NCBI GenBank assembly: GCA_036395115.1 | Contig: DASWDU010000011.1 | Coordinates: forward strand, 549 to 64,548 | Length of the DNA: 64,000 bases | Reading direction: 5' to 3' | Source of the DNA: Thermoplasmata archaeon | Lineage (GTDB): Archaea; Thermoplasmatota; Thermoplasmata; RBG-16-68-12 | Shown: positions 1-64,000 of the stretch, one piece after another | Layout: each line of letters starts with the position of its first letter | Position numbering within the stretch: position 1 is the first letter of the stretch | Made by a program: the position numbers and the translations under genes | Notes under the pieces: generated by a model | What the model saw: only the letters and a program-made list of their open reading frames with translations | Told to the model about the DNA's origin: nothing | Databases searched by the model: none

Positions 1-718
1 CCGGTTCAACGTGCAGATGATCCCCCAGGCCGCGATTGACATGTACTGGCTCCTCGCCGCGGTGGGCGTGATCTCGATCCTGTACGGCGCCGTCGTGTGC
101 CTCGCGCAGGACGACCTCAAGCGCATGGTCGCGTTCTCGAGCGTCAGCCACATGGGGTTTGTGACCCTCGGGATCGCCGCCGGAGTGTACGGCTACACGC
201 AGGTCGGGCTGAGACCCGGGGCCGTGCTCGGCTTCAGCGGCGCGATCTTCCAGATGTTCGCGCACGGGCTCGTGGCCGCCGCCCTGTTCATGGTCGCGGG
301 CTCGCTCGGCCACTCCCTCGGCACGCGGAACATCTCCGAGCTCGGCGGGATCGCGAAGAAGGTCCCGCGCCTGGCGACGTTCATGATGATCTCGTTCCTG
401 GCGTCCCTCGGGCTCCCCGGCCTCGTCGGGTTCGTCGCGGAGTTCTCCGTCTTCCTCGGGGTCTACGCCGCGTTCGGCCTGTGGGTCTTCATCCCGATCC
501 TGACCGTCATCCTGACGGCGGCGTATTTCATCTGGGCGATGCAACGCTCGATCTTCGGGCCGCTGAACCCGAAGTGGGAGGGCGCGAAGGACCTCCACCG
601 CTTCGAGGTCGCGCCGCTCGCCGTCCTCGCGGCATCGTTCGCGGTGTTCGGCATCGTGCCGGTGCTCCTTCTGGACCTCCTCTCGACGTGGTCGAGCGGC
701 ATCCTCGGAGGGCTGTGA
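1..718 (+). CDS. nuoM: NADH-quinone oxidoreductase subunit M, C-terminal part; the gene starts upstream of the window
   Basis: ORF 11..718 is a hydrophobic multi-TM protein with the NuoM/ND4 pattern (MVAFSSVSHMGFV, FQMFAHGL). It is in frame from the window edge. The stop at 716-718 is followed by a GTG start at 720. Confidence 0.8.
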   Translation, partial: RFNVQMIPQAAIDMYWLLAAVGVISILYGAVVCLAQDDLKRMVAFSSVSHMGFVTLGIAAGVYGYTQVGLRPGAVLGFSGAIFQMFAHGLVAAALFMVAGSLGHSLGTRNISELGGIAKKVPRLATFMMISFLASLGLPGLVGFVAEFSVFLGVYAAFGLWVFIPILTVILTAAYFIWAMQRSIFGPLNPKWEGAKDLHRFEVAPLAVLAASFAVFGIVPVLLLDLLSTWSSGILGGL

Positions 719-719
719 G

Positions 720-2291
720 GTGTCGAGCTACACGGTCTTCCTCCCGGAGGCGATCCTCGTCGTCACGGCGCTCGCCTCGGCGGTCCTAGGGTTCGCATGG
801 CGGCGCCGGCCGGAGGCGCTATGGGCACTCGCCTTGGTCGGTACCGGCCTCGCGGTGTTCATCACGCTCGACATGATGGGCCTCGGGATCACGACGGCGC
901 TGCGCGTGTCTCTGTGGCCGTCCCCCGTCGGCGCCGAAGGCGACTTCACCGCCGAGCTCAAGATGGACGTCGACCGATTCGCGCTCTTCTTCCAGGTGAT
1001 GTTCGAGTTCGTCGCCCTTCTCGCGATCCTGGCGTCCCGAGGCTTCATCCAGAAGGAGGAGCCGCACCAGGGCGAGTACTACGCGCTCATGCTCCTCGCG
1101 ATCGTCGGCATGATGTTCACCGCCGCGGCGACGGACCTGTTCGTGCTTTTCCTGGCGTTCGAGACGTCGAGCCTGAGCACGTTCGCCCTCGTCGCGTACC
1201 GGAAGCGGGACAAGCAGGCGACCGAGGCGGCGGTCAAGTTCTTCATCATCGGCGCGGTGAGTTCCGGCGTCGTCCTGTTCGGCATCTCGTTGATTTACGG
1301 GATCGCGGGCACCACGTCGATCCCGTCGACGACGGACCTGGCGCTCTTGCGGACCCACCTCGACCTGACGGCGTACCCGGCGATCGAGCCCCCGCTGATC
1401 ATCGCCCTCGTGTTCCTGATCGCGGGATTCGGGTTCAAGGTCGCCGTCGTCCCGTTCCACATGTGGGCGCCCGACGTGTACCAAGGATCGCCGACGACGA
1501 TCAGCGTCCTCCTCACGTCTGCGTCGAAGAATGTCGGGATCGTCGCCCTCTTCCGGGTGTTCCTGATCGGCCTGCTGAACGTCCAGGTCGACTGGGTCGC
1601 AACCCTCGCGATCCTCGCGATTGTGACGCAGACCGTGGGAAACGTCGTCGCGATCCCGCAGCGATCGATCAAGCGCATGCTGGCGTACTCGAGCATCGCC
1701 CAGGCCGGGTACATCCTGATCGCCCTCGCCGTCGGTGCGGTCGCCATCCAGTCGACGTCGCCGACGGACAACGCCGCGAATGTGGCCGCGTACGGCCTCG
1801 TCGGCGGTATGCTCCATGTGTTCGTCTACGCGGCGATGAAGGCGGGCTCGTTCCTCGTCGTCGCGGGCACCGAGTCGCGCGGCGTCCCGGACGACATCGA
1901 GGCGTACAAGGGCCTGAGCCGGCGGATGCCGTTCCTCGCGTTCTCGATGATGGTCTTCCTCCTGAGCCTCGCGGGCATCCCCCCGCTCGGAGGGTTCTTC
2001 TCGAAATTCGTCCTCTTCTCGAGCGCCGTCAACGCGGCGGCGTTCAACCAGTGGTACCTCGCCCTCGCCGTGTCCGGGGTCTTGAACAGCGCCCTCTCCC
2101 TGTACTACTACGCGCGGGTGATTTGGTACATGTACATCCTCGAACCGGAGGAGGGGGCGACGAAGATCTCCGCCCCGCGGTCGATCGACGCTGCAGTGTT
2201 CATCGCCCTGGCGATCGTGATACTGACCGCCATTCTCGCAGCGTTCTTCCTCAACTACCTGATCCAAGCCGCCCAGGGGTTCTTCTTCTAG
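720..2291 (+). CDS. nuoN: NADH-quinone oxidoreductase subunit N (complex I antiporter-like subunit)
   Basis: 523-aa polytopic protein with NuoN/ND2 motifs (FKVAVVPFHMWAPDVYQG, MLAYSSIAQAGY). It is tightly coupled to the upstream nuoM stop. Confidence 0.85.
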   Translation: MSSYTVFLPEAILVVTALASAVLGFAWRRRPEALWALALVGTGLAVFITLDMMGLGITTALRVSLWPSPVGAEGDFTAELKMDVDRFALFFQVMFEFVALLAILASRGFIQKEEPHQGEYYALMLLAIVGMMFTAAATDLFVLFLAFETSSLSTFALVAYRKRDKQATEAAVKFFIIGAVSSGVVLFGISLIYGIAGTTSIPSTTDLALLRTHLDLTAYPAIEPPLIIALVFLIAGFGFKVAVVPFHMWAPDVYQGSPTTISVLLTSASKNVGIVALFRVFLIGLLNVQVDWVATLAILAIVTQTVGNVVAIPQRSIKRMLAYSSIAQAGYILIALAVGAVAIQSTSPTDNAANVAAYGLVGGMLHVFVYAAMKAGSFLVVAGTESRGVPDDIEAYKGLSRRMPFLAFSMMVFLLSLAGIPPLGGFFSKFVLFSSAVNAAAFNQWYLALAVSGVLNSALSLYYYARVIWYMYILEPEEGATKISAPRSIDAAVFIALAIVILTAILAAFFLNYLIQAAQGFFF

Positions 2292-2356
2292 GCGTTCGAT
2301 TCGCCCGTCCCCGTGGCGAAGGATTTTATCTCAGGACCCGTCCATGAGGAAGCGCC

Positions 2357-3469
2357 ATGGCTTCGGCCTCCGCCGGATCGCGCGTCGTGTTGCACGTCGA
2401 CATGGACGCGTTCTACGCCGCCGTGGAGATTCGGGAGAATCCCGCGCTGGAGGGCAAGCCTGTCGTCGTCGGCGCGGATCCCCGCAAGCATCCGCGCGGC
2501 GTCGTCCTCACGGCGAGCTACGAGGCCCGACGCTACGGCCTGCGGTCCGCGATGTCGTGCGTGGAGGCGCTCCGCCGGTGTCCCGACGCCATCTTCGTGC
2601 CGCCGCACTTCGAGCTGTACGGCCGGGTGAGCGGCGAAATCATGGCGACCCTCCGCGGCTTCGCGGATCGTCTCGAGCCGAGCGGGATCGAGGAGGGCTA
2701 CCTCGACGTCACGAACCGGTGCGACGGGAACTTCTCCCGCGCTCAGGAGATCGCACGGGACATCAAGGCCGCGATACGGAGGGACCATCGGCTCTCCTGC
2801 TCAATCGGCATCGCGCCAACGAAGGCGCTCGCGAAGATCGCGTCGGACTTTGAGAAGCCCGACGGCCTCACGGTCGTCTCGCCCGACCACGTGGTCGAAT
2901 TCCTCGCACCGATCCCGGTCCGGAAAATTTCGGGCGTCGGCCCGAAAACCGCCGAGCGGCTGAAGGAGCTCGGGCTCGAATCGATTGGCGACGTGCAGCG
3001 GACGAACCGCCAAGACCTCGTCGAGCTCCTCGGGGCGTTCGGGGAGTACGTTTACGACGTCGCCCTCGGTCGCGACGCCGGCGAGGTGGTCGAGCCGAGC
3101 GGCCCACCGGAATCAATCAGTACGGAGACGACCTTTGCGAAAGACCTCGACTCGTATAGCACGGTCTGGCCCGAACTCGAGGCGCTCGCGAAATCGCTCC
3201 ACGAGCAGCTCCTCCTCGAGAAATACGCATACCGGACGGTCACCCTCAAGGCCCGATACTCGAACTTCGAGACGCACACTCGGTCGCGCAGCCTGAAGAT
3301 CCACACGACCGACCTGGATCCGATCTTGACCCTGAGCCAGATGATGCTCAAGGAGGTCCTCGCGCCCGACCGGAAGGTGCGCCTCATCGGCGTGCGGCTC
3401 TCGCACCTGAAGGAGCACGCGGCGCCGCAGGCCACGCTCGCGAAATGGTCGACCATTCCGCCCGATTGA
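2357..3469 (+). CDS. dinB: Y-family DNA polymerase IV (Dpo4/DinB-like translesion polymerase)
   Basis: N-terminal VVLHVDMDAFYAAVE catalytic motif, SIGIAPTKALAKIAS, and helix-hairpin-helix and little-finger regions. 370 aa. Confidence 0.85.
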   Translation: MASASAGSRVVLHVDMDAFYAAVEIRENPALEGKPVVVGADPRKHPRGVVLTASYEARRYGLRSAMSCVEALRRCPDAIFVPPHFELYGRVSGEIMATLRGFADRLEPSGIEEGYLDVTNRCDGNFSRAQEIARDIKAAIRRDHRLSCSIGIAPTKALAKIASDFEKPDGLTVVSPDHVVEFLAPIPVRKISGVGPKTAERLKELGLESIGDVQRTNRQDLVELLGAFGEYVYDVALGRDAGEVVEPSGPPESISTETTFAKDLDSYSTVWPELEALAKSLHEQLLLEKYAYRTVTLKARYSNFETHTRSRSLKIHTTDLDPILTLSQMMLKEVLAPDRKVRLIGVRLSHLKEHAAPQATLAKWSTIPPD

Positions 3470-3523
3470 GCGGAAGAGCTGGTCTCGAGAAACCCGACGG
3501 ACCGGCCCGAAACCAGAGGCCGC

Positions 3524-4471
3524 CTAGACGACCTTCACGTCGAGCGCCTTCTCGAGGTTCGGCATCTTGTTCGCCACCGTGAAGAACGGAGATCCGGCGA
3601 ACAACAGCCCGACGGCGCGGCCGTCGTACCCGACGATCGTGCTCCCGGAATCTCCGCCCGCGCTGAAGGACCCGCGCTCGCCCTTGATGATCATCTGGTC
3701 CGTGAAGACGTAGGCGCCTGTCGCGTAGCCCACCCGGAGCGTCGCGCTCGCGTCCACCACCGCTCCGTTCGTGAGGCGCGTCGTGCGGCCGCTCTTCATC
3801 ACCTTCTCGTCGAGCGTCGGCTCGCGGGTCCCCCGCAATCGGCCGATGTTCAGGATGTCCGGGGTCACATCCCGCGCGTCGAACGGGGCCGCGATTGCGG
3901 CGTCCACGAGGTTCGGACCTTCCGGGTCCACCGCGACGTACGTGTCGAGGCGACCGATCACGTCGCGGTCCGTCTTGCCGCCATCGAAGGTGCCGGGCTG
4001 GAGGACCGGATCCCCTTCGACGCCGCGGTTCTCATTCGCGAGGACGTGGTTGTTCGACAAGATGAACGTCTCGCCAGCGTCCTGCACGAGGCACGACATC
4101 GTGCCGGCGGTGATGGCGTAGTGACCGATCGACAAGCCGCCCATCGCGGGACGGACCTTCCGTTGGTAGATCGGCGGGATCGGGCGCCAGATCGAGAACT
4201 CGCCCGCCTCCTCGATGTCCGTCGGCACGCCCTCGATCTCGTCCGGGATCGTCCGACCGTCCTTCACGAGGAGGGGATGGAGCTTTTGGCGGACGTAGAC
4301 CTTCACGACGAGCTCGTCCGTCGGGAAGCTGCGGACTGTGCGGTGGCCGATCCCCACCCCGACGACGTCCGGGTGGGTCGACGGCGTCAGTCCCTCCCTC
4401 TCGATCCCGAGGAGTTGGCACTCGCAGACGAGCTTCGCGTCTTCCGCGTTCGGCGTCATCCCACCCTTCAC
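3524..4471 (-). CDS. S1-family chymotrypsin-like serine peptidase
   Basis: 315 aa with an LSNNHV His region and a GDSGS catalytic serine motif near the C-terminus. The N-terminal ~90 aa form a separate domain (VVGVGIG...VYV...IPDEIEGVPTDIEEAGEF). Confidence 0.75.
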   Translation of the reverse strand: MKGGMTPNAEDAKLVCECQLLGIEREGLTPSTHPDVVGVGIGHRTVRSFPTDELVVKVYVRQKLHPLLVKDGRTIPDEIEGVPTDIEEAGEFSIWRPIPPIYQRKVRPAMGGLSIGHYAITAGTMSCLVQDAGETFILSNNHVLANENRGVEGDPVLQPGTFDGGKTDRDVIGRLDTYVAVDPEGPNLVDAAIAAPFDARDVTPDILNIGRLRGTREPTLDEKVMKSGRTTRLTNGAVVDASATLRVGYATGAYVFTDQMIIKGERGSFSAGGDSGSTIVGYDGRAVGLLFAGSPFFTVANKMPNLEKALDVKVV

Positions 4472-4692
4472 AGGGCCTTGAAGGTCCCCGTCACCACGAC
4501 CTCGATGGGGATGTCGTCGAGCGAATCCGGGATTTGCGCTCGGATTCGAGGACTGTCCTCGTCCACGTAGATCCGGATGCAGTCCTTGCCGTCCTTACGC
4601 CCGATGCCGACCCCGACCACCCCCCGCATCTTCATGAGATGGGCCTCGTGTCGACGCTTCACTTCCTCCACGGACCCCATCGACGTCTCCAT
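4468..4692 (-). CDS. small protein (74 aa) paralogous to the N-terminal domain of the downstream S1 peptidase
   Basis: An internal ATG in ORF 4468..5046 gives METSMGSVEEV...VVGVGIGRKDGKDCIRIYVDE...IPDSLDDIPIEVVVTGTFKAL. Its stop overlaps the peptidase start (ATGA). It aligns with the peptidase N-domain. Confidence 0.5.
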   Translation of the reverse strand: METSMGSVEEVKRRHEAHLMKMRGVVGVGIGRKDGKDCIRIYVDEDSPRIRAQIPDSLDDIPIEVVVTGTFKAL

Positions 4693-4781
4693 AGGAACGA
4701 GCGGACGATAAATCCGTCGACGGTTTTCCGGACCGAGAGGCACCGGTCGAGACCGGCAAGCCGGGAGTTCGACCGCCCGGG

Positions 4782-6176
4782 TCAGGGCGGGGGTGGCCGG
4801 ATGAAGCCGTCCTGCATCAGGAACTTCGTCTCCTCGTGCGCGCGTCGGATCAGCGCGAGGGCGCCTTCGAGGAGCTCGTCGCGGCTCTTCGTGACGCGGG
4901 CGATCCCTTGGTCGATCGCCTTCCGGCCGACGGCGGCGGCCTCCCGGGCGAAGACGTCGATCTCCTCCATGGTCGGCACGATGTGCTCCTCGTCCAGCCC
5001 GCGCTCCTCCTGGACTCTCGCGAGCTCCTCCGCCGCGGCGATGCACATCTCATCTGTAATGGTCCGCGCCCGCACGTCGAGGGTGCCGCGGAAGATGCCG
5101 GGGAAGCCGAGGCTGTTGTTCACCTGATTCGGGAAGTCGCTACGGCCCGTCGCGATCACGCGCGCACCGGCTTCCGCGGCTTCCCACGGCCAGATCTCCG
5201 GCACGGGGTTCGCAATCGCAAACAGGATTGAGTCGTCTGCCATCGACGCCACCCAGTCCTTCTGGATGACGCCGGGTCCGGGCTTTGACGCCGCGATCAC
5301 AACGTCGGCGTCGGCCATCGCCTCCGGGATGCCACCCTCGCGGCCTTCGGCGTTCGTCGTCTGGGCGAGTTCCCACTTCTCGTGGTAATCGGCCGCCGCC
5401 GCTTCGATGTCCGCGCGCCGACGACCGACGATCCCTTTCGAGTCCACGAGGATGAGGTGGCCCGGCTTCGCGCCGGCGGCGATGAGCAGCTTCGCCGTCC
5501 GGATGTTCGAGGCGCCCGCGCCGACGAGGGTGATCGTCACGTCAGCAACCTTCTTGCCCACGACCTTCAGCGCGTTGATGACGCCGGCCACGTTGATCGT
5601 CGCGGTCCCTTGTTGGTCGTCGTGCCAGACCGGGATCTCGCACTCCTTGCGCAGCCGCTCCAGGATGCCGAAACACTTCGGCTGCGCGATGTCCTCGAGG
5701 TTCACGCCACCGAACGAGGGCGTGATGAGCTTGACGGTCTCGGTGATCTTCTCCGGGTCCTTCGTCGCCAGCGGGACGGGGAACGCGTCGACGCCTCCGA
5801 GGTACTTGAACAGGAGCGCCTTGCCTTCCATGACCGGTAAGCCCGCTTCGGGACCGATGTCGCCGAGGCCGAGGACGCGCGTGCCGTCCGTGACGACGGC
5901 GACCTGGTTCCACTTGTTCGTCAGCGTCCAGACCTTCTCGGGATTCGCGTAGATGTCGAGGCACGGCTGCGCCACGCCGGGAGTGTACCAGATCGCGAAG
6001 TCGTTGAACGTCCGCACGGGGACCCGCGGGACGATCTCGATCTTGCCCTGATAGTACGGATGGTACTTCGCGGACTGCTCCTTCGGCAAGTTCGCCTTGC
6101 GGAGGTTGTCCGCCACCTCCTGTGGCGTCGGCGCCTTGACGTCCTTCGAGCGCGCGCGCTTCTTGGTCGCGACCAT
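4782..6176 (-). CDS. NAD(P)-dependent malic enzyme (malate dehydrogenase, decarboxylating)
   Basis: 464 aa from an internal ATG (MVATKKRARSK...). Contains the malic enzyme N-domain (FAIWYTPGV) and a Rossmann GAGASN motif. The 5' extension of the 600-aa ORF is low-complexity and is rejected. Confidence 0.85.
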   Translation of the reverse strand: MVATKKRARSKDVKAPTPQEVADNLRKANLPKEQSAKYHPYYQGKIEIVPRVPVRTFNDFAIWYTPGVAQPCLDIYANPEKVWTLTNKWNQVAVVTDGTRVLGLGDIGPEAGLPVMEGKALLFKYLGGVDAFPVPLATKDPEKITETVKLITPSFGGVNLEDIAQPKCFGILERLRKECEIPVWHDDQQGTATINVAGVINALKVVGKKVADVTITLVGAGASNIRTAKLLIAAGAKPGHLILVDSKGIVGRRRADIEAAAADYHEKWELAQTTNAEGREGGIPEAMADADVVIAASKPGPGVIQKDWVASMADDSILFAIANPVPEIWPWEAAEAGARVIATGRSDFPNQVNNSLGFPGIFRGTLDVRARTITDEMCIAAAEELARVQEERGLDEEHIVPTMEEIDVFAREAAAVGRKAIDQGIARVTKSRDELLEGALALIRRAHEETKFLMQDGFIRPPPP

Positions 6177-6267
6177 GGGAACACGAGAACGGGCGGCCGA
6201 TGAGCAGAACGAAGTCGGATAAACCTTTGGTCCTCGGATGAAGGTCCGCGCCTGATCCGCGGAGTTC

Positions 6268-7059
6268 GTGCGTTCTTCCGATCCTCGCACGAAGCTTTTT
6301 CTGAATCGGTGGATTCCGATGGACGTGCTCCTCACGGTGGTGGACAAGGCGGGCGGGGGAGGGGTGCGGGAGGTCCGAGAGGCGTTCGAAACGGTCGAGC
6401 GCGGGTACGCGGAAGAAGGCTTGCGGCTGCGGTCGCCGGTCTCCGCCGAAATCGTCTCCATGCCGATCATGGGCGCCTCGAAATCCCTGAGCGACCGACA
6501 CACGCTCTTCGTCTCCGTGCGGGCGGTGCAATCGGGGACACTTGACGGCCTCGTCGCCCACGAGATGGGCCACATGCTCCGCACGGAAGCCCGCCACGCC
6601 TCGCACGATCCGGACGTTTACGGAGCCGTCAGCCGGGAGGTGCGGATTCCCCAGGCGGGGGAGGATGCGTTCTCGCAGGCTTTCAACCACATCCAGGACA
6701 TATACGCCGACGACCTGGCGTTCCTCGTCTTCGCCTCGGACGGCGGGGACCGAGCGTACCGATTCTTTGCGGGCTGGGTCGACGGGAACGCGGGGATGCG
6801 AGGCGAAGACCGCTGGCGGAACGTCGGGCTCGCGGTGAGCAACGGGTTCTCGCTCGGCAACCTGAGGCGGCACGCGCTGATCGCCGCGGATGACCCGCTA
6901 TGGGTTCGAGCGCGGACGTTCGACCGGGAGGCCGGCTTCGTCACGGTCGACGCCCTCGCGGAGTTCTTCGCGAACCTCCCAAACGACCCTTCCGGGGCGG
7001 CGTTCCTTTTCGAGGTGCGGAGGCTTGCCAGCCTGATGACCAAGGCCGCCCAGACGTAG
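6268..7059 (+). CDS. hypothetical protein with an HEMGH (HExxH) zinc-metallopeptidase-like motif
   Basis: 263-aa ORF with protein-like composition and the motif LVAHEMGHMLR. The start is uncertain (ATG at 6268 or 6319). Confidence 0.45.
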   Translation: MRSSDPRTKLFLNRWIPMDVLLTVVDKAGGGGVREVREAFETVERGYAEEGLRLRSPVSAEIVSMPIMGASKSLSDRHTLFVSVRAVQSGTLDGLVAHEMGHMLRTEARHASHDPDVYGAVSREVRIPQAGEDAFSQAFNHIQDIYADDLAFLVFASDGGDRAYRFFAGWVDGNAGMRGEDRWRNVGLAVSNGFSLGNLRRHALIAADDPLWVRARTFDREAGFVTVDALAEFFANLPNDPSGAAFLFEVRRLASLMTKAAQT

Positions 7060-7069
7060 GTCGGCAACG

Positions 7070-7078
7070 TTTAATATA
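7070..7078 (+). promoter_or_regulatory. TATA-box-like element TTTAATATA upstream of the mrp/apbC-like gene
   Basis: AT-rich octamer in a GC-rich intergenic region, about 40 nt upstream of the TTG start at 7116. Confidence 0.35.
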
Positions 7079-7115
7079 CGCGCGAATCTGACTCCGTATC
7101 TCTCCCGGTGAAAAC

Positions 7116-7991
7116 TTGGCCGAAGAACTCGAGACCGCGCAGATTCCCCCGCACATTATGGCGGCGATGCGCGAGCGCATGAAGATGGCGCAGCGAATGT
7201 CCCGCATCAAACACAAGATCGTCGTCATGTCAGGAAAAGGCGGTGTCGGCAAGACAACTGTTGCCGCCAATCTGGCGTGCGTCCTCGCCGAAGAAGGCGC
7301 CGTCGGCCTCGTCGACGCGGACGTCACAGGTCCCGACGTCGCGAAGATCATGGGCGTCGAAGACGCGCAGGTGAAGGCGACCGCGACGGGGCTCGAGCCG
7401 ACGATCGGCCCTGCCGGGGTGCGCGTGATCTCGATGGCCCAGCTCATCGAGCGCGACACCGCGGTCGTCTGGCGAGGGCCGCTGAAGATCAAGGCGTTGA
7501 AGCAGATGCTCTCCGACACCGAGTGGGGCGACCTCGACTATCTCGTGATCGACCTCCCACCGGGGACGAGCGACGAGCCGCTCAGCGTCGCCCAGGAGAT
7601 CCCCGACGCGGACGGCGCGGTCGTCGTGACGACGCCACAGGAGGTGTCTCTCCTCGACGTGCGTAAGTCGATCGCCTTCGCGAAAGCGGTGAAGCTGGAC
7701 ATCCTTGGAGTCATCGAGAACATGAGCGGGTTCGTGTGTCCGCACTGCGGCAAGCCGACGGACATCTTCAAGGTCGGTGGCGGCGAGGCCGCGGCAAAGG
7801 AGATGGGCCTGCCGTTCCTCGGCCGCATCCCGCTCGACCCGCGGATCGTCATCGGCGGAGACGCCGGCAAGCCGTTCGTGATCGAGCATCCGGACTCCGA
7901 GGCGGCAAAGGCGTTCCGAACGATCGTCGTGAACCTGAGGCCGCAGCTGAAGGAAGCGAAACCGCGCCCGACCGGTCCGCTCGCGCAGTGA
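7116..7991 (+). CDS. Mrp/ApbC/NBP35-family iron-sulfur cluster carrier ATPase
   Basis: P-loop GKGGVGKTT, deviant Walker A of the ParA/MinD type, and a CPHCG Fe-S ligating motif. 291 aa. Confidence 0.85.
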   Translation: MAEELETAQIPPHIMAAMRERMKMAQRMSRIKHKIVVMSGKGGVGKTTVAANLACVLAEEGAVGLVDADVTGPDVAKIMGVEDAQVKATATGLEPTIGPAGVRVISMAQLIERDTAVVWRGPLKIKALKQMLSDTEWGDLDYLVIDLPPGTSDEPLSVAQEIPDADGAVVVTTPQEVSLLDVRKSIAFAKAVKLDILGVIENMSGFVCPHCGKPTDIFKVGGGEAAAKEMGLPFLGRIPLDPRIVIGGDAGKPFVIEHPDSEAAKAFRTIVVNLRPQLKEAKPRPTGPLAQ

Positions 7992-8012
7992 GCCAGATCA
8001 AGCCGCCGTGGC

Positions 8013-8420
8013 TCACGTCCACCGATCGACGACCGCCTCGATTTGCGCCCGCGGCAGCGCGCCCACGAGGCCCTCCACGAGCTTCCCGTCCTTGAAGAGG
8101 AGCATCGTGGGGATCGAGCCGACCTGGAACCGAGCGGGCGTCTGCGGACTCTCGTCCACGTTCAGCTTGCCGAGGCGCATTCGGCCCACTCGAGCCTTCG
8201 CGATGTCTTCGAGGACCGGCGCGACGCGGTGGCACGGCCCACACCACTCCGCCCAGAAGTCGACGAGCAGCAGCCCAGGCCTGCGGACCTCCGCCTCGAA
8301 CGTGGTGTCGGTCAAGGTGATCGGGCCGGTCCATGCCGGCGGCGCGGGCTTCGGCGCGAGTGCCGCGAGCAGCTCTTGACGCTTCCTCGCACGGATCGCC
8401 TCGAGATCGGGATCCTCCAT
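8013..8420 (-). CDS. trxA: thioredoxin
   Basis: WCGPC active site in the C-terminal 135 aa (internal ATG MEDPDLEAIR...). The 283-aa ORF's N-terminal extension is Arg/Pro-rich and is rejected. Confidence 0.7.
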   Translation of the reverse strand: MEDPDLEAIRARKRQELLAALAPKPAPPAWTGPITLTDTTFEAEVRRPGLLLVDFWAEWCGPCHRVAPVLEDIAKARVGRMRLGKLNVDESPQTPARFQVGSIPTMLLFKDGKLVEGLVGALPRAQIEAVVDRWT

Positions 8421-8464
8421 GCGGAAACCCACTTGGACGGGCGGATAAAAGCCTTTGGTCCCGC

Positions 8465-9796
8465 TCAGCGTGGGATCTTCGTGACGGAGCCGAATTCCTC
8501 CGCCATCTGACCCAGGAGCCGGAGCTCGCGCCGGACGAGCGCGATCTCGCGTTCGCCGAACGCGGTCGGGTCGAACGGGACGAGGAGGATCGCCTCCCGC
8601 ATCGCGACGGATTCGCTCAGGTCGTGCAAGAGGGCGAGGACCGAGCCGAAGTCGTTGTGCGACACGAGGTACTCGAACCCGTCGAGGAGGACGATCGGGT
8701 TCTCGCTCACCTCGATGAAATGCTCGACCGCCAACGCCACCTTCTCCGGTGGCGACGGCCGGATCGCGTTCTTCTCCGTCGCGACGCGGCTCAGCCAGAG
8801 CACGGGCGTCTTCTCGAGCCCGTATTCCGTCATGACGGACTTCGGCGAGCGACGGGTGATGCACAGGCCTTGCGCCCCGTGCGTCACGGAGTCCTTGAAG
8901 ATCTCGAACGCCTGGCCCGCGTCCCGTTCCAGGACGGCGTACGCGTGGCCTCGGTCCAACTCGTACGTCGGCTTCGTGAGCAGGTGCGCCTCCGCCTCCG
9001 GCAGGATCAGTGCCTGCAGGAACGACTTCTCGCGGACCCCGAACGCGATCAGCCCGACGAGCGCCATCTCGACGATGAACCCGGGCGCCCGCAGGTCGAT
9101 CCCGTTGTTCGGGAGAAAGATCTCGAAGAGGAGTTCGCCGACCGCAAACCCCGAGATCCCGAAGATGATGAGGAACGTGTCCCGCCGGACTTCCTGCCCG
9201 GGTTTCGTCTTACGCAGGTACGCGACGAACCGGTACGGAGCGTAAAGGATCAGCGTCGCCACCGCGAAACCGTTGATGAATAGGAAGTACGGCTCGAACG
9301 AGATCACGGTCGGGTTCGTCGAGATGACCTGGACCGGGGACACGAGGATCGTGATGATCGTGATGACCATGATGAACACGTAGAACACGTACGAGCTCGG
9401 GAACTCGTCCGTCATGTAGGCCGCGAAGTCCTTGCGCGAGCTGATCGCCGGCGTCGTCGCGACGACGATGAACGCGCCGATCGCGATCGCGAACAGGTAG
9501 TCGAACGTCGCCTGAACCCGCTTCGACAGGACGATGCCGTCTTTGAGAGACTGGATGAACTGTTGTCCCGGTTCGGTGACGTAGATCCCAATGAGGACGT
9601 TCGAGATGATCGCGCAGACCAGCAGGGAGACCGCGAACAACAGAACGTGCTTCTGGAACACCCGGTGCGTCTTCTGCCGCGCGATCGCGACGATGATGAG
9701 GATCGATAGGAATAGCGCGCTCGCGGCGCTCAGGTACGAGACGATGCTGTCGCTGGCGGCCAGGGAGAGTCCCCCGTTTCGACGCTGCACCAACAC
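8465..9796 (-). CDS. polytopic membrane protein with a C-terminal DUF835 domain
   Basis: N-terminal ~270 aa has 7-8 predicted TM helices. The C-terminal ~170 aa match the DUF835 pattern (WLSRV...VLLDGFEYLVSHNDFGSVLALLHDLSE...LLVPFDP). Confidence 0.7.
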   Translation of the reverse strand: MLVQRRNGGLSLAASDSIVSYLSAASALFLSILIIVAIARQKTHRVFQKHVLLFAVSLLVCAIISNVLIGIYVTEPGQQFIQSLKDGIVLSKRVQATFDYLFAIAIGAFIVVATTPAISSRKDFAAYMTDEFPSSYVFYVFIMVITIITILVSPVQVISTNPTVISFEPYFLFINGFAVATLILYAPYRFVAYLRKTKPGQEVRRDTFLIIFGISGFAVGELLFEIFLPNNGIDLRAPGFIVEMALVGLIAFGVREKSFLQALILPEAEAHLLTKPTYELDRGHAYAVLERDAGQAFEIFKDSVTHGAQGLCITRRSPKSVMTEYGLEKTPVLWLSRVATEKNAIRPSPPEKVALAVEHFIEVSENPIVLLDGFEYLVSHNDFGSVLALLHDLSESVAMREAILLVPFDPTAFGEREIALVRRELRLLGQMAEEFGSVTKIPR

Positions 9797-9939
9797 GCGT
9801 CCGGCAGGCTATTTAAGCGGTCCCTAGCGGTTATCCGGAGCGATTCCAGCCGCCCCGTGTTCTCAAGAATAAGAATCGTGGCGGAGAATCAACACGGGCT
9901 CGTTCATATGCACCGTGGGCAACGACTCTCCTGAATTCG

Positions 9940-11232
9940 GTGACGCTCCAACCCGCCGTCCCGCTCGGCATCAACCGGGAGGACCTGGAACTCCTGTCCC
10001 GGACGGTCTTACGCCTCGGCGGATACGCCGAAGGCCTCTTCGAGTTCCATGACTTCGGGTTCGACAAGGCCTCCTTGCGGGACCACATCACGAACGTTCA
10101 CAAGGCTTTGAAGGAGCTTCGGGAGAACTCGACCTCAGGCGGCATCCCCCTGCGTCCGCCGAACATCCCGCCTGGGGCGTTCTGGGAGGACCAAGGCGAG
10201 GTGTGGAACTACCTGCAGACGCTCCGTTTCGCGGCGGGGGCGACGATGATGACGGAGCAGTTCAGCCCTCACATGCCGCGGGAGAACATCGCGAAGACAA
10301 TGACCGCGAAGGTCTACCGGGAATGCGTGATCGGCATCCTGGACGACCTGATCGACAAGGGGGCGTACTCGTACCTTGAGGCGAAAGACCTGCACCACAT
10401 GGTCCTCAGCACGATGTTCGATCCGGACTTCGATTCGACGTCGTTCATGAAGCGCCTGGTGACGATGCTGCGCCAGGACCAGATCCCTTTGTTCGACTTG
10501 ATCAACAACATCACCCGCGGGTTCAACGTCCTCTGGAACCACGCCCCCCATGGGGCCGACTACTTCTATCAGATGGAGATCATGAACGAACGCGTGGCCC
10601 TGAGCCAGGCCCTGACGATGTACCAGAAGGAACCGAACTTCTCGGTCGGTCGGATGGAGAAGGTCTCGGAGAGCTTCTACGCGCCCGACGACTCAATCAA
10701 TTGGTGGGAGAAGCTCGGCGGGCACGTGAGCGTCGCGAGCGGGCACAACCTGATCGACATGGCCTTCACCGACCAATCGTACGACCTCCGGCAGATGAAG
10801 AACTTCCTCGCAGGATGGTACTACTACGACGCCGCCGTGATCCTGATGGACCACGTGTCGAGCATCCACCAGGACCTCCGGAACGGGATTGCGAATCTCT
10901 CGCTCATCGCGATGCGGCAGAAGGAGCTCCGCGAGCTGACATCCCTGAAGAACTACAACCCGCACCTGACGATCGAGGACTACGACGCGCACCTGCGGCG
11001 CATCGCCGACCTCACGTCGATGGGGCTCCGCCTCGCGACGAAGGACATCCCGGACGAGAACCTCGTCTACCCGTTCATGACGATCATGATGCCCGTCGTC
11101 ATGATGGCCGACTGGATCGGGAACCGGGATGACATGATCCATACATTCCTCGAGGCGATCGCGCCCACGGTCAAGAGCGTCGCGGCCAACGGCAAGGTCC
11201 CGATGCGGGCCGTCGCGTCCGTCGCGGATTAG
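9940..11232 (+). CDS. hypothetical soluble protein with a DDLID (DDxxD) motif, immediately upstream of idsA
   Basis: 430 aa, predicted all-alpha, with GILDDLIDKG. No confident family assignment could be made from the sequence. Confidence 0.5.
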   Translation: MTLQPAVPLGINREDLELLSRTVLRLGGYAEGLFEFHDFGFDKASLRDHITNVHKALKELRENSTSGGIPLRPPNIPPGAFWEDQGEVWNYLQTLRFAAGATMMTEQFSPHMPRENIAKTMTAKVYRECVIGILDDLIDKGAYSYLEAKDLHHMVLSTMFDPDFDSTSFMKRLVTMLRQDQIPLFDLINNITRGFNVLWNHAPHGADYFYQMEIMNERVALSQALTMYQKEPNFSVGRMEKVSESFYAPDDSINWWEKLGGHVSVASGHNLIDMAFTDQSYDLRQMKNFLAGWYYYDAAVILMDHVSSIHQDLRNGIANLSLIAMRQKELRELTSLKNYNPHLTIEDYDAHLRRIADLTSMGLRLATKDIPDENLVYPFMTIMMPVVMMADWIGNRDDMIHTFLEAIAPTVKSVAANGKVPMRAVASVAD

Positions 11233-11340
11233 GCCATCCGCAGGACCTGACCCCGCGGTGAAACGCCCGCCTGCTTTGCGACGGCGTGGGAGGCCGGACC
11301 CGCAGCCCCTGGGGCGCCGGCGGTCCGGTACCCAGGAAAC

Positions 11341-11353
11341 GATTATATAAGCC
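11341..11353 (+). promoter_or_regulatory. TATA box (GATTATATAAGCC) for idsA
   Basis: Strong archaeal TATA consensus about 30 nt upstream of the first ATG (11384) of the polyprenyl synthase, suggesting a short leader or leaderless transcript. Confidence 0.4.
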
Positions 11354-11383
11354 GATTTGATAGCACGGATTGGGACGGCCCCG

Positions 11384-12355
11384 ATGACGGGTTCGCACGA
11401 TTTTGGCGTGACCAAGGAACTCGCCCTCGTCGAGGAGCGGATCCGGGAGAGCATCGTCTCGGAGGAGCCTCTCCTCCATGACATCGCGGCCTACGTGATC
11501 GAGGCCGGGGGGAAGCGGATCCGGCCGATGGTCACCCTCCTCGCCTTCCAGGCGCTCGGCGGCACGGATGTCCGCCAGGCGATCGACCTCGCCGCCGCGC
11601 TCGAGATGATCCACAGCGCGACGCTCATCCACGACGACATCAACGACGGCGGCGAGATGCGCCGCGGCCGCCTCGCAGCCTACCGGAAGTTCGGCGTGCA
11701 GAACGCGCTCGTGACGGGGGACTTCCTCTTCGTCAAGGCGTTCGGCATCGGCGGCAAGTTCGACGCGGACATCGTCGAGCTCACGGCGCAGGCGTGCGCC
11801 GCGCTCGCGGAGGGCGAGATCCGGCAGCAGCGCCACGCGTACGATACGCACGTGAGCCGCGAGGAGTGCCTCGACATCATCCTCCGCAAGACCGCGCTTC
11901 CGATGATGGCGGGCGCGAAGATTGCCGGCCTGCTCGCGGGGGCGCGCCTCGAGGACGTCGACGCCGTCGGGGACTACGGCCTGAACCTCGGGATCGCCTT
12001 CCAGATCGTGGACGACATCCTCGACGTGGTCGGCGACGCCCTCCGGCTGGGGAAGCGGCCGGGGACGGACCTCCGGGAAGGGAACGTGACGCTCGTCGCG
12101 ATCCACGCCCTGAACGACGGCAGCCGGATTGACGTGCCGGCCCTCGCCCGGCTGATCCGCAAGCGGCGCAAGCAGGAGGCCGACGTGCAACGAGGGCTCG
12201 CCCTCCTCCGCGACTCCGGCGCGATCGAGAAGGCGCGGGCCGAGGCCCTGACGTACGCCGAGCTGGCGAAGAAGGCGCTCGATCCGATCCCGGACAGCGA
12301 GGCGAAGGCGAACATGTACCGCCTCGTGGAGTACGTGTTGTCGCGCGACGCCTGA
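11384..12355 (+). CDS. idsA: geranylgeranyl diphosphate synthase (short-chain polyprenyl synthetase)
   Basis: FARM motif LIHDDINDGGEMRRG and SARM motif FQIVDDILD. ATG at 11384 is preferred over the TTG at 11357 given the TATA position. Confidence 0.8.
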   Translation: MTGSHDFGVTKELALVEERIRESIVSEEPLLHDIAAYVIEAGGKRIRPMVTLLAFQALGGTDVRQAIDLAAALEMIHSATLIHDDINDGGEMRRGRLAAYRKFGVQNALVTGDFLFVKAFGIGGKFDADIVELTAQACAALAEGEIRQQRHAYDTHVSREECLDIILRKTALPMMAGAKIAGLLAGARLEDVDAVGDYGLNLGIAFQIVDDILDVVGDALRLGKRPGTDLREGNVTLVAIHALNDGSRIDVPALARLIRKRRKQEADVQRGLALLRDSGAIEKARAEALTYAELAKKALDPIPDSEAKANMYRLVEYVLSRDA

Positions 12356-12367
12356 GGGGGCGCCGCG

Positions 12368-13465
12368 ATGCCGACCCCCTACGACGTCCTCGTGGTCGGC
12401 GCGGGCCCCGCCGGGGGGACGGCGGCGCGGTACGCCGCGCGGCGCGGCCTCCGAGTCTTGCTCGTCGACAAGCGCAAGGAGATCGGCGTGCCGGTGCAGT
12501 GCGGCGAGTACGTCGCCCACAACGACGAGGTGCGGGCGATCTTCCCGACCGTCTCGGATCTGGAAGACCTCATGGAGATTCCGTACCGCGTCCGGGAGGT
12601 CGACACGCCGGTCATCCGGATCTGGTCGCCGGCGGGACGTCGCTACGACATCCCGTTTCGCGGCTTCACGGTCCGTCGGGACAAGATGGACCAGGGGATC
12701 GCCGACCAGGCGGCGGCGGAAGGCGCCGAGGTCGCGACCGAGACGACCGTCCTCCGCGTCCACGGCGAGGACGTCGAGACAAACCGCGGCAGCTTACGCG
12801 CGAAAGTGATCGTCGGCTCGGACGGTCCGCGCTCGACGGTCGCGCGGTCCGTCGGCCTCGAGTGGCCCGTGTCCGGACCCGCCATGAGCGCGACCGCAGA
12901 GGGCGACTTCGGCACGGCGACGGACCTGTACTTCGGGAACCTCGCGCCCGGCGGATACGCCTGGATCATCCCGAAAGCCGGCTGCGCGAACGTCGGCCTG
13001 GGCACGTGGGAGCATTTCCGCGGGAACCTCCGCGCGCTGTTCGACCGGTTCACCTTCGATCGAGGACTCGAGCCCGGCAAGGCGACGGGCGGGTTCGTGC
13101 CCGTCCAGGGACCGCCTCCGCGAACGGTCGCCGGCAACGCGATGCTCGTCGGCGACGCGGCGGGGATGGTCATGGCGACGAACGGCGGCGGGAACAACGT
13201 GGCGATGATCGCCGGCCGGATCGCGGGCCACACGGCGGCCGACCATCTCCTCGACGGCACGCCGATCGACGCATACGAAGAGCGCTGGCGTTCCGCCGTT
13301 GGCGGCCCGCTCGCGCAAGGCGTGCGGATCAAGCACCTCGCGGACCGCTTCTTCGGGAGCGATCGCCTCTTGGAGTTGTCGATGGTCCTCCTCGGTCGGC
13401 GGCGGATGGCGCGCGCGATCCGCTGCCAACCGCTGTTCGTGCGGGGCAGCGCCAGTCTCTTATAG
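12368..13465 (+). CDS. geranylgeranyl reductase family FAD-dependent oxidoreductase (digeranylgeranylglycerophospholipid reductase-like)
   Basis: N-terminal YDVLVVGAGPAGGTAARYAA Rossmann motif and GGR-family length (365 aa). Adjacent to idsA. Confidence 0.8.
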   Translation: MPTPYDVLVVGAGPAGGTAARYAARRGLRVLLVDKRKEIGVPVQCGEYVAHNDEVRAIFPTVSDLEDLMEIPYRVREVDTPVIRIWSPAGRRYDIPFRGFTVRRDKMDQGIADQAAAEGAEVATETTVLRVHGEDVETNRGSLRAKVIVGSDGPRSTVARSVGLEWPVSGPAMSATAEGDFGTATDLYFGNLAPGGYAWIIPKAGCANVGLGTWEHFRGNLRALFDRFTFDRGLEPGKATGGFVPVQGPPPRTVAGNAMLVGDAAGMVMATNGGGNNVAMIAGRIAGHTAADHLLDGTPIDAYEERWRSAVGGPLAQGVRIKHLADRFFGSDRLLELSMVLLGRRRMARAIRCQPLFVRGSASLL

Positions 13466-13492
13466 CGGCCCGAAGTATCGAATCGGGAACCG

Positions 13493-14716
13493 ATGGACTT
13501 TCAATTCCTCGGCGGGGCGTCCGAGGTGGGCCGCCTCGGGATGGTCCTCAAGAAAGGGCCGATCTCCCTCCTGTTCGACTACGGGCTGCTCCCGCGAGAT
13601 CCGCCGCAGTATCCGATGCCCGCCCCTCCGGTGGACGGGATGTTCATCAGCCACGCGCACCTCGATCACACGGGGATGATCCCGTGGGTGACCCGCCGCC
13701 AGGACCTCGACGTCGTGCTGACCCCGTCCACGGCGGACGTCACGGACCTCCTCCTCCAGGACAGCCTGAAAATCGCGGATGCGGAGGGCTTCGACGCGCC
13801 GTTCGACGACGGCGATCTGCGGGGCGCCCGGCGGCGCTTCAAGACGATCGACTTCGGGGACAACGTCGACATCGGCGACCTCGAGGTCACCGCGCATCCG
13901 GCGGGCCACATTCCCGGCGCGACGATGTTCGAGGTGAATGGGACGGAGACGACCGTCTTCACGGGCGACCTGCACACGCTGACGACGGACCTGGTGTGGG
14001 GCGCCCGGCCGGTGAAGTGCGACACGCTCTTCATCGAGTCGACGTACGCGGGGCGCCAGCATCCGGAGCGGCTCAAGTCGGAGCATGCGTTCCTGAAGAA
14101 GATCGAGCAGGTCGTGAACCGCGGGGGCCTCGCGCTCGTACCCTCGTTCGCCGTGGGCCGGACGCAGGACATCCTCTTGACGCTCGCCAAGGCCCGCCAC
14201 GAGGTCTGGCTGGACGGGATGGGGAAGAAGGTGAACTCGATTTACGTCGAGCACCCGGAGTACCTCCGGTCCGTCAAGGCCCTGCGGAAGGCGATGAACC
14301 GCGCGCGCGTCGTGCGAGGTCGGAGGGACTCGCAGCTCGCGTTGCGGGGCGACGTCATCGTCACGACGAGCGGGATGCTCGATGGCGGGCCCGTCTTGCG
14401 GTACATCGAGGAGATCCGGGAGGACCCTCGCAGCGCGATCCTCTTGACGGGCTACCAGGTCGAAGGCACGAACGGACGGCGGCTCATCGACGAGGGCGTG
14501 ATCGAACTCCACGGCGTCACGGTCGACATCAAGTGCGAGTGGCAGAAGTTCGATTTCAGTGCCCACGCGGGCCACGACGACCTCGTTCGGTTCATCGAGG
14601 GATGCGATCCGCAGCGGGTCGTCCTGATGCACGGGGAGAACCGCCAGATCTTGGCGGACGCCCTCGAAGGACGCGAGGTCCTCCTCCCTCTGGAAGGCCA
14701 GTGGCACACATTGTGA
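13493..14716 (+). CDS. metallo-beta-lactamase / beta-CASP family nuclease (CPSF-like)
   Basis: HAHLDHTG zinc motif plus beta-CASP motifs (TESTYAG, HAGHDD). 407 aa. Confidence 0.8.
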   Translation: MDFQFLGGASEVGRLGMVLKKGPISLLFDYGLLPRDPPQYPMPAPPVDGMFISHAHLDHTGMIPWVTRRQDLDVVLTPSTADVTDLLLQDSLKIADAEGFDAPFDDGDLRGARRRFKTIDFGDNVDIGDLEVTAHPAGHIPGATMFEVNGTETTVFTGDLHTLTTDLVWGARPVKCDTLFIESTYAGRQHPERLKSEHAFLKKIEQVVNRGGLALVPSFAVGRTQDILLTLAKARHEVWLDGMGKKVNSIYVEHPEYLRSVKALRKAMNRARVVRGRRDSQLALRGDVIVTTSGMLDGGPVLRYIEEIREDPRSAILLTGYQVEGTNGRRLIDEGVIELHGVTVDIKCEWQKFDFSAHAGHDDLVRFIEGCDPQRVVLMHGENRQILADALEGREVLLPLEGQWHTL

Positions 14717-14800
14717 CCGGATGCCCCGGACATCGGCCGGGCTTCCTCTCGTTGGCGGGTCGTGCCGCTCCGTCGAGCGAGGACCGCAGGGGCGGACCCG

Positions 14801-16018
14801 TCAGATGCCGACGTTCCTCGCGATCATCGCCCGCAATGCCTTCCCCACGTACTTCAGGAGCCGCGGGTCTTCCTTGATCAGGGCCCAACCCACCTTCGAC
14901 GGGAAGTCAATGTCGCCCTTTCTCTCGATCAAGTCGCGGATCTCGGGACTGTCGAAGATGTCGAACAGCTCCTCGAACTGCGCGTCCGTGAGGCGCGCGA
15001 AGCTTTCGTGAATCGCGAGGTCCTTCCGGAGCTCCTTTCCGATCGATCTTGTCCACGCCCGGTGGTAGCGGTGGAGCATCCGCCCGGAACAGTCGTTCGC
15101 CTGGAGGGCCTCGATCGCCGTCCTCGCGGCGAGGTCGGAGCACGTCAGGGCCGTGAAGATGCCACCGCCGGAAACGGCCTTCGCCTGGCACGCCGCATCG
15201 CCGACGATCATGACGTTGTCCGCGTACGTCCGGCGCGGGAATCCGAGGGGGATCCCGCCCGCGATGTACAGGATCGGCTGCGCTCCCTTCGTGTACTGTC
15301 GCACCTCGGGGCGTTGCAGCATTCTCTCGAGGTAGGCGTACGCGTTCCCCTGGCCGACGCACAGGCCGACGCGGGCCGTGTCGCCGCTCGGAATGATCCA
15401 GCCGAAGAAGCCCGGGGCGATGTCGCTCCCGATGAAGAGCTTCACGAATCCCGGGTCGCCGCGCACCCCGGTCATCTCGACCTCGAATCCGGGGAGGATC
15501 TTCTTCGGACGCAGGATGTTGAACCATTTCGCGACGTTCGAACGGACACCGTCGCAGCCCACGAGGATCTTGCAACGCAGCTTCCTCGGCTGTCCGTCCT
15601 GATCGACGACGACCTCGACGCCGCCGTCCTCGCGTCTCGCGGCTTGTGCCTGAGCGCCGAGGAACGTGTGCGCGCCCTTCCGGACCGCGTCCGTGGCGAT
15701 GGCGCGGTCGAACATCGCCCGTTGCACGACGACGGCCTCCGTATCGCGCCCGTCGATGACGAGCTTGCGGCCCGAAGGCGAGTACAGCTCCGCCCCATGG
15801 ACCGCTCCGATGATCGTCTCCTTGCAGTCCACGTACTCGAAGACCCGCGGGGTGACGAGGCCGCCGCACTGGATCGGCTCGCCGATCTCGCGGTGTTCCT
15901 CGACGAGGGCGACCTCGTATCCGGCCTTTGCGACCCTGCCTGCGAGGTAGCCCCCGGCCGGCCCGGCACCGATCACGATGACATCGAAGGAGCGCGCCGA
16001 GGAGACCACGTGCGGCAT
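14801..16018 (-). CDS. geranylgeranyl reductase family oxidoreductase (second paralog)
   Basis: Internal ATG (MPHVVSSARSFDVIVIGAGPAGG...) gives 405 aa. The start shares one base with the upstream TrmB stop (TGATG). The 5' extension of the 678-aa ORF is rejected. Confidence 0.8.
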   Translation of the reverse strand: MPHVVSSARSFDVIVIGAGPAGGYLAGRVAKAGYEVALVEEHREIGEPIQCGGLVTPRVFEYVDCKETIIGAVHGAELYSPSGRKLVIDGRDTEAVVVQRAMFDRAIATDAVRKGAHTFLGAQAQAARREDGGVEVVVDQDGQPRKLRCKILVGCDGVRSNVAKWFNILRPKKILPGFEVEMTGVRGDPGFVKLFIGSDIAPGFFGWIIPSGDTARVGLCVGQGNAYAYLERMLQRPEVRQYTKGAQPILYIAGGIPLGFPRRTYADNVMIVGDAACQAKAVSGGGIFTALTCSDLAARTAIEALQANDCSGRMLHRYHRAWTRSIGKELRKDLAIHESFARLTDAQFEELFDIFDSPEIRDLIERKGDIDFPSKVGWALIKEDPRLLKYVGKALRAMIARNVGI

Positions 16019-16020
16019 CA

Positions 16021-16761
16021 CTCCTTCAGGTTCATGATGATCTCGAGGAAGTTCTCCAGGTGCTTCGACAGCGACGCGTTGTCGGTATACCCGCACGCGG
16101 ACAGGTCCGGCGCGGCGATGAGCGCGGACGCGCCGTCCACGATGACGTCCGTGGCGATGAGACCCTTCCGGTGGACGGACGACGCTCCCTCCGGAATCTT
16201 CTGCCCCGGCTCCGTGATGATCGTGAATCGGATGCCGCGGGCGATCGCCTGCTCGATTTTCTTCCCCACGTTCTCCCGGATCTCCGAGAACGTCGGCGTC
16301 GACACGATCACGTTCTCCATCGACTGATCGATGAGCTCGCCGACCTTCTCGAGGACGCGCGGCTTCGTCACGATCGTGTAGACGAGCTGCGGCTCGCCTT
16401 TCGACCTCAGGACTTCGTGGAGCAGGTCGAGCTTGGTGAACGTGTCCTCCAGGTGCTCGATGACGCGGCCCTTGACCTTCCCGGGCGCCTCCGGCTTGAA
16501 GATCGTCGGGCGGCCCCGGGTCGAGATTGCAAACCCTTTCTGGCAGAGGCTCTGCAAGACCTTGTACGCGGAAGTGCGCGGAATGTGCGCCGTCTCCGCG
16601 ATCGTCTCCGCGCTCCCGTAGCCGTGGGCCACGAGGGCGATGTACCCGCGCGCCTCGTATCCCGAGAGCCCGATCGATTCGAGGGTCCTCGTGGCCCGAT
16701 CGAACTCCGCCTCCAGGTCCGCACCCCCGGCGAGGAGCTTCGACAAGTCTTGCGGAACCAC
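16021..16761 (-). CDS. TrmB-family transcriptional regulator
   Basis: N-terminal wHTH (LESIGLSGYEARGYIALVAHGYGSAETIAETAHIPRTSAYKVLQSLCQKGF) and a TrmB C-domain. GTG start at 16761 inferred (VVPQDL...). Co-oriented with GGR2. Confidence 0.7.
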
Positions 16762-16791
16762 GATTCCACGATACCCTAGGGCGCCATTTGA

Positions 16792-16806
16792 CCTTTTCGA
16801 AAGGGC
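16792..16806. promoter_or_regulatory. inverted repeat CCTTTTCGAAAGGG in the divergent TrmB / DUF835-protein intergenic region
   Basis: Near-perfect palindrome with a TTTCGAAA core, between the divergent starts at 16761 and 16873. Candidate operator. Confidence 0.25.
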
Positions 16807-16872
16807 CGCGTGCGGGCCGGGCGGTCGACCGGCACAAGCCTTTATCCCGACGGGACCTTTCCGTCGCGGTCC

Positions 16873-19326
16873 ATGGGCTCGGTGCGACCGGCCGGCTTGG
16901 CCCTCGGGGCCGCCCTCCTCCTGTTCTGGGCCGTCGTCGGGCCGTCGATCGGACAGAATCCGGCGGGCCGGATGATCGTCGCGACGGACTACGAGCTCTT
17001 CGGGACCTCGGACTTGCGCGGCGGCGGTCACGTCTCGTGGACCTTCACGGGATCGAAGGCCGCGGAGTTCCGCGCGAGGCTCATCCACATGTTCGACGAG
17101 TACGACATCGTCCCGCGTGGCTTCCCCGAGTCCGGCGCCTCGATTCTCGCGAACCGCGACGGGCGGCTCGACGCGGCGGAGGGACTCGTCTATACGGACC
17201 GCCTCGAGGTGATGCTCGAACGCCCCCCGGCGACAACGCTCCCCGGCACACCCGTGCAGTACATGAACCTCGGTCGCTTCAATCTGCGGGAGGACGATCC
17301 GAGCGATCGGGACACAGGTTTCCGGCGGAGCACCGCCGGCCTCGCGGGGGAGGATCTCAATTCCACTGCCGATGTCGTCATCCGCTTTCTCTTCGAGGCC
17401 TATTCGACCACGGCGAACGCACGCGTGCCGCTCCCGACGCCGGTCTTGGCGGAGGCTCCGTATGCCTTCTTTTCCTATGAGGCACAGCAGTCGCCGACGA
17501 TGACGCCGTCGGGCTTTCTTCCGGACGTCTGGCCGTTCTTGCACGAAGGCGGTTGGCACAACAATACCACCGCGGACGGGAGGAAAGCGATGTGGGCGGG
17601 CAACGACACGACCGGCGCGTACGACAACAACACCGTCGCCGCCACCCGGACGACCGCGGATCCCGCCCTCGCGCGCGCTTCGTCGTTCTACGAGCCGTTC
17701 GATCTACGGTTCGCATCTCACGCGTGGGTGACGTTCAACTACACGGGCCAGGTCGCGGACCCGAACGACCGGCTGCATCTGCAGATCGCGCAGGAGCCTT
17801 CCTTGACGATATGGACGAACCTGTCGTTCGGGCCATCGTTCGATCTGCCGTCGACGCCTGTCGGCTCATGGACGAACGCGACCGTGGACCTGGACGCGTA
17901 CCTCGGGCAGCGCGTACGGCTCCGCCTGAACTTCACTTCCGACGGGACGGGGAGCGGGCCGGGCTTCTTCATCCGAGATTTCGCCTTGCACGCGCCGGCC
18001 GACTACGAGGGCGAAGTCGTCGAGACGGATTCGCACTACCTGGTCGGCACGCTCAGCTTCTCCGATCCCGCACTCGTCTCCGGCGGCACTCAGCTCATCC
18101 GAACGCCCGGGGGCGAGATCCTGTACTACACGTCGGCGTGGGACGCGAGCGCCCCGGCTCCCGACTCAATTCGCTTCCGCACCCTCGACCTCACCGAGAA
18201 CCCGCAAGTCCTGTTCGGAGTCATGCTCGTGGCGTCGCACGCCATCTCGCGTCTCCAGAACGGCGCCTACCACCGGTACCGCGAGTCCCATCCGAGCGTT
18301 TTTCGGCCGGCGGTGCACAGGGTGAAATGGCTGCACAACATCGGCCGCGTCGCGATCGGTGTGCTGATCCTCTTCTACTTCGTCCCGACGGCCCTGGGAG
18401 TGGTCGGCCTTCGCACCTTCGTCTCGGGGCCCGCATACTGGTTCCTCTCCTTGACCCTCGCCTTGCTCGTCGGATTCGGCACGCGGGCGTACTACCGGCA
18501 GAGACTCGAGGAGGCGCCGCCTCCCGTGGTTGGCGCTCCACCCATCCTCGAGGGGCGAGAAGAGGTCCCGCCCTCGCCCGAACCGGTGGCCGTGTTCGCC
18601 CACTGCACGCACTGTCTGCGCGAGGTGCGGGAAGGCGACAAGACGTACAACTGCACGTGCGGCGCGGTGTACCACCTCAGCTGTGCTGCCGGCCTGATGC
18701 GTTGCGCGAACTGCCGAAAACCGATCGCCCTCGAGGTCGTCCGGGAGAAGAAGGTCGTCTCGATGCGGTGCGAGTCGTGCGGCGAGCTGCAGGTGATCCC
18801 GGAGGGCGCCGATCCCCGCGCGGTCACATGCGAGCACTGCGGCGGCCGCCTCCGCCACCTGGACACGGGCAAGCGGTACCTGATCGTCGCGAACAATCCC
18901 GCGATCGCGTTCGCGTGGATGCACGACCTGACGCAGGGCGGCAAGCCGTCCCTCTGCTTCTCGCCTGCGGCCCCGGACCGGCTCCGGCTCGAGTTCGGCG
19001 GCGAGGACGTGCAGTTCTTGCAGGTCTCCTCGCAGGCGCCGAACGCAATCGATCCGCACAAGCTCGATCCCGCCGGGCTGCGGGCGATCCTACCGCTCGC
19101 GCGGCAGGGCAAGGGTGGTGTCATCCTGTACGACGGCCTGGATCAGATCGTCTCGGACGCGTCTCTGGGCGACGTGATCCGCTTCCTCCGAAAGGCCAAC
19201 GACATGGCGTTCGTGCACGGGGTCACGGTGGTCGCGCGCGTCTCGCCCGGCCTTCTCCCGGACCCGGACCTCCGGCGGCTTCGCGCGGAGTTCGACGAGT
19301 ACATGGACCTCTCGGCCCAGATGTGA
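16873..19326 (+). CDS. large exported membrane protein: signal peptide, ~480-aa extracellular region, TM segments, cytoplasmic four-CxxC zinc-binding module and a C-terminal DUF835 domain
   Basis: ATG MGSVRPAGLALGAALLLFWAV is followed by a hydrophobic signal. TM helices lie around aa 500-560. The Cys cluster is CTHC...CTCG...CANC...CESCG...CEHCG. The C-terminus (RYLIVANNP...VILYDGLDQIVSD...) matches the DUF835 pattern. Confidence 0.65.
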   Translation: MGSVRPAGLALGAALLLFWAVVGPSIGQNPAGRMIVATDYELFGTSDLRGGGHVSWTFTGSKAAEFRARLIHMFDEYDIVPRGFPESGASILANRDGRLDAAEGLVYTDRLEVMLERPPATTLPGTPVQYMNLGRFNLREDDPSDRDTGFRRSTAGLAGEDLNSTADVVIRFLFEAYSTTANARVPLPTPVLAEAPYAFFSYEAQQSPTMTPSGFLPDVWPFLHEGGWHNNTTADGRKAMWAGNDTTGAYDNNTVAATRTTADPALARASSFYEPFDLRFASHAWVTFNYTGQVADPNDRLHLQIAQEPSLTIWTNLSFGPSFDLPSTPVGSWTNATVDLDAYLGQRVRLRLNFTSDGTGSGPGFFIRDFALHAPADYEGEVVETDSHYLVGTLSFSDPALVSGGTQLIRTPGGEILYYTSAWDASAPAPDSIRFRTLDLTENPQVLFGVMLVASHAISRLQNGAYHRYRESHPSVFRPAVHRVKWLHNIGRVAIGVLILFYFVPTALGVVGLRTFVSGPAYWFLSLTLALLVGFGTRAYYRQRLEEAPPPVVGAPPILEGREEVPPSPEPVAVFAHCTHCLREVREGDKTYNCTCGAVYHLSCAAGLMRCANCRKPIALEVVREKKVVSMRCESCGELQVIPEGADPRAVTCEHCGGRLRHLDTGKRYLIVANNPAIAFAWMHDLTQGGKPSLCFSPAAPDRLRLEFGGEDVQFLQVSSQAPNAIDPHKLDPAGLRAILPLARQGKGGVILYDGLDQIVSDASLGDVIRFLRKANDMAFVHGVTVVARVSPGLLPDPDLRRLRAEFDEYMDLSAQM

Positions 19327-19327
19327 T

Positions 19328-19897
19328 TCAGACGTCCGGCGGGCCGCCCCAACGCGGACCCAAGCCGTGCTCGACCCCGAGGTGGTCGAGGATCCGCGCG
19401 ACGACGAAGTCGACGAGGTCGTCGATCCGCTTCGGCTTGCCGTAGAACCCCGGAGAGGCAGGGAGGATCACGACGCCGAGGCGCGCGAGTTTGAGCATGT
19501 TCTCCAGCGTCACGGCGCCGAGCGGCGTCTCCCTCGGCACGAGGATGAGCGTCCTCCGCTCCTTCATCGCGACGGCCGCGGCCCGCGTCACGAGGTTGTC
19601 CGCGATGCCCGTGGCGATTTTCGCGAGGGTCGTGCCGCTGCATGGGACGACGACGAGGGCACGGAAGGGATGCGATCCGGACGCGGGTCCGGCCGCGAGA
19701 TCGTCCCCGGTATAGATCGTCCGGGCGCCCGCGGCGAACTCTTTGACAGAGAGCCCCGCCTCGACGTCGATGACGGCCTCCGCGTCTCGCGTCACGATGA
19801 GGTCCGCGCGGTCGCCGAGGGCCTCGATTAGTCGACGGGCGTACACGACGCCGGAGGCTCCAGTGACGCCCAGCAGGATTCGGGACTCCGGGCCCAC
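19328..19897 (-). CDS. ubiX: flavin prenyltransferase UbiX (PAD1 family)
   Basis: ILLGVTGASG flavoprotein motif. 189 aa, with typical UbiX conservation. Confidence 0.85.
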   Translation of the reverse strand: MGPESRILLGVTGASGVVYARRLIEALGDRADLIVTRDAEAVIDVEAGLSVKEFAAGARTIYTGDDLAAGPASGSHPFRALVVVPCSGTTLAKIATGIADNLVTRAAAVAMKERRTLILVPRETPLGAVTLENMLKLARLGVVILPASPGFYGKPKRIDDLVDFVVARILDHLGVEHGLGPRWGGPPDV

Positions 19898-20069
19898 GCC
19901 GGCGGAAGAGGCTCGGCGTGCGGATGAAGGTTCCGCGCCGGGCTATCGCCGTACGGCCATGCCGACGAGGCCAGGAAGCGGTTCCTTGGCAGGTGCGTCA
20001 TCTTCATCGCGGGAGGCGGCTGTAGGCGGCGGGGCGAAAAGAGTAACTTCTCTGGAGGAATTTCCGGGC

Positions 20070-20579
20070 GTGCCTCGCGTGCGCGTCCGTCGCGCGACCC
20101 TGAAGGACTTGGACCTCCTCGTCCGCCATCGGCGCGGGATGTGGGAGGCGGTCGCCGACCTGTCCGTGCGCGATCTCGACGCCGCAGACCGCGTGTACCG
20201 ACGCTGGGCCCGGGCGCGCATCCGTTCCGGGCGGCTCGTTGCTTTCATCGTCGAGCAGGATGGCGTGGCGGTGGCGAGCGGCTGCGTGTGGATCATGGCG
20301 GTCCAGCCGAGACCGCTCTGGAAAGGCACCCGCGCCGCGTATCTCTTATCGATGTTCACTGAGCCGAGCCACCGCGGCCGAGGGCACGCGACACGGGTCG
20401 TCCGCGCCGCCGTCCGCTGGGCGAAAGCGCGGGGAATCGACGTGATGCTCCTCCACGCGTCTCGGTTCGGCGAGCCGATTTACCGGAAGGAAGGTTTCGA
20501 GCCAACCACGGAGATGCGGCGCTTTCTCTCCACGCAGCGCCGCCGACGCCTGCCGAACCCGTCTCCGGCCTCCCGGTAG
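20070..20579 (+). CDS. GNAT-family N-acetyltransferase
   Basis: GTG start preceded by GGAGGA. Acetyl-CoA binding region (HRGRGHATRVVRAAVRWAKARG). 169 aa. Confidence 0.7.
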   Translation: MPRVRVRRATLKDLDLLVRHRRGMWEAVADLSVRDLDAADRVYRRWARARIRSGRLVAFIVEQDGVAVASGCVWIMAVQPRPLWKGTRAAYLLSMFTEPSHRGRGHATRVVRAAVRWAKARGIDVMLLHASRFGEPIYRKEGFEPTTEMRRFLSTQRRRRLPNPSPASR

Positions 20580-20794
20580 TTTCCTCCGGTGGGAGCACGC
20601 AACCTTCGTGTGAGCGAGAATTCGTATTGCAAGCCATGGAAGCGGAGTGGTTTCGCCGTCGTTCGCTCCCCATAGCATGCCGGAGCTCCGAGTCTTGGCA
20701 GAGTGACGTTAACCAGTCAGAAAGGTCTCGGCGTCCCTGGAGGGACCCTTCCTCCGTTAATGCGGGCCGGTTGCCACACAGGGCCATGCTGCTG

Positions 20795-21280
20795 TTACGC
20801 CTTGGTAACGGACGTGATTGTGAGGTTCGACCTGTCCGTGCTCGGGCAGGGCCATCCGCCGTGGTCGGGCCCGTTCACCGAGCTGCTTCTCGTAATTTGA
20901 GAACCCAACGGTACGAAATACTGATTCTTTCCCGCGGAATCGCCGTTCACGTAAAACATCACGCTAGCGAAGCCATTTGCATTGCCCGTGTTGACCAGAG
21001 TGAATGTCCACCTGAATGTGTAGTAATATGGACCGAAGAGGCCGCAGCCCGACTGTGTGTATGCGGCGTCAGTCAAGGTGATCTTGGGCGTGGCTGCAGA
21101 TTGCTGTGCGAGCGGGATTCCGAATCCCCAAGCCAATCCCACGATGACAACAGCAACTATGGCAATTACGACGTAGCGAGCAATGTGGCTCGGCCTCAGC
21201 GGCGCTCGTGGGACGTCGGGCGGCGGCGGTTGTTCGTACGGTGGCTCATAAGGTGGCTCCGAAGGTCCAGAAGGCTGCAT
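20795..21280 (-). CDS. hypothetical single-pass membrane/exported protein with a Pro-rich cytoplasmic N-terminus
   Basis: 161 aa. PPYEPPYEQPPPP repeat, then one TM helix, then a beta-rich ectodomain. Lies in a locally low-GC (~52%) islet. Confidence 0.5.
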   Translation of the reverse strand: MQPSGPSEPPYEPPYEQPPPPDVPRAPLRPSHIARYVVIAIVAVVIVGLAWGFGIPLAQQSAATPKITLTDAAYTQSGCGLFGPYYYTFRWTFTLVNTGNANGFASVMFYVNGDSAGKNQYFVPLGSQITRSSSVNGPDHGGWPCPSTDRSNLTITSVTKA

Positions 21281-21473
21281 CTCCTCCTCCGGAGTGTATC
21301 GCGACGCGGTGTACTCAATGGTTTCGGTCGTTTCGCGGCGAGGGAAAACGGCTCACAATCAAGCTGCACCACAAGACGGACCGAGCTTCGCTCTCGTGCC
21401 ACGGTGGGAACGCATTCAAGACCTTGCGACCGAGTGCGGCAATGATGCTATGCGACAATTCCCCGCCCCAAGC

Positions 21474-21500
21474 CTTCATATACGACCTCGATTTATGAAG
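21474..21500 (+). promoter_or_regulatory. AT-rich TATA-like elements (CTTCATATACG / ATTTATGA) upstream of rps19e
   Basis: 15-40 nt upstream of the ATG at 21515, consistent with a short-leader archaeal promoter. Confidence 0.3.
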
Positions 21501-21514
21501 CCCGAATTCACCGA

Positions 21515-21988
21515 GTGTCGACGATGACGACCGCCTACGACGTGCCTCCCGCCCTCTTGATTGAGCGGCTGAAGGACCACCTGCAGAAGGAGGGCAAGAT
21601 CAAGCCGCCGGAGTGGGCCGCGTTCGCCCGCACGGGGGTGCATACGGAGAAGGCGCCGACCCAGAGCGACTGGTGGTATCGGCGAGTCGCGGCGGTCCTC
21701 CGAAAAGTCTACCTCCGAGGGCCCGTCGGCACGACGCGCCTCGCGGCGGAGTTCGGCGGGCGCCGGGACGATGGCTCCGCCCCCTACCATCCGCGGCGCG
21801 GGTCGCGGTCGATCGCACGGGAGGCGATGCAGCAGCTCGAGTCGATGGGCCTGCTCGCGAAGACGGACAAGCGGGGCCGCTCGATCAGCCCCCAGGGCCG
21901 GAAACTCCTCGACGCCTTGTCCCACGAGATCCTGAAGGAGCTCGCCGTGACGATGCCGGAGCTGGCGAAGTACGCCGGAGGGCCCTGA
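21515..21988 (+). CDS. rps19e: 30S ribosomal protein S19e
   Basis: Full-length match to S19e ([16 protein letters not shown]...[13 protein letters not shown]). Confidence 0.9.
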
Positions 21989-21991
21989 TCG

Positions 21992-22327
21992 ATGTCGTTG
22001 GACGACGACGAGCTCGAGGCGATCCGCCGGAGGAAGCTGCAGGAACTGCAGCAGGCCCAGGTCCAAGCCGCGGCGGACCAGCAGTACCGGGACCAGATCC
22101 AGGCCCAGCGACAGCAGATCATGCGGCAGATCCTGACGCCGGAGGCACGGGAGCGACTCGGCCGCATCGAGCTCGCCTATCCGGAGCTGAAGGAGAGCAT
22201 CGAGAACCAGCTCATCGCGCTCGCCCAGAGCGGACGCGTGCAGCGCGCGATCGACGACGCGACGTTGCGGCAGATCCTGGAGCGCGTGATCCCGCGGAAG
22301 CGGGACATCAAGATCGAGAGGCGCTGA
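21992..22327 (+). CDS. PDCD5/TFAR19-like dsDNA-binding protein
   Basis: 111 aa with a Gln-rich coiled N-terminus and a PDCD5 domain. Conserved position between rps19e and rpl39e. Confidence 0.8.
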
Positions 22328-22329
22328 CG

Positions 22330-22485
22330 ATGGCCCGCAACAAGCCGTACGCAAAGAAGCTGCGGCTCCTGAAAAAGGTGAAGGCGAACCGTCGCGTGCC
22401 CGCATGGGTGATCCAGCGGACGAAGCGGAACTTCACGCGGCATCCGAAGCGCCGCTCGTGGCGCCGCAACAAGCTGAAGGCGTGA
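22330..22485 (+). CDS. rpl39e: 50S ribosomal protein L39e
   Basis: 51-aa basic protein [35 protein letters not shown]... Confidence 0.85.
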
Positions 22486-22488
22486 GCC

Positions 22489-22752
22489 ATGGCGGAGCAG
22501 GAAGAGGAACGCATCATGGTCGTGCCCCTCAGGGCCGCCTGGGCGGCCTCCCGGACGAAGCGCACGCCCCGGGCGATCAAGGCGATCCGGGAGCACGTGC
22601 AGCGGCACCTCAAGCCGGACCGCATCTTCATCGACGACGTGCTGAACGAATACCTATGGAAGCGGGGCCGCGAGCACCCGCCGCGCCGCATCCGCATCAA
22701 GGCGATCAAATTCGAGGACGGGTCCGCCGTCGTGAGTCTGCCGGAGGATTGA
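22489..22752 (+). CDS. rpl31e: 50S ribosomal protein L31e
   Basis: 87 aa with L31e conservation (VPLRAAW...IKAIREHVQRH...VLNEYLWKRG). Confidence 0.9.
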   Translation: MAEQEEERIMVVPLRAAWAASRTKRTPRAIKAIREHVQRHLKPDRIFIDDVLNEYLWKRGREHPPRRIRIKAIKFEDGSAVVSLPED

Positions 22753-22761
22753 GGGACCTAT

Positions 22762-23415
22762 TTGCTCCGCCGGCTCGACATCGCAGGGAACCCCTACATC
22801 GGAGTTTTCTGCGCGGCGAACGACGAGCTGCTCCTGGTCGCCCCCGACGTCCCGAAGTCCGCGATCCGCCGCATGGACGAGGCGCTCCAGACGACGCACG
22901 TCGTCACGTCCGTCGCCCACTCGACCGTCGTTGGTTCGCTCGTCGCGATGAACTCGAAGGGGATCCTCGCCTCCCCATTCATCGAAGAGGCCGAGCTCGA
23001 TGCGATCGGGGACGCCGTGTATCCGCTCCCGCACCGGCTGAGCGCGGTGGGCAACAACATCCTGTCCAACGACCACGGCGCCGTCGTGCATCCGAACTAT
23101 GACGACGAAGCGGTCGCATTCATCCACAAGTCGCTCGGCGTGCCGGTCGTACGCGGGACGATCGCCGGGATCAAGACGGTCGGCTCGGTTGCCGTCGCGA
23201 CGAACAAGGGCGTCCTATGCCATCCGCATGCGCGACCTGGCGAGCTCGAACTCCTCAAGTCGACGCTCCAAGTCCCCGTGCACATCACGACGGCGAACTA
23301 CGGCGCGGCGCAGGTCGGCGCGTCCATGGTCGCGAACGCGCACGGTGCGGTCGTCGGCTCCCGGACCACGCCGATTGAGCTCGGGCGAATCGAGGAAGGC
23401 CTCGGGTTGTTCTAG
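22762..23415 (+). CDS. eif6: translation initiation factor 6 (aIF6)
   Basis: 217 aa with the pentameric repeat pattern of eIF6 (GNPYIGVFCAANDELLLV...). Confidence 0.9.
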   Translation: MLRRLDIAGNPYIGVFCAANDELLLVAPDVPKSAIRRMDEALQTTHVVTSVAHSTVVGSLVAMNSKGILASPFIEEAELDAIGDAVYPLPHRLSAVGNNILSNDHGAVVHPNYDDEAVAFIHKSLGVPVVRGTIAGIKTVGSVAVATNKGVLCHPHARPGELELLKSTLQVPVHITTANYGAAQVGASMVANAHGAVVGSRTTPIELGRIEEGLGLF

Positions 23416-23666
23416 CTCACGGGTTCCTGATCGTCTGAGATTCTGTCACGTTCGCGGATGGTGGCCTTCGTTGGCCGCCTCTATGGTCGTATCGGGGAGA
23501 GGTCGGCGGATGTGAGAATCCGGACGGAGCTGCCACCACATTGGCTTCCGGTGCAAGGGCGGCGGTCCGCGGGTATGGAGTCGGAATGCGTCGCCTATCC
23601 TCGTGGATGAGTAGACTATCTGCCCTTGTGACCACCGGGCTTTGTGACAACAATCGTCCGACAAGT

Positions 23667-23678
23667 TTGATATATCAA
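23667..23678 (+). promoter_or_regulatory. palindromic TATA box TTGATATATCAA upstream of the DUF373 gene
   Basis: Perfect 12-nt palindrome in a ~280-bp low-GC intergenic region, ~25 nt upstream of the ATG at 23701. Implies a leaderless mRNA. Confidence 0.45.
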
Positions 23679-23700
23679 GGGACGGGTAAGCAAGGCGTCC

Positions 23701-24798
23701 ATGAAGACGCTCGTCCTCTGCGTGGATCGAGACGACGACATCGGGGCGAAGACGGGGCTCCGGGGTCCGATCGTCGGGCGCGATGCGAACTTGGCCGCGG
23801 CCATGCGGCTCGCGATCGCCGACCCGGAGGATTCCGACGTCAACGCGCTCTTCAGTGCGATTTCGATTTTCGACGGTTACTGGAGGGAGAATCCGGACGC
23901 CGAGATCGCGACGATCTGCGGCGATGTGCACGTCGGCACGGTGTCGGATATCGAGCTGACGCGGCAGCTCGATCAGATCCTCCGGGACCTCCGCCCGGAG
24001 CGCGTGTTCCTCGTGTCCGACGGTGCGGAGGACGAGGCGTTCGCCCCGATCATCAGCTCCCGGATCCGGGTCGACCACGTGCGTCGCGTGTACGTGCGGC
24101 AGACGCCCACGGCGGAGTCGCTCTACTACACGCTCGGGCGGCAACTGAAGAATCCGAGGGTGCGACGGAAGATCGTCGCCCCGCTGGGCTTCGTCCTGCT
24201 CTTGTTCGGGGCGATCTACTTGGCGTGGCCCACCGCGGCGGGGGGCTTGGCGCTGCTCCTGGCCGGCTTCTACCTGATCGTGATCTCGTTGCCCGTCAGC
24301 AGCTTCCGGGATGTCTTCGAGAAGGGCGGTCACTACTACCAGCGCGTGCGGGATTCCGTCGCCTCCGGAGAACTGGCGATTTTCTTCAACGTGTCCGCGC
24401 TCATCTTGATCCTCGTGGGCGTGTTCTTCGGCGCCGATCTCGCGAGTCGCTCGGGCGAGACGTCGTACGTGGCGAGGTTCCTCTCGTTCGTCTTCGGGTC
24501 GGTCTGGTTCTTCGTCATCGGCGCGCTGGCTTTCGAAGGCGGGAAGGTGATCGACGCCTACCTGAAGCGGCGCCGGGCGCCGGGTCACGCGCTCGCCGTC
24601 GCGGTCTCGTTCGTCGCGATGGGCCTCCTCGTCCTGGGGATGACCCAGATCCTGCAGACAATCTTAGCCGGGTACAACCCCGCCGCCTCGCTCCCCCTGA
24701 TCTACTTGAGCATCGGGCTCGCCGTATTCCTGGTCGCGGTGACGGGTCTCTCGTACCGGAGCCGCGAGGAACGGAAAGATCGACCTGAGGACGGTTAG
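23701..24798 (+). CDS. DUF373-family archaeal membrane protein
   Basis: N-terminal MKTLVLCVDRDDDIGAKTG...ADPEDSDVNALFSAISIFD is the DUF373 signature, followed by a C-terminal multi-TM region. Confidence 0.75.
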   Translation: MKTLVLCVDRDDDIGAKTGLRGPIVGRDANLAAAMRLAIADPEDSDVNALFSAISIFDGYWRENPDAEIATICGDVHVGTVSDIELTRQLDQILRDLRPERVFLVSDGAEDEAFAPIISSRIRVDHVRRVYVRQTPTAESLYYTLGRQLKNPRVRRKIVAPLGFVLLLFGAIYLAWPTAAGGLALLLAGFYLIVISLPVSSFRDVFEKGGHYYQRVRDSVASGELAIFFNVSALILILVGVFFGADLASRSGETSYVARFLSFVFGSVWFFVIGALAFEGGKVIDAYLKRRRAPGHALAVAVSFVAMGLLVLGMTQILQTILAGYNPAASLPLIYLSIGLAVFLVAVTGLSYRSREERKDRPEDG

Positions 24799-24814
24799 CG
24801 CCGCCGGGGTTCCG

Positions 24815-25462
24815 ATGGACTTCGAGGCGTGGGAGCCGTTTTACGTCCAGATCTTGAAGGACTTCGGCTTTTCCCGGGACGCCGACGAGGCCGTCGCGGC
24901 CGAGCTGGACCGGATCTTGACGGGGACGCGCGCGGCGGACGCCGATCTGCGGCGCCTGATTCGGGGCAAGGAGGTGACGGTCGCCGGGAACGGCCCGAAC
25001 GTCGAGGACGAAATCGCCGACGCCCAGGGGGTCCTCGTGGCCGCGGACGAGGCCACTTCGGTCGCGCTCGCGTCGGGAAGGCTCCCGTCCGTCCTCGTCA
25101 CGGACCTCGACGGGACCGTCTCGGACCAGGTGAAGGCGAACCAGGAGGGGACCGTCGCGGTCGTGCACGGCCATGGGGACAACGGGCCCGCCGTGCGGGA
25201 ATGGGCCCCCCGTTTCTCCGGCCCGACGGTGGCGACCACGCAGTCGCGGCCCGCCGGCGGGCTCCGCAACTTCGGCGGCTTCACGGACGGCGACCGGGGG
25301 GTCTTCCTGGCGGACCATTTCGGCGCCCGGCGGATCCACCTCGTCGGGTTCGACTTCGAGCGTCCCAACGCGAAGGACACGGACCGCCGGATGAAGCAGC
25401 GGAAGCTCGACTGGGCGTACGTCCTGCTGAGCAGCCTGGACCGCGACGACCTCGCACTCTAG
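24815..25462 (+). CDS. mptE: DUF115 / MptE-like 6-hydroxymethyl-7,8-dihydropterin pyrophosphokinase
   Basis: 215 aa with DUF115 pattern (VTVAGNGPN...VLVTDLDG...VVHGHGDN...HLVGFDF). Confidence 0.65.
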   Translation: MDFEAWEPFYVQILKDFGFSRDADEAVAAELDRILTGTRAADADLRRLIRGKEVTVAGNGPNVEDEIADAQGVLVAADEATSVALASGRLPSVLVTDLDGTVSDQVKANQEGTVAVVHGHGDNGPAVREWAPRFSGPTVATTQSRPAGGLRNFGGFTDGDRGVFLADHFGARRIHLVGFDFERPNAKDTDRRMKQRKLDWAYVLLSSLDRDDLAL

Positions 25463-26905
25463 TCACGTCGACCCGCGGGCCTTCGCGGTCCGCCAGCTGA
25501 GGATCGGATCGCGGGCCGCCTGCACCTCATCGACGCGCGCCACCGACGTGTTGTGCGGCGCGCCGTGCAGGGTCTCGGGGCTCTCGCCGACGATCTTCGT
25601 GAGCGCGTCGACGAAGCCGTCGAGCGTCTCCATCGTCTCCGTCTCCGTGGGCTCGATCATCAACGCCTCCTCGACGAGGTGCGGGAAGTAGACGGTCGGC
25701 GGGTGGTATCCGAAGTCCATGAGCCGTTTCGCGAGGTCGACGGTCCGCACGCCGCGCGACGCGAGCTTCGCGGCGCTCGCGACGAACTCGTGCTTCCGCA
25801 GCCCGCCGAACGGCACGTCGAGCACGCCTTGCAGCCGGTGCCGCACGTAGTTCGCGTTCAGGACCGCGTGGTCCGAGACCTCCCGCAATCCGTCGGCGCC
25901 CATCCGCAGGATGTACGCGTACGCGCGCACGAGAAGGGCGAAGTTACCGTACCATGCGCGGACCTTCCCGATCGACTTCGGACGGTCGTAGTTCAGATGG
26001 TAGCCGCGCCCGTCGAGGCCGATGACCGGCACCGGGAGGAATGGCTCGAGCGGGCCGCGCACCCCGACGGGCCCGGCGCCGGGTCCGCCGCCGCCGTGCG
26101 GCGTCGTGAACGTCTTGTGGAGGTTGAAGTGCACGATGTCGAAGTTCATCTTCCCCGGGGAAGTCCGGCCGAGGATCGCGTTGAAGTTCGCTCCGTCGTA
26201 GTACAAGAGCCCGCCCGCGTCGTGCACGACCTCTGCGATGTCGAGGACGCGGTCCTCGAAAATGCCAAGCGTGTTCGGGTTCGTGAGCATGAACGCGAGC
26301 GTCTTCTCACCCGCAGCGGCCTCGAGCGCCTTCAGGTCGACGCGGCCGTCCTTCGAGGGGATTTCAACGATCTCGAAGCCGAGCATGCCGGCCGATGCGA
26401 AGTTCGTCCCGTGCGCCGTGTCCGGCAGGATGACTTGATGCCGCTCCTCCCCGCGGTCTCGGTGGTACGCCTGCGCGAGGAGGAGGCCCGTGTACTCGCC
26501 TTGCGCGCCGGCCGCCGGTTGGAGCGTGACCGCGTCCATGCCTGCGATCCGCGCGAGCATGTCCTGCAGCTCGTAGAGGAGGCGGAGCGCCCCCTGCATC
26601 GTCGCCTCGTCTTGGTCCGGGTGCATCCGCGCGACGGCCGGGAGGGCCGCGAGCTCTTCCGTGAACTTCGGGTTGAACTTCATCGTGCACGAACCGAGCG
26701 GATAGAAGCCCGTGTCGATCCCGAAGTTCATCTGCGACAACCGGGTGTAATGCCGCACGACCTCATGTTCGGGGAGGTTCGGAATCCCGAGCCGCTCTCG
26801 GCGGAGGTTCGGCGGGACCAGGTCGGCGACGTCGACCCGATCGTCCGGGGCGGACCGCTTCTCGAGGAGGAGGGGCTCGTCCCAGTAGGCTTGCCGGAAG
26901 CTCAC
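25463..26905 (-). CDS. gcvPB: glycine dehydrogenase (decarboxylating) subunit 2
   Basis: PLP-dependent GcvPB conservation. GTG start overlaps the gcvPA stop (GTGA). The 5' extension of the 807-aa ORF is rejected. Confidence 0.85.
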   Translation of the reverse strand: MSFRQAYWDEPLLLEKRSAPDDRVDVADLVPPNLRRERLGIPNLPEHEVVRHYTRLSQMNFGIDTGFYPLGSCTMKFNPKFTEELAALPAVARMHPDQDEATMQGALRLLYELQDMLARIAGMDAVTLQPAAGAQGEYTGLLLAQAYHRDRGEERHQVILPDTAHGTNFASAGMLGFEIVEIPSKDGRVDLKALEAAAGEKTLAFMLTNPNTLGIFEDRVLDIAEVVHDAGGLLYYDGANFNAILGRTSPGKMNFDIVHFNLHKTFTTPHGGGGPGAGPVGVRGPLEPFLPVPVIGLDGRGYHLNYDRPKSIGKVRAWYGNFALLVRAYAYILRMGADGLREVSDHAVLNANYVRHRLQGVLDVPFGGLRKHEFVASAAKLASRGVRTVDLAKRLMDFGYHPPTVYFPHLVEEALMIEPTETETMETLDGFVDALTKIVGESPETLHGAPHNTSVARVDEVQAARDPILSWRTAKARGST

Positions 26906-28224
26906 GCGACCGCCTCCAGGGCCTGGAGCAGGCGGTTTACGTCGTCCGCCTTTTGCCGTTCCGTCGTCGCGAACAGCGCGGAGTCGCTCAGCTCGGGGAG
27001 TTGCCGGGCGAGCGACAGCCCGCCATGGACGCCACGGGCCAAGAGGCCCCGGTGGACGGCCGAGTAGTCCCCCTTGTACCGCACGACGAATTCGTTGAAG
27101 TGCGCCCCGTTGAACACCGGCGCGGTGAAGCCCGAGATCTTGTCGATCGACGCGGCGAGCTCCTTCGCCCGGCGGATGTTCTCCGCCGCGAGCCGTCGCA
27201 GGCCGTTCGAACCTTGGACCGCTACGAACGCCGCTGCCGCGACGGCCAAGAGCGACTCGTTCGTGCAGATGTTCGACATCGCCTTCTCTCGTCGGATGTG
27301 CTGCTCCCGCGTCTGGAGAGTCATGCAGAACGCGCGGTGGCCTTTCACGTCGCGCGTGAGGCCGATCACCCGGCCCGGCATCTTCCGCACGTGCTCCTGC
27401 CGGCACGCGAAGATTCCGAGGAGGGGACCGCCGCAATTCACCGCGGTGCCGAGGGACTGGCCTTCTCCGATCACGATGTCCGCGCCGAAGTCTCCCGGAG
27501 GCCGAACGACCGCTTGCGCGATCGGATTGACGCCGACGACGAATACGGCTCCGGTGAGGGCGCGGATCTCCGCGAGCTGCTCCTCGAATCGCCCGAGGAA
27601 GTTCGGATTCTCCACGTATACGCCGCACACGGCGGGGGAGAGCGCCGCCTCCAGCTTCGTGAGGTCGAGCATGCCCGTCCCCCGGTCGTAGTCGACCTCG
27701 CGCGCCTCGACGCCCGTGCCGTTCAGGTAGTTCGCGAGGACGGCCTTGCGGTTGTGGCGCAATGCCCGCGGCACGAGGAACACGTTGCCGCCGTGGATGC
27801 GGTGCGCCATCCGCGCCGCTTCCCCGAGCGCGGTCGACGCGTCGTACATCGAGGTGTTCGCGGCGTCCATCCCGGTGAGTTCGCAAATCAGGCTCTGGTA
27901 CTCCCAGAGCGCCTGAAGGAGGCCTTGGCTCAGCTCGGGCTGGTACGGCGTGTACGCGGTGTAGAACTCGGACCGCGACGTGATCGCGCGGACGCTCGCG
28001 GGGACGAAGTGGTCGTACAGGCCGCCGCCGAGGAACGTCGGCATCTCGGCCATCGTGCGGTTCGCGGACAGGAGGGAGGTCACGTGCCGGACGACGGTCA
28101 GTTCCGGGAGGCCGTCCGGAAGATCGATCTTCGGGATGCGGACGGCGGCGGGGATGTCCGCGAAGAGGTCATCGATGCGCTGCAAGCCCATCGCTTGGAG
28201 CATCTCGTCCTCATCGGAGGGCAT
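26902..28224 (-). CDS. gcvPA: glycine dehydrogenase (decarboxylating) subunit 1
   Basis: 440 aa with GcvPA conservation throughout. Confidence 0.85.
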   Translation of the reverse strand: MPSDEDEMLQAMGLQRIDDLFADIPAAVRIPKIDLPDGLPELTVVRHVTSLLSANRTMAEMPTFLGGGLYDHFVPASVRAITSRSEFYTAYTPYQPELSQGLLQALWEYQSLICELTGMDAANTSMYDASTALGEAARMAHRIHGGNVFLVPRALRHNRKAVLANYLNGTGVEAREVDYDRGTGMLDLTKLEAALSPAVCGVYVENPNFLGRFEEQLAEIRALTGAVFVVGVNPIAQAVVRPPGDFGADIVIGEGQSLGTAVNCGGPLLGIFACRQEHVRKMPGRVIGLTRDVKGHRAFCMTLQTREQHIRREKAMSNICTNESLLAVAAAAFVAVQGSNGLRRLAAENIRRAKELAASIDKISGFTAPVFNGAHFNEFVVRYKGDYSAVHRGLLARGVHGGLSLARQLPELSDSALFATTERQKADDVNRLLQALEAVA

Positions 28225-28277
28225 GCGGGTTCCGCTGAGAGAGGTGCCTCCTTAAAGGGTTTGGCATCGAGTGCAGG

Positions 28278-28865
28278 TCACGGAGCCGCAGCGCTGAGTC
28301 GTGTGAAATCCCGGACGAGCCGTAGGCCGGAGCCGGCTTCGATGATCGCCGCGGACCCGAACCCGATCGAGTCCTTGTAGGTCTCCGACGGGCGGTCGCC
28401 CTTGAGTTCCGAGAGGACGAGGGAGAAGAGAGTGCCGTGACCTGATACCGCGACGACGCGGCCGGGGTTGTCCGAGCCGATCGACTCGAGGCACGTCCTC
28501 GCGCGGGTCACGGCCATGCCGAGGGATTCTTTCGAGGGCGGCAAGTAATCGAGGTCCGCCCATGCGCGGGTCTCGAGGGCCTTGAACTCCGGTTGCGAGA
28601 TCCCGGATTCGTCCGGAGCCCATTCCTTGAGACACGGCCGCTTGAGGATCGGAATGTGGAACGATTCGGAGAGGACGATCGCGGTCTCGATGCTCCGGCG
28701 CAAGGGGCTCGTATAGACCCGAGTGGGCGGTGCGGTGGGCCATGCCGCCACGAGATCCTCGATCTGTCGGCGGCCTCGATCGGACAGGGGAGCTCGGTCG
28801 AAATTGGATGTGCCGAGAGGGCGCACGATTTCGCCATGACGCAGGAGGACGAGTGTCGCGTGCAT
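28278..28865 (-). CDS. histidine phosphatase family protein (phosphoglycerate mutase-like)
   Basis: LVLLRHGE catalytic RHG motif. 195 aa. Confidence 0.7.
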   Translation of the reverse strand: MHATLVLLRHGEIVRPLGTSNFDRAPLSDRGRRQIEDLVAAWPTAPPTRVYTSPLRRSIETAIVLSESFHIPILKRPCLKEWAPDESGISQPEFKALETRAWADLDYLPPSKESLGMAVTRARTCLESIGSDNPGRVVAVSGHGTLFSLVLSELKGDRPSETYKDSIGFGSAAIIEAGSGLRLVRDFTRLSAAAP

Positions 28866-28871
28866 AGGAAT

Positions 28872-29153
28872 TCATCCGCCCGAAACGACTCCGATCACGC
28901 AGATCCGCTCCCCATCGCGGAGCGGTTCATCGATCGGGATTGGGATGTCGCCTCGGACGAGAAGGTGCGCGTCCGGCGGCAGCCGCAGAGCCTTCAGGAG
29001 ATCCTCGCCGGTCGCATCCGACTCCAAGGCCACGGCGACCTCCGTTCGGCGGGGAACGAGCTCGGCGACGATTTGCACGACGCGGACCGAGGGCGGCGCC
29101 GGTCTTAAGCGTTCCTTCCTTCGCCTCCTGGTCGGAACGCTTATCCGAAGCAT
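28872..29153 (-). CDS. ThiS/MoaD-fold (SAMP-like) small beta-grasp protein ending in Gly-Gly
   Basis: C-terminal ~70 aa VRVVQIVAELVPRRTEVAVALESDATGEDLLKALRL...VRGDIPIPIDEPLRDGERICVIGVVSGG* follows the ThiS/MoaD pattern. Start assigned to an internal ATG just before the tRNA. The longer ORF would run through tRNA-Ser. Confidence 0.55.
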   Translation of the reverse strand: MLRISVPTRRRRKERLRPAPPSVRVVQIVAELVPRRTEVAVALESDATGEDLLKALRLPPDAHLLVRGDIPIPIDEPLRDGERICVIGVVSGG

Positions 29154-29173
29154 CGTTTTCCGGATGAACGACT

Positions 29174-29255
29174 GCCCAGGTCGCCTAGCCCGGTAGGGCG
29201 GCGGTCTCGAAAACCGCTGGGTTACCCCTCGCAGGTTCAAATCCTGCCCTGGGCG
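29174..29255 (+). tRNA. tRNA-Ser (anticodon CGA), class II with a 13-nt variable arm
   Basis: Folded by hand. The 7-bp acceptor GCCCAGG/CCTGGGC, D-arm GG, anticodon stem GCGGT/ACCGC with loop CTCGAAA, a GGG-TTA-CCC variable hairpin, and a T-arm GCAGG-TTCAAAT-CCTGC all pair as expected; the discriminator is G. Confidence 0.85.
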
Positions 29256-29416
29256 CTTCACCCATAGACCTGGTGCCAATTTCCGTATTAGCGTTACGAC
29301 CTGCACTAAGTGGCGCCCCTGCCCCGCATACAGGCTAGGCCCCGCGCCTTCGTTTGCTTGTCTGATGGCAGGAAGCTTTAGGCGCGGGCTCCTCCATCGC
29401 GCTCCGCGTCATACAT

Positions 29417-29659
29417 ATGCCAACTTCCTGGCAGGCTTTCCAAACTGATTGGGGGAATTTTCTGAATTGGCTGAATTCGGGCCCAGGACGTGCTTTCTGC
29501 GGCACGCTACTCGTACTAGTGATTTTGTTCATCGTCTTCTATGTCGCCACACGCCTTCTGGGCAGGGCCCATCGTGCCCTGCTCCCGGAAGCCTCCGAGG
29601 ACGAATCCGGGGTGGAAGGAGCCCCTCGGCCAGAGGACAACAAGGACGGACGAGAGTAG
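29417..29659 (+). CDS. small hypothetical membrane protein (80 aa) inside the tRNA-flanked insert
   Basis: One predicted TM helix (FCGTLLVLVILFIVFYVATRLL) and an acidic tail. Only weakly supported. Confidence 0.3.
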   Translation: MPTSWQAFQTDWGNFLNWLNSGPGRAFCGTLLVLVILFIVFYVATRLLGRAHRALLPEASEDESGVEGAPRPEDNKDGRE

Positions 29660-29748
29660 TTTCACGGCGGGGAGCGTCCCCAAAAACCGGGTTGCTTTCG
29701 AGGAATGGGGGCGGCTCCGTTGCGAATCTGAGTCCGGATCAGCCGAAC

Positions 29749-29826
29749 GGTCGCCTAAGCCCGGTAGGGCGGCGGTCTCGAAAACCGCTGGGTTACCCCT
29801 CGCAGGTTCAAATCCTGCCCTGGGCG
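29749..29826 (+). repeat. direct repeat: 77/78-nt copy of the 3' portion of tRNA-Ser(CGA); matches 29179-29255 with one indel
   Basis: GGTCGCCTA(A)GCCCGGTAGGGCGGCGGTCTCGAAAACCGCTGGGTTACCCCTCGCAGGTTCAAATCCTGCCCTGGGCG. The copy lacks the 5' acceptor strand, so it is not a functional tRNA. This is the att-site-like signature of integration into a tRNA gene. Confidence 0.8.
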
Positions 29827-29883
29827 CTCCGGTGCGAGAGTGGACCGGTCTGGCAGACTCGGGGCCGCGACTGCGGCGCTCGC

Positions 29884-31797
29884 CTACTTCAGGTGCGTGT
29901 CGAACCAACGCAGGTACGCCTTCAGCCGGGCGATTCGGTGCTTCGGCTTCCCCGCGCGCGAGAGATCGTGATTCTCTTTCGGGAACAGGACCATCTCGGC
30001 CTCTTTGCCGTAGTACTTCAGGGCGGTGAAGAACTGGATCGCCTCGACGTGCCAGCAGCGAAGGTCTTCGAACGAATGGACGAGGAGGAGGGGTGTCGTG
30101 ACGTTCCTGACGTAGCGGAGCGGCGACTTCGCCAGCGTCGTCTCCTCGTCGTCCCACGGGTCAACCCCGGTCTGGTCGCGACCGAAGTACGGCCCGATGT
30201 CGCTCGTCCCCCAGAACGTCCACCAGCTCGAGATCGAGCGGTCCGTGACTGCGGCCTTGAACCGGTCTGTGTGGGTCACGACCCAGTTCGTCATGAACCC
30301 ACCGTACGAGCCGCCAGCGACCGCGAGCCGCTTCGCATCGACGAACGGATAATGAGCGATCGCGTAATCGACGGCCTCCATGAGATCCTGGTAATCCCGT
30401 TCGCCGTAGTGCTTGCGGAGGTCCGCGAACGCCTCTGTGTATCCGTCGCTCCCCCGCGGATTCGTGAAGAGGACCGCGTACCCCCTGGCGGCGAACACCT
30501 GGAATTCGTGGAGGTAGCTGTAGCCGAATGCGGTCTTCGGCCCGCCGTGTACGTAGAGGATGGTAGGGACCTTGCCCCGCTTCGACGGCCAGAGGATCCA
30601 ACCTTCGACGTCGACCCCGTCGCTCGCGCGGAAGGTGAAGTGCTCCGGCTTCCGGATCGCCAGATTGGACCGCGCCTCATCGTTGAACGACGTCACCTTG
30701 CGCGGCTCCCCGTCGAATCGGTACAGTTCGGGGAGCGACATCGATTCCATCCCGGTGAAGATCAGGGCGCCGTCGTTCACCTGAAATGCCTCGACGCACC
30801 GTTCGCCGCCGACTAGGCGGTTCACGCGGCGATCCGCGACGTCGAGCGAGCAAAGATGCACGCCGCCGCCCTCCGCCGCGACGAAGTAGATGCGGTCGCC
30901 GACCCACTTCGGATCCGGGCTCATGCCGCCCATGCGGACGTCGCAGTTCAGCGCGTTCGACAGGTTCCGGTCCATCGACTCGAGGCGCTCCGGCGCTCCC
31001 CCTTTTGCGTCGACGACCCACAGGTGTTCGTGCGAGGCGAATCCGCGCGGCAGGTCGTCTCCCCGGAACACGAGCCGCCGGTCGTCCGGGGACCAGCCCA
31101 CGCTCGCGATCTCCATCGTATGTTTCGTCAAAGGGATCGTCTTCCGCGAGGCCACATCGAGCACGAATACGTCTTGGAGGTACGGCCGCACGTCTTCCAT
31201 CTGGGCGACGTACGCGACGCGCTTCCCGTCGTGCGACCACGCCGCCTTCGTGACGTCGAACTCCCCCTTCGTCACCTGCTTGACGGCCTTCGTGGCGAGG
31301 GTCAGGATGAAGGCGTGCTTGCGGAGATTGTAGATGAAGCCTTTGTCGTTGAACCAGAAGTTGATGCGGCGGATCGTACGGACATCCTCGTCGTCTTCGC
31401 CGACGTTCGACAAGAAGAGCACCCGCTTCCCGTCCGGCGACCACGCGGCGCCTTCAATGCCCTCTTCGCGCCGGAGCAAGAGGGTCGCCTCGCCGCCGTC
31501 TGTCGGGATTAGGTAGAGCGCGTTCCCCTTGTCGTCTTTCCCCATCTCCCGCTTCGACGTGAACAAGATCCGCTTCCCGTCGGGGGAGATCTTCGGGGCG
31601 CCATCCTTGCCGGCCGTCGTGAGCTGCCCCGGGGCCGTCCCGTCGAGCGGGACGATCCAGATGTTGCCCTCGTACTCGTCCTTGTCCAGCAGGGCGCGGT
31701 GCACGGAGATCGCCGCGAACGTCCCGTCCGGCGCGAGGCTCGGTTCGGAGAGCATCGCGTAGGCGGCGAGATCCTCGGGTTCGACGGGCTTGGCCAT
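29884..31797 (-). CDS. S9-family serine peptidase (acylaminoacyl-peptidase / prolyl oligopeptidase-like) with an N-terminal beta-propeller
   Basis: Internal ATG MAKPVEPEDLAAY... gives 637 aa. The C-terminal alpha/beta hydrolase carries GGSYGG around the catalytic Ser. The 130-aa 5' extension of the ORF is rejected. Confidence 0.8.
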   Translation of the reverse strand: MAKPVEPEDLAAYAMLSEPSLAPDGTFAAISVHRALLDKDEYEGNIWIVPLDGTAPGQLTTAGKDGAPKISPDGKRILFTSKREMGKDDKGNALYLIPTDGGEATLLLRREEGIEGAAWSPDGKRVLFLSNVGEDDEDVRTIRRINFWFNDKGFIYNLRKHAFILTLATKAVKQVTKGEFDVTKAAWSHDGKRVAYVAQMEDVRPYLQDVFVLDVASRKTIPLTKHTMEIASVGWSPDDRRLVFRGDDLPRGFASHEHLWVVDAKGGAPERLESMDRNLSNALNCDVRMGGMSPDPKWVGDRIYFVAAEGGGVHLCSLDVADRRVNRLVGGERCVEAFQVNDGALIFTGMESMSLPELYRFDGEPRKVTSFNDEARSNLAIRKPEHFTFRASDGVDVEGWILWPSKRGKVPTILYVHGGPKTAFGYSYLHEFQVFAARGYAVLFTNPRGSDGYTEAFADLRKHYGERDYQDLMEAVDYAIAHYPFVDAKRLAVAGGSYGGFMTNWVVTHTDRFKAAVTDRSISSWWTFWGTSDIGPYFGRDQTGVDPWDDEETTLAKSPLRYVRNVTTPLLLVHSFEDLRCWHVEAIQFFTALKYYGKEAEMVLFPKENHDLSRAGKPKHRIARLKAYLRWFDTHLK

Positions 31798-31881
31798 GCG
31801 GAGGGCGAGCCCGTCGCGTGTGATAAATTCTGCTCCCACGCCCGCAAGGCTCATCGCCCCCGCCGACTTGTCCCCGAGGCG

Positions 31882-32298
31882 ATGGCCGGCCCGCTGGGCA
31901 AGCTCGCGTACCTGTACGTCGGGACCGCCGACCTCGATCGCGATCTCGACTACTACACGAAGGTTCTCGGGGCGAAGCTCCTCTGGAACTACCACGAGTT
32001 CGGCGCGAAGGTCGCCTCGGTGCGGCTGTGCGACGGGCCGCAGTACATCCTCGCGGACCACCGCCACGCGCCGTCCGTCCTCCCGATCTTTGACGTCGGG
32101 GACCTCAAGGCGACCGCGAAGGACTTGCGTTCGCGTGGCTGGAAGTCCGAGGGGCGCTCGTTCGAGATTCCTCCCGGCCCGTGCCACCTGTTCAAGGACC
32201 CGAGCGGGAACGAGCTCGCGATGTTCGAGAACGTGCGGCCGGGCCTAATGGAAGGGTCTTTCGGGGATGCCGGCATTCGGCGGTTCGGTCGCGGGTGA
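31882..32298 (+). CDS. VOC/glyoxalase-family protein
   Basis: 138 aa from an internal ATG (MAGPLGKLAYLYVG...). Glyoxalase-like betaalphabetabetabeta pattern. Confidence 0.6.
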   Translation: MAGPLGKLAYLYVGTADLDRDLDYYTKVLGAKLLWNYHEFGAKVASVRLCDGPQYILADHRHAPSVLPIFDVGDLKATAKDLRSRGWKSEGRSFEIPPGPCHLFKDPSGNELAMFENVRPGLMEGSFGDAGIRRFGRG

Positions 32299-32310
32299 CG
32301 GAGGCGATCC

Positions 32311-32703
32311 ATGTTCGAGCACCCGAACGCGACGCTGGTCAACCACCTCTACGACGCGTTCGACAAGAAGGACAACGAGCGGCTCAAGAAGCTGATCGCC
32401 GAGGACGCGGTGTGGTACGTGCCGGGTTCCTCGCCGATTTCCGGCGAACACCGGGGCCATGCGGCGATTTTCGCATACTTCCAGAAGCTCGCGGAGCTCA
32501 GCGGCGGCACGTTCCGCGCGGAGCTCGTCGACATCCTCGCGAGCGACATGCACGCGGTGGCCCTCGCGACCGCGACGGCGAACCGGGACGATCGCGCGTT
32601 CGAGGGCAGCTACCTCCTTCTGATGCGGATCGAGAAAGGGCGGATCCTCGAGGCGCGGCTCTTCATCGACGATCTGGCGGCGTTCGAGGCGTTCTGGGCC
32701 TAG
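32311..32703 (+). CDS. SnoaL-like / NTF2-fold protein
   Basis: 130 aa (LVNHLYDAFDKKDNERLKKLIAEDAVWYVPG...) typical of ketosteroid-isomerase-like proteins. Confidence 0.65.
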   Translation: MFEHPNATLVNHLYDAFDKKDNERLKKLIAEDAVWYVPGSSPISGEHRGHAAIFAYFQKLAELSGGTFRAELVDILASDMHAVALATATANRDDRAFEGSYLLLMRIEKGRILEARLFIDDLAAFEAFWA

Positions 32704-32751
32704 GGGCGATGCACCCTGTCGTCGAGCGGCCCTCCTCCGACGCAGCCGACG

Positions 32752-33366
32752 ATGAGTCCGGCGCGGATCGAGACCCTCGCGGACGGCGTGTTCGCGATCG
32801 CGATGACGCTCTTGGCGTTCAACCTCACCGTGCCCGAGGTCCTGCCGATGGAGGATCCGGCCGTCGTCCTCCCGGGCGAACTCGTCGCGCTCTTGCCTCG
32901 CTTCCTCATTTACGCGATTAGCTTCGTGGTCCTCGGCATCTACTGGGTCGCCCACCACGCCCAGTTCCGCGTGATCCACAACGCGGACCGTCCGCTGCTT
33001 TGGATCAACATCCTCTTCCTCATGCTCGTGGCGTTCGTGCCTTTCTCGACCTCCCTGATGAGCCGATATTGGAGCGCGCCCGCGGCGGTCCAGGTGTACG
33101 GGCTCGTGCTCATCCTCATCGGCGGGGCGGGGTACCTGCACTGGTGGTACGCGACCTCGGGACGGCGGCTCGTCCCGCCCTCGACCCCGGATTCCCTGAT
33201 CCGGGCCGCGAAACATCGCATCGCGATCGCGCCGGCCGTGTGCGTCATCGCCATCGCGTTCTCGCCCGTGAACACGGTGGTCAGCATCGCGCTCTACGCG
33301 CTCCTCATCCCGTTCTACATCGCACCCGCGGGCCTCGACCGGCATGTGTTCCGCCAACGCGAGTGA
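32752..33366 (+). CDS. DUF1211 (TMEM175-like) membrane protein
   Basis: RIETLADGVFAIAMTLL signature of DUF1211 / TMEM175 channels. 204 aa, 6 TM helices. Confidence 0.7.
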   Translation: MSPARIETLADGVFAIAMTLLAFNLTVPEVLPMEDPAVVLPGELVALLPRFLIYAISFVVLGIYWVAHHAQFRVIHNADRPLLWINILFLMLVAFVPFSTSLMSRYWSAPAAVQVYGLVLILIGGAGYLHWWYATSGRRLVPPSTPDSLIRAAKHRIAIAPAVCVIAIAFSPVNTVVSIALYALLIPFYIAPAGLDRHVFRQRE

Positions 33367-33369
33367 CGT

Positions 33370-34365
33370 GTGACCATAGCGCCGGGAAGTCGCTCAACAT
33401 ACGCCGCCGTCGCGATGGGAGGCCCCATGTTGGCAGATCTCCAGAATGCGTACATCCAGGCGGTGGAGCGAGCGGGCGAGAGCACGGTCAACGTCAGCAC
33501 GGCACGAGGCCCCTATGGGCCGCCGTTCGGGCCGTGGCCGCGCCGCGGGATCGGGTCGGGCGTGATCCTCGACGAGAAGGGCCACATCCTCACGACGCAC
33601 CACGTGATCGACGGCGCGGACAAGGTCATCGTCGCCTTCACCGACGGGCGCGTCCTCAGCGGGACAGTCGTCGGCGGTGACGAGGAGACGGACGTCGCGG
33701 TCGTGCGCGTCGACGGGAAGGACTTCCGTCGCGCGGACTTCGCGAACTCGGACGAAATCAAGGTCGGCCAGCCGGTGCTCGCGATCGGAAACCCGCTCGG
33801 ATTGCCCGGCGGCCCCACAGTGACGTCGGGCGTGATCAGCTCCCTCCGCCGGAACCTGACGCGATGGCCGGGCGACGGCTTGCCGGTGATCCAGACGGAT
33901 GCGGCCGTGAACCCTGGGAACAGCGGCGGGCCCCTCGTGGACCTGCAGGGTCGCGTGGTCGCGATCAACACCGCGACGATCCCCTACGCGGAAGGCATCG
34001 GCTTCGCGATCCCGATCAACGCGGCGCTCGACGTCGCCCGCCAGATCCTCGAGCACGGGCACGTCCAGCGGGCATGGCTCGGCATCGCCGGATACGACGT
34101 GAACCGACGCCTCGCGGCGTACTACGGGATCACGGCCCGGACCGGCGTGTTCCTCGCCGAGGTGAACGCGAAATCGCCCGCGGACGTCGCGGGACTGCAG
34201 GTCGGCGACGTGATCACGTCCCTCGGCGGCCGGCCCCTGAGCGGGATCGCGGACCTCGTCGAGGCGTTACGGGAGCGGGCGTTCGGCGACACGGTCGAAG
34301 TCGATGCCGAGCGACGCGGGGTGCGGGTGCACGCGACCGTGGCGCTCGCCGTTCGGCCGTATTGA
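33370..34365 (+). CDS. HtrA/DegP-like trypsin-family serine protease with a C-terminal PDZ domain
   Basis: GSGVILDEKGHILTTHHV His region, GNSGGPL catalytic Ser, and a PDZ (GVFLAEV...GLQVGDVI). The start is uncertain. Confidence 0.75.
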   Translation: MTIAPGSRSTYAAVAMGGPMLADLQNAYIQAVERAGESTVNVSTARGPYGPPFGPWPRRGIGSGVILDEKGHILTTHHVIDGADKVIVAFTDGRVLSGTVVGGDEETDVAVVRVDGKDFRRADFANSDEIKVGQPVLAIGNPLGLPGGPTVTSGVISSLRRNLTRWPGDGLPVIQTDAAVNPGNSGGPLVDLQGRVVAINTATIPYAEGIGFAIPINAALDVARQILEHGHVQRAWLGIAGYDVNRRLAAYYGITARTGVFLAEVNAKSPADVAGLQVGDVITSLGGRPLSGIADLVEALRERAFGDTVEVDAERRGVRVHATVALAVRPY

Positions 34366-34420
34366 TCGAGGCACGGAGCCCAACAACTTCAAATCCGGAG
34401 GCCTCATCGCCCGGTTCGTG

Positions 34421-34606
34421 ATGCGGCCTCCCCACCCGGAAGTCTGCCCGAATTGCGGCAAGCTCACCTGGAACTGGCAGTACCTGTCCGTCCGGGTGTG
34501 GATCGAGTGCGAGCACTGCGGCTACAAGGATAGCGTCAGCAATACGCCGGTGAGCGGGGCGAACACGGACAGCACGTCGCGCAAGTCGACCCGATCGAAG
34601 GCGTAG
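34421..34606 (+). CDS. small zinc-ribbon protein of the WYC/WIEC family
   Basis: CPNCGKLTWNWQ...WIECEHCGYKD. Paralogous to the C-termini of the 34658 and 51407 proteins. Internal ATG. Confidence 0.4.
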   Translation: MRPPHPEVCPNCGKLTWNWQYLSVRVWIECEHCGYKDSVSNTPVSGANTDSTSRKSTRSKA

Positions 34607-34657
34607 GCCGCGTCCAGAGCGACCGCCCGTCCAGAAACATGAAGTAGGCCCACGGAG

Positions 34658-35053
34658 GTGCGGCCTCCGTCGAGATCCGTGGTCGCCGTCCTGCAAATCG
34701 TCGGAACCGAACTTCTGGTCATCCTCATCGGCGTCTGTTTCGCCACGCTCCTGGCCGTCATCGTCGCCGCCCTCTGGTTGCACGGGGACGCGCAGAGCCG
34801 TGGGATGGACGCGACCGTGTGGATCGTCCTGCTCATCCTCGCCTCGTTCTTCGGCGGATTCATCGGCTTCGCGATCGTCGTAGTTGTCTACCTCGTCGTG
34901 CGGGGGAACCATCCCGTCGGAGGCGCGATGCCCTACGGATACGTCCCGTACCCGGTCGCCCCGCAGGCGGCTTGTCCCGTCTGCGGCGGTCCGATGACCT
35001 GGTACCCGGAGTACCAGCGCTGGTACTGTCCGTCGTGCGGGCAATACCGCTAG
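34658..35053 (+). CDS. membrane protein with a C-terminal zinc ribbon (CPVCGGPMTWYPEYQRWYCPSCGQYR)
   Basis: Three predicted TM helices, then a CPxCG...W...WYC..C..YR ribbon. 131 aa. Confidence 0.55.
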   Translation: MRPPSRSVVAVLQIVGTELLVILIGVCFATLLAVIVAALWLHGDAQSRGMDATVWIVLLILASFFGGFIGFAIVVVVYLVVRGNHPVGGAMPYGYVPYPVAPQAACPVCGGPMTWYPEYQRWYCPSCGQYR

Positions 35054-35126
35054 CGCGTCAGGCGGCGGAACGGCGCCCGGAGCCAAGGGCCGGCGCGTCA
35101 AAAGCCTTGGGTCGCGGGGCGGCGCT

Positions 35127-35294
35127 TCAGGAAATCGGCCACCGGTACGTGACGAGCAGGACGAGCGCCGAGAGGCCGATGCACAAGACGACGACGACCC
35201 ACGGCGGGATCTTCAGCGCCTTCTCGTCCTCTTGGTCGAAGTAGCGGATGAGGCCCGCCGCCGAGTGGAAACCGGAGTCGCGGTCGCGTGCCAT
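35127..35294 (-). CDS. preprotein translocase subunit Sec61beta
   Basis: 55 aa: MARDRDSGFHSAAGLIRYFDQEDEKALKIPPWVVVVLCIGLSALVLL..., typical archaeal Sec61beta. The longer ORF extension is rejected. Confidence 0.75.
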   Translation of the reverse strand: MARDRDSGFHSAAGLIRYFDQEDEKALKIPPWVVVVLCIGLSALVLLVTYRWPIS

Positions 35295-35405
35295 GCACTC
35301 GCCGTCTCCATGCGGGATGGAATCTAAAACCTTTCGCATCCGGCCCGGGCTGCAGAGGATTAATACGCGGCTTCCGGATGGCGGCTCGCCCCCGGGGGGC
35401 CTTCG

Positions 35406-35678
35406 TTGGCCGAGTCCGACATCGTCTACATCGGCAAGAAGCCGACGATGAACTACGTCCTCGCCGTCGTCACTTACTTCAACGGCGGCTCGCGGGATGT
35501 CGTGGTGAAGGCCCGGGGTCGGTCGATCTCTCGCGCGGTCGACGTCGCGGAGATCGTCCGTGGCCGCTTCGTCCCGGAGGCGAAGGTCCGCGATGTGCGC
35601 ATCGCGACGGAGAAGGTGACGTCGGAGGAAGGCCGCGCGACGAGCGTGAGCAGCATCGAGATCGTCTTGTCGCGATGA
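35406..35678 (+). CDS. albA: chromatin protein Alba
   Basis: 90 aa with Alba conservation ([20 protein letters not shown]...[15 protein letters not shown]). Confidence 0.9.
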
Positions 35679-35681
35679 CGC

Positions 35682-36587
35682 TTGGCGAGAAAGACATTTA
35701 TCATCCTTCCCTTTAGCCGTCGCCGCGTGTCGCCGATCGACGTGCTGCTCCTCCTCGCCCTCTTCGCGTTCCTCGCGGGGATCGGGGGGTCGTTCCTCGG
35801 CATCGGCGGCGGCGTCTTCCTGATCCCCTTCATGACGCTCGTCCTGGGGATCGACATCAAGGTCGCAATCGCGACGAGTCTGATTGGCGTCATCGCCACA
35901 TCGTCGGGCGCTGCGTCCGTATACGTGCGGGACCACCTGACGAACTTGCGGCTCGCGATGTTCCTCGAGGTCGCGACCACGCTCGGGGCGATCGTCGGTG
36001 CGGTCGCCGGACTTCTGCTCCCGGGCCCGTACCTCTTCGGCGTGTTCGGGGTCGTCGTGCTGTACGCCGCAGGGGCGATGGCGCGCACCCCCGAGACGGC
36101 GAAGGACCGGGCGTACCAGGCGGGCGAAGAGTCCCCGCTCTCGACTCGCCTGAACCTCGGGAGCGTGTACTTCGATCAGGAAGACCAGGGCGTCTACCGC
36201 TACCGCGTCGACCGTCCGGGCGCGGGCTTCGGCGTCAGCGCGACGGCCGGCCTGTTCTCCGGCCTCCTCGGCGTCGGAGGCGGCTTCATCAAGGTGCCCG
36301 CGATGAACATGCTCATGCGCGTGCCGATGAAGGCCGCGGTGGCGACGAGCAACTTCATGATCGGGGTCACGGCCGCGGCGAGTGCGTTCATCTACTACTC
36401 CCAGGGTTGGGTGAACCCGAGTTACGCGGCGATGGTGATCGTCGGCGTCTTCAGCGGCTCGAACCTCGGCACCCGGGTCCTCGTGCGGTCGAAGGCGCAG
36501 CGGGTCCGGTTCGTGTTTTCGGTCTTCCTCGCGGCGATCGGTATCTTCATGGCCATCCGGGCGGCGGGGATCGAGATGACGCTATGA
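35682..36587 (+). CDS. TauE/SafE-family sulfite/anion exporter
   Basis: Duplicated GIGGG TM motifs (FLGIGGGVFLIPFM; LLGVGGGFIKVPAM). The TTG at 35682 and the GTG at 35727 are both possible starts. Confidence 0.75.
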   Translation: MARKTFIILPFSRRRVSPIDVLLLLALFAFLAGIGGSFLGIGGGVFLIPFMTLVLGIDIKVAIATSLIGVIATSSGAASVYVRDHLTNLRLAMFLEVATTLGAIVGAVAGLLLPGPYLFGVFGVVVLYAAGAMARTPETAKDRAYQAGEESPLSTRLNLGSVYFDQEDQGVYRYRVDRPGAGFGVSATAGLFSGLLGVGGGFIKVPAMNMLMRVPMKAAVATSNFMIGVTAAASAFIYYSQGWVNPSYAAMVIVGVFSGSNLGTRVLVRSKAQRVRFVFSVFLAAIGIFMAIRAAGIEMTL

Positions 36588-36988
36588 TGTACCCGCGCGT
36601 CGGCCTGAAGATGGTCCAGAATCGGATTGCCGCGCTGCGCCGCGCGGTCGTCGCGGAAGTCGAGGACATCAACCGCCTCATCTATCACGTCCTCCGGGGC
36701 GGCGTCGTCGTCTCGGTGGCGTTCATCGTGTTCGCTTTCATCCTGGAAAGCCTCGGCGGGGGAGACATTCCGTCGCACTCGATCGCCGCGCGCAACCTCC
36801 TCCCGCAACTCGTCCGCTTCACCCCCGCGGGCTATCTGAACCTCGGGATCCTGCTGATGATCTTCACCCCCGTGGCCCGCGTGGTGCTGAGTTTCCTGTC
36901 GTTCGCGGAGGAGCGGGACCGCACGTACGTCGTGCTGACGGCGTTCGTGCTCCTGAACCTGTCGGTGAGCGTGTTCCTGCTGGCGTGA
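36584..36988 (+). CDS. DUF1634-family membrane protein
   Basis: 134 aa from an ATG that overlaps the TauE stop (ATGA). Two-TM architecture of the DUF1634 type. Confidence 0.6.
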   Translation: MMYPRVGLKMVQNRIAALRRAVVAEVEDINRLIYHVLRGGVVVSVAFIVFAFILESLGGGDIPSHSIAARNLLPQLVRFTPAGYLNLGILLMIFTPVARVVLSFLSFAEERDRTYVVLTAFVLLNLSVSVFLLA

Positions 36989-37008
36989 GCCTTTAAGGCG
37001 CCCCACGC

Positions 37009-38229
37009 TTGCGGAGGACCGTGGACGAGGTCCTCGCCGCCGCACGCCTGGTCGATTGGTCGAAGCTCGGCGATCGGACGCTGTGCGACGCCTGCCTCGG
37101 TCGCCTCCTCGGCAAGGTCGGCCATGGACACACGAACGAGGAGCGAGGCCGCGCGATCCGGGACGTCACGGGCCGCGCGGACGGGCCGTGCTGGGTGTGC
37201 GCGGGGCTGACGGCCCGCTACGACGGGCTCGCCGAGTTCGTCGTCCGCACGCTCGGGCCGTGGGAGTACGACACGTTCCGCGTCGGCTCGCGGATCGATC
37301 GGGAAGCCTCGGCCCGCGAGGAGTCGCTGTGGTCCGACCTCGCGCTCTCCGCGGCGGAGCCGCTGAAGGCCGAAGTGAATCGCGAAGTCGGAAAGCGCGT
37401 CTCCGAGGCGGTCGACAAGGAGCCGGACGTGGCCGCGCCCGACATCGTCGCGATCCTCGACCCCGCGTTCGACCACGTGGACTTGCAGGTGAACCCGCTC
37501 TATCTCCGCGGCCGCTACCGGAAGGTCGTCCGGGGCGTGCCGCAGACCCGGTGGCCGTGCCGACGGTGCATGGGCAAGGGATGCGCGCGATGCGGCGGGA
37601 CCGGCAAGATGTATCCGACGAGCGTTGAGGAGGCCATCGCCGCCGAGGTCATGCGGGAGTCCGGCGGAACGGGCCACGCGCTCCACGGGATGGGCCGCGA
37701 GGATGTCGACGCGCTCATGCTCGGCCGCGGCCGTCCGTTCATCCTCGAGATCAAGGAGCCTCGTCGCCGGCACATCGATGTCGTGTCCGCGGTCGCCCGC
37801 ATCAACGCGTCCGGCATCGTCGAGGTCGACCAGCTCGTCCCGGCGCGGGGCGCCGACGTCGTCCCGTTGAAAGAGGACCGCGCGGCGAAGACGTACCGCG
37901 TCCTCTTCCGGATGGTCCCTCCCGTCGCGGAAGCAAAGCTTAAAACGGCCGTGCCAGTTTTGGTGGCCGAGCCGATCGCCCAGCGCACCCCCGAACGGGT
38001 CGTTCACCGGCGTGCGGATACCACGAGGCATCGACGCATCCTGGCGGCGGAGGTCGTCCGGGTCGACGAAGACCGCGCGGAGATCCGCGTGACGGCGGAG
38101 GCGGGGACTTACGTCAAGGAGTGGATCCACGGGGACCGCGGAAGGACGTCGCCGTCCCTCGCGGAACGGCTGGGGGTCGCCTGCGAGGTGATCGAGCTCG
38201 ACGTCTTGGACGTCCACGACGACCGGTGA
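37009..38229 (+). CDS. pus10: tRNA pseudouridine synthase Pus10
   Basis: CDAC...CWVC zinc ribbon, a THUMP-like region, and a Pus10 catalytic domain (GREDVD...EWIHGDRGRTSPS). Confidence 0.8.
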   Translation: MRRTVDEVLAAARLVDWSKLGDRTLCDACLGRLLGKVGHGHTNEERGRAIRDVTGRADGPCWVCAGLTARYDGLAEFVVRTLGPWEYDTFRVGSRIDREASAREESLWSDLALSAAEPLKAEVNREVGKRVSEAVDKEPDVAAPDIVAILDPAFDHVDLQVNPLYLRGRYRKVVRGVPQTRWPCRRCMGKGCARCGGTGKMYPTSVEEAIAAEVMRESGGTGHALHGMGREDVDALMLGRGRPFILEIKEPRRRHIDVVSAVARINASGIVEVDQLVPARGADVVPLKEDRAAKTYRVLFRMVPPVAEAKLKTAVPVLVAEPIAQRTPERVVHRRADTTRHRRILAAEVVRVDEDRAEIRVTAEAGTYVKEWIHGDRGRTSPSLAERLGVACEVIELDVLDVHDDR

Positions 38230-38234
38230 GACCG

Positions 38235-38525
38235 ATGGTGAAGGCCTCGAAAGGGATCATGGAGAAGACGCGGCAGAAGTTCCGCCGCAGCCCCCGCGAG
38301 CGCGGGCTCTCCCCGATCACGCGGTCCTTCCAGACGTTCGAGGACGGCGACCGCGTTACGATCGTGATCGACTCGAGCGTCCAGCGCGGCTGGCCACACC
38401 ACCGATTCCACGGCATGACGGGCACCGTCGTCGGGCGGCGCGGCGGCTCGTTCCTCGTCGACGTGCGCTTCGGCGGCAAGATCAAGCAGGCCGTGGTCCG
38501 GCCCGAGCACCTGAGGCGGGCGTAG
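38235..38525 (+). CDS. rpl21e: 50S ribosomal protein L21e
   Basis: Internal ATG MVKASKGIMEKTRQKFRR.... 96 aa, L21e. Confidence 0.9.
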   Translation: MVKASKGIMEKTRQKFRRSPRERGLSPITRSFQTFEDGDRVTIVIDSSVQRGWPHHRFHGMTGTVVGRRGGSFLVDVRFGGKIKQAVVRPEHLRRA

Positions 38526-38535
38526 GGGGGAGATC

Positions 38536-38856
38536 ATGGAGGAAATGTTCGTCTCCCTCGCCGAGCTGAAGGTCATCCTCGAGAAAGAGAAAGCCGCCCG
38601 CGGCGAGTTGAACCCAGAGCAGCAATACTCCCTCTCGCACGCGTCTCTCTTCGCCCGCGTGCCCGCGGACAAGGTCCCCGGGATCGTGAAGGAGCTCATG
38701 GAGGTCCCCATGATGTCGCCCTTCAACGCGGTGAAGATTGCCGACCTGATGCCGACCCACTTGGACGACGTCCGCGCGATCTTCGCCAAGGAACGGTTCG
38801 CCCTCTCCAAAGAGGATGCGGAGAAAGTCCTCGAGATCGTGGGGAAGTACCGCTGA
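38536..38856 (+). CDS. rpoF: DNA-directed RNA polymerase subunit F (Rpo4/Rpb4 homolog)
   Basis: 106 aa in the conserved position after rpl21e, with an Rpb4-like helical pattern. Confidence 0.8.
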   Translation: MEEMFVSLAELKVILEKEKAARGELNPEQQYSLSHASLFARVPADKVPGIVKELMEVPMMSPFNAVKIADLMPTHLDDVRAIFAKERFALSKEDAEKVLEIVGKYR

Positions 38857-38869
38857 CGAGGCGAGCCGC

Positions 38870-39418
38870 ATGGAAGATTACGCCCGCATCCTCGACTACT
38901 TACCGCAAGGCCATCCGGACCAGTCGAAGTTCCACCGTGAGCCGCTCGCGTACGCGCTCGGTGTGGACGAGTTCAAGCTGTTCGAGCTCGTGCCGAAGGA
39001 AGGAGTCGCCTTGTCGATTGGACAACGGGTGTACATCGGCAAGGAAGTCGACCAGCGGACGGAGGTCTTGCACGTGAAGCGCCGCGTCGGATACGAGGAG
39101 CTGACGACGGCCGCGCAGAAGGAGATGCCGTTCGTGGTCCAGGAGACGGTCAAAGAGAAAGAGGCGAAGTTCGTGGACTTCTTCAACCGCGCGCAGGCGA
39201 TCACGACGCGGTTCCACATGCTCGAGCTCCTCCCGGGCCTGGGGAAGAAGACAATGTGGGCGATCCTCGAGGAGCGAAAGAAAGGCCCGTTCCTGTCGTT
39301 CCAGGACCTCGAGCAGCGGGTCGCGAGCGTCCATCATCCGGAGAAGCTGGTCGCGAAGCGGATCGAGATGGAGATTTCCGACCCGACTCAGAAGTACCGG
39401 CTCTTCGTCGCCCGTTAA
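38870..39418 (+). CDS. DUF655-family nucleic-acid-binding protein
   Basis: MEDYARILDYLPQGHP...FELVPKEG is the DUF655 N-terminus. Conserved partner of rpl21e-rpoF in archaea. Confidence 0.75.
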   Translation: MEDYARILDYLPQGHPDQSKFHREPLAYALGVDEFKLFELVPKEGVALSIGQRVYIGKEVDQRTEVLHVKRRVGYEELTTAAQKEMPFVVQETVKEKEAKFVDFFNRAQAITTRFHMLELLPGLGKKTMWAILEERKKGPFLSFQDLEQRVASVHHPEKLVAKRIEMEISDPTQKYRLFVAR

Positions 39419-40290
39419 GCCGCGGCTTTCGTCAAGTCGGTCTCGATTTCTCGAACATCGTGGGACGACAGCCCGAGCTTCTTCCGCAGCGCTTCGAGGA
39501 GTTCGCGTTCTTCGTCGGTGATCGGGCCGCCTTCCAGTGCCTCGGCGGCGACCGCGCGGTAAATCCCTGTCCGGGTCTCGAGCACCTCTTCGATGACCTG
39601 GCTCTCGATCCGTTCCTGCTCCTCTTTCGAGATCCCGAGGTTCTCCCGGAGCTGCTCGACGAGCAGGCGTTCCGTCGCCGTCACTCGGCCGTCCTTCCAT
39701 GCCGTCATGACGGCGCGCGTGTACTCCTCGACGCGCTTCACCCGCTCGTCCATCGCGCGCTTGCGGCGGTCGTCGATGCCCTCCAGGTACTCGAGATCGA
39801 GCTCGTCGACGTTCATCGCCTCGCGCACGATATCGGAGAACGTGAGGTGGACGGAGGTCGCGCGGTCGATCTCCGCCAAGGTCATGTCCTTCGTCACCCC
39901 GGCGACCTTCACGGGGACGCGGACCGTCGAGAGGCGCTCCTTGATCCCCATCGCCCGCTCCCACCCGCGCGGCGCGAGGTAGTACGCGAGCATCCGTTGC
40001 TTCTCGCCTTCGATATGCGCCTTCGTCTCGACGAGAAAGCCGTCCCGGACCATCTCGTCGAGGTAGCGGGAGAGGTGCTTCCGCTGCACGCCCGCCGCGA
40101 ACGCGATTCCCTTCTGGGTCAGCGCTTGCGGCAGCACGTACCGCTCCTCCGTGTTCCGGAAGTCGGACAGATACAGCAGGATGCGGTCTTCCGTGCCGAG
40201 CGCGAGTGGTGAATCCGGCTTCACGGCCCGGGAACGTTTTGCGTAGCGGATAATCCTTCGCGTGTCTCGATTCGGGGACCCGGTCGGCAC
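39415..40290 (-). CDS. putative transcriptional regulator: N-terminal winged HTH plus two C-terminal TerB-like repeats
   Basis: HTH-like KHLSRYLDEMVRDGFLV. Repeats are ITxxERxLLExLRxxLGIS (x2). The start is uncertain. Confidence 0.5.
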   Translation of the reverse strand: MPTGSPNRDTRRIIRYAKRSRAVKPDSPLALGTEDRILLYLSDFRNTEERYVLPQALTQKGIAFAAGVQRKHLSRYLDEMVRDGFLVETKAHIEGEKQRMLAYYLAPRGWERAMGIKERLSTVRVPVKVAGVTKDMTLAEIDRATSVHLTFSDIVREAMNVDELDLEYLEGIDDRRKRAMDERVKRVEEYTRAVMTAWKDGRVTATERLLVEQLRENLGISKEEQERIESQVIEEVLETRTGIYRAVAAEALEGGPITDEERELLEALRKKLGLSSHDVREIETDLTKAAA

Positions 40291-40325
40291 CTTCTTAAAG
40301 CCTTTTCGGACTCGCTCGAGGGCGC

Positions 40326-41660
40326 ATGCTCACGCTCCCGATGCAACCGCCTCCGGAGTTCGGCGCGCTCTTCGACGCGGACACGCGTGCCGCGATCGCG
40401 AGCGGCCTCTGCGTCTCGTGTCGTGGCGCGAAGCTCCTCTGCGGCAAATCGCGCTGCCCGATCATGGTCCGCTGGGACTCCATGATGAAGACCGCCCCGA
40501 TGATCGATCGGGTGGATCTCGACGGCTCCTCCCCGCCGGGGGTGTTCGTCGGCCGCTTCGGCTATCCGAAGGTCTTCGTCGGACCCCTCGTGCCGCCGGT
40601 CCACGGCGACACGCAGATCCTCGATTCGCCGGAGGCATGGGTCGGCCTTCCGATGGACGACATCGTGAGGTTCCGGTCGCAGCTCGTCCGCGGCATGCAC
40701 CGGGTGCACGTGATGGACGTCGACCGCGGTGGCCGGCTCGTCGACTCGACGCGGGAGCTCGCCCTCGCGACGTCGCCGGCAGAGGTCGAGGCGGGCTTCA
40801 GCCGTAGGCCGCACGGCCGCGTCGTCCTGGACGACAACGTGCAACCGTTCGGGCCGTCCGCGCCGCTGACGCGCCTCGACGTCGGCACGCTGAAAGTCGA
40901 CGCGGCCATCGACCGCGCGTATTCGGACGCGGACCTGAAGGCGAAGGACGCCGTCCTCGGGCTCTTCGACCGGAATGTCCCGGTCTCCAAGATCCAGCGG
41001 GCGTTCAGCGTCGGCGCGTTCGGGATCGAGAAGGCGCGTCGGTTCGTGCCCACCCGGTGGTCGATCACCGCCGTCGACGACACGATCGGCAAGGCGTTGC
41101 GGGACCAGGTGAAGTCGTCGCCGCTGATCAACGAGATCCGAGTGTACGAGGCGGTCGGGTACGACGACCGATTCCTGGCGGTCATGATCCCGAGGCCGTG
41201 GCGGTACGAGCTGATCGAGGCGTGGTATCCGAACACCTTGTGGAACCCGCTCGGGCGCGAGATCGTGATGTTCGGGGACCACGAAGGGTTCGAGGGCCGC
41301 ACGACGTACGCGAGCATCGGCGGCTGCTACTACGCTGCGCGCCTCGCCGTCGGGGAGGCGTTGGTCCGGGAACGCCGACAGGCCGCGACGGTCATCTTGC
41401 GCGAGACGCACCCGGGGTACATCATGCCGGTCGGCGTCTGGAACGTCCGGGAGCACGTGCGGGAGGCCCTGCGGCGCCGCCCCGCCGTATTCGAGACGAT
41501 GGCCGCGACCCTGTCCCATCTTCGGACGCGGCTGGACATCCCGATGGAGCGATACGTCCGCGTCAGCGAGGTCCTCAAGCACGTCCTGTACCAGCGGACG
41601 TTCGACGACTTCGTCCTCTGGGATGCGGGCCGCCTCGCGCTCCCGGCGTCGCAGGCTTAA
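40326..41660 (+). CDS. nreA: NreA-family archaeal DNA repair protein
   Basis: N-terminal CVSCRGAKLLCGKSRCP zinc motif and GSSPPGVFVGRFGYPKV characteristic of Nre. 444 aa. Confidence 0.75.
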   Translation: MLTLPMQPPPEFGALFDADTRAAIASGLCVSCRGAKLLCGKSRCPIMVRWDSMMKTAPMIDRVDLDGSSPPGVFVGRFGYPKVFVGPLVPPVHGDTQILDSPEAWVGLPMDDIVRFRSQLVRGMHRVHVMDVDRGGRLVDSTRELALATSPAEVEAGFSRRPHGRVVLDDNVQPFGPSAPLTRLDVGTLKVDAAIDRAYSDADLKAKDAVLGLFDRNVPVSKIQRAFSVGAFGIEKARRFVPTRWSITAVDDTIGKALRDQVKSSPLINEIRVYEAVGYDDRFLAVMIPRPWRYELIEAWYPNTLWNPLGREIVMFGDHEGFEGRTTYASIGGCYYAARLAVGEALVRERRQAATVILRETHPGYIMPVGVWNVREHVREALRRRPAVFETMAATLSHLRTRLDIPMERYVRVSEVLKHVLYQRTFDDFVLWDAGRLALPASQA

Positions 41661-41680
41661 GGCGCGCGGGGCGCTTCCGG

Positions 41681-42142
41681 GTGGTCGTGCCCGCATCCGC
41701 GGAATCCCCGGACGAGCCGGTCCCTGCCGTCAGCGCGATCGTTTTCCGGGGCGATGAGGTCCTCCTCGTGAAGCGGGCATCCGAACCGAACAAGGGGCGG
41801 TGGAGCATCCCGGGGGGCGTCCTCGAAGTCGGAGAGACGATCGAGGAGGCGGCGATTCGAGAGACGCGCGAGGAGACGAACGTCGTCGTGCGCCCGCGGG
41901 AGGTGTTCGGCGTGAGCGATTACATCGAGAGGGACGGGTCAGCCGTCCGATGGCATTACGTCCTGATCGACCTCCTCTGTGACTACGTCAGCGGAGATCC
42001 GTTCCCGGCGACGGACACCGAGAACGCCCGCTTCATCCCGCTCCGAGAACTCGGGGAGTACGAACTCGCGCCCGCCGCACTCGAGGTCGTCCAGGAGGCC
42101 GCAAAGGACCGCGGGAGCGCAGCGCTTTCGGGCCCGCGCTGA
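41681..42142 (+). CDS. NUDIX hydrolase
   Basis: NUDIX box GGVLEVGETIEEAAIRETREETN. GTG start. Confidence 0.75.
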   Translation: MVVPASAESPDEPVPAVSAIVFRGDEVLLVKRASEPNKGRWSIPGGVLEVGETIEEAAIRETREETNVVVRPREVFGVSDYIERDGSAVRWHYVLIDLLCDYVSGDPFPATDTENARFIPLRELGEYELAPAALEVVQEAAKDRGSAALSGPR

Positions 42143-42167
42143 TCTGCGAAGCCTCTTGTGGGCTCGG

Positions 42168-42887
42168 ATGCATTCGCGTCCCGTGGCGGTTCCATCCGGC
42201 ATCGCCCGCAAGATCCGGACGATCCTCGACGTGCAGGACGTCCCGATCGCTCCACCCGCACGACGCGGAGGCCGCAGCTGGCTGCTGCATCCCCGCCGGC
42301 TCGAGGTCCTGCTCGCGTCGGCCGCGTATCCGGGCCTGCACGAGCGATCCGCGTCCCGGCTCCTGCTCCTGCCGCTCCCGTCGCTCCGATACCATGTGGA
42401 GCAGCTTGTGGCCCAAGGATTCCTCGAACGTCGTCGATACGCCGGTCGCACGTCCCTCTTCGCGTCCGGGATGTATCCTCGGGCATCCGAGTGCTTCCTC
42501 GTCGCGTGGGAGGACCGCATCGATCGGGCGATCCTCGTCGCACTCGCGCGAACGCCGAAGGCAGCGGCCGACGCGATTGCGAAGGCGGCCCGCATCTCCA
42601 CCCCGGGGGCCGTGGCAGGGCTCCGGCGACTCGCCGCGATTGGCGCCGTCCGGCTCTCTCGGGACCGCGTGCCTCGCGCATCCCTGACCGCAGGGTGGCG
42701 TGCGTTCGAACGAGACTGCCACGTGCGGACCGGCGCGCGCCTCGATCGCTTCGTCGCCCTGTTGCAGCGCGACGACCTGCACCCGGTCGTCGAGCCTCTG
42801 GACCGGAGCCGCGTGCGCATCACGGTCGACGGGCCACGCTCCCGGATCCGTTTCGTGCTGCCGCTCGATCCGATCGCTCGAGGGTAA
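42168..42887 (+). CDS. hypothetical protein, possible HTH regulator
   Basis: Internal ATG of ORF 41979..42887. Arg/Ala-rich with HTH-like segments. Weakly supported. Confidence 0.4.
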   Translation: MHSRPVAVPSGIARKIRTILDVQDVPIAPPARRGGRSWLLHPRRLEVLLASAAYPGLHERSASRLLLLPLPSLRYHVEQLVAQGFLERRRYAGRTSLFASGMYPRASECFLVAWEDRIDRAILVALARTPKAAADAIAKAARISTPGAVAGLRRLAAIGAVRLSRDRVPRASLTAGWRAFERDCHVRTGARLDRFVALLQRDDLHPVVEPLDRSRVRITVDGPRSRIRFVLPLDPIARG

Positions 42888-42941
42888 GGCTTCCCAGAAC
42901 TCCGTCGATATGTTTATCGGGCCTCCACTCCGTGCGCTATC

Positions 42942-43958
42942 GTGGCCGCCCCTACCCCTGCGCCCGCCGGCCCGCCGGTGCCGTATTGGCCGTCCGTCGT
43001 CGTGAAGCCGGACACGCTCCGGGGCGTGCAGACGTACTACGTTTGCCTGATCCTCGACATCATCTTCGGCGTGTTCGCGCTGACCGTCGGTACCGCGGCG
43101 ATCCTGCTGACGACGTCCGATCAGGCGTCTGCCTTCGCTGCGGCGTCGATCATCGGTTCCGCGGCGTGCGGCCTCGTCATTGTCTTCGTGATTAACTTCA
43201 TCGTCGCGCTCATGTCCGTCCTCCGCATGCACCACGGGGCGAACGAATACGGCCCCGACCACGCCCGAGACGCGAGCCGCGGCGTCCTCTTCAAGTGGAT
43301 CGGCACGACGCTTTCCACGATCGCCACGATCCTCGTTGTGTCCCTGCTCATCACGGGCAGCTCGTTCCTACTCGGAGCGGGAACCGTGTCCGGGACCGTC
43401 TTCGTGCCGTTGCTCGTGACGGTCTTCTGGACCGCCGGCGTCGGCTCGAAGGCCCAGATGTACCGCTTCATGGTCCGATCCCTCCAGCCTCCGGAGACCC
43501 GTCGGTGGGCCGACGCCGCGAGCGTCCTCATCCCGACCCTCGGCGTCATCGGGATCGCCGCGGTCGGATTCCTGACCGTCCGTCTGCTCGACCTCGCAGC
43601 GAACCCGTCCACCGTCTCCTCGGAGGAAGCCCTCCGGATGTCGACGCTGCTCATCGGCGGCGTGTTCCTTCCGCCGGGCCTCGCCCTCGTCGGGTACGTG
43701 ATCTTCCTCTCCATCTATGCGAAGACACGGGCCCGGCTCGATGCCGGGCTCGCACAGCTGTACCGGGCGGTGCCCCCGCCGCTCGCTTGGGCGTGGCCAC
43801 CCGCCCCTGCGCCCGCGCCATCTCCCGCTCCTTCGAACCCGTCGGCCGTAGCGGCGCCGCCGCCTGCCGTCGCGTCGGGGAATTGCGCGACGTGCGGGGT
43901 CGCGGTGCCCGCCGAGGCGATGTTCTGCATGAACTGCGGGACCCGAGTGCGAGGGTGA
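42942..43958 (+). CDS. polytopic membrane protein with a Pro/Ala-rich linker and a C-terminal double zinc ribbon (CATCG...CMNCG)
   Basis: Seven predicted TM helices, then PPPLAWAWPPAPAPAPSPAPS low complexity, then CxxCG...CxxCG. Confidence 0.5.
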   Translation: MAAPTPAPAGPPVPYWPSVVVKPDTLRGVQTYYVCLILDIIFGVFALTVGTAAILLTTSDQASAFAAASIIGSAACGLVIVFVINFIVALMSVLRMHHGANEYGPDHARDASRGVLFKWIGTTLSTIATILVVSLLITGSSFLLGAGTVSGTVFVPLLVTVFWTAGVGSKAQMYRFMVRSLQPPETRRWADAASVLIPTLGVIGIAAVGFLTVRLLDLAANPSTVSSEEALRMSTLLIGGVFLPPGLALVGYVIFLSIYAKTRARLDAGLAQLYRAVPPPLAWAWPPAPAPAPSPAPSNPSAVAAPPPAVASGNCATCGVAVPAEAMFCMNCGTRVRG

Positions 43959-43982
43959 CGCCCGGGTAACCGGAACCCACAT

Positions 43983-44312
43983 GTGCCGGGAAACGCTCCC
44001 ATGCGCGTGGCGGCGACTTCGCAACTTCGGATCTATACGATCAAGGAAGGCAAGATGGAGGAGTGGCTTGACGGCTGGACGCGCGGCGTGCTCCCGCTCC
44101 GCCGCAAATTCGGATTCCGCGTCGATGGCGCATGGGTCGTCCGAGGGGAGAACCGGTTCGTCTGGGTCCTCACCTACGACGGCGGCGGGGGCTTCGAGAC
44201 GCGCGACGCCGACTACTACGCATCCCCGGAGCGCAAGGCCCTGAGCCCCGACCCCGCGCCACTCATCGAGAAGGCGGAGACGTGCTTCGTGACCTCCGCC
44301 CTTTCCCGCTGA
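43983..44312 (+). CDS. NIPSNAP-like dimeric alpha/beta-barrel protein
   Basis: LRIYTIKEGKMEEWLDGW...FGFRVDGAWVV pattern. The start could be an internal ATG. Confidence 0.5.
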   Translation: MPGNAPMRVAATSQLRIYTIKEGKMEEWLDGWTRGVLPLRRKFGFRVDGAWVVRGENRFVWVLTYDGGGGFETRDADYYASPERKALSPDPAPLIEKAETCFVTSALSR

Positions 44313-44394
44313 CGACGCCCGGTCGAGGCGTATCGGTTCATCGATCCCTTGCACGGTCGGCGGGAGGCCGCAACTCCGACGTCTTCCGGGACCT

Positions 44395-45366
44395 CTATCT
44401 CGAGTCCCCGAGCGCGCCGAGCGCCCGCAACGTGATCCACTTGCTCGGCGCATGGAGTCGTTCGAGAGCGAATCGGCGAACGCCTTCCTCTCGGTGATAG
44501 TTCGCCCCCCGCGCGAGGTCCGGGTGGACGGCCTCCAGGGTCCACCTCCCGTCCGGTCGCATCTTCTGCCTGAGCAGCGACCGCGCGGGCTCGTTCCGCG
44601 GATCGTCGCCGTATCCGAGGCGGGCGAGCGTCTCGAGGCCGACGAGGGCGTCGTAGTAGTAGTGGACTGGGTAGTGCAGGCGTTCCCACGACATGTAACG
44701 TTGGCGGCCTTCGCGGAGGAGCGTTCGCTCGAGGTAGAATTCAGCCCCCCGTTCAACCGCGTGTTTCCATCTGCGGGTCCAACGCCGACGCCCGATCACG
44801 GCGTACGCGGCCAGCGCCTCCCAGCAGTCGAGCGTCCCGTTCGGACGGCCGAAACAGTCCCACCCGCCGTCGTCGAGCTGCTGGTCGGCGAGCCAGTCGA
44901 GGGACGCCCTCACCCGGCGATCCTCCGTGAGGCCGAAGAGGATCATCATCCGCGCCGTGTTGCCGACGAAGCAGAAGTGGGGCTCGCCTCCGAGTCGGCA
45001 GAACGGCCCCTCGGACCCGCCGTAGTCCTGCAGCATGAGGTCCACCGCACGGCGGACTTTCGGGTGGCGGGCGGTGAGGCCGAGTTCGGCGAGGGCGAGC
45101 AGTCGCCAGTTCGTCGCCACATACTTCGGCCGGTACAGGCTCTCCCGGGTCTTCCAGAAGCCGCGCGGATCCTGTTCGGCGAGGATCTCCGCAGCCCATC
45201 CGCGCGTTGGGATCTGTCGGCGCGCGACGCGGGCCTGCGCCGATTCCGGCGATCGGCCCTCGACCTCCACTAGATAGCGGTACCACGCCGCCGGTTGCGC
45301 GGAGTCCGCAAGCCAAGCATCCCGCTCGCGACGGGGCACAGCGAACGGCATCGATTCGTTCCTCAT
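44395..45366 (-). CDS. prenyltransferase / squalene-oxidase-repeat protein (terpenoid cyclase-like alpha-alpha toroid)
   Basis: Repeated QxxDGGW-type motifs (QQLDDGGWDCFG, RPDGRW). 323 aa. Confidence 0.6.
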   Translation of the reverse strand: MRNESMPFAVPRRERDAWLADSAQPAAWYRYLVEVEGRSPESAQARVARRQIPTRGWAAEILAEQDPRGFWKTRESLYRPKYVATNWRLLALAELGLTARHPKVRRAVDLMLQDYGGSEGPFCRLGGEPHFCFVGNTARMMILFGLTEDRRVRASLDWLADQQLDDGGWDCFGRPNGTLDCWEALAAYAVIGRRRWTRRWKHAVERGAEFYLERTLLREGRQRYMSWERLHYPVHYYYDALVGLETLARLGYGDDPRNEPARSLLRQKMRPDGRWTLEAVHPDLARGANYHREEGVRRFALERLHAPSKWITLRALGALGDSR

Positions 45367-45393
45367 TAAGCCGAGGCCTGAGCTGGTCGGCCC

Positions 45394-45666
45394 TCAAGAT
45401 TTGCCAAATCGTTTCGTGGCCCTCGCGTGGGCGCGCGCCGCTTCGAGCTCCCGATTCCGCGGCTCCGAACCGGTCACCAGGGAGTCCAACAAGTTCCGGA
45501 CGGCCGCCGCGACGTCAACGACGGCACGATTGAACGCATCATCGTTGGCGCGCGAAGGCTTACTGAATCCCGATACCTTCCGGACGAACTGGAGCGAGGC
45601 TTCTCGGATCTCCGCGTCGGTCGCGGCAGGGTCGAAGTTGAACAAGGTCTTGATGTTCCGGCACAT
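45394..45666 (-). CDS. DUF2277-family small protein
   Basis: MCRNIKTLFNFDPAATDAEIREASLQFVRKVSG... is the DUF2277 N-terminus. Only the C-terminal 90 aa of the 298-aa ORF are kept. The upstream part overlaps the opposite strand of the SnoaL gene at 45859..46251 and is rejected. Confidence 0.6.
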   Translation of the reverse strand: MCRNIKTLFNFDPAATDAEIREASLQFVRKVSGFSKPSRANDDAFNRAVVDVAAAVRNLLDSLVTGSEPRNRELEAARAHARATKRFGKS

Positions 45667-45858
45667 GTCGTTCTCACCCCGAGGAGGCGGTAAACCCCGA
45701 ACCGATCCTATCCGGAAAATGTTTCGCGCACGAGCCCCGACGCGCCCCGTGGGCTGCCTCCAGCCGACGGGATAGAACCTCCCGATCTCCGCGAAACGCT
45801 TCACGTCCGGAACCCAGATATGGAGGCTTGCCAATGTGGGAGCGGTGGTGGGTGAGGG

Positions 45859-46251
45859 ATGAATACCGAAGGTGAGAGCCGCACCGTCCGCGGATTGATC
45901 AACGCGGTTAACGATCGTGACTGGGATCGAATTCGTGACAGTTATCGGGCGGACATCATCATGGAGCATCCCGCGTACCCGGAACCAGTCGTCGGATCCC
46001 GCCAGGTTCTCGAATATCTGAAGAAACTGATCGGGGACTTCCCGGACCTCCATGTTGAGATCGCCAACATGTTCGGCGATCGCGGATGGGTCTGTGTGGA
46101 ATCCGACATCACGAGTACATTCCGAGGGGCGCCGTTGCAGTACCCGGAGTGCGTCGTCCTCCGGGTCGAGGACGGTCAAATCGCGCGCGAACGACACTAC
46201 GTCGACCTCCTGGTGTTCCAGAGGGGATCGAGTCCGACACCGACCCGGTGA
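45859..46251 (+). CDS. SnoaL-like / NTF2-fold protein
   Basis: 130 aa (VRGLINAVNDRDWDRIRDSYRADIIMEHP...). Confidence 0.65.
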   Translation: MNTEGESRTVRGLINAVNDRDWDRIRDSYRADIIMEHPAYPEPVVGSRQVLEYLKKLIGDFPDLHVEIANMFGDRGWVCVESDITSTFRGAPLQYPECVVLRVEDGQIARERHYVDLLVFQRGSSPTPTR

Positions 46252-46280
46252 GGCTCGCACATCGGCGTGTGGATGGAAAC

Positions 46281-46337
46281 GGTTAACCAAACCGTTAAAT
46301 ATCCGGCTCGCATATCACTTAACCAGATGGTTAACCG
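46281..46337. promoter_or_regulatory. two GGTTAACC palindromes (46281-46288 and 46329-46336) flanking an AAATAT TATA-like element, overlapping the arsR start
   Basis: GGTTAACC is self-complementary, and related half-sites ACCGTTAA and TTAACCAGATGGTTAACC are present. The arrangement is typical of ArsR/SmtB autoregulatory operators. Confidence 0.4.
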
Positions 46338-46698
46338 ACTAGCGGTCGAAACGGACCTGGACGCGATCTTCGCGGCCCTGGCCCATCCGATTCGGCGGGC
46401 CATCCTCGAGCAGATCTCCGGCGACGAAGCCACCGTGGGTGAGCTCGCGGAACCGCACAAGGTGAGCTTGCCTGCGATCTCGAAGCACCTGCGCGTCCTC
46501 GAGGAGGCGGGGCTGATCCGGATCGAACCGGAGGGGCGCGTACACCGCGTCCAGATCGATGCGGCTCCGCTGAGCGCGGCGTTCGGCTGGCTCACCCGGT
46601 ACCGCGTGCTCTGGGAAGACCGGTTCGATCGGTTGGCCGAGCACCTCGAGCGAAGGCCGAGGAAGTCGAGTTCCCGAAAAGTCAGGAGGAAGACGTGA
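46327..46698 (+). CDS. ArsR/SmtB-family transcriptional regulator
   Basis: IFAALAHPIRRAILEQI...VGELAEPHKVSLPAISKHLRVLEEAGLI HTH. 123 aa. Confidence 0.75.
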   Translation: MVNRLAVETDLDAIFAALAHPIRRAILEQISGDEATVGELAEPHKVSLPAISKHLRVLEEAGLIRIEPEGRVHRVQIDAAPLSAAFGWLTRYRVLWEDRFDRLAEHLERRPRKSSSRKVRRKT

Positions 46699-47678
46699 TG
46701 CCAACACAGACGAAGAAACCAGCGAAGGGACAGGCGAAGGAGAACGAGCTCGTGGTCACGCGGACGTTCGATGCGCCGCGCGACCGCGTGTGGAAGGCGT
46801 GGACGGAGCCGGAGGAGGTCAAACGGTGGTGGGGCCCGAAAGGGTTCACGGCCCCGTTCTCCAAGATCGACCTCCGGGTCGGGGGAAAATACCTTTACTG
46901 CATGCGTTCGCCGGACGGCAAGGACTACTGGGGCACGGGCGTGTACCGCGAGGTCGTCCCCAAGACGAAGATCGTCGCCACGGACAGCTTTGCGGATGCG
47001 AACGGCAACGTCGTCCCAGCGTCTCACTACGGCTTCACCGCGGACTTCCCGCTCGAGTTGCTCGTGACGATCACACTCGAGGATGTCGGCGGAAAGACAA
47101 AGATGACGCTACGGCACTCCGGCTTCCCCGCCGGACCGGACCGAGAGGGCGCGGAGCAGGGCTGGACCGAGTCGTTCGAGAAGCTTGCGGCCTCGATCTC
47201 GGAAGGGTCCTCCGGGACGAAGTTCGTCACGGACCGGGGGAAGCGGCAGGTCGTGATGTCTCGCGTGTTCAACGCCCCGCGGGAGCGCGTCTTCCGGACC
47301 TACACGGACCCGAAGCTCATCCCTCGGTGGTGGGGCCCGCGGAGGCAGACGGCGACCGTCGAGACGATGGACGTGCGCAAGGGCGGCCGGTGGAGGTACG
47401 TCTCCCGGGACCCGGACGGAACCGAGTACGGGTTCAGGGGGGAGTACCGTGAGGTCGTCCCACCCGAGCGCCTCGTGTCCACGTTCGAGTTCGAGGGGAT
47501 GCCGGGCCACGTCCTCCTGGACACGGCGACGTTCGAGGATCTCGGCCCGAGGACGCGGGTGACGATCACGTCCCAGTTCGACTCCGTCGAGGACCTCGAG
47601 GGGATGGTCGGGTCTGGGATGGAGGGCGGGGCACGCGAGACGTGGGATCGCCTCGAGGAGCTCCTCGCGAAGACGTGA
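46695..47678 (+). CDS. tandem SRPBCC (Aha1/AHSA1-like) domain protein
   Basis: Two repeats with ...RVWKAWTEPEEVKRWWGP... and ...RVFRTYTDPKLIPRWWGP.... The start overlaps the arsR stop. Confidence 0.75.
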   Translation: MMPTQTKKPAKGQAKENELVVTRTFDAPRDRVWKAWTEPEEVKRWWGPKGFTAPFSKIDLRVGGKYLYCMRSPDGKDYWGTGVYREVVPKTKIVATDSFADANGNVVPASHYGFTADFPLELLVTITLEDVGGKTKMTLRHSGFPAGPDREGAEQGWTESFEKLAASISEGSSGTKFVTDRGKRQVVMSRVFNAPRERVFRTYTDPKLIPRWWGPRRQTATVETMDVRKGGRWRYVSRDPDGTEYGFRGEYREVVPPERLVSTFEFEGMPGHVLLDTATFEDLGPRTRVTITSQFDSVEDLEGMVGSGMEGGARETWDRLEELLAKT

Positions 47679-47722
47679 ACGGAGGACTGGGTGGACCCGC
47701 CGCCGGCTGGCCCGGCGGCGGC

Positions 47723-48085
47723 TCAATAGCCCTTCGTGTCGACGACGCAGAAGAGATTGCCTTCCGGGTCCTCGAGGACCACGAAATCCTCGCCGGGATC
47801 TCGGGGTCGGTAGCGGGTCGCGCCGAGACGGAGCAAGCGTTCGACCTCTCCCTCTTGGTCGTCCGTGTAGAGGTCGAGATGCAACACGTTCCGTTCGGGG
47901 GGCATCCCGTCGATCGATACGTTCGGTCCTTTCCCGGTCGGGTCCTTCAAGATGACGAACGGATCCTCGGGGTCGGGCGGTCGGCCGGGGCGGTACCCGA
48001 GGGCCTCCTGCCAGAAGGCCATCATTCGGTCGAAGTCTCTGACGTCGATGACGATCGACCCGATCCGCACGTTGCCCTTCTCCAT
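47723..48085 (-). CDS. VOC/glyoxalase-family protein
   Basis: Internal ATG (MEKGNVRIGSIVIDVRDFDRMMAFWQEALGY...), 120 aa. The upstream part of the ORF would overlap msrB and is rejected. Confidence 0.6.
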   Translation of the reverse strand: MEKGNVRIGSIVIDVRDFDRMMAFWQEALGYRPGRPPDPEDPFVILKDPTGKGPNVSIDGMPPERNVLHLDLYTDDQEGEVERLLRLGATRYRPRDPGEDFVVLEDPEGNLFCVVDTKGY

Positions 48086-48153
48086 GAGCCCATGACCCGA
48101 GGTTCGGGCGATAAACTTTGCTCTTGTGCTCTCCCCTGAGACCGGCCTGCGCT

Positions 48154-48540
48154 TCATCCTCGACGGAACGTGAGGGAGGCGGAGTTGATACAGTACCTCA
48201 ACCCGGTCGGCCGGGGTCCGTCGTCGAACACGTGCCCTAGGTGGGAACCGCAGTTGGCGCATTCGACCTCCGTCCGCCGCATGAACAGACTCCGATCTTC
48301 CTTCTGCCGTACGCTTTCCTTGTCGACCGGCGCCCAGAAGCTCGGCCAGCCCGTTCCGGAGTCGTACTTCGTCCCTGCGGTGAAAAGCTCCTTCCCGCAG
48401 ACGACGCATGCGTAGACGCCGGGCTCGTGGTTGTTCCAATATTCCCCGGTAAAGGGTCTCTCGGTCCCCGCGTTGATGCAAACTTCGTACTGCAATGGCG
48501 TGAGCTTTTGCCGCAGCTTCGCCTTGTCTAGCGTCTCCAC
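48154..48540 (-). CDS. msrB: peptide-methionine (R)-S-oxide reductase MsrB
   Basis: CxxC...CxxC zinc site and a catalytic RYCINSASL motif. 128 aa. Confidence 0.9.
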   Translation of the reverse strand: METLDKAKLRQKLTPLQYEVCINAGTERPFTGEYWNNHEPGVYACVVCGKELFTAGTKYDSGTGWPSFWAPVDKESVRQKEDRSLFMRRTEVECANCGSHLGHVFDDGPRPTGLRYCINSASLTFRRG

Positions 48541-48658
48541 GAGGACGAACTCAGCCTCCGCTCCGTTTTAAGCTTTCGTTTGAGCAGATAGGTTCGGACC
48601 TGCGGAATCCGATCGGTCCGGATTCGGTGCGCGAAGCCATAAGCCGGTCCGTGTTATC

Positions 48659-49267
48659 GTGGCGTCGGAGGCGGTGGTCATCCTTTCGAGGCCCGAGCTA
48701 CCGGGCCGATTCGTGGCGGCCCTTCGCGACCTCCGGGCCGAGCCACATGCCGTGGCCACGGAGGCAGTCGCCTCGCAGACTCTGCGCTCCATCGTCGAGG
48801 CGCACCATGCGAATCGAATCGTCGTCGCGAACATCCCGGCGGCGCTTCGCTCCGTCGTGGCCGACGGCCTTCGAGGATTGGCCGTTCGCTTCCTCGACGA
48901 GGTCCCCGCGGAAGAGGTCGTGAGGACGTGCGCGGACGCGGACGTCGGCGTGACGTGGGCCGAGTTCGCGGTCGCGGACGATGGCGCGGTCGTCGAGGTC
49001 GCCCACGACGATTCGGCGCGGCTTGCCGCCTCCTTGCCGATCGTGCACATCGTCCTCATCCCGAGCGAGCGGTTGGTCCAGGGCGTCGGCGAAGGGATGG
49101 CGGCGGCCGGTGAGATTCTCCGTTCGAGCGCGCCGGGCCACCGACCCACGATCACGTTCATCTCGGGCCCGAGCCGGACCGGGGACATCGAGCTTCGCCT
49201 CCTGTACGGGGTCCACGGCCCGCATTCGCTCCACGTCATGATGCTCGACTGGTACCCCGGGAGGTAG
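48659..49267 (+). CDS. lutC: LUD-domain protein (lactate utilization protein C-like)
   Basis: 202 aa of the LutC/YkgG family (GVTWAEFAVADDGAVVEV...HIVLIPSERLV). Confidence 0.7.
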   Translation: MASEAVVILSRPELPGRFVAALRDLRAEPHAVATEAVASQTLRSIVEAHHANRIVVANIPAALRSVVADGLRGLAVRFLDEVPAEEVVRTCADADVGVTWAEFAVADDGAVVEVAHDDSARLAASLPIVHIVLIPSERLVQGVGEGMAAAGEILRSSAPGHRPTITFISGPSRTGDIELRLLYGVHGPHSLHVMMLDWYPGR

Positions 49268-49355
49268 GAAGCTGCGGAAGGCGCGTCAGCGGCTCGCGGC
49301 GGAAGTCCGTCGGTCGATCGAACAGCCCGAGAGGATCGGAAAACTCTGGGAGGCG

Positions 49356-51380
49356 ATGGAGCGAGGTCGAGCGAACCGGGCCGCGACGATCCAGCAGGCC
49401 GGGCTCGACCTCCCGGCGTTTCGGGATCGCGTTCGATCGATCAAGGAGACGGCGGCCCACGATCCTTCGATCGCGGACGCCTTCGCCGATGCGGTCCGGG
49501 CGAACGGAGGACGCGTCTTCCTAGCGGCGACGGGCCGCGACGCGGTTCGGTACGTGCTTGACGTCTGCAGGGCCAACGCGGCGGACCTCCTCGTGAAGTC
49601 GAAGTCCCTCACGTCCGAGGAGATCGAGATGAACCAAGGCCTCGCGGCGGAGGGGATCCGCGCGATCGAGACGGACTTGGGTGAGCTGTTGTGCCAAGTG
49701 GCCGGGGAGAAGCCCTCCCACCTCGTCTTCCCGGCGATCCACATGACCTCGGACCGGATCGCCCGGATGCTCACGCAGGCCTACGGGGAGGCGATCGCCG
49801 CCGAACCGTCGAGCATCTTGTCCGCGGTCCGCGCGCGGCTCCGGCCGCTGTTCCTCGCGGCGAAGGTCGGCGTGACCGGAGCGAACATCGGCGTCGCGGA
49901 AACGGGATCCATCGTCGTCGAGACGAACGAGGGCAACGGCCGCCTCGTGACGAGCGTGCCCCGGGTTCACATCGCCCTCATCGGCCTCGAGAAGATCGTC
50001 CGCCGGTGGGAGGACGCCGCCGACCTCGTGCGCGGCCATGCGATCAGCGCGACCGGGCAACGCATGACGGTGTACGTATCGCTCATCTCCCAACGACAGG
50101 CGGTGACCGGAGACCCGATGGGAAGGGAATTCCATGTGATCATCCTGGACAACGGCCGCACGAAGATGCGGTCCGATCCCGCGTTCCAGGAGGCGCTCAA
50201 CTGCATCCGCTGTGGCGCGTGCATGAACGTCTGCCCGACGTACGGAGTCACGGGCGGCCACGTCTTCGGCCACATCTATCCGGGACCGATCGGCATCCCA
50301 TGGACCGCGAACGTCCACGGCCTCGAAGAGGCCGGGTTCGCACACCTCTGCGTCTCGTGCGGCCTGTGCCACGAAATCTGTCCGGTCGACATCGACATCC
50401 CGTGGATGATCGCAAAGGTGAAAGAACAAGACGTCGAAGCCCACGGCCAGCCGACCTCGGAGCGGTTCTTCATGGCCTCCGAGGCGTTCGCGAAAGTCGC
50501 GTGCCTCGCGGCGCCGCTCGCGAACGGCCTCCTCCGGGATGGTCCCGTGCGGACCCTCATGGAGTGGACCCTCGGCGTGGATCGGCGACGCACCCTGCCG
50601 TCCTTCGCGCGTCGGCCGTTGAGGGCTCGCTTCCGGGAGCGACCCGCTCGCGCGGGATCGGTCGGCAAAGTCGCATTCTTCCCCGACCTGTACGCGGAGT
50701 TCAATAACCCGGACTTGGGACTGCGGGCGATCGAACTCCTCGAACGCCTCGGGTACACGGTCGTCATCCCGGACGTGCGGTGGGGCGGGATGCCCTACGT
50801 CTCCTACGGCCGGCTCGGTAGGGCGTCGAAGGTCGCCGCGGAAAACCTGCGAGTCCTCGGTCCGCTCGTCGACGAGGGGTATGTCGTCGTCTCGACGGAG
50901 CCCACCGCGATTTACATGCTCCAAAAGGTATATCCGAAGCTCCTCGAAGGGGACGTCGCGGCGAAGGTCTCGGCGCGGTCCCGTGGGTTCTTCGAATTCG
51001 TCCAGGGGCGTCTCGGAGACTTGCCGCTGAGGCCGACCCGGGATGCGGCAGGGCTCGTCGGATTCCACATACCGTGCCACGACCGTGCGCTGTCCTCAGG
51101 CGCGCCCGCGATCCGGTTCCTCGAACGCGCGTCGTACCGCGTGCGGGTTGTGGAGACGGGCACGTGCTGCGGCATCGCGGGGACGTTCGGCATGAAACAC
51201 GGGTGGCTCGGCTATGAGCTGTCGATGGCGGTCGGAGAGAAGCTGTTCGATCAGTTCCGGGGGAGCGGCTGCGATCTCATCGCCACCGAGAGCAGCGTGT
51301 GCTCCCTCCAGTTGCACGACGGCCTGAGAGTCGATGTCCTGCATCCCCTCGACATGGTCGCGGTGGAGCCCAGCCGCTAG
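49356..51380 (+). CDS. lutB: fused LutB-like iron-sulfur protein and LutA-like CCG-domain Fe-S oxidoreductase
   Basis: The N-terminal half has a LUD domain and two 4Fe-4S motifs (CIRCGACMNVCP; CVSCGLCHEICP). The C-terminal ~260 aa carry two CCG cysteine-rich domains (HIPCHD...GTCCGIAGTFG). 674 aa. Confidence 0.75.
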   Translation: MERGRANRAATIQQAGLDLPAFRDRVRSIKETAAHDPSIADAFADAVRANGGRVFLAATGRDAVRYVLDVCRANAADLLVKSKSLTSEEIEMNQGLAAEGIRAIETDLGELLCQVAGEKPSHLVFPAIHMTSDRIARMLTQAYGEAIAAEPSSILSAVRARLRPLFLAAKVGVTGANIGVAETGSIVVETNEGNGRLVTSVPRVHIALIGLEKIVRRWEDAADLVRGHAISATGQRMTVYVSLISQRQAVTGDPMGREFHVIILDNGRTKMRSDPAFQEALNCIRCGACMNVCPTYGVTGGHVFGHIYPGPIGIPWTANVHGLEEAGFAHLCVSCGLCHEICPVDIDIPWMIAKVKEQDVEAHGQPTSERFFMASEAFAKVACLAAPLANGLLRDGPVRTLMEWTLGVDRRRTLPSFARRPLRARFRERPARAGSVGKVAFFPDLYAEFNNPDLGLRAIELLERLGYTVVIPDVRWGGMPYVSYGRLGRASKVAAENLRVLGPLVDEGYVVVSTEPTAIYMLQKVYPKLLEGDVAAKVSARSRGFFEFVQGRLGDLPLRPTRDAAGLVGFHIPCHDRALSSGAPAIRFLERASYRVRVVETGTCCGIAGTFGMKHGWLGYELSMAVGEKLFDQFRGSGCDLIATESSVCSLQLHDGLRVDVLHPLDMVAVEPSR

Positions 51381-51406
51381 GCCGTCGCCTCCGTGTCCAC
51401 GGCCGG

Positions 51407-51772
51407 TCACGTCGACATGGTGCCGCGGTAAGCCTGGCACTCCGTACAGTACCACTGCCCGAGTTCGTCGACCCAGTGCAGGGGCCTGCCGCAGCCAGGA
51501 CAAGCGAAGGAGACCCACGGGGGCCGTCCGCCCGGGGCCCACGACGGCGGCCCGGCGGCGACGTAGATGACGATGGCGACGACCAAGGCCGCTATTCCGA
51601 GGACGAGCAAAAGCGGAGCGACGAGACCGGGGCTTTGGCCGCTAAGGAGACGGGTCACCGTGTAGAAGCCGCCCACGTAAAGGGCCATGAACCCAACCAG
51701 GCTGATTAGGACTCCATCTCCACGGGCGACCATGGACAAGCCCCGCCGCCGAACACGCCTCGAGATTATCAA
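51407..51772 (-). CDS. membrane protein with a C-terminal zinc ribbon (CPGCGRPLHWVDELGQWYCTECQAYR)
   Basis: 121 aa with three predicted TM helices, then a ribbon paralogous to the 34658 protein. Confidence 0.5.
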   Translation of the reverse strand: MIISRRVRRRGLSMVARGDGVLISLVGFMALYVGGFYTVTRLLSGQSPGLVAPLLLVLGIAALVVAIVIYVAAGPPSWAPGGRPPWVSFACPGCGRPLHWVDELGQWYCTECQAYRGTMST

Positions 51773-51886
51773 CCGTGTGTGTTCGAAGGAGGGATTTCAC
51801 AAAGGGGCGGCCCGCCTCGTCCCTGGCTCGACCAAGCCGCGAGATATCTCCCGACCCACAGACGCGTCGCTGATTCGCTCGGCCTC

Positions 51887-53272
51887 TCAGGCCAGCTCGA
51901 CGTACTTCCCGGGATTCATGATTCCCTTCGGATCGAACAACCGCTTGATCTCTTTCATGAGCCGGAGGCCTTCCTGGCCTCCATGGGCCTCCATCTGCTC
52001 TCGCATGAGCGATGCCTTCTGAACTCCGATCCCGTGTTCCCCGGTCACCGTGCCTCCGACTCGAATCGCGTATCGACAGAGCTCCTCAAGTGCCGCCGTT
52101 GCCGCGCGTTGACTCGCGGGATTCGCGCGGTCGAACAGGATCGTCGGATGGACGTTCCCGTCCCCGGCGTGGCCGAGCGTCGGGATGCGAAGGCCGAGCC
52201 GACGGGCGGTCTCCTTCACGAGACCGAGGTATTCGGCCAAGCGCTCGATCGGGACCGTGACATCTTCGATTTGCACGCCGGACGCGAGTTCCTTGACGGC
52301 CAGATACGCGCGGCTCCGTGCGGAATAGAGGCGGCCCGCCTGCTCTTCGTCCGCGGCGCGGGTGAAGCCTCGCGCCCCGTGTGTCCGGAAGACCTCCTCC
52401 GCCGACGGGACGAGAGGCGCTTCCAGATCCACCAGGAGTGTGGCTTCCGCCTCCTCGAGGTCCATGCGGAACGCGGCGTTCACGGCCCTCACGGTCTCCA
52501 AGTCCATGAACTCCATGAGGTTCGCCGAGATTCGCCTCCGGCGGAGCTCTTGGATCGCACGGCCCGCGGACGGCCAATCGCCGAATGTGACGAGCATGCG
52601 GACGATCGGGACCGTGGGAAGGGGCAGGATCTTCAGGTAGGCCTCCGTCACGATTCCCAATGTCCCCTCGCTGCCGATCATCAGGTGGACAAGGTCGTAC
52701 CCTGCTCGGTTCTTCGCGAGAGGCTCGCCGAACATGGCCGTGCGGCCGTTCGCCAACACGACGCGGAGGGCGAGCACCCAGTCCCGCATCGTCCCATACC
52801 GGACGCACCGCATGCCTCCGGACCCCTCGGCAATCGCCCCGCCGGCCGTGCAGACGAAGCTGCTCGCGGGATCGGGCGGAAAGAAGAAGCCGTCCTTCCG
52901 GAGCGCGTCGTTGAGGTCGTCGAGGACGACCCCGGCCTGGACGTGGACGTACCAGTTCACCGGATCGACCTTGAGGATCCGGTTCAACCGGGTCACGTCG
53001 AGCACGATTCCTCCTTTCAGGACGACGGCCCCCGTGAGGCTCGTCCCCGCCCCGCGTGCCACGATCGGAATGCCTCGGCGGGACGCCACCTTGACGATCC
53101 GCACGATTTCGTCTTCCGTCCCGGGACGGACGACGGCGCTCGGGACGGCTTCGAAGTCGGCCATGTCCCTTTGGTAGGCACCGAGGGCGGCCTCATCGGT
53201 CACGATGTGTTCCGTACCGACAATCGTCGACAACTCCTCGGCCAAACCTTTTCGGGCAGTTCGCGCGGGCAT
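51887..53272 (-). CDS. glcD: FAD-linked oxidase (glycolate oxidase subunit GlcD / D-lactate dehydrogenase-like)
   Basis: FAD_binding_4 N-domain (IVARGAGTSLTG), then an FAD-oxidase C-domain. 461 aa. Confidence 0.8.
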   Translation of the reverse strand: MPARTARKGLAEELSTIVGTEHIVTDEAALGAYQRDMADFEAVPSAVVRPGTEDEIVRIVKVASRRGIPIVARGAGTSLTGAVVLKGGIVLDVTRLNRILKVDPVNWYVHVQAGVVLDDLNDALRKDGFFFPPDPASSFVCTAGGAIAEGSGGMRCVRYGTMRDWVLALRVVLANGRTAMFGEPLAKNRAGYDLVHLMIGSEGTLGIVTEAYLKILPLPTVPIVRMLVTFGDWPSAGRAIQELRRRRISANLMEFMDLETVRAVNAAFRMDLEEAEATLLVDLEAPLVPSAEEVFRTHGARGFTRAADEEQAGRLYSARSRAYLAVKELASGVQIEDVTVPIERLAEYLGLVKETARRLGLRIPTLGHAGDGNVHPTILFDRANPASQRAATAALEELCRYAIRVGGTVTGEHGIGVQKASLMREQMEAHGGQEGLRLMKEIKRLFDPKGIMNPGKYVELA

Positions 53273-53530
53273 CGAACGCGAATGGCCTTGAAGTCGTGAA
53301 AAGCCTTGGTGTACGCTTGGCCCCGGTAGGACTCAGGCGGGCCCGCAGGCTCCATCGGTCGTCGTAGGGGCCTTGGCGGCACTCGCGCGGGACCGATAGG
53401 TTGAAAAATGCCCATGCCATGCCGGCGCACGGGAGGAGGTCGAACGGCCTCGAAGGGCGTTTGTCGCCCGGCTTGTGAACTCCGAGTGTCGGTCGCTTGC
53501 GCTCCCGCACCGTGAATCGGGGTTGGTTCT

Positions 53531-55075
53531 GTGGTCGAAACGGAAGTCCTCGAGGAGGGGCAGGAGACGATGCCCGGTACGGAAACCGTCCAGATCGGCG
53601 TGAGTCGACCGCCGCTCCCTGTGACGGACCTCCCGACGCCGGAGGAAGCGTTCAACATCAAGGGTCCGATCACGCCGGGGAAAGTCATCCGATACATCAT
53701 CGGTCCGAGCCTGATCGCGCTCGGGGTGTCGATCGGCAGCGGGGAATGGCTGATCGGCCCGTTTAACGTCGGGACGAAGGGGTTCGTCGGGATTCTCTGG
53801 GTCGTCCTCGTATCCGCCCTCCTGCAAGTCTTCTACAACGTCGAACTCGCGCGGTTCACGATCGCAACCGGGGAGTCGCCCGCCATCGCGTTCGGCCGTG
53901 TCCCGCCCGGCTTTTGGTTATGGATCCCATTGGCGGTGTTCCTCTACTGGCTGGCGTTCATCTGGGGCGGATGGGCCTCGGGTGCGGGCCAGAGCCTGTT
54001 CGTCCTGATTTACAACCGCTTGCCGGCGTCCTCGGAAGCGATCGTATCGAGATCGCTCGGTGCCGGCCTCCTGTTCCTCATTATGGGAATCGTACTGTTC
54101 GGTAAGAAAATCTCGCGCACGATGGAAATCGCGAACTGGATCATGGTCGCGTTCATCTTGTTCTCCGTCGTCAGCCTCGTCGTGCTCCTTGTCCCCGCGG
54201 AGTTCTCGGCGAGTGCGTTCGCCGCGATGGTGACGCCGGCCGCTCCTCCCTCCGGAACGACGGCCACGGACCTCGGCGCCCTCGCCGGGTTCACTGCCAC
54301 CGCGAGCGGGGTGAACTACTTCATCATCAGCTATTATCGAGACAAAGGGTACGGCATGGGGCACCGGGTCGGCTACATCGCCGCGCTCGTCGGAGGCAAG
54401 CAGGAGAAGCTGCTCGCCTCAGGGTTGACGTTCCCGGCCGATGCGAAGAACACGGCAATCTGGAAGCGCTGGTTCAAGTATCTCCTGATTGACCAGTGGG
54501 GCGTATTCTTCACGGGTGCAATCGTCGGCATGATGATGCCCGTGATCCTCGTCGGATACCTGAGCCAGCAATCGGGCGTTGCGCCGACCAGAGCAGGAAT
54601 GCCCGTGTACGCCGGGAGTCAGATCACCGCCCTCTACGGGCCGTTCTTGGGGAATTGGGCCTATATCGTCGGCTTCTTCATCCTCTTCAGCACGCAGATG
54701 GTCGTCTTCGAGGCCTTGGTTCGGCAGTTCGTCGACGGCGCCCACGCGATGAGTCCGAAGTTCCGGAAGTTCACGCGGGAGGACCCGCGCCGGTTCTACT
54801 ATCCCTTCATGCTCGGACTCGCCACCCTCATTTCAATCATCGTCATCTTCGGGGCGAACCCGCTCGATTTGGTGAACCAGTCTGCGAACTTTTCGAACCT
54901 GGCCTCCCTGATCGTCCCGTTCGCGGTGATTTACCTCAACCGTAGGCTGCCGGCGCCAGCGCGGATGAAGTGGTGGTCGTACGTGGTCCTCATCCTGAAC
55001 GTGATCTTCTTCGGGTTCTTCTTCATCAACTTCGCCTTCGAGAGGATCACGGGGAGCGCGCTGGTCAAGTTCTGA
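53531..55075 (+). CDS. polytopic membrane transporter (about 12 TM; Nramp/APC-like fold suspected, family not resolved)
   Basis: 514 aa, strongly hydrophobic with periodic TM helices. There is no canonical DPGN motif, so the Nramp assignment is tentative. Confidence 0.5.
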   Translation: MVETEVLEEGQETMPGTETVQIGVSRPPLPVTDLPTPEEAFNIKGPITPGKVIRYIIGPSLIALGVSIGSGEWLIGPFNVGTKGFVGILWVVLVSALLQVFYNVELARFTIATGESPAIAFGRVPPGFWLWIPLAVFLYWLAFIWGGWASGAGQSLFVLIYNRLPASSEAIVSRSLGAGLLFLIMGIVLFGKKISRTMEIANWIMVAFILFSVVSLVVLLVPAEFSASAFAAMVTPAAPPSGTTATDLGALAGFTATASGVNYFIISYYRDKGYGMGHRVGYIAALVGGKQEKLLASGLTFPADAKNTAIWKRWFKYLLIDQWGVFFTGAIVGMMMPVILVGYLSQQSGVAPTRAGMPVYAGSQITALYGPFLGNWAYIVGFFILFSTQMVVFEALVRQFVDGAHAMSPKFRKFTREDPRRFYYPFMLGLATLISIIVIFGANPLDLVNQSANFSNLASLIVPFAVIYLNRRLPAPARMKWWSYVVLILNVIFFGFFFINFAFERITGSALVKF

Positions 55076-55205
55076 GGACCTGATTGTCGACGGGAAGGCG
55101 TACGCGCCCTTCCCCCGGAGCCCTACGAGTCCGCAACAGGGCCCGGCCGAACGGAGTGTCCATGTAGGCCGAGTCCGCTTGTTCGGAACACGCGGAGGAT
55201 AGCGG

Positions 55206-56593
55206 ATGAGCGCCGGCAAGTCCAATGGTCGAAGTCGGGGATGGGGCCTGAACGTCGAGCTCCTCGCGACGAACGCGACGAACTCAGTCCTTCGCTCCTT
55301 GCGACGCGATGCCTTAGAGATCCTCCGACACGCCCTCGATGACGTCGATCCGGAACAGGCCGTCGCCACCGTGATTGAGCGGCGCGGCGATTACTTGTAC
55401 GTCCTTGGTAAACAGGTCCCCATCGTCGCGAGACCAATTTATGTGTTAGCGATCGGAAAAGCGTCAACCCGGATGGCAAAGGGCGTCCTCCGCGTCCTCC
55501 GACCCGAGTCGGGCCTCCTCGTTGCAGAGAAGGCCCCGTCTCCCGCTTTGGAAGGCTTCCAAACCGTCCTCGCGTCCCACCCTCTGCCCGACGAAGGGAG
55601 CTTGAGGGCGGGCGAGGCCGCCCTGCGGATCGCAGACGGACTTCGGCCCGGCGATGTACTCATCGTCCTTCTGTCAGGTGGGGCGAGCGCGATGTTCGAA
55701 GCATCTCGTGTGCCGCTGGGCGACCTCCGCGACGCAAATACTCAGATGCTGCGGAGCGGCTTGGACGTTCGGGACCTGAACGAGGTGCGAAAAGGTCTCT
55801 CCGATGTCAAGGGTGGACGGCTCGCCGAGCGGGCGGCGGGTCGTGGCGCCACCGTTGTCGGGTTGATCCTCTCCGATATCGTCGGGAGTCCAATCGAGGA
55901 TATCGGGTCCGGGCCCACGGCCCCCGGTTCGTCCCGTGGCGAACGGGCGAAGGAGATCCTCGTTCGGCACGGGCTATGGGATCGGATGCCCGTCTCCGTG
56001 CGGCACAGCCTAGCCGAGGCGGCGAGCGCGACGAGACCCCGACTGTCGGCGCCGACGGCTGTTCACAATTTCATCGTCGCAGACAACGTGCGCGCGTGTG
56101 AAGCCGCACGACGGGAAGCGGAGCGCCGCGGGTATGCCGCGCACATCTTGACGACGTCGTTGGAGGGCGAGGCTCGCCAGGTGGGCCCCGTCCTGGCCGC
56201 CGATGCGATTCGGTGGAAGCCACGCGCTCGACGGATAGCAGTCGTCGCCGGGGGCGAGACGACCGTCACGGTCCGTGGCAGGGGCCTGGGTGGGCGCAAC
56301 CAAGAGCTCGCTCTCGCGGCCGCCCGAATTCTGGAGGGCCGGTCTGCCGTCCTCCTCTCCTGCGGGACCGACGGGGCCGACGGGAACACGGACGCGGCCG
56401 GCGCGATCGCGGATGGCGAGACGATGTCGAGAGCGCGGTCCCTGCGGCTCGATCCGAAAAAGTTCCTCGAGGCGAACGACTCATTCGCATTCTTCCAGGC
56501 TCTCGGGGACCTGATCGTCACGGGTCCGACCGGAACGAACGTCGCGGACATCCAGATCGTCCTCGAGGACCGATCACGCCCACTTCCTGGCGG

Positions 56594-56606
<13 letters not shown>
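55206..56606 (+). CDS. glycerate 2-kinase (MOFRL family)
   Basis: DUF4147 N-domain and MOFRL C-domain conservation (VLAIGKAS...LLSGGASA...[19 protein letters not shown]...CGTDGADG). Confidence 0.75.
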
Positions 56607-58222
<1,616 letters not shown>

Positions 58223-58622
58223 CTATGCCGAGACTCGGCTATGTTCCTTTGTGTTGCCGTTACACAGATGCGTTCGGCCGTGTCCATGGAAGTGTGGGGA
58301 GAGGTCGATGAGGGTGAAAATGGCCGGCGCCTATGCTAGAACTTCGGTCGCCACGTTCACTCGCCTCCACCTGAGAGACTGAAGGGAGTCTTCTCACCAG
58401 AGCGAGGGTGGAGCCGTTGGTGTTACTAGCACCCGCAGCCCTGCTTGGTCGATGGTATGAGCTTCAGGCGCGGCTCTTCAGGGCTCGAATGTCCGTCAGC
58501 CCTTGGCCATCACCGTGGTTCGACGTGAACGTTGGGGCCCATTCAAGCGTCGCTGACAAAACAGTTAAGCGCACAACAGAAATCGGGTCCTCGAACCGTT
58601 CAGAAAAAAAGGAGGGGGTTGC

Positions 58623-60848
58623 TTGAGAAGGACGTTCTCTCTCGTCGCGTGCATCGGACTGATGGCGGTCTTGACGGTATCGAGCTCGGACGCGCGCGCC
58701 TCGTCGGGCACCACCGATGGTCCCGCCATCAGCCCCTCGTCAACGGGGCTCGGCATCTTGATCCTCGACGCCACCGTCCTCGGCGGCAATACCAGCGTCG
58801 AGGCGGAGCAAGCCCAGGACCTCGGCTTTGCGGTGACCGTTGTGGACGACGCGACGTGGAGTATCATGAGCGAAGACGACTTCGCCGCCTACGATGCGAT
58901 CGTCCTCGGCGACCGCGTATGTGCAAGTTCGAGCCGCCTTGCCGCGGCCGAGGCCAACGTGGGCGTCTGGTCCGCCGCCGTCACCGGCAACGTCGTCCTC
59001 GTGGGCACCGACCCGGTGTTCCACATCCGCAATTATCCCTTCACACCTGCAGGCACCCAACTCACCCGGAACGCAATCCGGTACGCCGCGAGCCAAGCCG
59101 GTCACACCGGGCTCTACCTCTCGTTGAGTTGCTATTATGCGAACGCCCCCCCGCTCACGCCGGTGCCCGTGCTCGATGGGTTCGGCAACTTCGCCGTCGA
59201 GGGCCAAGGGAACTGTCCCAACACCGTGGAAATCGTGGATCCCACTAATCCCGTCTTTGACGGGTTGAGCAACGACAGCTTATCGAACTGGTCGTGCTCG
59301 GTCCACGAGGCGTTCGACGCCTGGCCGCTGGACTTCCAGGTCCTGGCCAGGGCGCCCGAGATCAATGACAGCCCGTACATCCTCGGCCGGGGGGCCGCCG
59401 CGCCGACGCCGTCCTGCGGGGGTCCGACGATCCCGCTTCCCGGGTCCGGGTTCTGGGTCGGGTTCCGCTGGAGCTTCTCGTACTTCGTCTCCCTCAACGA
59501 CGGCCTCGTCGTCCGGGACGTCACGCTCGCCACGCGCTACATGGCCGTGCAGATGAGCATGCCGTACTACTACGTGCAGACGAGTGCCTTCGGCCTCACC
59601 CGTGGGGAGCTCAAGCCGGACAGCAACGACACGACCGCCCGCAGCCGGCTGGTCGGATTCGTGTCGACCGCGAACGACGAACACATCACCGTGAAGGCCA
59701 CGTACGCTGTGGACCGCATCCCGCCCGGGTCTGATAGCTGCCTGATCATCGTGCAGACGTACGAGTTTCACAAGGAACTGGGCAATGGCGGCTGCGAGCC
59801 GACCAACTCGATACCGGCGCCACTGAAAAACCCTTCCTTGCCCTGCAATCTTTGGAAGTTCCAAGTGAGCTACGGGTTCGCCGGTGCCAACGGGGAGACG
59901 CTCACCTCGATCAACGTGCCCCTACGGATGCACTTCCGCGACGAGAACCGAATCGGCAACAACGCCTCCACGTACCAGGATAGGGACTCGTTCATCCCTC
60001 CGACGCCCATCGAGAAAAGCCAGTCGATTCTCGAAGAGTCGAGCTTCCGCGCGATCGTCCAAGGCGACAAGGGCACTTGGGACAACTATCACCAGACCTA
60101 CCGAGCCAAAGTGACGGAACCGACGGGACTCCCCGTCGTAGGGCCCGGCTGCCCCGAGTGCATCCACATCCACTGGCGGTGGGGATACCCCGCAGGCTTC
60201 TTCAACGCCTCGTACGGCGGCCACTGCGAACTCTGGGCGTCCGACTGCACCGCTGGCGCCCCGATGATCCCCAAGGATTCCAACCAAGATGTGGAGTTCG
60301 CGGTCGTGCGCTACCATCCGGGCGAGGAAGATCCGCCGGACTTCCACCCCTTGATGAATCGCGAGACCTTGCGGAACCAAGACATGGTCTTCTGGTACTC
60401 TGCGACGGGCTACCACGACCACGACACGTTCTTCCAGCACGGCGGCTTCTTCTCCACTCTGAGCCGCTTCGCTGACTTGGCCTTGACAGGCTCCGCGTAC
60501 CCCGGCCCGGTGACGGCCGGGGACGTGTTGACGTACACCTTCACCATCACAAACAACGGCCCGACTAAAGCCACCCGTGTCGTCCTCACAGACGTGTGGT
60601 CGGTCGGGGTGGCGTCCTTCGAGCCGACCGGGTCGAGTGACAGTTGCAAGGTCGCCCCTGGGGCGCCAGAGGTCGACTGCGACCTGGGCAGCATCCCGAG
60701 CGGGCAGTCGCGCACCATCACCGTCGTTCTCCACACGGCCGTCGCTGCACAAATCAGGAACGACGCATCCGTCGAGTCGCCCGGGGAAGTGGATCAGAAC
60801 CCAAACAACAACCAAATCACCCTGTTGACCCAGATCGTGGCCCCCTGA
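58623..60848 (+). CDS. large secreted protein with an N-terminal signal peptide and a C-terminal DUF11/CARDB-like domain
   Basis: TTG start with a strong GGAGGG Shine-Dalgarno. Signal peptide MRRTFSLVACIGLMAVLTVSSSDARA. The C-terminus (VLTYTFTITNNGPTKATRVVLTDV...NNNQITLLTQIVAP) follows the DUF11 pattern. Confidence 0.6.
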   Translation: MRRTFSLVACIGLMAVLTVSSSDARASSGTTDGPAISPSSTGLGILILDATVLGGNTSVEAEQAQDLGFAVTVVDDATWSIMSEDDFAAYDAIVLGDRVCASSSRLAAAEANVGVWSAAVTGNVVLVGTDPVFHIRNYPFTPAGTQLTRNAIRYAASQAGHTGLYLSLSCYYANAPPLTPVPVLDGFGNFAVEGQGNCPNTVEIVDPTNPVFDGLSNDSLSNWSCSVHEAFDAWPLDFQVLARAPEINDSPYILGRGAAAPTPSCGGPTIPLPGSGFWVGFRWSFSYFVSLNDGLVVRDVTLATRYMAVQMSMPYYYVQTSAFGLTRGELKPDSNDTTARSRLVGFVSTANDEHITVKATYAVDRIPPGSDSCLIIVQTYEFHKELGNGGCEPTNSIPAPLKNPSLPCNLWKFQVSYGFAGANGETLTSINVPLRMHFRDENRIGNNASTYQDRDSFIPPTPIEKSQSILEESSFRAIVQGDKGTWDNYHQTYRAKVTEPTGLPVVGPGCPECIHIHWRWGYPAGFFNASYGGHCELWASDCTAGAPMIPKDSNQDVEFAVVRYHPGEEDPPDFHPLMNRETLRNQDMVFWYSATGYHDHDTFFQHGGFFSTLSRFADLALTGSAYPGPVTAGDVLTYTFTITNNGPTKATRVVLTDVWSVGVASFEPTGSSDSCKVAPGAPEVDCDLGSIPSGQSRTITVVLHTAVAAQIRNDASVESPGEVDQNPNNNQITLLTQIVAP

Positions 60849-60967
60849 CGGGAGTGAGTGGCTTGGCGCAGGCTCGGGACGTAGCCAGTAGAGTCAGCTG
60901 CCGCGTCCGATAACATCTGATAACTATCCAGGAAGGTTTATTCCAAATCGCTCCGTGGGCGCGCGCC

Positions 60968-61519
60968 GTGGCGTCCCGTAAGCGCGGCCTGATCGCCGTC
61001 GGTCTCGTCCTGCTCCTCATCGGCGGCTACACGCTGTACAGCTACAACCCCGCCCACACGTACCAGTCCACGTTCAACGTCCTCCCGCTGAGGTACTTCA
61101 AAATCCTTGCGAACCTCCGTGATCAGACCCGGATCACTGGTACGTTCCAGGAGACGGCTGGACGAGCCGTGGCCTTCATGGTGATGAGCAGCGCCCAGTT
61201 CGCCGCCTTCCAGGCCGCGAACACGACGACGAATGTGTATTCCCTTCCCGAGGCGGCTACCGGCAACATGGATTTCACCTCCACGGTCCCCGACGCCTAT
61301 TACCTGGTCTTCCGGCACGGGACCGGCCAATCGAACACGACCCAAACGGTCACCTTCCAGCGGACGTACACCTCCGTGGACGAAGTCGCCATCCTGTCGG
61401 GCATCGCCCTCCTCGTAATCGGGGCCGTCGAAATCTATTGGGGCTTCCGTCCGACCGGCGGCCGGGCGCCCTCGCCGCAAGCGGATCCGGGCGACGTCCC
61501 GCGGCCTCCGTGGCCCTGA
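60968..61519 (+). CDS. hypothetical bitopic membrane protein
   Basis: GTG start. N-terminal TM helix, a ~120-aa Thr/Ser-rich ectodomain, then a C-terminal TM helix. 183 aa. Confidence 0.45.
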   Translation: MASRKRGLIAVGLVLLLIGGYTLYSYNPAHTYQSTFNVLPLRYFKILANLRDQTRITGTFQETAGRAVAFMVMSSAQFAAFQAANTTTNVYSLPEAATGNMDFTSTVPDAYYLVFRHGTGQSNTTQTVTFQRTYTSVDEVAILSGIALLVIGAVEIYWGFRPTGGRAPSPQADPGDVPRPPWP

Positions 61520-61528
61520 GGGACCCTC

Positions 61529-63265
61529 GTGAGGCGCGCGAGGCGATCGAGCCGGCGTCCCGCCAGCCGTCGCGCGTCCCTTCGGCGGCATCTCCCCTTC
61601 CTCGCCTTCCTCGTGGCGTTCACCGGGTATTGCGCGTTCCTCCAGTTCTACCTCACGGACGCATTGAACCGCCTCTACCTGGTCCGCACCTTCTTCCAGG
61701 TCGCCATCGCCGCCGCAGTGATCGCGTCGATGCGGAACGTTATCGGTGGGAGGACCCTCGGGATGTTCGGCTCCGTCATCATCGCCCTCGCGTTCCTCGC
61801 GACGGGGCTCTTCCTGGGCCTCCTGATCCTCGGCTTGATCCTGGGCGTCGTCCTGCTCGTGCGCGGCGCGCTCATCCGGGAGCGCGTGCAAGAAGCCCAC
61901 CGCGTCGCAATCCTCGTCACGATCGTGGGTGTCACGATCTCGTCGATTGCAATCATCGGTCTCGAATGGCAACAGCACGACCTGTTCTTCGCCGTCCTCT
62001 TCCCGGTGCTCATCAGCGCGTGGTTCGCGGAACGGTACGTGGAGCGCGTCACCCGCGTCGGTTGGGACGAGCCGACGAAGGCCCTGATCTGGACGGTCAT
62101 CGGGATTGCCCTGTCGTTCTTCGTGATCACGCAAGACGCCCTTGTGAACTTCGTCATGCTGACGCCGCTGACCTGGCCCCTCCTCGTCGTGATCAACTGG
62201 TTCCTTGGGACGCAGATCCGCTTTCGCCTCTTGGAACGCTATCGGTTCGGCGGCGTCTCGCGGTACGCATTAGCGGACGGACCGATCCGCGGGGATTTTG
62301 GCGACGATGTGCTCACGATGAATGTCCGGAATCGGGAGTTCGTGGCGAAGTACAATCCGCCCGAGACGATGGCAAGGCTCGGGAAGGATGAGGCGAAGCG
62401 CATCCTGATCCCAATGGGCGTGCCGATGGCGAAGACGTACGGGATCCTGCGGACGCGCGAGGACCTGGGGGCGCTTCGATCGTGGATGGAGAGTCACGAT
62501 CAATTCGTCCTCAAGCCGGCCTCGGGGCACGGCGGCGAAGGCATCGTGCTCGTCCGCGGGAAAGGCGCCGATGCCTTCAACACGAGTCTAGGACCCCTGA
62601 CGGGGCGCCAGATTGAGGCCCACGCCCTTGCGATCCTCGCCGGGGAGTACGGCGGGGACCACCGGGACGCGGCCGTGCTCGAGGAACTGCTCGAACGGCA
62701 CGAGGCTCTGCGCGCGCTCTCCCCGATTGGGCTCGCGGACGTTCGCGTGATCTCCTTCCGCGGGTATCCGGTCATGGCGATGATGCGCATTCCGACCCAA
62801 GCTTCCGGAGGCAAAGCGAACCTCCACCTTGGCGCGTTAGCCGCCGGCGTGAGGCTCTCGACGGGCACGATCGTCCACTGCGTCTGGCGGGGGGCACCGC
62901 AGCCGAATCATCCCGACACGGGCACGCCCCTCCTCGGCCAAACCGTTCCGTTCTGGGACGAGATCCTCGAACTCGCCGCGGAAGCCCAGCGCCTCTCCGG
63001 CCTCGGCTTCGCGGGCGTGGACATCTCCATCGATGCGCGACAAGGCCCCGTCGTCATGGAAGTGAATCGACGGCCGGGATTGGAGATCCAGGTCGCGAAC
63101 GCCGCGGGTCTCTTACGGCGGCTGCGGCTGATCGAGGGACTCCCGGACGGCCACCTCCCGGTGGAGGAGCGGCTCCAGGTCGTTCGGGAATTCGACGCGG
63201 GGCATTGGGGCGTCAGCCCTTTGGCGAGCCGTCGTTCGGGAACTCCGGTGGACGAGCCGGCATGA
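61529..63265 (+). CDS. ATP-grasp ligase (alpha-L-glutamate ligase / RimK-like) fused to an N-terminal 7-TM domain
   Basis: The N-terminal ~260 aa are polytopic. The C-terminal ~300 aa carry ATP-grasp motifs (FVLKPASGHGGEGIVLV; VMEVNRRPGLEIQ). Confidence 0.65.
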   Translation: MRRARRSSRRPASRRASLRRHLPFLAFLVAFTGYCAFLQFYLTDALNRLYLVRTFFQVAIAAAVIASMRNVIGGRTLGMFGSVIIALAFLATGLFLGLLILGLILGVVLLVRGALIRERVQEAHRVAILVTIVGVTISSIAIIGLEWQQHDLFFAVLFPVLISAWFAERYVERVTRVGWDEPTKALIWTVIGIALSFFVITQDALVNFVMLTPLTWPLLVVINWFLGTQIRFRLLERYRFGGVSRYALADGPIRGDFGDDVLTMNVRNREFVAKYNPPETMARLGKDEAKRILIPMGVPMAKTYGILRTREDLGALRSWMESHDQFVLKPASGHGGEGIVLVRGKGADAFNTSLGPLTGRQIEAHALAILAGEYGGDHRDAAVLEELLERHEALRALSPIGLADVRVISFRGYPVMAMMRIPTQASGGKANLHLGALAAGVRLSTGTIVHCVWRGAPQPNHPDTGTPLLGQTVPFWDEILELAAEAQRLSGLGFAGVDISIDARQGPVVMEVNRRPGLEIQVANAAGLLRRLRLIEGLPDGHLPVEERLQVVREFDAGHWGVSPLASRRSGTPVDEPA

Positions 63266-63287
63266 GCTTTGCACCGAGGTTCCGAAC

Positions 63288-64000
63288 CTAGAGGTACCCC
63301 AGCGCCCGCTTCCCGTCGATCACTCCATAGCCGTACCACGGGTCATGAGGAATTACTTGGCCCGGTGCCGCGACGGCCGACCGCGCCAGAGCCCATTTGA
63401 GTGCGAGGACGTTCGCGGTGGAGCCGGCGGGGCGGAGCTCGGGGTGGGCTTGAAGGAGGAGCGCGACGATCCCCGCCGCGACCGCCGTCGAGGGGCTCGT
63501 TCCGGTCAAGGTTACGTAGTGGGCGCCCGGTGCGGTCGAGATGATTTGGACCCCGGGCGCTGTCACCTCGGGCTTCAGGTTCGGATCCGTCCGATTCCCG
63601 ACGAAACTCGCAGACGAAAACGACGCGACGCGTCCCGACGCGTCGACTGCGCCGACGGCGAGGGCCAGAGGGACGTTCGCCGGGATTTCCACATCGCCGT
63701 CGTCGAACGGCCCGCCATCGTTCCCGGCCGCGGCCACGACGATCACGCCGCGATCGAGGGCCCATTGGGCCGCGACCGAGACCTCGGTCCCGACGAAGAG
63801 CGGAGCGGAGGAGCCCAAGGAGACCGAGATGATGTCGGCGCCGCGGGTCCCGTCTCCGAAGGGGTCCACACAAAACCGGATGCCGTCGGCAACGACACGG
63901 GAACTCCCGAAACCGGTGTTGTTGATTGCCTTCGCCACAAGGAGAGCGGCATCCGGTGCAATGCCTCTCAGGCTGCCGTTCGCGGCGATGAGTCCGGCCA
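63288..64000 (-). CDS. S8-family subtilisin-like serine peptidase, C-terminal part; the gene continues past the window end
   Basis: GTSPSTAVAAG catalytic Ser motif and an AAAGNDG Asn/oxyanion region. The ORF is open at the window edge. Confidence 0.8.
   Translation of the reverse strand, partial: AGLIAANGSLRGIAPDAALLVAKAINNTGFGSSRVVADGIRFCVDPFGDGTRGADIISVSLGSSAPLFVGTEVSVAAQWALDRGVIVVAAAGNDGGPFDDGDVEIPANVPLALAVGAVDASGRVASFSSASFVGNRTDPNLKPEVTAPGVQIISTAPGAHYVTLTGTSPSTAVAAGIVALLLQAHPELRPAGSTANVLALKWALARSAVAAPGQVIPHDPWYGYGVIDGKRALGYL

Follow-up and report, generated by a model that had tools for sequence, protein, structure and literature searches.

In the 64,000-nucleotide window analyzed here, which derives from a Thermoplasmata archaeon, a small, unannotated gene stands directly before a gene for a serine peptidase, and profile comparisons identify its product as a free-standing paralogue of the N-terminal domain of that same peptidase. 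The peptidase in turn, judging from its sequence and its predicted structure, is a prokaryotic relative of the rice protease NARROW LEAF 1 (NAL1), with its catalytic triad intact. The two are conserved together as a unit, and since this arrangement is found again in many archaea and bacteria, the small protein probably serves the NAL1 relatives as a partner in their regulation or assembly.

Organization of the locus

Both genes lie on the minus strand, the peptidase gene downstream of the small gene (ORF analysis of the window). The open reading frame of the small gene (4468–4692) translates exactly as had been quoted in an earlier reading made from the sequence alone, where it was taken to encode 74 aa from the ATG at 4692. 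The frame is real, but most homologues start at the equivalent of the fifth residue of that reading, M5 (ATG 4680), so that the product is probably a protein of 70 aa (MGSVEE...TFKAL, followed by a TGA stop; 4468–4680, minus strand), a delimitation based on the translation, the homologue starts, dN/dS, the AF2 model and hhalign. A TATA-box-like ATTTAT (4708–4713, minus strand) ends ~27 nt 5′ of ATG 4680; (G)TTTAT is found at the same distance 5′ of the start in most of the Thermoplasmata relatives examined, and TATAT in two loci. By analogy with the typical archaeal spacing between TATA box and start, this would be the putative promoter of the operon, and such a distance would imply a leaderless transcript, which would exclude the M1 start.

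At the other end of the small ORF, an ATGA overlap between its stop and the start of the peptidase had been proposed, and with it a translational coupling. This does not hold, as the TGA (4470–4468) overlaps a GTG (4471–4469), forming GTGA, and the peptidase homologues of 309–311 aa start at the position equivalent to ATG 4459, which makes GTG 4471 the less likely start of the two. Between the genes there is thus a spacer of 8 nt, AGGGTGGG (4460–4467, minus strand), purine-rich and Shine-Dalgarno-like. Its length in relatives is 4–12 nt, a GGAGG-like Shine-Dalgarno motif lies within it in two loci (L079 and L080), and a true 4-nt gene overlap occurs in only one (L083) of the relatives examined.

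The peptidase gene (311 aa and stop; 3524–4459, minus strand) was delimited by means of Pfam, phmmer, AF2, Foldseek and the homologue starts, and its product can be divided, on the same strand, into an N-terminal domain paralogous to the small protein (residues 1–92, 4184–4459; hhalign and HMM match), a conserved linker, WRPIPPIYQRKVRPAMG (residues 93–109, 4133–4183; defined by alignment columns and by predicted disorder in the monomer), and a catalytic domain of chymotrypsin fold (residues 110–311, 3527–4132). The codons of the triad, whose coordinates were checked, are those of His138 (4046–4048), Asp186 (3902–3904) and Ser271 (3647–3649). An HMM scan of all six frames of the window revealed no second copy of the small-protein domain elsewhere in it.

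The small gene and its family

Conservation shows the small ORF to be a true gene. It has 81 close homologue clusters, with 45–100% identity and mostly of 70 aa, its dN/dS of 0.18–0.36 indicates purifying selection, and the wider family to which it belongs amounts to 3,320 representative clusters (50% identity). A chance open frame is what one might fear in a GC-rich window where long spurious ORFs abound on both strands, and the sequence-only reading had named this danger; however, the homologue clusters, the family representatives and the dN/dS values rule it out, as do the conservation of the promoter-like motif and a fold prediction that is confident and consistent, and its probability is practically nil.

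No model in the collections searched matched the family. In Pfam, the small protein of the window was unmatched at E values up to 1, a set of 38 diverse family members gave no match to NAL1_N (PF25608) at E up to 0.1, and neither those 38 nor the two window proteins matched the pro-domain of alpha-lytic protease (PF02983). Neither the small protein nor the peptidase was matched in NCBIfam, or at E up to 0.1 in PADLOC, which covers anti-phage defense and toxin-antitoxin modules, and a sequence search of the PDB with the small protein and the family profile gave chance-level matches only (RRM domains, E 0.2; a mussel thread protein, E 0.06).

A VKRRHE motif is invariant in the small family and missing from the archaeal peptidase N-domain, and a related motif, for example IQNKHT, is present in the N-domains of bacterial peptidases. 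Of the top 150 representatives of the family, 120 end no more than 5 residues after the domain, and the family also contains secreted proteins that consist solely of 2–5 tandem copies of the domain.

The peptidase as a relative of NAL1

The adjacent ORF (3524–4471), which the sequence-only reading had called an S1 peptidase, encodes a chymotrypsin-fold serine peptidase according to Pfam and phmmer. The 311-aa protein matches Nal1_C (PF25819) marginally, with 26.6 bits for a cut-off of 26.1 (E 4e-6), and most of its homologues carry a precomputed PF25819 match; below threshold there are Pfam matches to Trypsin_2 and to NAL1_N, the latter over residues 37–81 with E 6e-4 (numbered from the GTG start). 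With phmmer, the peptidase matches the PDB chains of rice NAL1. Residues H138, D186 and S271 do not vary among 33 homologues and align with H234, D291 and S385 of NAL1, within the NAL1 motifs NRHV, D-G-A and GDSGS, these three residues being the triad of the rice enzyme (PMC12012508).

The AF2 model of the peptidase (pLDDT 86, pTM 0.87) leads in the same direction, as Foldseek relates it to the NAL1 structures 8hau, 8pmi and 7y77 with E 1e-16, probability 1.0 and TM 0.66–0.71 over ~340 columns, while the next tier is formed by the S1E proteases (such as alpha-lytic protease and SGPB), with E 1e-8 and over the catalytic domain only. The elements predicted for the N-domain are H3-17, E32-42, E45-56 and E78-84. 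The linker (residues 93–109), whose conserved sequence is also written WRPIPPIYQRKVRPAMGG, is modeled with pLDDT below 50 although its alignment columns are nearly invariant.

In rice NAL1, the N-terminal domain is a permanent ATP-binding and trimer-interface domain, and not a cleaved pro-peptide; it comprises residues 89–172, packs on the protease domain of the neighboring subunit, and is required both for assembly (trimer, hexamer) and for activity (PMC12012508). The archaeal peptidase shares with NAL1 (PDB 7Y77, 8HAS, 8PMM; NAL1_N and Nal1_C) the N-terminal alpha/beta domain, the linker, the chymotrypsin-fold domain, the triad and the overall fold, and the small protein is a paralogue of the domain whose counterpart in the plant enzyme is the ATP-binding and trimer-interface domain. 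NAL1 differs in that it is a single eukaryotic polypeptide, for which a free copy of the domain is not mentioned in PMC12012508, in its long additional N- and C-terminal regions, and in a sequence identity to the archaeal peptidase of ~18%. ATP binding and the hexameric cage built as a trimer of dimers are known for rice NAL1 only (PMC12012508).

Relationship between the small protein and the N-terminal domain

That the small protein resembles the N-terminus of its neighbor, as originally noticed from the sequence alone, is borne out by a proper alignment. An hhalign comparison of 37 small homologues with 33 peptidases pairs residues 7–74 of the small protein with residues 4–92 of the peptidase (probability 96.4%, E 1.2e-9, 69 columns), and the similarity is already visible in BLASTP, with 26% identity over 58 columns and E 0.003 for a single comparison. 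Among all six-frame ORFs of the window, the small-protein HMM matches the N-terminus of the peptidase only (E 5e-5), and the small-family HMM finds the N-domains of archaeal and bacterial peptidases with E values from 1e-5 to 3e-16. In the AF2 model of the small protein (pLDDT 77) the order of elements is a1-b1-b2-a2-b3, and the order predicted for the N-domain of the peptidase is the same. These alignments, together with the homologues and the dN/dS values, bear out the idea of a free-standing copy of the enzyme's own N-terminal domain.

Foldseek found no significant structural match for the small model (all with E of at least 0.01), the highest TM-scores corresponding to NAL1 (8pn2_A: TMq 0.55, rmsd 3.6, 71 columns, E 0.12) and to the pro region of alpha-lytic protease (2pro_A: TM 0.52, E 0.1). 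A direct hhalign comparison of the small family with the corresponding rice NAL1 segment was non-significant (probability 4%). As for the age of the duplication, the identity between small protein and N-domain at the same locus is 35%, with a maximum of 46%, and that between archaeal and bacterial small proteins is about the same (38%); the identity comparison thus gives no signal of recent duplication, gene conversion or monophyly, nor any clear separation.

Pairing, fusions and loci without a peptidase

The conservation of the pair, which the earlier reading had proposed to check in related genomes, was examined in 75 loci of species-representative genomes, located by means of the small protein, where the peptidase was called with an HMM of the catalytic domain only. 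A NAL1-type peptidase adjoins the small gene in 50 of them, 36 with the small gene first and 14 with the peptidase first. In two more, the small domain is fused to the C-terminus of the peptidase, a fusion in other species having been anticipated as well. There is no peptidase within 1.5 kb or more at 14 loci, and seven are cut by contig ends. The 75 loci span approximately ten phyla, including Thermoplasmatota, Gemmatimonadota, Ignavibacteria, Zixibacteria, Chloroflexota, Acidobacteriota, Firmicutes, Acetothermia, Bacteroidota and Proteobacteria. In look-ups seeded with the peptidase, the small gene was directly upstream in five of five, despite genes inserted further upstream.

The fusions are also seen in the family itself, as a protease domain followed by the small domain occurs in 16 of the best 147 family representatives retrieved. 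About ten of these 16 are full-length with the catalytic domain right after the signal peptide, which means that they possess no N-domain; hence, considering fusions and pairs together, the catalytic domain is accompanied by a copy of the domain at its N-terminus, at its C-terminus or in trans. The export signals of the two partners often agree, and several lipoprotein peptidases have lipoprotein partners; they disagree in three pairs (L060, L069 and L039). Taken together, the two gene orders across some ten phyla, the C-terminal fusions and the often-agreeing export signals strongly imply a functional link between the small protein and the peptidase.

In nine Thermoplasmata loci the small gene is intact without an intact adjacent peptidase, and its dN/dS there is 0.18. 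Eight of them (L005, L018–L021 and L024–L026) belong to one subclade with the synteny malic enzyme – small gene – DinB, and in the ninth (L006) all that is left of the peptidase beside the intact small gene is an internal-deletion remnant. The retention of the small gene under these circumstances would mean that it has a role independent of the adjacent peptidase gene, unless a NAL1-type peptidase is encoded elsewhere in the genome, and it argues against a strictly dedicated partner of the adjacent peptidase.

Possible roles of the small protein

The reading that we prefer, and that we hold to be somewhat more probable than all others together, is that of a two-gene operon whose small product is a non-catalytic partner acting in trans, which docks on the protease domain and controls its folding, its assembly or its activity. 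A single leaderless transcript would encode first the 70-aa protein and, 8 nt later, the peptidase, which has a copy of the domain itself. The small protein would dock on the protease domain in the same way as the covalently attached domain does, a physical binding in trans that we infer and for which the contact between neighboring subunits in NAL1 (PMC12012508) is a precedent, and this docking could control the folding of the peptidase, its oligomeric assembly or its activity.

A function of its own, unrelated to the protease, is the principal alternative, in which the small protein would bind, for example, nucleic acid or another ligand through the basic VKRRHE helix, and adjacency would be left over from an old domain duplication. 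Such a function would account for the purifying selection on the small gene where the adjacent peptidase has been deleted, for the 14 of 75 loci without a nearby peptidase, and for a motif that is invariant in the small family and not in the archaeal N-domain, and a weak likeness to the alpha/beta folds of RRM, KH and ribosomal proteins could be read in the same sense. However, these structural matches are not significant, a related motif does exist in the bacterial N-domains, and a mere relic would not readily explain an adjacency retained in both orders and through local rearrangements, the repeated fusion of the domain to the protease or the frequent agreement of export signals, and for this reason we regard an independent function as unlikely. 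Less likely still would be a dedicated steric chaperone, or foldase, needed in trans once for the folding of the peptidase and then released or degraded, on the model of the alpha-lytic protease pro region or of the lipase-specific foldase Lif. The S1E proteases are, after NAL1, the nearest structural kin of the catalytic domain, 2pro_A ranks among the best matches by TM-score when the small model is compared, and no catalytic domain was seen without a copy of the domain at its N-terminus, at its C-terminus or in trans, all of which could suit a foldase; but the peptidase already has its own copy, so that a second one is not obviously needed, the gene of a foldase would be expected to decay after the loss of its client and is conserved without an adjacent peptidase, the pro-domain family is unmatched by sequence, and NAL1 retains the domain permanently in its structure, with no removal (PMC12012508).

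Returning to the docking partner, for which the sequence-only reading had offered a pro-domain in trans, a chaperone mimic and an inhibitor or immunity partner, among the roles of inhibitor, foldase and assembly factor we lean slightly toward a pro-region-like inhibitor or regulator.

Comparison with known systems

The pro region of alpha-lytic protease is both a folding catalyst and a tight inhibitor, S1E proteases need pro regions to fold, and that of alpha-lytic protease reportedly works in trans, in work credited to Silen and Agard in 1989. It lies, like the domain described here, as an N-terminal alpha/beta domain before a small bacterial protease of chymotrypsin fold, and its tail lies in the active site, which the strong tendency of the small family to end freely just after the last strand recalls. 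The likeness is weak and structural only, as the match to 2pro_A is non-significant and no sequence relation to PF02983 was detected, and the arrangement differs in that the free domain has a gene to itself here, the enzyme retains its own copy and no cleavage is known. The features that were counted as hints of a pro-region or inhibitor role are the S1E structural kinship, the TM-score of 2pro_A, the C-terminal position of the domain, the tandem secreted copies and the lipoprotein pairs.

Stand-alone propeptide-like inhibitors exist in other clans, as is the case of PepSY for the M4 peptidases. The propeptide-like inhibitor of Plasmodium SUB1 is a stand-alone example of MEROPS I9 for the subtilases (PMC6993865), and MEROPS I29 contains stand-alone propeptide-like inhibitors of cathepsins (PMC4089206). 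All three share with the present pair the logic by which an N-terminal accessory domain of a protease is encoded separately, sometimes in tandem or secreted, and acts in trans, although their folds and protease clans are others and inhibition is a feature of theirs. To our knowledge, there is no stand-alone propeptide-like partner for PA-clan or NAL1-type peptidases. The lipase-specific foldase Lif (LipB) also offers a parallel, as a private helper encoded beside its hydrolase client in one operon, but Lif has no kinship, by sequence or by fold, with the small protein, and its client contains no domain paralogous to it.

From these parallels a broader proposal can be formulated, which we advance tentatively and consider rather doubtful as a whole: the ~70-aa family could constitute a new class of trans-acting, pro-region-like regulators (inhibitors or foldases) of NAL1-type proteases of the PA clan, which would be on the S1 side what I9, I29 and PepSY are elsewhere; plant NAL1 would have inherited its ATP-binding domain from such a pro-domain, turned into a permanent assembly module, and the free copies would titrate the assembly and activity of the cage, either in competition for the protease surface or with their free C-terminal tail placed in the active site.

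Significance

Literature searches on prokaryotic NAL1 homologues and on their Pfam accessions returned nothing relevant, and the supposition that this two-gene arrangement is not a described one stands, in that no description of it was found in the literature searched. NAL1 is an agronomically important protease of rice, whose cage assembly and unusual ATP-binding domain have been solved only recently (2023–2025). In prokaryotes, the accessory domain appears as a mobile module, which may lie at the N- or the C-terminus, form tandem arrays or be encoded beside the protease by a small gene of its own, and a large family of small proteins matched by no Pfam model (~3,300 clusters at 50% identity) is hereby defined and gains a testable role, that of a trans-acting partner of a protease. 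If this is true, NAL1-type proteases would gain in this family a natural regulator, or a tool, the NAL1 domain would be explained in evolutionary terms, and the principle of the stand-alone propeptide-like partner, as found in subtilases, cathepsins and M4 peptidases, would extend to enzymes of chymotrypsin fold.

Results

The small ORF lies on the minus strand at 4468–4692, with its TGA stop at 4470–4468, and the 74-aa translation quoted in the sequence-only reading was reproduced exactly; the next ORF downstream on this strand, that of the NAL1-type peptidase, extends over 3524–4471. The proposed overlap of the small-ORF stop with a peptidase ATG did not hold, as the TGA overlaps a GTG instead, and the peptidase homologues, of 309–311 aa, begin where the window has an ATG at 4459 (MTPNAEDAK...), so that a purine-rich spacer of 8 nt, AGGGTGGG, lies between the two genes. 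In relatives the spacer measures 4–12 nt, with a GGAGG-like motif within it at two of the relatives' loci (L079 and L080); at one relative's locus (L083) the genes truly overlap, by 4 nt. The start of most small-protein homologues matches ATG 4680, the fifth codon of the longer version, for a product of 70 aa, and a TATA-like (G)TTTAT at 4713–4708 (minus strand), found in most of the Thermoplasmata relatives examined too, ends about 27 nt upstream of this ATG. Given the usual archaeal distance from TATA to start, we infer that the transcript of the pair is leaderless and begins at about 4680–4684, in which case the ATG at 4692 could not serve as the start.

The small ORF is a gene. Its product has 81 homologue clusters (45–100% identity), all from Thermoplasmata-type metagenome-assembled genomes (MAGs), with an invariant core VKRRHE...GVVGVGIG...YV...P...G, and the pairwise dN/dS is 0.18 in loci without the peptidase and 0.36 in loci with it, the latter value being raised artificially by an indel of one residue in three sequences; the chance that the ORF is spurious is virtually nil.

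The similarity to the peptidase N-terminus, first claimed from the sequence, stood up to formal alignment. BLASTP aligns the two window proteins over 58 columns at 26% identity (E 0.003), and hhalign of 37 small-protein homologues against 33 peptidases pairs small residues 7–74 with peptidase residues 4–92 (probability 96.4%, E 1.2e-9, 69 columns), while the HMM of the small family, run against all six-frame ORFs of the window, matches only the small gene and the peptidase N-terminus (the latter at E 5e-5). The order of elements is identical in the AlphaFold2 predictions of the small protein (pLDDT 77; a1 8–20, b1 25–33, b2 36–43, a2 48–53, b3 61–67) and of the N-domain within the whole peptidase (pLDDT 86, pTM 0.87; H3–17, E32–42, E45–56, E78–84). 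Small protein and N-domain of the same locus share 35% identity (maximum 46%), about as much as archaeal and bacterial small proteins share with each other (38%); the copies are therefore old, with no homogenisation under way.

As regards the enzyme itself, Nal1_C barely exceeds its Pfam gathering score, NAL1_N and Trypsin_2 are sub-threshold, and phmmer against the PDB returns only chains of rice NARROW LEAF 1 (E about 1e-3, residues 38–293), with the invariant His138, Asp186 and Ser271 aligning with the NAL1 triad. Foldseek places the peptidase model on the NAL1 structures (E 1e-16, TM 0.66–0.71, about 340 columns), followed by a second tier of S1E proteases (alpha-lytic protease, SGPB, glutamyl endopeptidase; E 1e-8). 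In rice NAL1, residues 89–172 are an ATP-binding domain built from four strands and a curved helix, and this domain packs on the protease domain of the neighbouring subunit to form a trimer, and activity needs a hexameric cage (PMC12012508). Since peptidase residue 38 aligns at about NAL1 residue 114, this ATP-binding domain would have its archaeal counterpart in the N-domain of the peptidase and, transitively, in the small protein. Direct comparisons of the small protein with NAL1 were not significant: hhalign of the small family gave a probability of 4%, though the expected segment was aligned, Foldseek of the small model gave a TMq of 0.55 but an E of 0.12, and neither the window protein nor 38 diverse standalone members matched NAL1_N, the latter matching no other relevant Pfam family either. 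The linker WRPIPPIYQRKVRPAMG (4133–4183, minus strand; peptidase residues 93–109), which joins N-domain and catalytic domain, varies hardly at all between homologues although it is predicted to be disordered (pLDDT below 50); it may mediate contact between subunits or be a site of processing.

A scan with the small-family profile over one genome per GTDB species gave 75 loci, classified with an HMM of the catalytic domain only. The small gene adjoins a peptidase in 50 of these, which bears out the pairing in relatives: immediately upstream in 36 (Thermoplasmata, Gemmatimonadota [Palauibacter], Holophagales, Syntrophomonadaceae and Acetothermia) and immediately downstream in 14 (Zixibacteria, Ignavibacteria, Chloroflexota, Cytophagia, Melioribacteraceae, gamma- and alphaproteobacteria). 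A further 14 lack a peptidase for 1.5 kb or more in both directions, seven are cut by a contig end, and in two (L074, L076) the match is the peptidase's own N-domain. Look-ups seeded with the peptidase (54–72% identity) found the small gene directly upstream in 5/5, confirmed by HMM. Of the alternatives anticipated for other species, a fused small gene does occur, at the peptidase C-terminus (2/75; L040, L047). Nearly all partnered peptidases keep an N-domain of their own; the Dehalococcoidia locus L041, where a peptidase lacking the N-domain adjoins the small gene, may be a true split. The pair stays intact despite insertions between it and the malic-enzyme gene, the cargo differing between L081:1300–2128 and L079:1330–2565 (a VapB-like antitoxin with a 196-aa gene in one, an ammonium transporter in the other). 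Lipoprotein peptidases have lipoprotein small partners in L033, L036, L054 and L071; export signals are mismatched in L060, L069 and L039. An Ignavibacteriales MAG (L036:3237–6228) carries two tandem paralogous lipoprotein peptidases with just one lipoprotein small-domain gene after them, and in two Phototrophicaceae chromosomes (L064 and L077, about 6000 and 9900–11200) the small-domain ORF lies, not adjoining, about 4 kb upstream of the peptidase.

Searched against 1.84 billion representatives, the profile matches 3,320 proteins with E no higher than 1e-3, of which 432 reach 1e-10 or lower. Among 147 of the top 150 whose architecture was classified, 116 are single-domain proteins (43 with at most 22 residues ahead of the domain, as in the window protein, and another 45 with a hydrophobic stretch at the N-terminus, as signal or lipoprotein peptides typically have), 15 are made up only of 2–5 tandem copies, and 16 have a NAL1-type catalytic domain followed by the small domain, about ten of these being full-length, with a signal peptide and then the catalytic domain, without an N-domain. 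At most 5 residues follow the domain in 120 of the 150, while anywhere from 0 to about 680 precede it. Five library proteins (P0202, P0205, P0212, P0227, P0332), mostly with lipoprotein-type signals, comprise solely 2–5 tandem copies and no catalytic domain, an architecture that recalls multi-headed protease inhibitors.

The neighbourhood (window 1–9800) holds housekeeping genes, syntenic in relatives, and has the appearance neither of a mobile element nor of a defence island: Nuo/Mrp-type antiporter subunits (11–2291, plus), a DinB-type polymerase (2357–3469, plus, convergent with the peptidase), malic enzyme (about 4782–6180, minus), DUF5781 (6268–7059, plus), an Mrp/ParA-type ATPase (7116–7991, plus), thioredoxin (about 8013–8420, minus) and DUF835 (8465–9796, minus).

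Discussion

On balance we favor the small protein being a non-catalytic partner that would bind the protease domain in trans and control its folding, assembly or activity. Action in trans is argued for by the conservation of the pairing in both gene orders, by the occurrence of the domain before, after or apart from the catalytic domain, and by the binding of NAL1's like domain to the protease domain of another subunit. As to the kind of control, we lean slightly toward an inhibitory or regulatory role. Likenesses to pro-region-like inhibitors or foldases are the resemblance of the catalytic domain to S1E proteases, the small domain's strong tendency to end at a free C-terminus and the secreted tandem arrays, and the pro region of alpha-lytic protease is a weak structural match to the small model (Foldseek TMq 0.52, E 0.1); stand-alone propeptide-like inhibitors are known for subtilases (PMC6993865) and cathepsins (PMC4089206). 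That the domain of NAL1 is permanent and required for activity, and that at least one domain copy accompanies every catalytic domain seen, would fit the role of an assembly subunit better. A strictly dedicated foldase, to which the same pro-region likenesses would apply, seems quite improbable.

The loci without a peptidase bear on whether the small protein depends on this enzyme at all. Eight Thermoplasmata loci (L005, L018–L021, L024–L026) have the small gene between malic enzyme and DinB and lack a peptidase (Methanobacteriota/Thermoplasmata MAGs EA_2, 6, 10, 11, 12, 13, 17 and SMAG_U13408), and in L006 an intact small gene immediately precedes a peptidase remnant in which residues 3–30 are joined to about 284–304. 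This remnant (L006:1729–1900, MAG DASQXV010000059.1; codons 3–30 at 64% identity) reflects the deletion of some 760 bp from within the gene, a fresh loss of the peptidase with the small gene retained. In all nine loci the small gene is under strong purifying selection, and therefore its product is not useless without an adjacent peptidase; it has either another target in those genomes or a further function. In most of the nine the C-terminal tail F-K/R-A-L/R has become F-T-T/S-R; the L005 protein retains FKAL, and a C-I-C motif is common to the peptidase-less subclade. A wholly independent function, for which this selection would speak, is rather unlikely beside the pairing conserved in both gene orders, and a partner acting on the protease in trans remains our preferred reading.

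No model of Pfam, NCBIfam or PADLOC recognises the small protein, and full-text literature searches turned up no publication on NAL1 homologues in prokaryotes or on the pairing, in keeping with the earlier suggestion that the arrangement is undescribed. That a protease's accessory domain can also exist as a free-standing copy is a known principle in other protease clans; it appears newly here for chymotrypsin-fold NAL1-type enzymes, backed by a large unrecognised family.

Follow-up and report, generated by a model that had tools for sequence, protein, structure and literature searches.

Genes and features of the locus

The window, by which we mean the whole 64-kb stretch of Thermoplasmata archaeon DNA analysed here, encodes a receptor-like DUF835 protein on the plus strand, with a TrmB-family regulator and a geranylgeranyl-reductase-family gene (GGR) on one side and a convergent UbiX-family gene on the other. 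The features are given below with coordinates, strand and description.

14801–16018, minus: GGR-family flavoenzyme (TIGR02032, 220.3 bits, cut-off 158.8)
16018–16761, minus: TrmB-family transcription regulator, 247 aa, GTG start (PF01978, 66.7 versus 25.6 bits)
16786–16802, minus: BRE/TATA-like element of the TrmB gene, TTTCGAAAAGGTCAAAT on the minus strand
16792–16805, no strand: imperfect palindrome CCTTTTCGAAAGGG, 6/7 arm pairs
16838–16849, plus: BRE/TATA-like element of the receptor gene, AAGCCTTTATCC, ~28 nt upstream of the ATG
16873–19326, plus: receptor-like DUF835 protein, 817 aa plus stop
16873–16956, plus: predicted signal peptide, aa 1–28, with predicted cleavage after SIG
16957–17547, plus: N-terminal alpha/beta ectodomain module, ~aa 29–225
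17548–18042, plus: MAM/CBM-like beta-jelly-roll module, ~aa 226–390
18043–18201, plus: juxtamembrane stalk, aa 391–443
18202–18492, plus: membrane region with three hydrophobic segments
18598–18720, plus: C4HC3 RING/PHD-like binuclear zinc finger, aa 576–616, called from its ligand pattern
18721–18858, plus: C4 zinc ribbon, aa 617–662
18859–19323, plus: DUF835, an inactivated KaiC/RecA-like domain, aa 663–817
19328–19897, minus: UbiX-family flavin prenyltransferase, convergent (TIGR00421, 204.6 versus 108.9 bits)

The mechanical ORF begins at a GTG and comprises 838 aa (16810–19326). We ruled out this start and preferred the ATG at 16873 because the ATG is aligned in 38 orthologous loci of the intergenic alignment and has a TATA-like element upstream. 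Sequence searches returned ~100 full-length orthologues with 38–81% identity, and a 100%-identical public entry carries the name “DUF835 domain-containing protein [Thermoplasmata archaeon]”. The receptor gene is real and conserved in uncultured soil Thermoplasmata. The matches P0092–P0105 lack DUF835 and were rejected as alternative architectures, since they are products of frameshifts or of translation of the same locus in a wrong frame, in high-GC DNA.

Signal peptide, ectodomain and membrane region

The N-terminus (MGSVRPAGLALGAALLLFWAVVGPSIG, followed by Q after the predicted cleavage site) combines a basic n-region, a 17-aa h-region and small residues at −3/−1, and this n/h/c-region pattern is kept in the orthologues. 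We infer a Sec-type signal peptide that is presumably cleaved, in line with the signal peptide proposed by an earlier, sequence-only reading of this DNA. The ectodomain that follows spans aa 29–443, that is ~415 aa and not the ~480 aa given in that reading, and contains no Cys and nine N-x-S/T sequons. Across 87 orthologues, sequon density per 100 aa is 1.82 outside versus 0.13 inside (~14-fold), and the sequon-rich ectodomain is predicted to be glycosylated.

The ectodomain had been described as belonging to no recognisable family. This holds for its N-terminal alpha/beta module, which matches no recognised fold, but not for the second module, which has the beta-sandwich jelly-roll fold of MAM/CBM-like domains. 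In the window protein the InhA-like_MAM profile (PF20773) reaches 23.7 bits and thus stays below the gathering cut-off of 26.9, while the relatives P0113 (29.7 bits) and P0133 (72.8 bits) exceed it and several orthologues carry PF20773 in precomputed Pfam annotation. An InhA-type metalloprotease was considered and rejected: HExxH is absent, the only similar motif is HEGGWH, whose first His is not conserved, and the match is limited to the MAM part. The adjoining stalk has invariant columns (HYLxGxLSFS...IRTPGGE...ENPQ), is kept in relatives without the MAM module and shows pLDDT values below 50 in a model of the isolated ectodomain. Overall, the ectodomain evolves faster than the cytoplasmic output and than the neighbouring genes.

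Hydropathy and K/R counts across 87 orthologues define three hydrophobic segments at ~aa 445–461 (weaker), 492–514 and 519–537. The loop at aa 462–490 is basic, and the loops predicted to lie inside are the basic ones. We infer three transmembrane (TM) helices as the sole topology that places the sequon-rich part outside and the zinc/KaiC-like part inside. The first segment is only moderately hydrophobic, a point that we counted against the sensor reading discussed below.

Zinc modules and the DUF835 domain

Zinc ligands are confined to the C-terminal part of the receptor, where the previously noted Cys module with CxxC pairs resolves into a C4HC3 RING-like finger and a C4 zinc ribbon. The ligands of the finger (C578-x2-C581-x12-C594-x-C596-x4-H601-x2-C604-x6-C611-x2-C614) have cross-brace spacing. 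The finger is present in ~85% of the orthologues and cleanly deleted in ~13%; each of its seven Cys is conserved in ~84–86% of the orthologues, the remainder being those with the module deleted, and in a subset of 37 sequences H601 hardly varies. Prok-RING_1 (PF14446) scores 13.3–17.3 bits in the window protein, short of the gathering cut-off of 29.1, and 33.0 bits in the paralogue P0121, above that cut-off. Matches to zf-RING_2 were obtained for 14 of 23 orthologues, and RING-H2 E3 ligases among PDB sequences are matched by profile at E-values of 0.006–0.05. The four Cys of the zinc ribbon (C633, C636, C653 and C656) are invariant in all 87 orthologues; the ribbon gives weak Zn_ribbon_8 and S27e matches and is modelled with pLDDT values of 86–92. 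The cytoplasmic fragment would be expected to hold three Zn ions.

The C-terminal DUF835 assignment was confirmed by PF05763, which scores 36.2 bits for the full protein and 39.0 bits for the cytoplasmic fragment (gathering cut-off 33.1) and is matched by 23 of the 23 orthologues tested (best E-value 1.2e-26). The structure model confirms a RecA/KaiC fold with a RecA-type alpha/beta core. A sequence profile search of the PDB returned no KaiC, RadA or RecA match, only RING, S27e and spurious designed proteins; the top matches, to AI-designed TIM barrels, were discarded as products of a repeated beta-alpha unit. A Walker A P-loop (GxxxxGK[ST]) occurs nowhere in aa 663–817, where the strand RYLIV (668–672) is followed by ANN and then a helix, and ATP hydrolysis by the DUF835 domain is therefore not expected. 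VILYD754 is invariant and, judging from its position in the model, may be equivalent to Walker B.

Two statements of the sequence-only reading about the family had to be revised. DUF835 was taken to have no assigned function; it adopts the RecA/KaiC fold in the model, and Galperin et al (2018; PMC5847659), who list it under the name “DUF835 (iKaiC)”, class it as an inactivated KaiC-like domain that serves REC-DUF835 response regulators as output. A sensor-type architecture was thought not to be standard for DUF835; in fact the layout of signal peptide, ectodomain, TM, zinc ribbon and DUF835 is common among ~2,200 DUF835 cluster representatives, and the same cytoplasmic module occurs behind other ectodomains (MAM, NosD+PKD, NHL propellers) with signal peptides. 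A “Zn ribbon + DUF835” tier of relatives lacks the RING. To our knowledge, no DUF835 member has been studied experimentally, the class being known computationally. As for the window protein, the proposed five-part architecture of signal peptide, ectodomain, TM, Cys module and DUF835 was recovered in full. The three checks that could have overturned the earlier reading all turned out for it: DUF835 exceeds its cut-off, the signal-peptide-like N-terminus is conserved, and so is the adjacency of TrmB.

A candidate transmembrane sensor and its possible partner

How archaea transduce signals by means other than two-component systems is poorly understood. KaiC-like ATPases have reportedly been proposed as signalling hubs, and the KaiC/inactivated-KaiC hub proposal is largely computational. 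The most likely reading, to which we give an even chance, is that the receptor is a transmembrane sensor that signals through a dead-KaiC domain and belongs to the archaeal KaiC-superfamily repertoire. This reading draws on the topology (sequons outside, zinc ligands C-terminal only, inside loops basic), on the ligand-binding fold of the ectodomain, on the listing of DUF835 as iKaiC output in REC-DUF835 response regulators (PMC5847659), and on the combination of a faster-evolving ectodomain with ectodomains swapped on one cytoplasmic module, as for interchangeable sensor inputs. The earlier description as a one-component sensor stands in part: a receptor or sensor is a reasonable reading, but a strict one-component system is not, because the polypeptide has no DNA-binding output and the HTH protein TrmB is encoded by a separate divergent gene. 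Pfam and NCBIfam profiles detected no HTH or enzymatic domain in the 817-aa protein, and with no Pfam match to HisKA plus HATPase_c the receptor is not a histidine kinase.

In such a sensor, the jelly-roll ectodomain would bind a ligand outside the cell, for which a glycan, an envelope polymer or a surface protein are the most plausible candidates, and binding would alter the conformation or oligomeric state, a change relayed via the conserved stalk and the TM bundle. The ATPase-dead KaiC-like domain, aided by the zinc modules, would serve as output by docking onto or co-assembling with a partner, through which cytoplasmic targets would be modulated. The most likely partner would be an active KaiC-like ATPase such as those encoded beside distant relatives, with TrmB as a possible downstream or alternative partner. 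The partner proposal is based on KaiC-like ATPase genes located one to two genes from receptor relatives that are 25–32% identical to the target, in three flanking contexts; these ATPases (PF06745) are orthologues with 57–61% mutual identity, the one of locus L058 lying at 8043–8789 on the minus strand. Downstream of distant receptor relatives lies a UbiX–KaiC-like ATPase pair, while in the window UbiX is kept and a GNAT gene occupies the position of the relatives' KaiC-like gene. A tblastn search found no KaiC-like ATPase gene in the 64-kb window, and none of the 120 best matches to the KaiC orthologue lies on the 1.04-Mb contig ERZ1758346 SC_Gr_Scaff0087713 of a clade member; we counted both results against the sensor reading.

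The same architecture could also describe a structural or adhesive surface protein, whose ectodomain would attach to the envelope of its own cell, to adjacent cells or to a substrate while the zinc/iKaiC part anchors or organises it without signalling. MAM, Eph-type and CBM folds are typical of modules for adhesion or carbohydrate binding, a sequon-rich and fast-evolving ectodomain resembles surface-exposed adhesins, and a catalytic output domain is absent. However, the strongest conservation is found in the cytoplasmic DUF835, the zinc ribbon and the TM/stalk and not in the ectodomain, one cytoplasmic module is joined to many different ectodomains, and the DUF835 module is a response-regulator output domain, pointing to signalling (PMC5847659). 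We regard an adhesive role as unlikely.

Conserved gene order and the divergent promoter region

Both family assignments made earlier for the adjacent operon were confirmed. The regulator carries the N-terminal TrmB wHTH (PF01978) but does not qualify as a sugar-sensing TrmB/TrmBL1: the C-terminal sugar-binding domain (Regulator_TrmB) scores 15.1 bits, below its cut-off of 22.2, and the NCBIfam TrmB/TrmBL equivalogs 39–50 bits, far short of cut-offs of 500–650. The GGR-family neighbour reaches no lipid-reductase equivalog cut-off. The TrmB stop overlaps the GGR start (TGA, 16020–16018; ATG, 16018–16016; TGATG), and in relatives the gap between the two genes is ~3–46 nt. On the other side, the stop codons of receptor and UbiX are 1 nt apart; UbiX lies downstream of the receptor in all loci of the clade and also adjoins the distant relatives P0122 and P0128.

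This arrangement bears on a further alternative, in which the receptor would be a membrane-tethered regulator of the TrmB-GGR operon. It would respond to the condition of the envelope or membrane by acting on TrmB, for instance through putative sequestration or release at the membrane; TrmB would in turn determine how strongly the GGR-family reductase and the neighbouring isoprenoid genes are expressed, and with them the saturation of membrane lipids or quinones. Isoprenoid genes are indeed frequent in the neighbourhood, which contains an IdsA-like prenyl synthase, two GGR paralogues and UbiX. The TrmB adjacency pointed out in the sequence-only reading is conserved in all ~37 loci with flank, and the order GGR, TrmB and divergent receptor is kept wherever a locus includes upstream flank, even in relatives at 28–32% identity (P0113 and P0123, whose other flanks differ, and P0122, whose flanks are syntenic). 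An insertion separates TrmB and receptor in one locus only (L043), although the block takes insertions elsewhere. On the other hand, P0128, P0121 and P0142 have neither TrmB nor GGR beside the receptor, the two genes have separate promoters with a variable spacer, and the GGR paralogue falls short of every equivalog. We regard a role in controlling this operon as unlikely. Ribosomal genes, too, belong to the clade-wide gene order, and a large share of the conserved adjacency may therefore be inherited synteny and not selection for linkage, which we counted against the sensor reading.

The intergenic distance between receptor and TrmB is 111 bp, matching the divergent region of ~110 bp reported before. 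The receptor element AAGCCTTTATCC, which we take from the archaeal promoter consensus to be a BRE/TATA promoter, is kept in nearly all of the 38 aligned intergenic regions, and the TrmB side has a conserved block, TTT(T/A)A(T/C)C(C/T)TTTTC, ~27–30 nt upstream of the TrmB start. Receptor and TrmB thus each have a BRE/TATA element of their own, presumably as leaderless promoters, and the spacer length varies among loci. The palindrome highlighted earlier in this shared region proved statistically ordinary: with 180 equally good 14-mers in the 64-kb window (2.8 per kb) it is expected by chance. Hardly any orthologous locus retains its symmetry; the right arm is not conserved, and the left half, which is, represents the BRE/TATA of the TrmB promoter. 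We therefore rejected it as a TrmB operator, and no conserved shared operator was found in the aligned intergenic regions of the 38 loci. A CCACG-N4-5-CCACGATAC repeat is located at TrmB's own start within the 111-bp intergenic DNA.

Comparison with known systems and implications

With REC-DUF835 response regulators (PMC5847659) the receptor shares a C-terminal PF05763 domain of the iKaiC class as presumed output. It differs from them in its input, which consists of a signal peptide, an extracellular module and three TM segments instead of a phospho-receiver, and in the RING-like finger and zinc ribbon before DUF835. Archaeal single-domain KaiC-like ATPases (ArlH/FlaH, 4yds/4wia; PH0284, 2dr3; SSO2452, 2w0m) are 6–11% identical to the DUF835 domain, which in contrast to them has no Walker A P-loop and is membrane-tethered in an 817-aa protein. 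A multi-pass DUF835 paralogue in the window (8465–9796), present in the same genomes, also has a C-terminal DUF835 behind a membrane-embedded N-terminus, but it has 6–7 TM helices, no large ectodomain and no zinc modules, and scores 102 bits on Pfam DUF835 versus 36 for the receptor. Eukaryotic MAM receptors (RPTP-mu/kappa, meprin, neuropilin) and the MAM domain of bacterial InhA (M6; 4yu5) have the same jelly-roll fold in an extracellular, glycosylated (for the receptor, as predicted) and membrane-proximal position, and the receptor ectodomain is weakly related in sequence to PF20773. The receptor differs in having neither a phosphatase nor a protease domain, nor an HExxH motif. The resemblance to eukaryotic MAM receptors is one of analogous architecture and does not amount to orthology.

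Prokaryotic RING finger family 1 (PF14446) shares the binuclear C4HC3 arrangement, but the receptor scores 13–17 bits and the ubiquitin-like context is absent. A RING-dependent membrane E3-like ligase working with a ubiquitin-like system, to which the cross-brace-compatible ligands and the weak RING-H2 E3 ligase and Prok-RING_1 profile matches might point, is barely credible, as all RING matches of the window protein are below curated cut-offs, the module is missing from part of the orthologues and from the “Zn ribbon + DUF835” tier, and the 64-kb window showed no gene for an E1, an E2 or a Ubl.

The locus overturns nothing known; the protein is already annotated as DUF835 and its architecture is common in the family. 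What the locus offers is a clear and broadly conserved case of a receptor-type iKaiC protein in which the extracellular module is defined and for which relatives supply candidate partners: an orthologous KaiC-like ATPase, a TrmB-family regulator, and GGR-family and UbiX-family enzymes. That the receptor works as a single functional unit together with the divergent TrmB-GGR operon and the UbiX(–KaiC-like ATPase) pair, such that an extracellular or envelope cue would pass from the MAM-like ectodomain via dead-KaiC/active-KaiC to TrmB and on to isoprenoid-lipid or quinone saturation, we consider improbable. If true, it would be the first concrete signalling route for archaeal membrane-lipid adaptation and the first assigned role for DUF835.

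Gene model and promoters

The putative receptor (below, the receptor), an 817-aa DUF835 (PF05763) membrane protein, belongs to the iKaiC/DUF835 signalling proteins, a known, experimentally uncharacterised kind. It is encoded in archaeal DNA of ~66% GC containing archaeal ribosomal protein genes (S19e, L39e, L31e, eIF6), with these features:

8465-9796, minus strand: second-class DUF835 paralogue (443 aa, 6-7 predicted TM helices, C-terminal DUF835 at 102 bits)
14801-16018: geranylgeranyl-reductase-family (GGR) flavoenzyme, its ATG overlapped by the TrmB TGA
16018-16761, minus strand: TrmB-family wHTH protein, divergent neighbour of the receptor
16838-16849: receptor promoter element AAGCCTTTATCC, purine-rich/TTTAT, conserved ~28 nt upstream of the ATG in a 38-region alignment
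16873-19326, plus strand: receptor
19328-19897: UbiX-family flavin prenyltransferase, downstream of the receptor, convergent

The 817-aa form was accepted, as ATG 16873 aligned almost everywhere in 38 orthologous intergenic regions; for this reason, and because of the conserved element upstream, the GTG start of the mechanical ORF (16810-19326, 838 aa) was set aside. Judged against the archaeal BRE/TATA consensus, the predicted element has the spacing of a BRE/TATA promoter with a leaderless mRNA. A public entry (“DUF835 domain-containing protein [Thermoplasmata archaeon]”) is 100% identical to the protein. High GC also yields very long spurious wrong-frame ORFs (12499-14877, plus; 16018-17559, minus; 17553-19445, plus), and several public entries for the locus (among P0092-P0105) are wrong-frame or frameshifted translations, some running antisense through the TrmB gene.

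The sequence-only reading had proposed a promoter region shared with TrmB and containing a palindrome, CCTTTTCGAAAGGG (16792-16805). This is imperfect, pairing at 6/7 arm positions, and unexceptional, with 180 equally good 14-mers in the window and two in the 111-bp spacer alone. Across orthologous loci, conservation is confined to its left portion (YCTTTTC, with TTTWAYC before it); read on the minus strand, this is CGAAAAG together with a TATA-like box lying ~27-30 nt ahead of where TrmB starts, and the spacer between the receptor and TrmB promoter elements differs by tens of bases among loci. There is thus no evidence for a shared operator; the region reads as two independent back-to-back promoters. 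Around the TrmB start codon, loci of the window's group carry a direct repeat, CCACG-N4-5-CCACGATAC (window 16745-16778), and a second group (L005, L022, L023, L027, L041) an imperfect palindrome, ATCACG-N2-3-CGTGGAT, which resembles the Thermococcales TrmB motif TATCAC-N5-GTGATA. Going by these motifs, the putative site may serve autoregulation.

Extracellular and membrane parts

The N-terminus (MGSVRPAGLALGAALLLFWAVVGPSIG followed by Q) is laid out like a Sec signal peptide, with n-, h- and c-regions; orthologues share this pattern, with A/G-x-A/G ahead of the conserved Q. The ectodomain (residues 29-443) contains no Cys and nine N-x-S/T sequons; among 87 orthologues it is Cys-free in 55, and sequon density per 100 aa is 1.82 there versus 0.13 in the C-terminal 270 residues. 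Three hydrophobic segments follow (~aa 445-461, weaker; 492-514; 519-537), with a strongly basic loop at aa 462-490. Only with three TM helices would the zinc-binding part face the cytoplasm and the sequon-rich part the exterior. Every element of the five-part architecture first described (signal peptide, ectodomain, TM helices, Cys-rich module, DUF835) is therefore present, the sole numerical correction being an ectodomain of ~415 rather than ~480 aa. Its model (aa 29-445, pLDDT 73.8) has three parts; the stalk (aa 391-443) is strongly conserved, yet modelled with low confidence.

About 100 full-length orthologues (38-81% identity) were found. Scanning a single genome per species gave 44 loci, all in MAGs labelled uncultured Thermoplasmata, “Methanobacteriota” or Methanomassiliicoccales, many of them from samples named for soil or groundwater. 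Of 1.84 billion cluster representatives, 2,177 matched the cytoplasmic-module profile at E≤1e-3, and 660 of these reached E≤1e-10. The matches sampled commonly start with a signal peptide and an ectodomain, continue through 1-3 TM helices and, optionally, a Prok-RING, and finish with a zinc ribbon and DUF835; the sensor-type architecture, initially thought non-standard for DUF835, is therefore typical of the family. Shorter relatives match the receptor in the N-terminal module and again from the stalk to the C-terminus, but have no jelly roll. In a second class, DUF835 follows 5-8 TM helices; its member at 8465-9796 lacks the zinc modules and has a counterpart at the same relative position in two related loci (L001, L006). 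Sampled ectodomains are interchangeable (InhA-like MAM, NosD beta-helix plus PKD, NHL propellers). Within the receptor itself, conservation is lowest in the N-terminal ectodomain module (mean 54%) and highest, at 69%, in DUF835 and the RING finger. A chiefly structural or adhesive function is unlikely.

Gene neighbourhood

The TrmB adjacency is conserved: the order GGR←TrmB←|→receptor occurs in every clade locus with enough flank (about 37), and UbiX in every one with downstream flank. A ~1.6-kb insertion (L043 4388-6001) separates TrmB and receptor in one locus only. The whole clade block is syntenic, ribosomal genes included, so that being neighbours there supports a functional link only weakly. 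The receptor has diverged far more quickly than the flanking genes (L001: TrmB 94%, GGR 89%, receptor 66% identity). Relatives at 25-32% identity are more telling.

Neighbourhoods of distant receptor relatives (identity to the receptor; TrmB-GGR upstream; other flanks)
P0113: 32%; kept; upstream beta-CASP retained, downstream flank differs, KaiC-like ATPase ~1 kb downstream
P0121: 30% (partial); absent; neither UbiX nor KaiC
P0123: 29%; kept; flanks different
P0122: 28%; kept; UbiX then KaiC-like ATPase
P0128: 25%; absent; UbiX-KaiC kept
P0142: 24%; absent; neither UbiX nor KaiC

That the receptor specifically controls the TrmB-GGR operon is improbable.

No sugar-binding domain was found in the window's TrmB-family protein, which reaches no equivalog-level match. 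Farther upstream are encoded a beta-CASP nuclease and two more isoprenoid-related enzymes, a second GGR paralogue and an IdsA-like prenyl diphosphate synthase; with the first GGR and UbiX, these make up an isoprenoid gene cluster around the receptor (11357-16018, 19328-19897), and neither GGR paralogue scores above any lipid-reductase equivalog cut-off. The nuclease (407 aa, between the GGR genes) resembles aCPSF1, but only in the latter's C-terminal two thirds. A 430-aa protein (9940-11232, plus), encoded divergently from the second DUF835 gene and assigned to no Pfam or NCBIfam family, recurs at 45-82% identity in related loci, where its gene directly precedes that of the prenyl synthase.

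More distant relatives carry a KaiC-like ATPase gene (PF06745) between receptor and S19e (L058 8043-8789, L055 5867-6577, L060-L066), apparently in one operon with UbiX. The three KaiC-like proteins beside distant relatives are orthologues (57-61% identical, Walker A-like GRAGTMKS). When metagenomes were scanned, loci that held the closest KaiC relatives (62-100% identity) and had enough flank (L060, L062-L066) showed the order S19e|KaiC-UbiX|receptor|TrmB-GGR, in full or as far as the flank reaches; among more distant paralogues only L080 and L130 had a DUF835 ORF nearby, in both cases DUF835-only. No KaiC-like gene was found in the 64-kb window, where, as in its clade, a GNAT acetyltransferase gene (19944-20579, plus) fills the slot, and a clade member's 1.04-Mb contig carries none of the best 120 KaiC orthologues. 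Between GNAT and S19e, ~935 bp (20580-21514) have a GC of 0.58 versus about 0.66 and hold a 161-aa ORF (20795-21280, minus) that matches no family, is Pro-rich at its N-terminus and has one TM segment; as this gap is only ~130-150 bp in most related loci, the stretch looks like an insertion specific to the window's genome.

Cytoplasmic module and interpretation

The cytoplasmic part contains two zinc modules:

C578, C581, C594, C596, H601, C604, C611, C614: C4HC3 module
C633, C636, C653, C656: C4 zinc ribbon

The ribbon is invariant (87/87 orthologues); the C4HC3 module is present in ~85% and cleanly deleted in ~13% (roughly 755-aa forms). In a profile search of PDB sequences, the first finger matched only RING-H2 E3 ligases (E 0.006-0.05), the ribbon matched ribosomal S27e, and the cytoplasmic module found neither KaiC nor RecA; the finger of paralogue P0121 exceeds the Prok-RING_1 cut-off (33.0 versus 29.1 bits). 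RING-dependent ligase activity is highly improbable.

The C-terminal DUF835 assignment was borne out (36.2 and 39.0 bits, Pfam cut-off 33.1; 23/23 tested orthologues match). In a model of aa 560-817 from a 23-sequence alignment (pLDDT 86.8), only three residues separate the first strand, RYLIV (668-672), from the first helix, and a GxxxxGK[ST] motif is absent from sequence and model of the domain alike, which means that it lacks a P-loop. By its position in the model, the invariant VILYD754 would occupy a Walker-B-like strand. Galperin et al (2018, PMC5847659) list DUF835 as iKaiC, which they define, citing Makarova et al (2017), as an inactivated KaiC-like ATPase domain; the P-loop loss matches this.

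The initial observation is thus confirmed and its interpretation supported in part. What the analysis establishes is the architecture, the fold, the P-loop loss and the gene neighbourhoods. We give about even chances to a transmembrane sensor in which a ligand-binding ectodomain controls what an ATPase-dead KaiC-like output domain interacts with. The ectodomain would bind a putative ligand, the signal would pass through the conserved stalk and TM bundle to the cytoplasmic side, and the output would be altered interactions of the ATPase-dead domain, the likeliest class of partner being active KaiC-like ATPases such as those whose genes flank distant relatives. As a new lead, the repeated occurrence of TrmB-GGR and UbiX-KaiC in these neighbourhoods is the most useful.

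Follow-up and report, generated by a model that had tools for sequence, protein, structure and literature searches.

The 64,000-nt window analysed here, the whole stretch of DNA taken from a soil Thermoplasmata MAG of a mesophilic soil lineage, probably contains the relic of a tRNA-targeting integrative element that left a scar in the 3' part of a tRNA-Ser(CGA) gene. The tRNA gene is intact and is followed by a direct repeat of itself that lacks the 5' end. The DNA between the two copies is foreign in composition, variable among relatives and homologous in its parts to integrase-bearing elements at the same site, namely in its left end to the L072 element and in a hairpin to the L068 and L111 elements. 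Integrase-less scars at tRNA genes are an ordinary outcome of element decay. In archaea, degenerate integrase-less remnants at tRNA genes and tandem integration are described as common in the literature (PMC3718332, PMC8371274, PMC6563490). The features of the locus are as follows, with positions in the window.

28872 to 29078, minus strand: SAMP2/ThiS-like small-modifier gene in the host flank, with a weak SAMP2 match (E 1e-4) and weak ThiS Pfam matches.
29134 to 29151, plus strand: motif GGAACGCTTATCCGAAGC, located 5' of the tRNA; it recurs, with few changes, within the 60 nt preceding the tRNA in related loci.
29174 to 29256, plus strand: intact class II tRNA-Ser(CGA) (ARAGORN; Rfam 56.5 bits), the attL-side copy of the repeat.
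29255 to 29329, plus strand: element left end, class B, with the terminal inverted-repeat motif CGCTTCACCCATAGAC... directly next to the 3' end of the tRNA.
29417 to 29659, plus strand: ORF80, gene for an 80-aa single-pass membrane protein, as judged from its translation; putative element cargo.
29643 to 29726, plus strand: conserved imperfect hairpin of about 80 nt, directly 3' of the ORF80 stop codon.
29712 to 29748, plus strand: right junction of the insert, with a 23-nt weak similarity to the right end of the L136 element.
29749 to 29828, plus strand: partial tRNA-Ser copy from position 6 to the 3' end plus 2 nt, the attR-side repeat.
29829 to 29883, no strand assigned: stretch between the second copy and the S9 peptidase stop codon; unique over its first ~40 nt, with homology to the 3' flank of the S9 gene in relatives resuming near 29870.
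29884 to 31854, minus strand: S9 family peptidase gene, 656 aa (Pfam Peptidase_S9, 6.6e-54), in the downstream host flank.

ARAGORN found one tRNA in the window, the tRNA-Ser(CGA) at 29174-29256 on the plus strand, and its cloverleaf is also the minimum-energy fold (z = -3.2). The sequence-only reading had already recognised an intact class II tRNA-Ser here; ARAGORN and Rfam agree, and ARAGORN places its end at 29256 rather than 29255. In a repeat search, an exact direct repeat of 71 nt was obtained (29187-29257 = 29758-29828) with a spacing of 571 nt. BLAST and alignment extended it in the 5' direction to 29179-29257 versus 29749-29828, that is, to 79 versus 80 nt. Relative to the first copy, the second contains one extra A and lacks tRNA positions 1-5. 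A 3' repeat with one indel and without the 5' acceptor strand had been described before; both traits are real, and the extent found here is 79/80 nt at 29749-29828, compared with 77 nt at 29749-29826. The repeat occurs twice in 64 kb, where shuffled sequences predict none.

Judged by its sequence, the second copy is not a functional tRNA. At 29749-29828, ARAGORN made no tRNA call, and the Rfam score of 32.6 bits is barely over the gathering score of 29. In the Rfam alignment, 3+3 model positions are deleted and two acceptor pairs are non-standard, so that both the acceptor and the D-arm are broken. Five of the seven acceptor-stem pairs are unable to form. In the minimum-energy fold, the D-stem strand instead provides a 6-bp pseudo-acceptor, with z = -1.0 no better than shuffled sequences. 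A tandem pair of complete tRNA genes, considered earlier as an alternative, is hence rejected, as the second copy has no 7-bp acceptor stem of its own, no ARAGORN call and a defective Rfam alignment. The motif GGAACGCTTATCCGAAGC upstream of the intact tRNA is a putative promoter, and no motif resembling it was found at the second copy. For annotators, the second Rfam tRNA match thus represents a pseudo-copy.

The window is part of the ENA ERZ27253182 contig k141_1035907. A JGI contig from another metagenome (3300012201 Ga0137365_10022918, here L135) is 99.96% identical over 4839 nt with 2 mismatches, and contains both tRNA copies at the same distance of 571 nt. Because this independent assembly shows the identical arrangement, we regard the structure as real. 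Many co-occurring strains have the identical tRNA, and among the matches listed 30 of 132 contigs begin at most 150 nt from it, both of which would favour an artefact in which two strain variants were joined via the shared tRNA sequence. Yet the arrangement was assembled separately from a different metagenome with those 2 mismatches in 4839 nt, and the second copy has a unique 5' boundary of its own as well as the indel, so that the chance of an assembly artefact is practically negligible.

On the upstream side, the neighbours are the SAMP2/ThiS-like gene, a histidine phosphatase and the glycine-cleavage P protein. A 68-aa gene is called at the place of the SAMP2/ThiS-like gene in L001 and L135. 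On the downstream side, homologues of the S9 peptidase are named 'S9 family peptidase [Thermoplasmata archaeon]', and the exact product is recorded in the ENA contig k141_1035907. The spacer flank at 29829-29883 matched no other related locus in BLAST among the matches listed, and when the S9 side is aligned with L079 and L071, similarity begins at query positions 45 and 54.

The enclosed DNA (29257-29748) comprises 492 nt with a GC content of 0.589, compared with a window mean of 0.660; GC as low as this is found in 1.6% of 492-nt windows. The lower GC noted for the insert from the letters alone is thereby borne out. The left end is 85-87% identical over 71-73 nt to the DNA following the tRNA in L072, L075, L024 and L012, and it matches L011 over the same length and at the same identity, there located after the second repeat. 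For the integrase-bearing L072 element, identity is 85% over the first 73 nt of the insert. A hidden Markov model (HMM) of the right ends of three integrase-bearing elements found its best match in the window on the minus strand at 29283-29255 (E 0.049), abutting the tRNA.

Further inside lies ORF80, whose homologues were identified by tblastn and hmmsearch in three locus groups (L004/L101/L076/L133, L006/L047/L117 and L057/L066/L097), at the same position of about +110 to +140 after the tRNA. Its GC3 is 0.62, compared with 0.85-0.95 in host genes. No Pfam match was found for ORF80, and no match in a search of 5.8 billion proteins. The 80-aa transmembrane ORF and a 65-aa antisense ORF had both been seen in the sequence-only reading, and both exist. 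The former had been called weak; it is not merely that, because it is a member of a small family that recurs in related elements. The hairpin next to it is 78-84% identical over 51-76 nt in nine loci (L006, L047, L117, L097, L066, L057, L111, L068 and L104), and is thus common to the integrase-bearing L068 and to L111 with its integrase remnant. RNAalifold predicted 24 pairs with 1 compensatory change, so that covariation support is minimal, and the fold z-score of the hairpin in the window is an unexceptional -1.0.

The right junction is less distinct. The last 37 nt before the second tRNA copy (29712-29748) are weakly similar to the right end of L136 (p = 0.017, uncorrected). The right-end HMM detected no right terminal repeat in this stretch, which also forms no significant inverted repeat with the left end. 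Based on the similarity to L136, these 37 nt may represent a decayed right terminal repeat.

Neither an integrase nor a fragment of one was found within or beside the repeats. By tblastn, no homologue of the family integrase was detected anywhere in the window, the insert included, and no integrase-like reading frame crosses either tRNA copy. Pfam searches gave no recombinase domain in 38 window ORFs, in agreement with the earlier observation that the window has no integrase. The absent integrase fits a relic and not an active element. Virus and plasmid databases had been suggested as a place to look for the element. The searches were run: the insert had no match in phage and plasmid collections, the tRNA 3' end, the hairpin and the class A and class B ends had none in IMG/VR, and neither a free circular form nor a viral contig was found in the IMG/VR searches.

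Related loci were collected with a 37-mer from the tRNA 3' part, which was searched against species-representative genomes (12 loci) and JGI metagenomes (at least 119 loci). The genome contigs among them stem from MAG collections of soil. Among the matches listed, nearly all loci, about 100, are syntenic over the 600 nt of upstream flank, at 65-93% identity. After the tRNA, in contrast, 130 flanks among the matches listed fall into 35 clusters when 45 nt following the tRNA are compared. Even in the closest relatives, with 89-93% flank identity, the tRNA and the S9 gene are separated by entirely different DNA. Since the upstream side is conserved while the downstream side is hypervariable, the tRNA-Ser site is an integration hot spot. 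A native 0.5-kb spacer common to the relatives, as weighed in the earlier reading, is hence absent among these 130 flanks. A clean empty site was not found in the close relatives L001, L071, L079, L042 and L022, all of which have other DNA before the S9 gene. Among the cargo at the hot spot are a large ATPase and a putative NPPW-motif methylase, each recognised in the sequence by eye, as well as a SIR2-like protein (faint Pfam match), Nmad3, radical-SAM/SPASM and DUF4062 proteins. One locus, L124, was considered as an attR copy and discarded; its tRNA has lost the 5' part and adjoins the native upstream flank, which makes it a deletion.

In relatives, elements at the tRNA-Ser site range from 1.3 kb to more than 8 kb, and a repeat of 17-18 nt from the tRNA 3' end, beginning in the T-loop, typically bounds them. 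The last 16-17 nt of the tRNA (AATCCTGCCCTGGGCGC, starting from the T-loop) recur exactly 1.3-3.5 kb downstream in L015/L031, L072, L084/L115 and L069; in L011, the second copy consists of 11 nt plus the trailer. DNA just before the second copy is the reverse complement of DNA just after the tRNA, so that these elements have terminal inverted repeats of about 35-45 nt. The repeats are significant in L031 (score 34) and L072 (score 29), with null maxima of 19 and 21, respectively. In L115, an ungapped 44-nt terminal alignment with a score of 23 lies inside the null range (maximum 24). Elements occur in both orientations relative to the tRNA and form tandem arrays, as another element's left end starts after each second copy. 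L069 differs in that its second copy covers tRNA positions 5-82, diverged save for the perfect terminal 17 nt; among the matches listed it is the only one with a comparably long second copy.

Full-length elements encode a tyrosine recombinase of ~330 aa, the gene of which adjoins one terminal repeat and points outward. The family recombinase gene is whole and ends ~6-35 nt before the terminal repeat. A self-partitioning element of the SSV type was hence rejected, since in L072, L136, L137 and L138 the integrase ORF is not split and ends ahead of the terminal repeat and the core. The recombinase is intact in L136 and L137, and in L068, where the contig end cuts the gene off; L068 also contains a resolvase. 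In L068 and L136, a serine recombinase is located upstream of the tyrosine recombinase. The L072 recombinase has an in-frame TAA and scores 44.4 bits against PF00589. C-terminal recombinase remnants were found in L115, L084, L111, L062/L028 and L130/L046. Protein database searches gave 62 relatives of the family recombinase, typically of 320-340 aa. The 1.6-kb elements of L015/L031 have good terminal repeats and no integrase, and their single gene is a PD40-repeat gene.

The same kind of element is also found in another tRNA gene. A 57.5-kb NCBI contig (L138) contains a complete 7.8-kb element with a Prim-Pol and a family integrase in tRNA-Arg(TCT). An 18-nt repeat of the 3' end of that tRNA bounds the element, and its inverted repeats of 44 nt again carry the terminus TCGACCCATAG. 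This bears on the motif that follows the tRNA in the window. As TTCACCCATAGAC / CTTCACCCATAGAC is inverted at the right ends of elements and flanks the tRNA-Arg element, we conclude that it is derived from the element. An interpretation of CTYCACCCATAGAC as native tRNA trailer, of which distant relatives have degenerate versions, was rejected on the same grounds.

Taken together, the tyrosine-recombinase elements at the same tRNA in relatives support the earlier proposal of an attL/attR-type scar from integrase-mediated insertion. Likewise, the proposal that the repeats enclose a remnant or a miniature element is strengthened by the left end shared with L072 and the hairpin shared with L068 and L111. 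We hence assume that an element entered the tRNA-Ser(CGA) gene by recombination in its 3' part. The intact tRNA at 29174-29256 would then be the attL-like left junction, in which the 3' part of the present tRNA and the following CTTCACCC... were brought in by the element, and the partial tRNA at 29749-29828 would be the displaced, attR-like right junction. The 0.49 kb left over would comprise the left terminal repeat, the membrane-protein gene and the hairpin, whereas the recombinase and nearly all of the right repeat would have been lost. The junctions could have been made by a tyrosine recombinase, or by homologous recombination via a tRNA fragment on a circular intermediate. The small size might stem from a deletion within the element, or from aberrant excision and subsequent re-insertion. 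By now, the relic would be able to move only if another part of the genome supplies a recombinase. Under this mechanism, the expected 'empty' junction would be the intact tRNA joined to ...GGGCGCTCCGGTGCGAGAG, and the expected circle junction would be ...GATCAGCCGAAC joined to GGTCGCCTAAGCC...GGGCGCT, then TCACCCATAGAC.

The long repeat needs an additional explanation. The 79-nt repeat is atypical because the element family normally has 16-18 nt, and this speaks against the relic reading. One possible route would be an aberrant excision that took along tRNA positions 6-66 and lost the right end of the element. Re-insertion could then have occurred through the recombinase at the T-loop core, or by Campbell-type homologous recombination through the tRNA homology. 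Either route would yield exactly the observed order and would place the additional A in the copy on the right. Such aberrant excision, followed by Campbell-type re-insertion, is known from specialised transducing phages. A route of this type would give a long piece of host tRNA, a lost end, and one intact next to one 5'-truncated copy, and its application to the present locus is inferential. Further observations fit less well with the relic reading. Neither the insert nor the window contains an integrase or a piece of one, and the searches gave no clean empty site in a close relative, no free circle and no viral contig. The right terminal repeat is not significantly recognisable, and the perfect copy of 71 nt sits awkwardly with a heavily decayed element. 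The perfect identity of 71 nt in a copy not under selection points to a recent event or to gene conversion.

The perfectly identical 71-nt repeats could also be read as the long, tRNA-derived att site of a miniature non-autonomous element that still moves, with a family recombinase encoded elsewhere in the genome acting in trans. The left end and ORF80 are intact, the integrase-free 1.6-kb members in L015/L031 show that short elements with good terminal repeats exist, and the recombinase family is widespread in these soils. Such an element may be held in place by the membrane-protein gene and the hairpin acting as an addiction-like module. Of the hallmarks of a MITE-like element, however, the right repeat is unrecognisable and the insert is present in a single copy within 64 kb, with no near-identical copy among 131 related loci in the matches listed. 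Both near-identical assemblies moreover carry the insert, so there is no presence/absence polymorphism. We therefore consider continued mobility unlikely; that the insert is a non-autonomous derivative rather than a relic is possible and less likely.

Even further from the relic reading, the segment might be native DNA, an ordinary tRNA-downstream region in which the second copy arose by replication slippage or illegitimate recombination. This would agree with the missing recombinase, and with the recurrence of ORF80 and the hairpin directly behind this tRNA in several relatives lacking a second long copy. But a tandem duplication would repeat downstream sequence too, and no such repeat is seen. 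The position of TTCACCCATAGAC, inverted at the far end of recombinase-bearing elements and next to the tRNA-Arg element of another genome, and the wholly different DNA in relatives with 89-93% flank identity make a native origin very improbable. A casposon was also considered, as inverted repeats lie beside a short repeat at the 3' end of a tRNA gene; in an insertion of that kind, the former would be the ends of a transposon, and staggered cleavage would have duplicated the target site to give the tRNA repeat. Relatives fit this picture in that their terminal inverted repeats abut a near-fixed repeat of 16-18 nt and in that they occur in tandem arrays and both orientations. Casposons at tRNA-Leu have the same traits, among them solo inverted repeats and a duplication of 14 nt (PMC4779613). 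The enzymes point elsewhere. The sole recombination enzymes are tyrosine recombinases, joined in L068 and L136 by a serine recombinase; among the element genes listed or scanned, neither Cas1 nor PolB occurs. Related elements list tyrosine recombinase, resolvase, Prim-Pol and cargo only, and 0.49 kb is too small for casposon genes. While relatives end in inverted repeats and a 16-18-nt repeat, the window shows only a left repeat and the 79-nt duplication; a repeat of 79 nt here and of nearly full length in L069 speaks against a fixed stagger. We thus rejected a casposon, and a casposon-like insertion seems extremely unlikely.

The relic reading places the locus among known tRNA-gene insertions, with some differences. 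Like the Sulfolobus cases, it has a tRNA target, a scar beside an intact tRNA, degenerate elements and a lost recombinase. In many Sulfolobus cases, however, the SSV-type integrase gene overlaps the tRNA and is split by integration, whereas it stays whole in the family described here. In thaumarchaeal elements, att repeats are short with a median of 17 bp, comparable to the 16-18 nt of this family (PMC6563490). Thaumarchaeal and other tyrosine-recombinase elements further share with it tRNA targets, arrays that re-use one site and integrase-less members (PMC6563490, PMC8371274). Terminal inverted repeats of 35-45 nt abutting the att core are not mentioned in the searched text of PMC6563490 and PMC8371274, and the repeat in the window is 79 nt. 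Because they go unmentioned there, such long terminal repeats at the att core may be a novelty at the level of the family, which is not shown for the window itself. Family 2 casposons of Methanosarcina and Aciduliprofundum likewise target tRNA 3' ends and form tandem arrays in both orientations (PMC4779613). They also share terminal inverted repeats beside a short direct repeat, and solo terminal repeats, with the present family (PMC4779613). The latter, in contrast, has a tyrosine recombinase instead of Cas1/PolB and is much smaller (1.3-8 kb), and unlike in Family 2 casposons, its repeats in the window and in L069 depart from a fixed length.

We may speculate further on the family to which the relic belongs, although the combined picture, with all its parts, is rather unlikely to hold. 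The elements could form an undescribed family of small soil-Thermoplasmata elements, in which a tyrosine recombinase works on transposon-like ends. Terminal inverted repeats of 35-45 nt with a TCGACCCATAG terminus would abut a core of 17-18 nt from the T-loop. Cores would lie in different tRNAs (Ser-CGA, Arg-TCT) and be used in either orientation, giving rise to arrays that collect defence genes. Membrane-protein gene and hairpin could then be a self-preserving module of the toxin/antisense type, which would explain why just 0.5 kb survived.

The locus in the window marks the border between the core genome and a hypervariable integration hot spot. With its clearly defined ends and a target that extends from the T-loop to the 3' end of the tRNA, this compact family of recombinase elements from uncultured Thermoplasmata in soil is a possible starting point for genetic tools. 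It may also offer an entry to the question of how archaeal genomic islands, defence islands included, accumulate.

The recombinase family of this tRNA-Ser(CGA) hot spot is also found in a different tRNA gene, where one complete element of 7.8 kb was recovered:

JASDBE010000268.1 (NCBI GCA_030157145.1), 1843-9747: complete element L138, inserted in tRNA-Arg(TCT)

It encodes a Prim-Pol, small ORFs and the family tyrosine recombinase, and is bounded by an 18-nt direct repeat and by 44-nt terminal inverted repeats that are 77% complementary. The terminus of these inverted repeats is the same as in the tRNA-Ser elements. At the tRNA-Ser hot spot, some loci (L130, L046, L062, L028) have the recombinase gene or its remnant beside the tRNA and on the opposite strand; in others (L072, L068, L115, L084, L111) it adjoins the distal repeat. 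Both orientations with respect to the tRNA are hence represented in the family; elements could insert either way round, or the segment between the terminal repeats could invert in situ. Three features concern the state of the recombinase gene and its neighbours:

L072, 2745-2747: in-frame TAA in an otherwise full-length recombinase gene
L068, oriented 3448-3969: serine recombinase gene (Resolvase domain)
L136, 8365-9285: serine recombinase gene (Resolvase domain)

The in-frame stop codon probably marks a pseudogene or a sequencing error. In the two elements with a serine recombinase gene, this gene is located upstream of the tyrosine recombinase.

Defence-type genes are among the cargo at the hot spot (L022, L067, L140/L141, L137). 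In these loci, the cargo includes an N6_Mtase/Eco57I protein, Nmad3, a radical-SAM/SPASM protein, a DUF4062 protein and a SIR2-like protein with a faint Pfam match. Two further products are proposed from sequence alone, namely a large ATPase and a putative NPPW-motif methylase. In the related locus L002, S9 peptidase identity is 77% and synteny around the tRNA is broken. The vicinity of this locus (2063-3292 and 14132-21914) contains a TnpB/Cas12f-like gene as well as an island that comprises DUF5131, an N6_Mtase/Eco57I protein and a faint match to QueC.

Among the 132 related loci listed, comprising the genome-scan and metagenome-scan loci and L001, 30 start at most 150 nt upstream of the tRNA, and only 6 end within 150 nt after it. 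It seems that assemblies are broken on one side by a tRNA that is identical in co-occurring strains. One locus has a truncated tRNA gene:

L124, oriented coordinates 726-809: tRNA-Ser(CGA) without its first 29 nt

Here, about 100 nt of upstream flank are also missing and the truncated gene directly abuts the conserved SAMP2-side sequence, which looks like a tRNA-killing deletion or a chimeric contig. The S9 peptidase next to the window insert (29884-31854) differs from its NCBI MAG version, P0001, which has 626 instead of 656 residues; the two are identical except in a single short internal segment (query residues 321-365), where P0001 is 30 residues shorter, and the difference is a strain or assembly variant.

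Further features of the window are:

29106-29172 (-): sub-threshold Rfam glutamine riboswitch match (21.2 bits, E 0.066; gathering score 35)
9940-11232 (+): ORF of 430 aa, GC3 0.91, host-like
41979-42887 (+): ORF of 302 aa, GC3 0.79, lower than in the preceding ORF

The riboswitch match, which falls in the intergenic stretch separating the tRNA from the SAMP2-like gene, is probably due to chance. Neither ORF gave a Pfam match at E <= 1e-4.

Within the window insert, a hairpin follows the stop codon of the small membrane protein ORF:

29643-29726: conserved hairpin of about 80 nt, also in L006, L047, L117, L097, L066, L057, L111, L068 and L104

Its consensus is TTCGCGGCGGGGAGCGTCTCCAAAACCTAGTTGCTAGCGAGGAATGGGGCCGCTCCCCCGC, and it corresponds to no Rfam family. 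The hairpin is kept in elements whose left ends differ, with the small ORF present or absent, and could terminate transcription, bind a protein or act as an antisense RNA.
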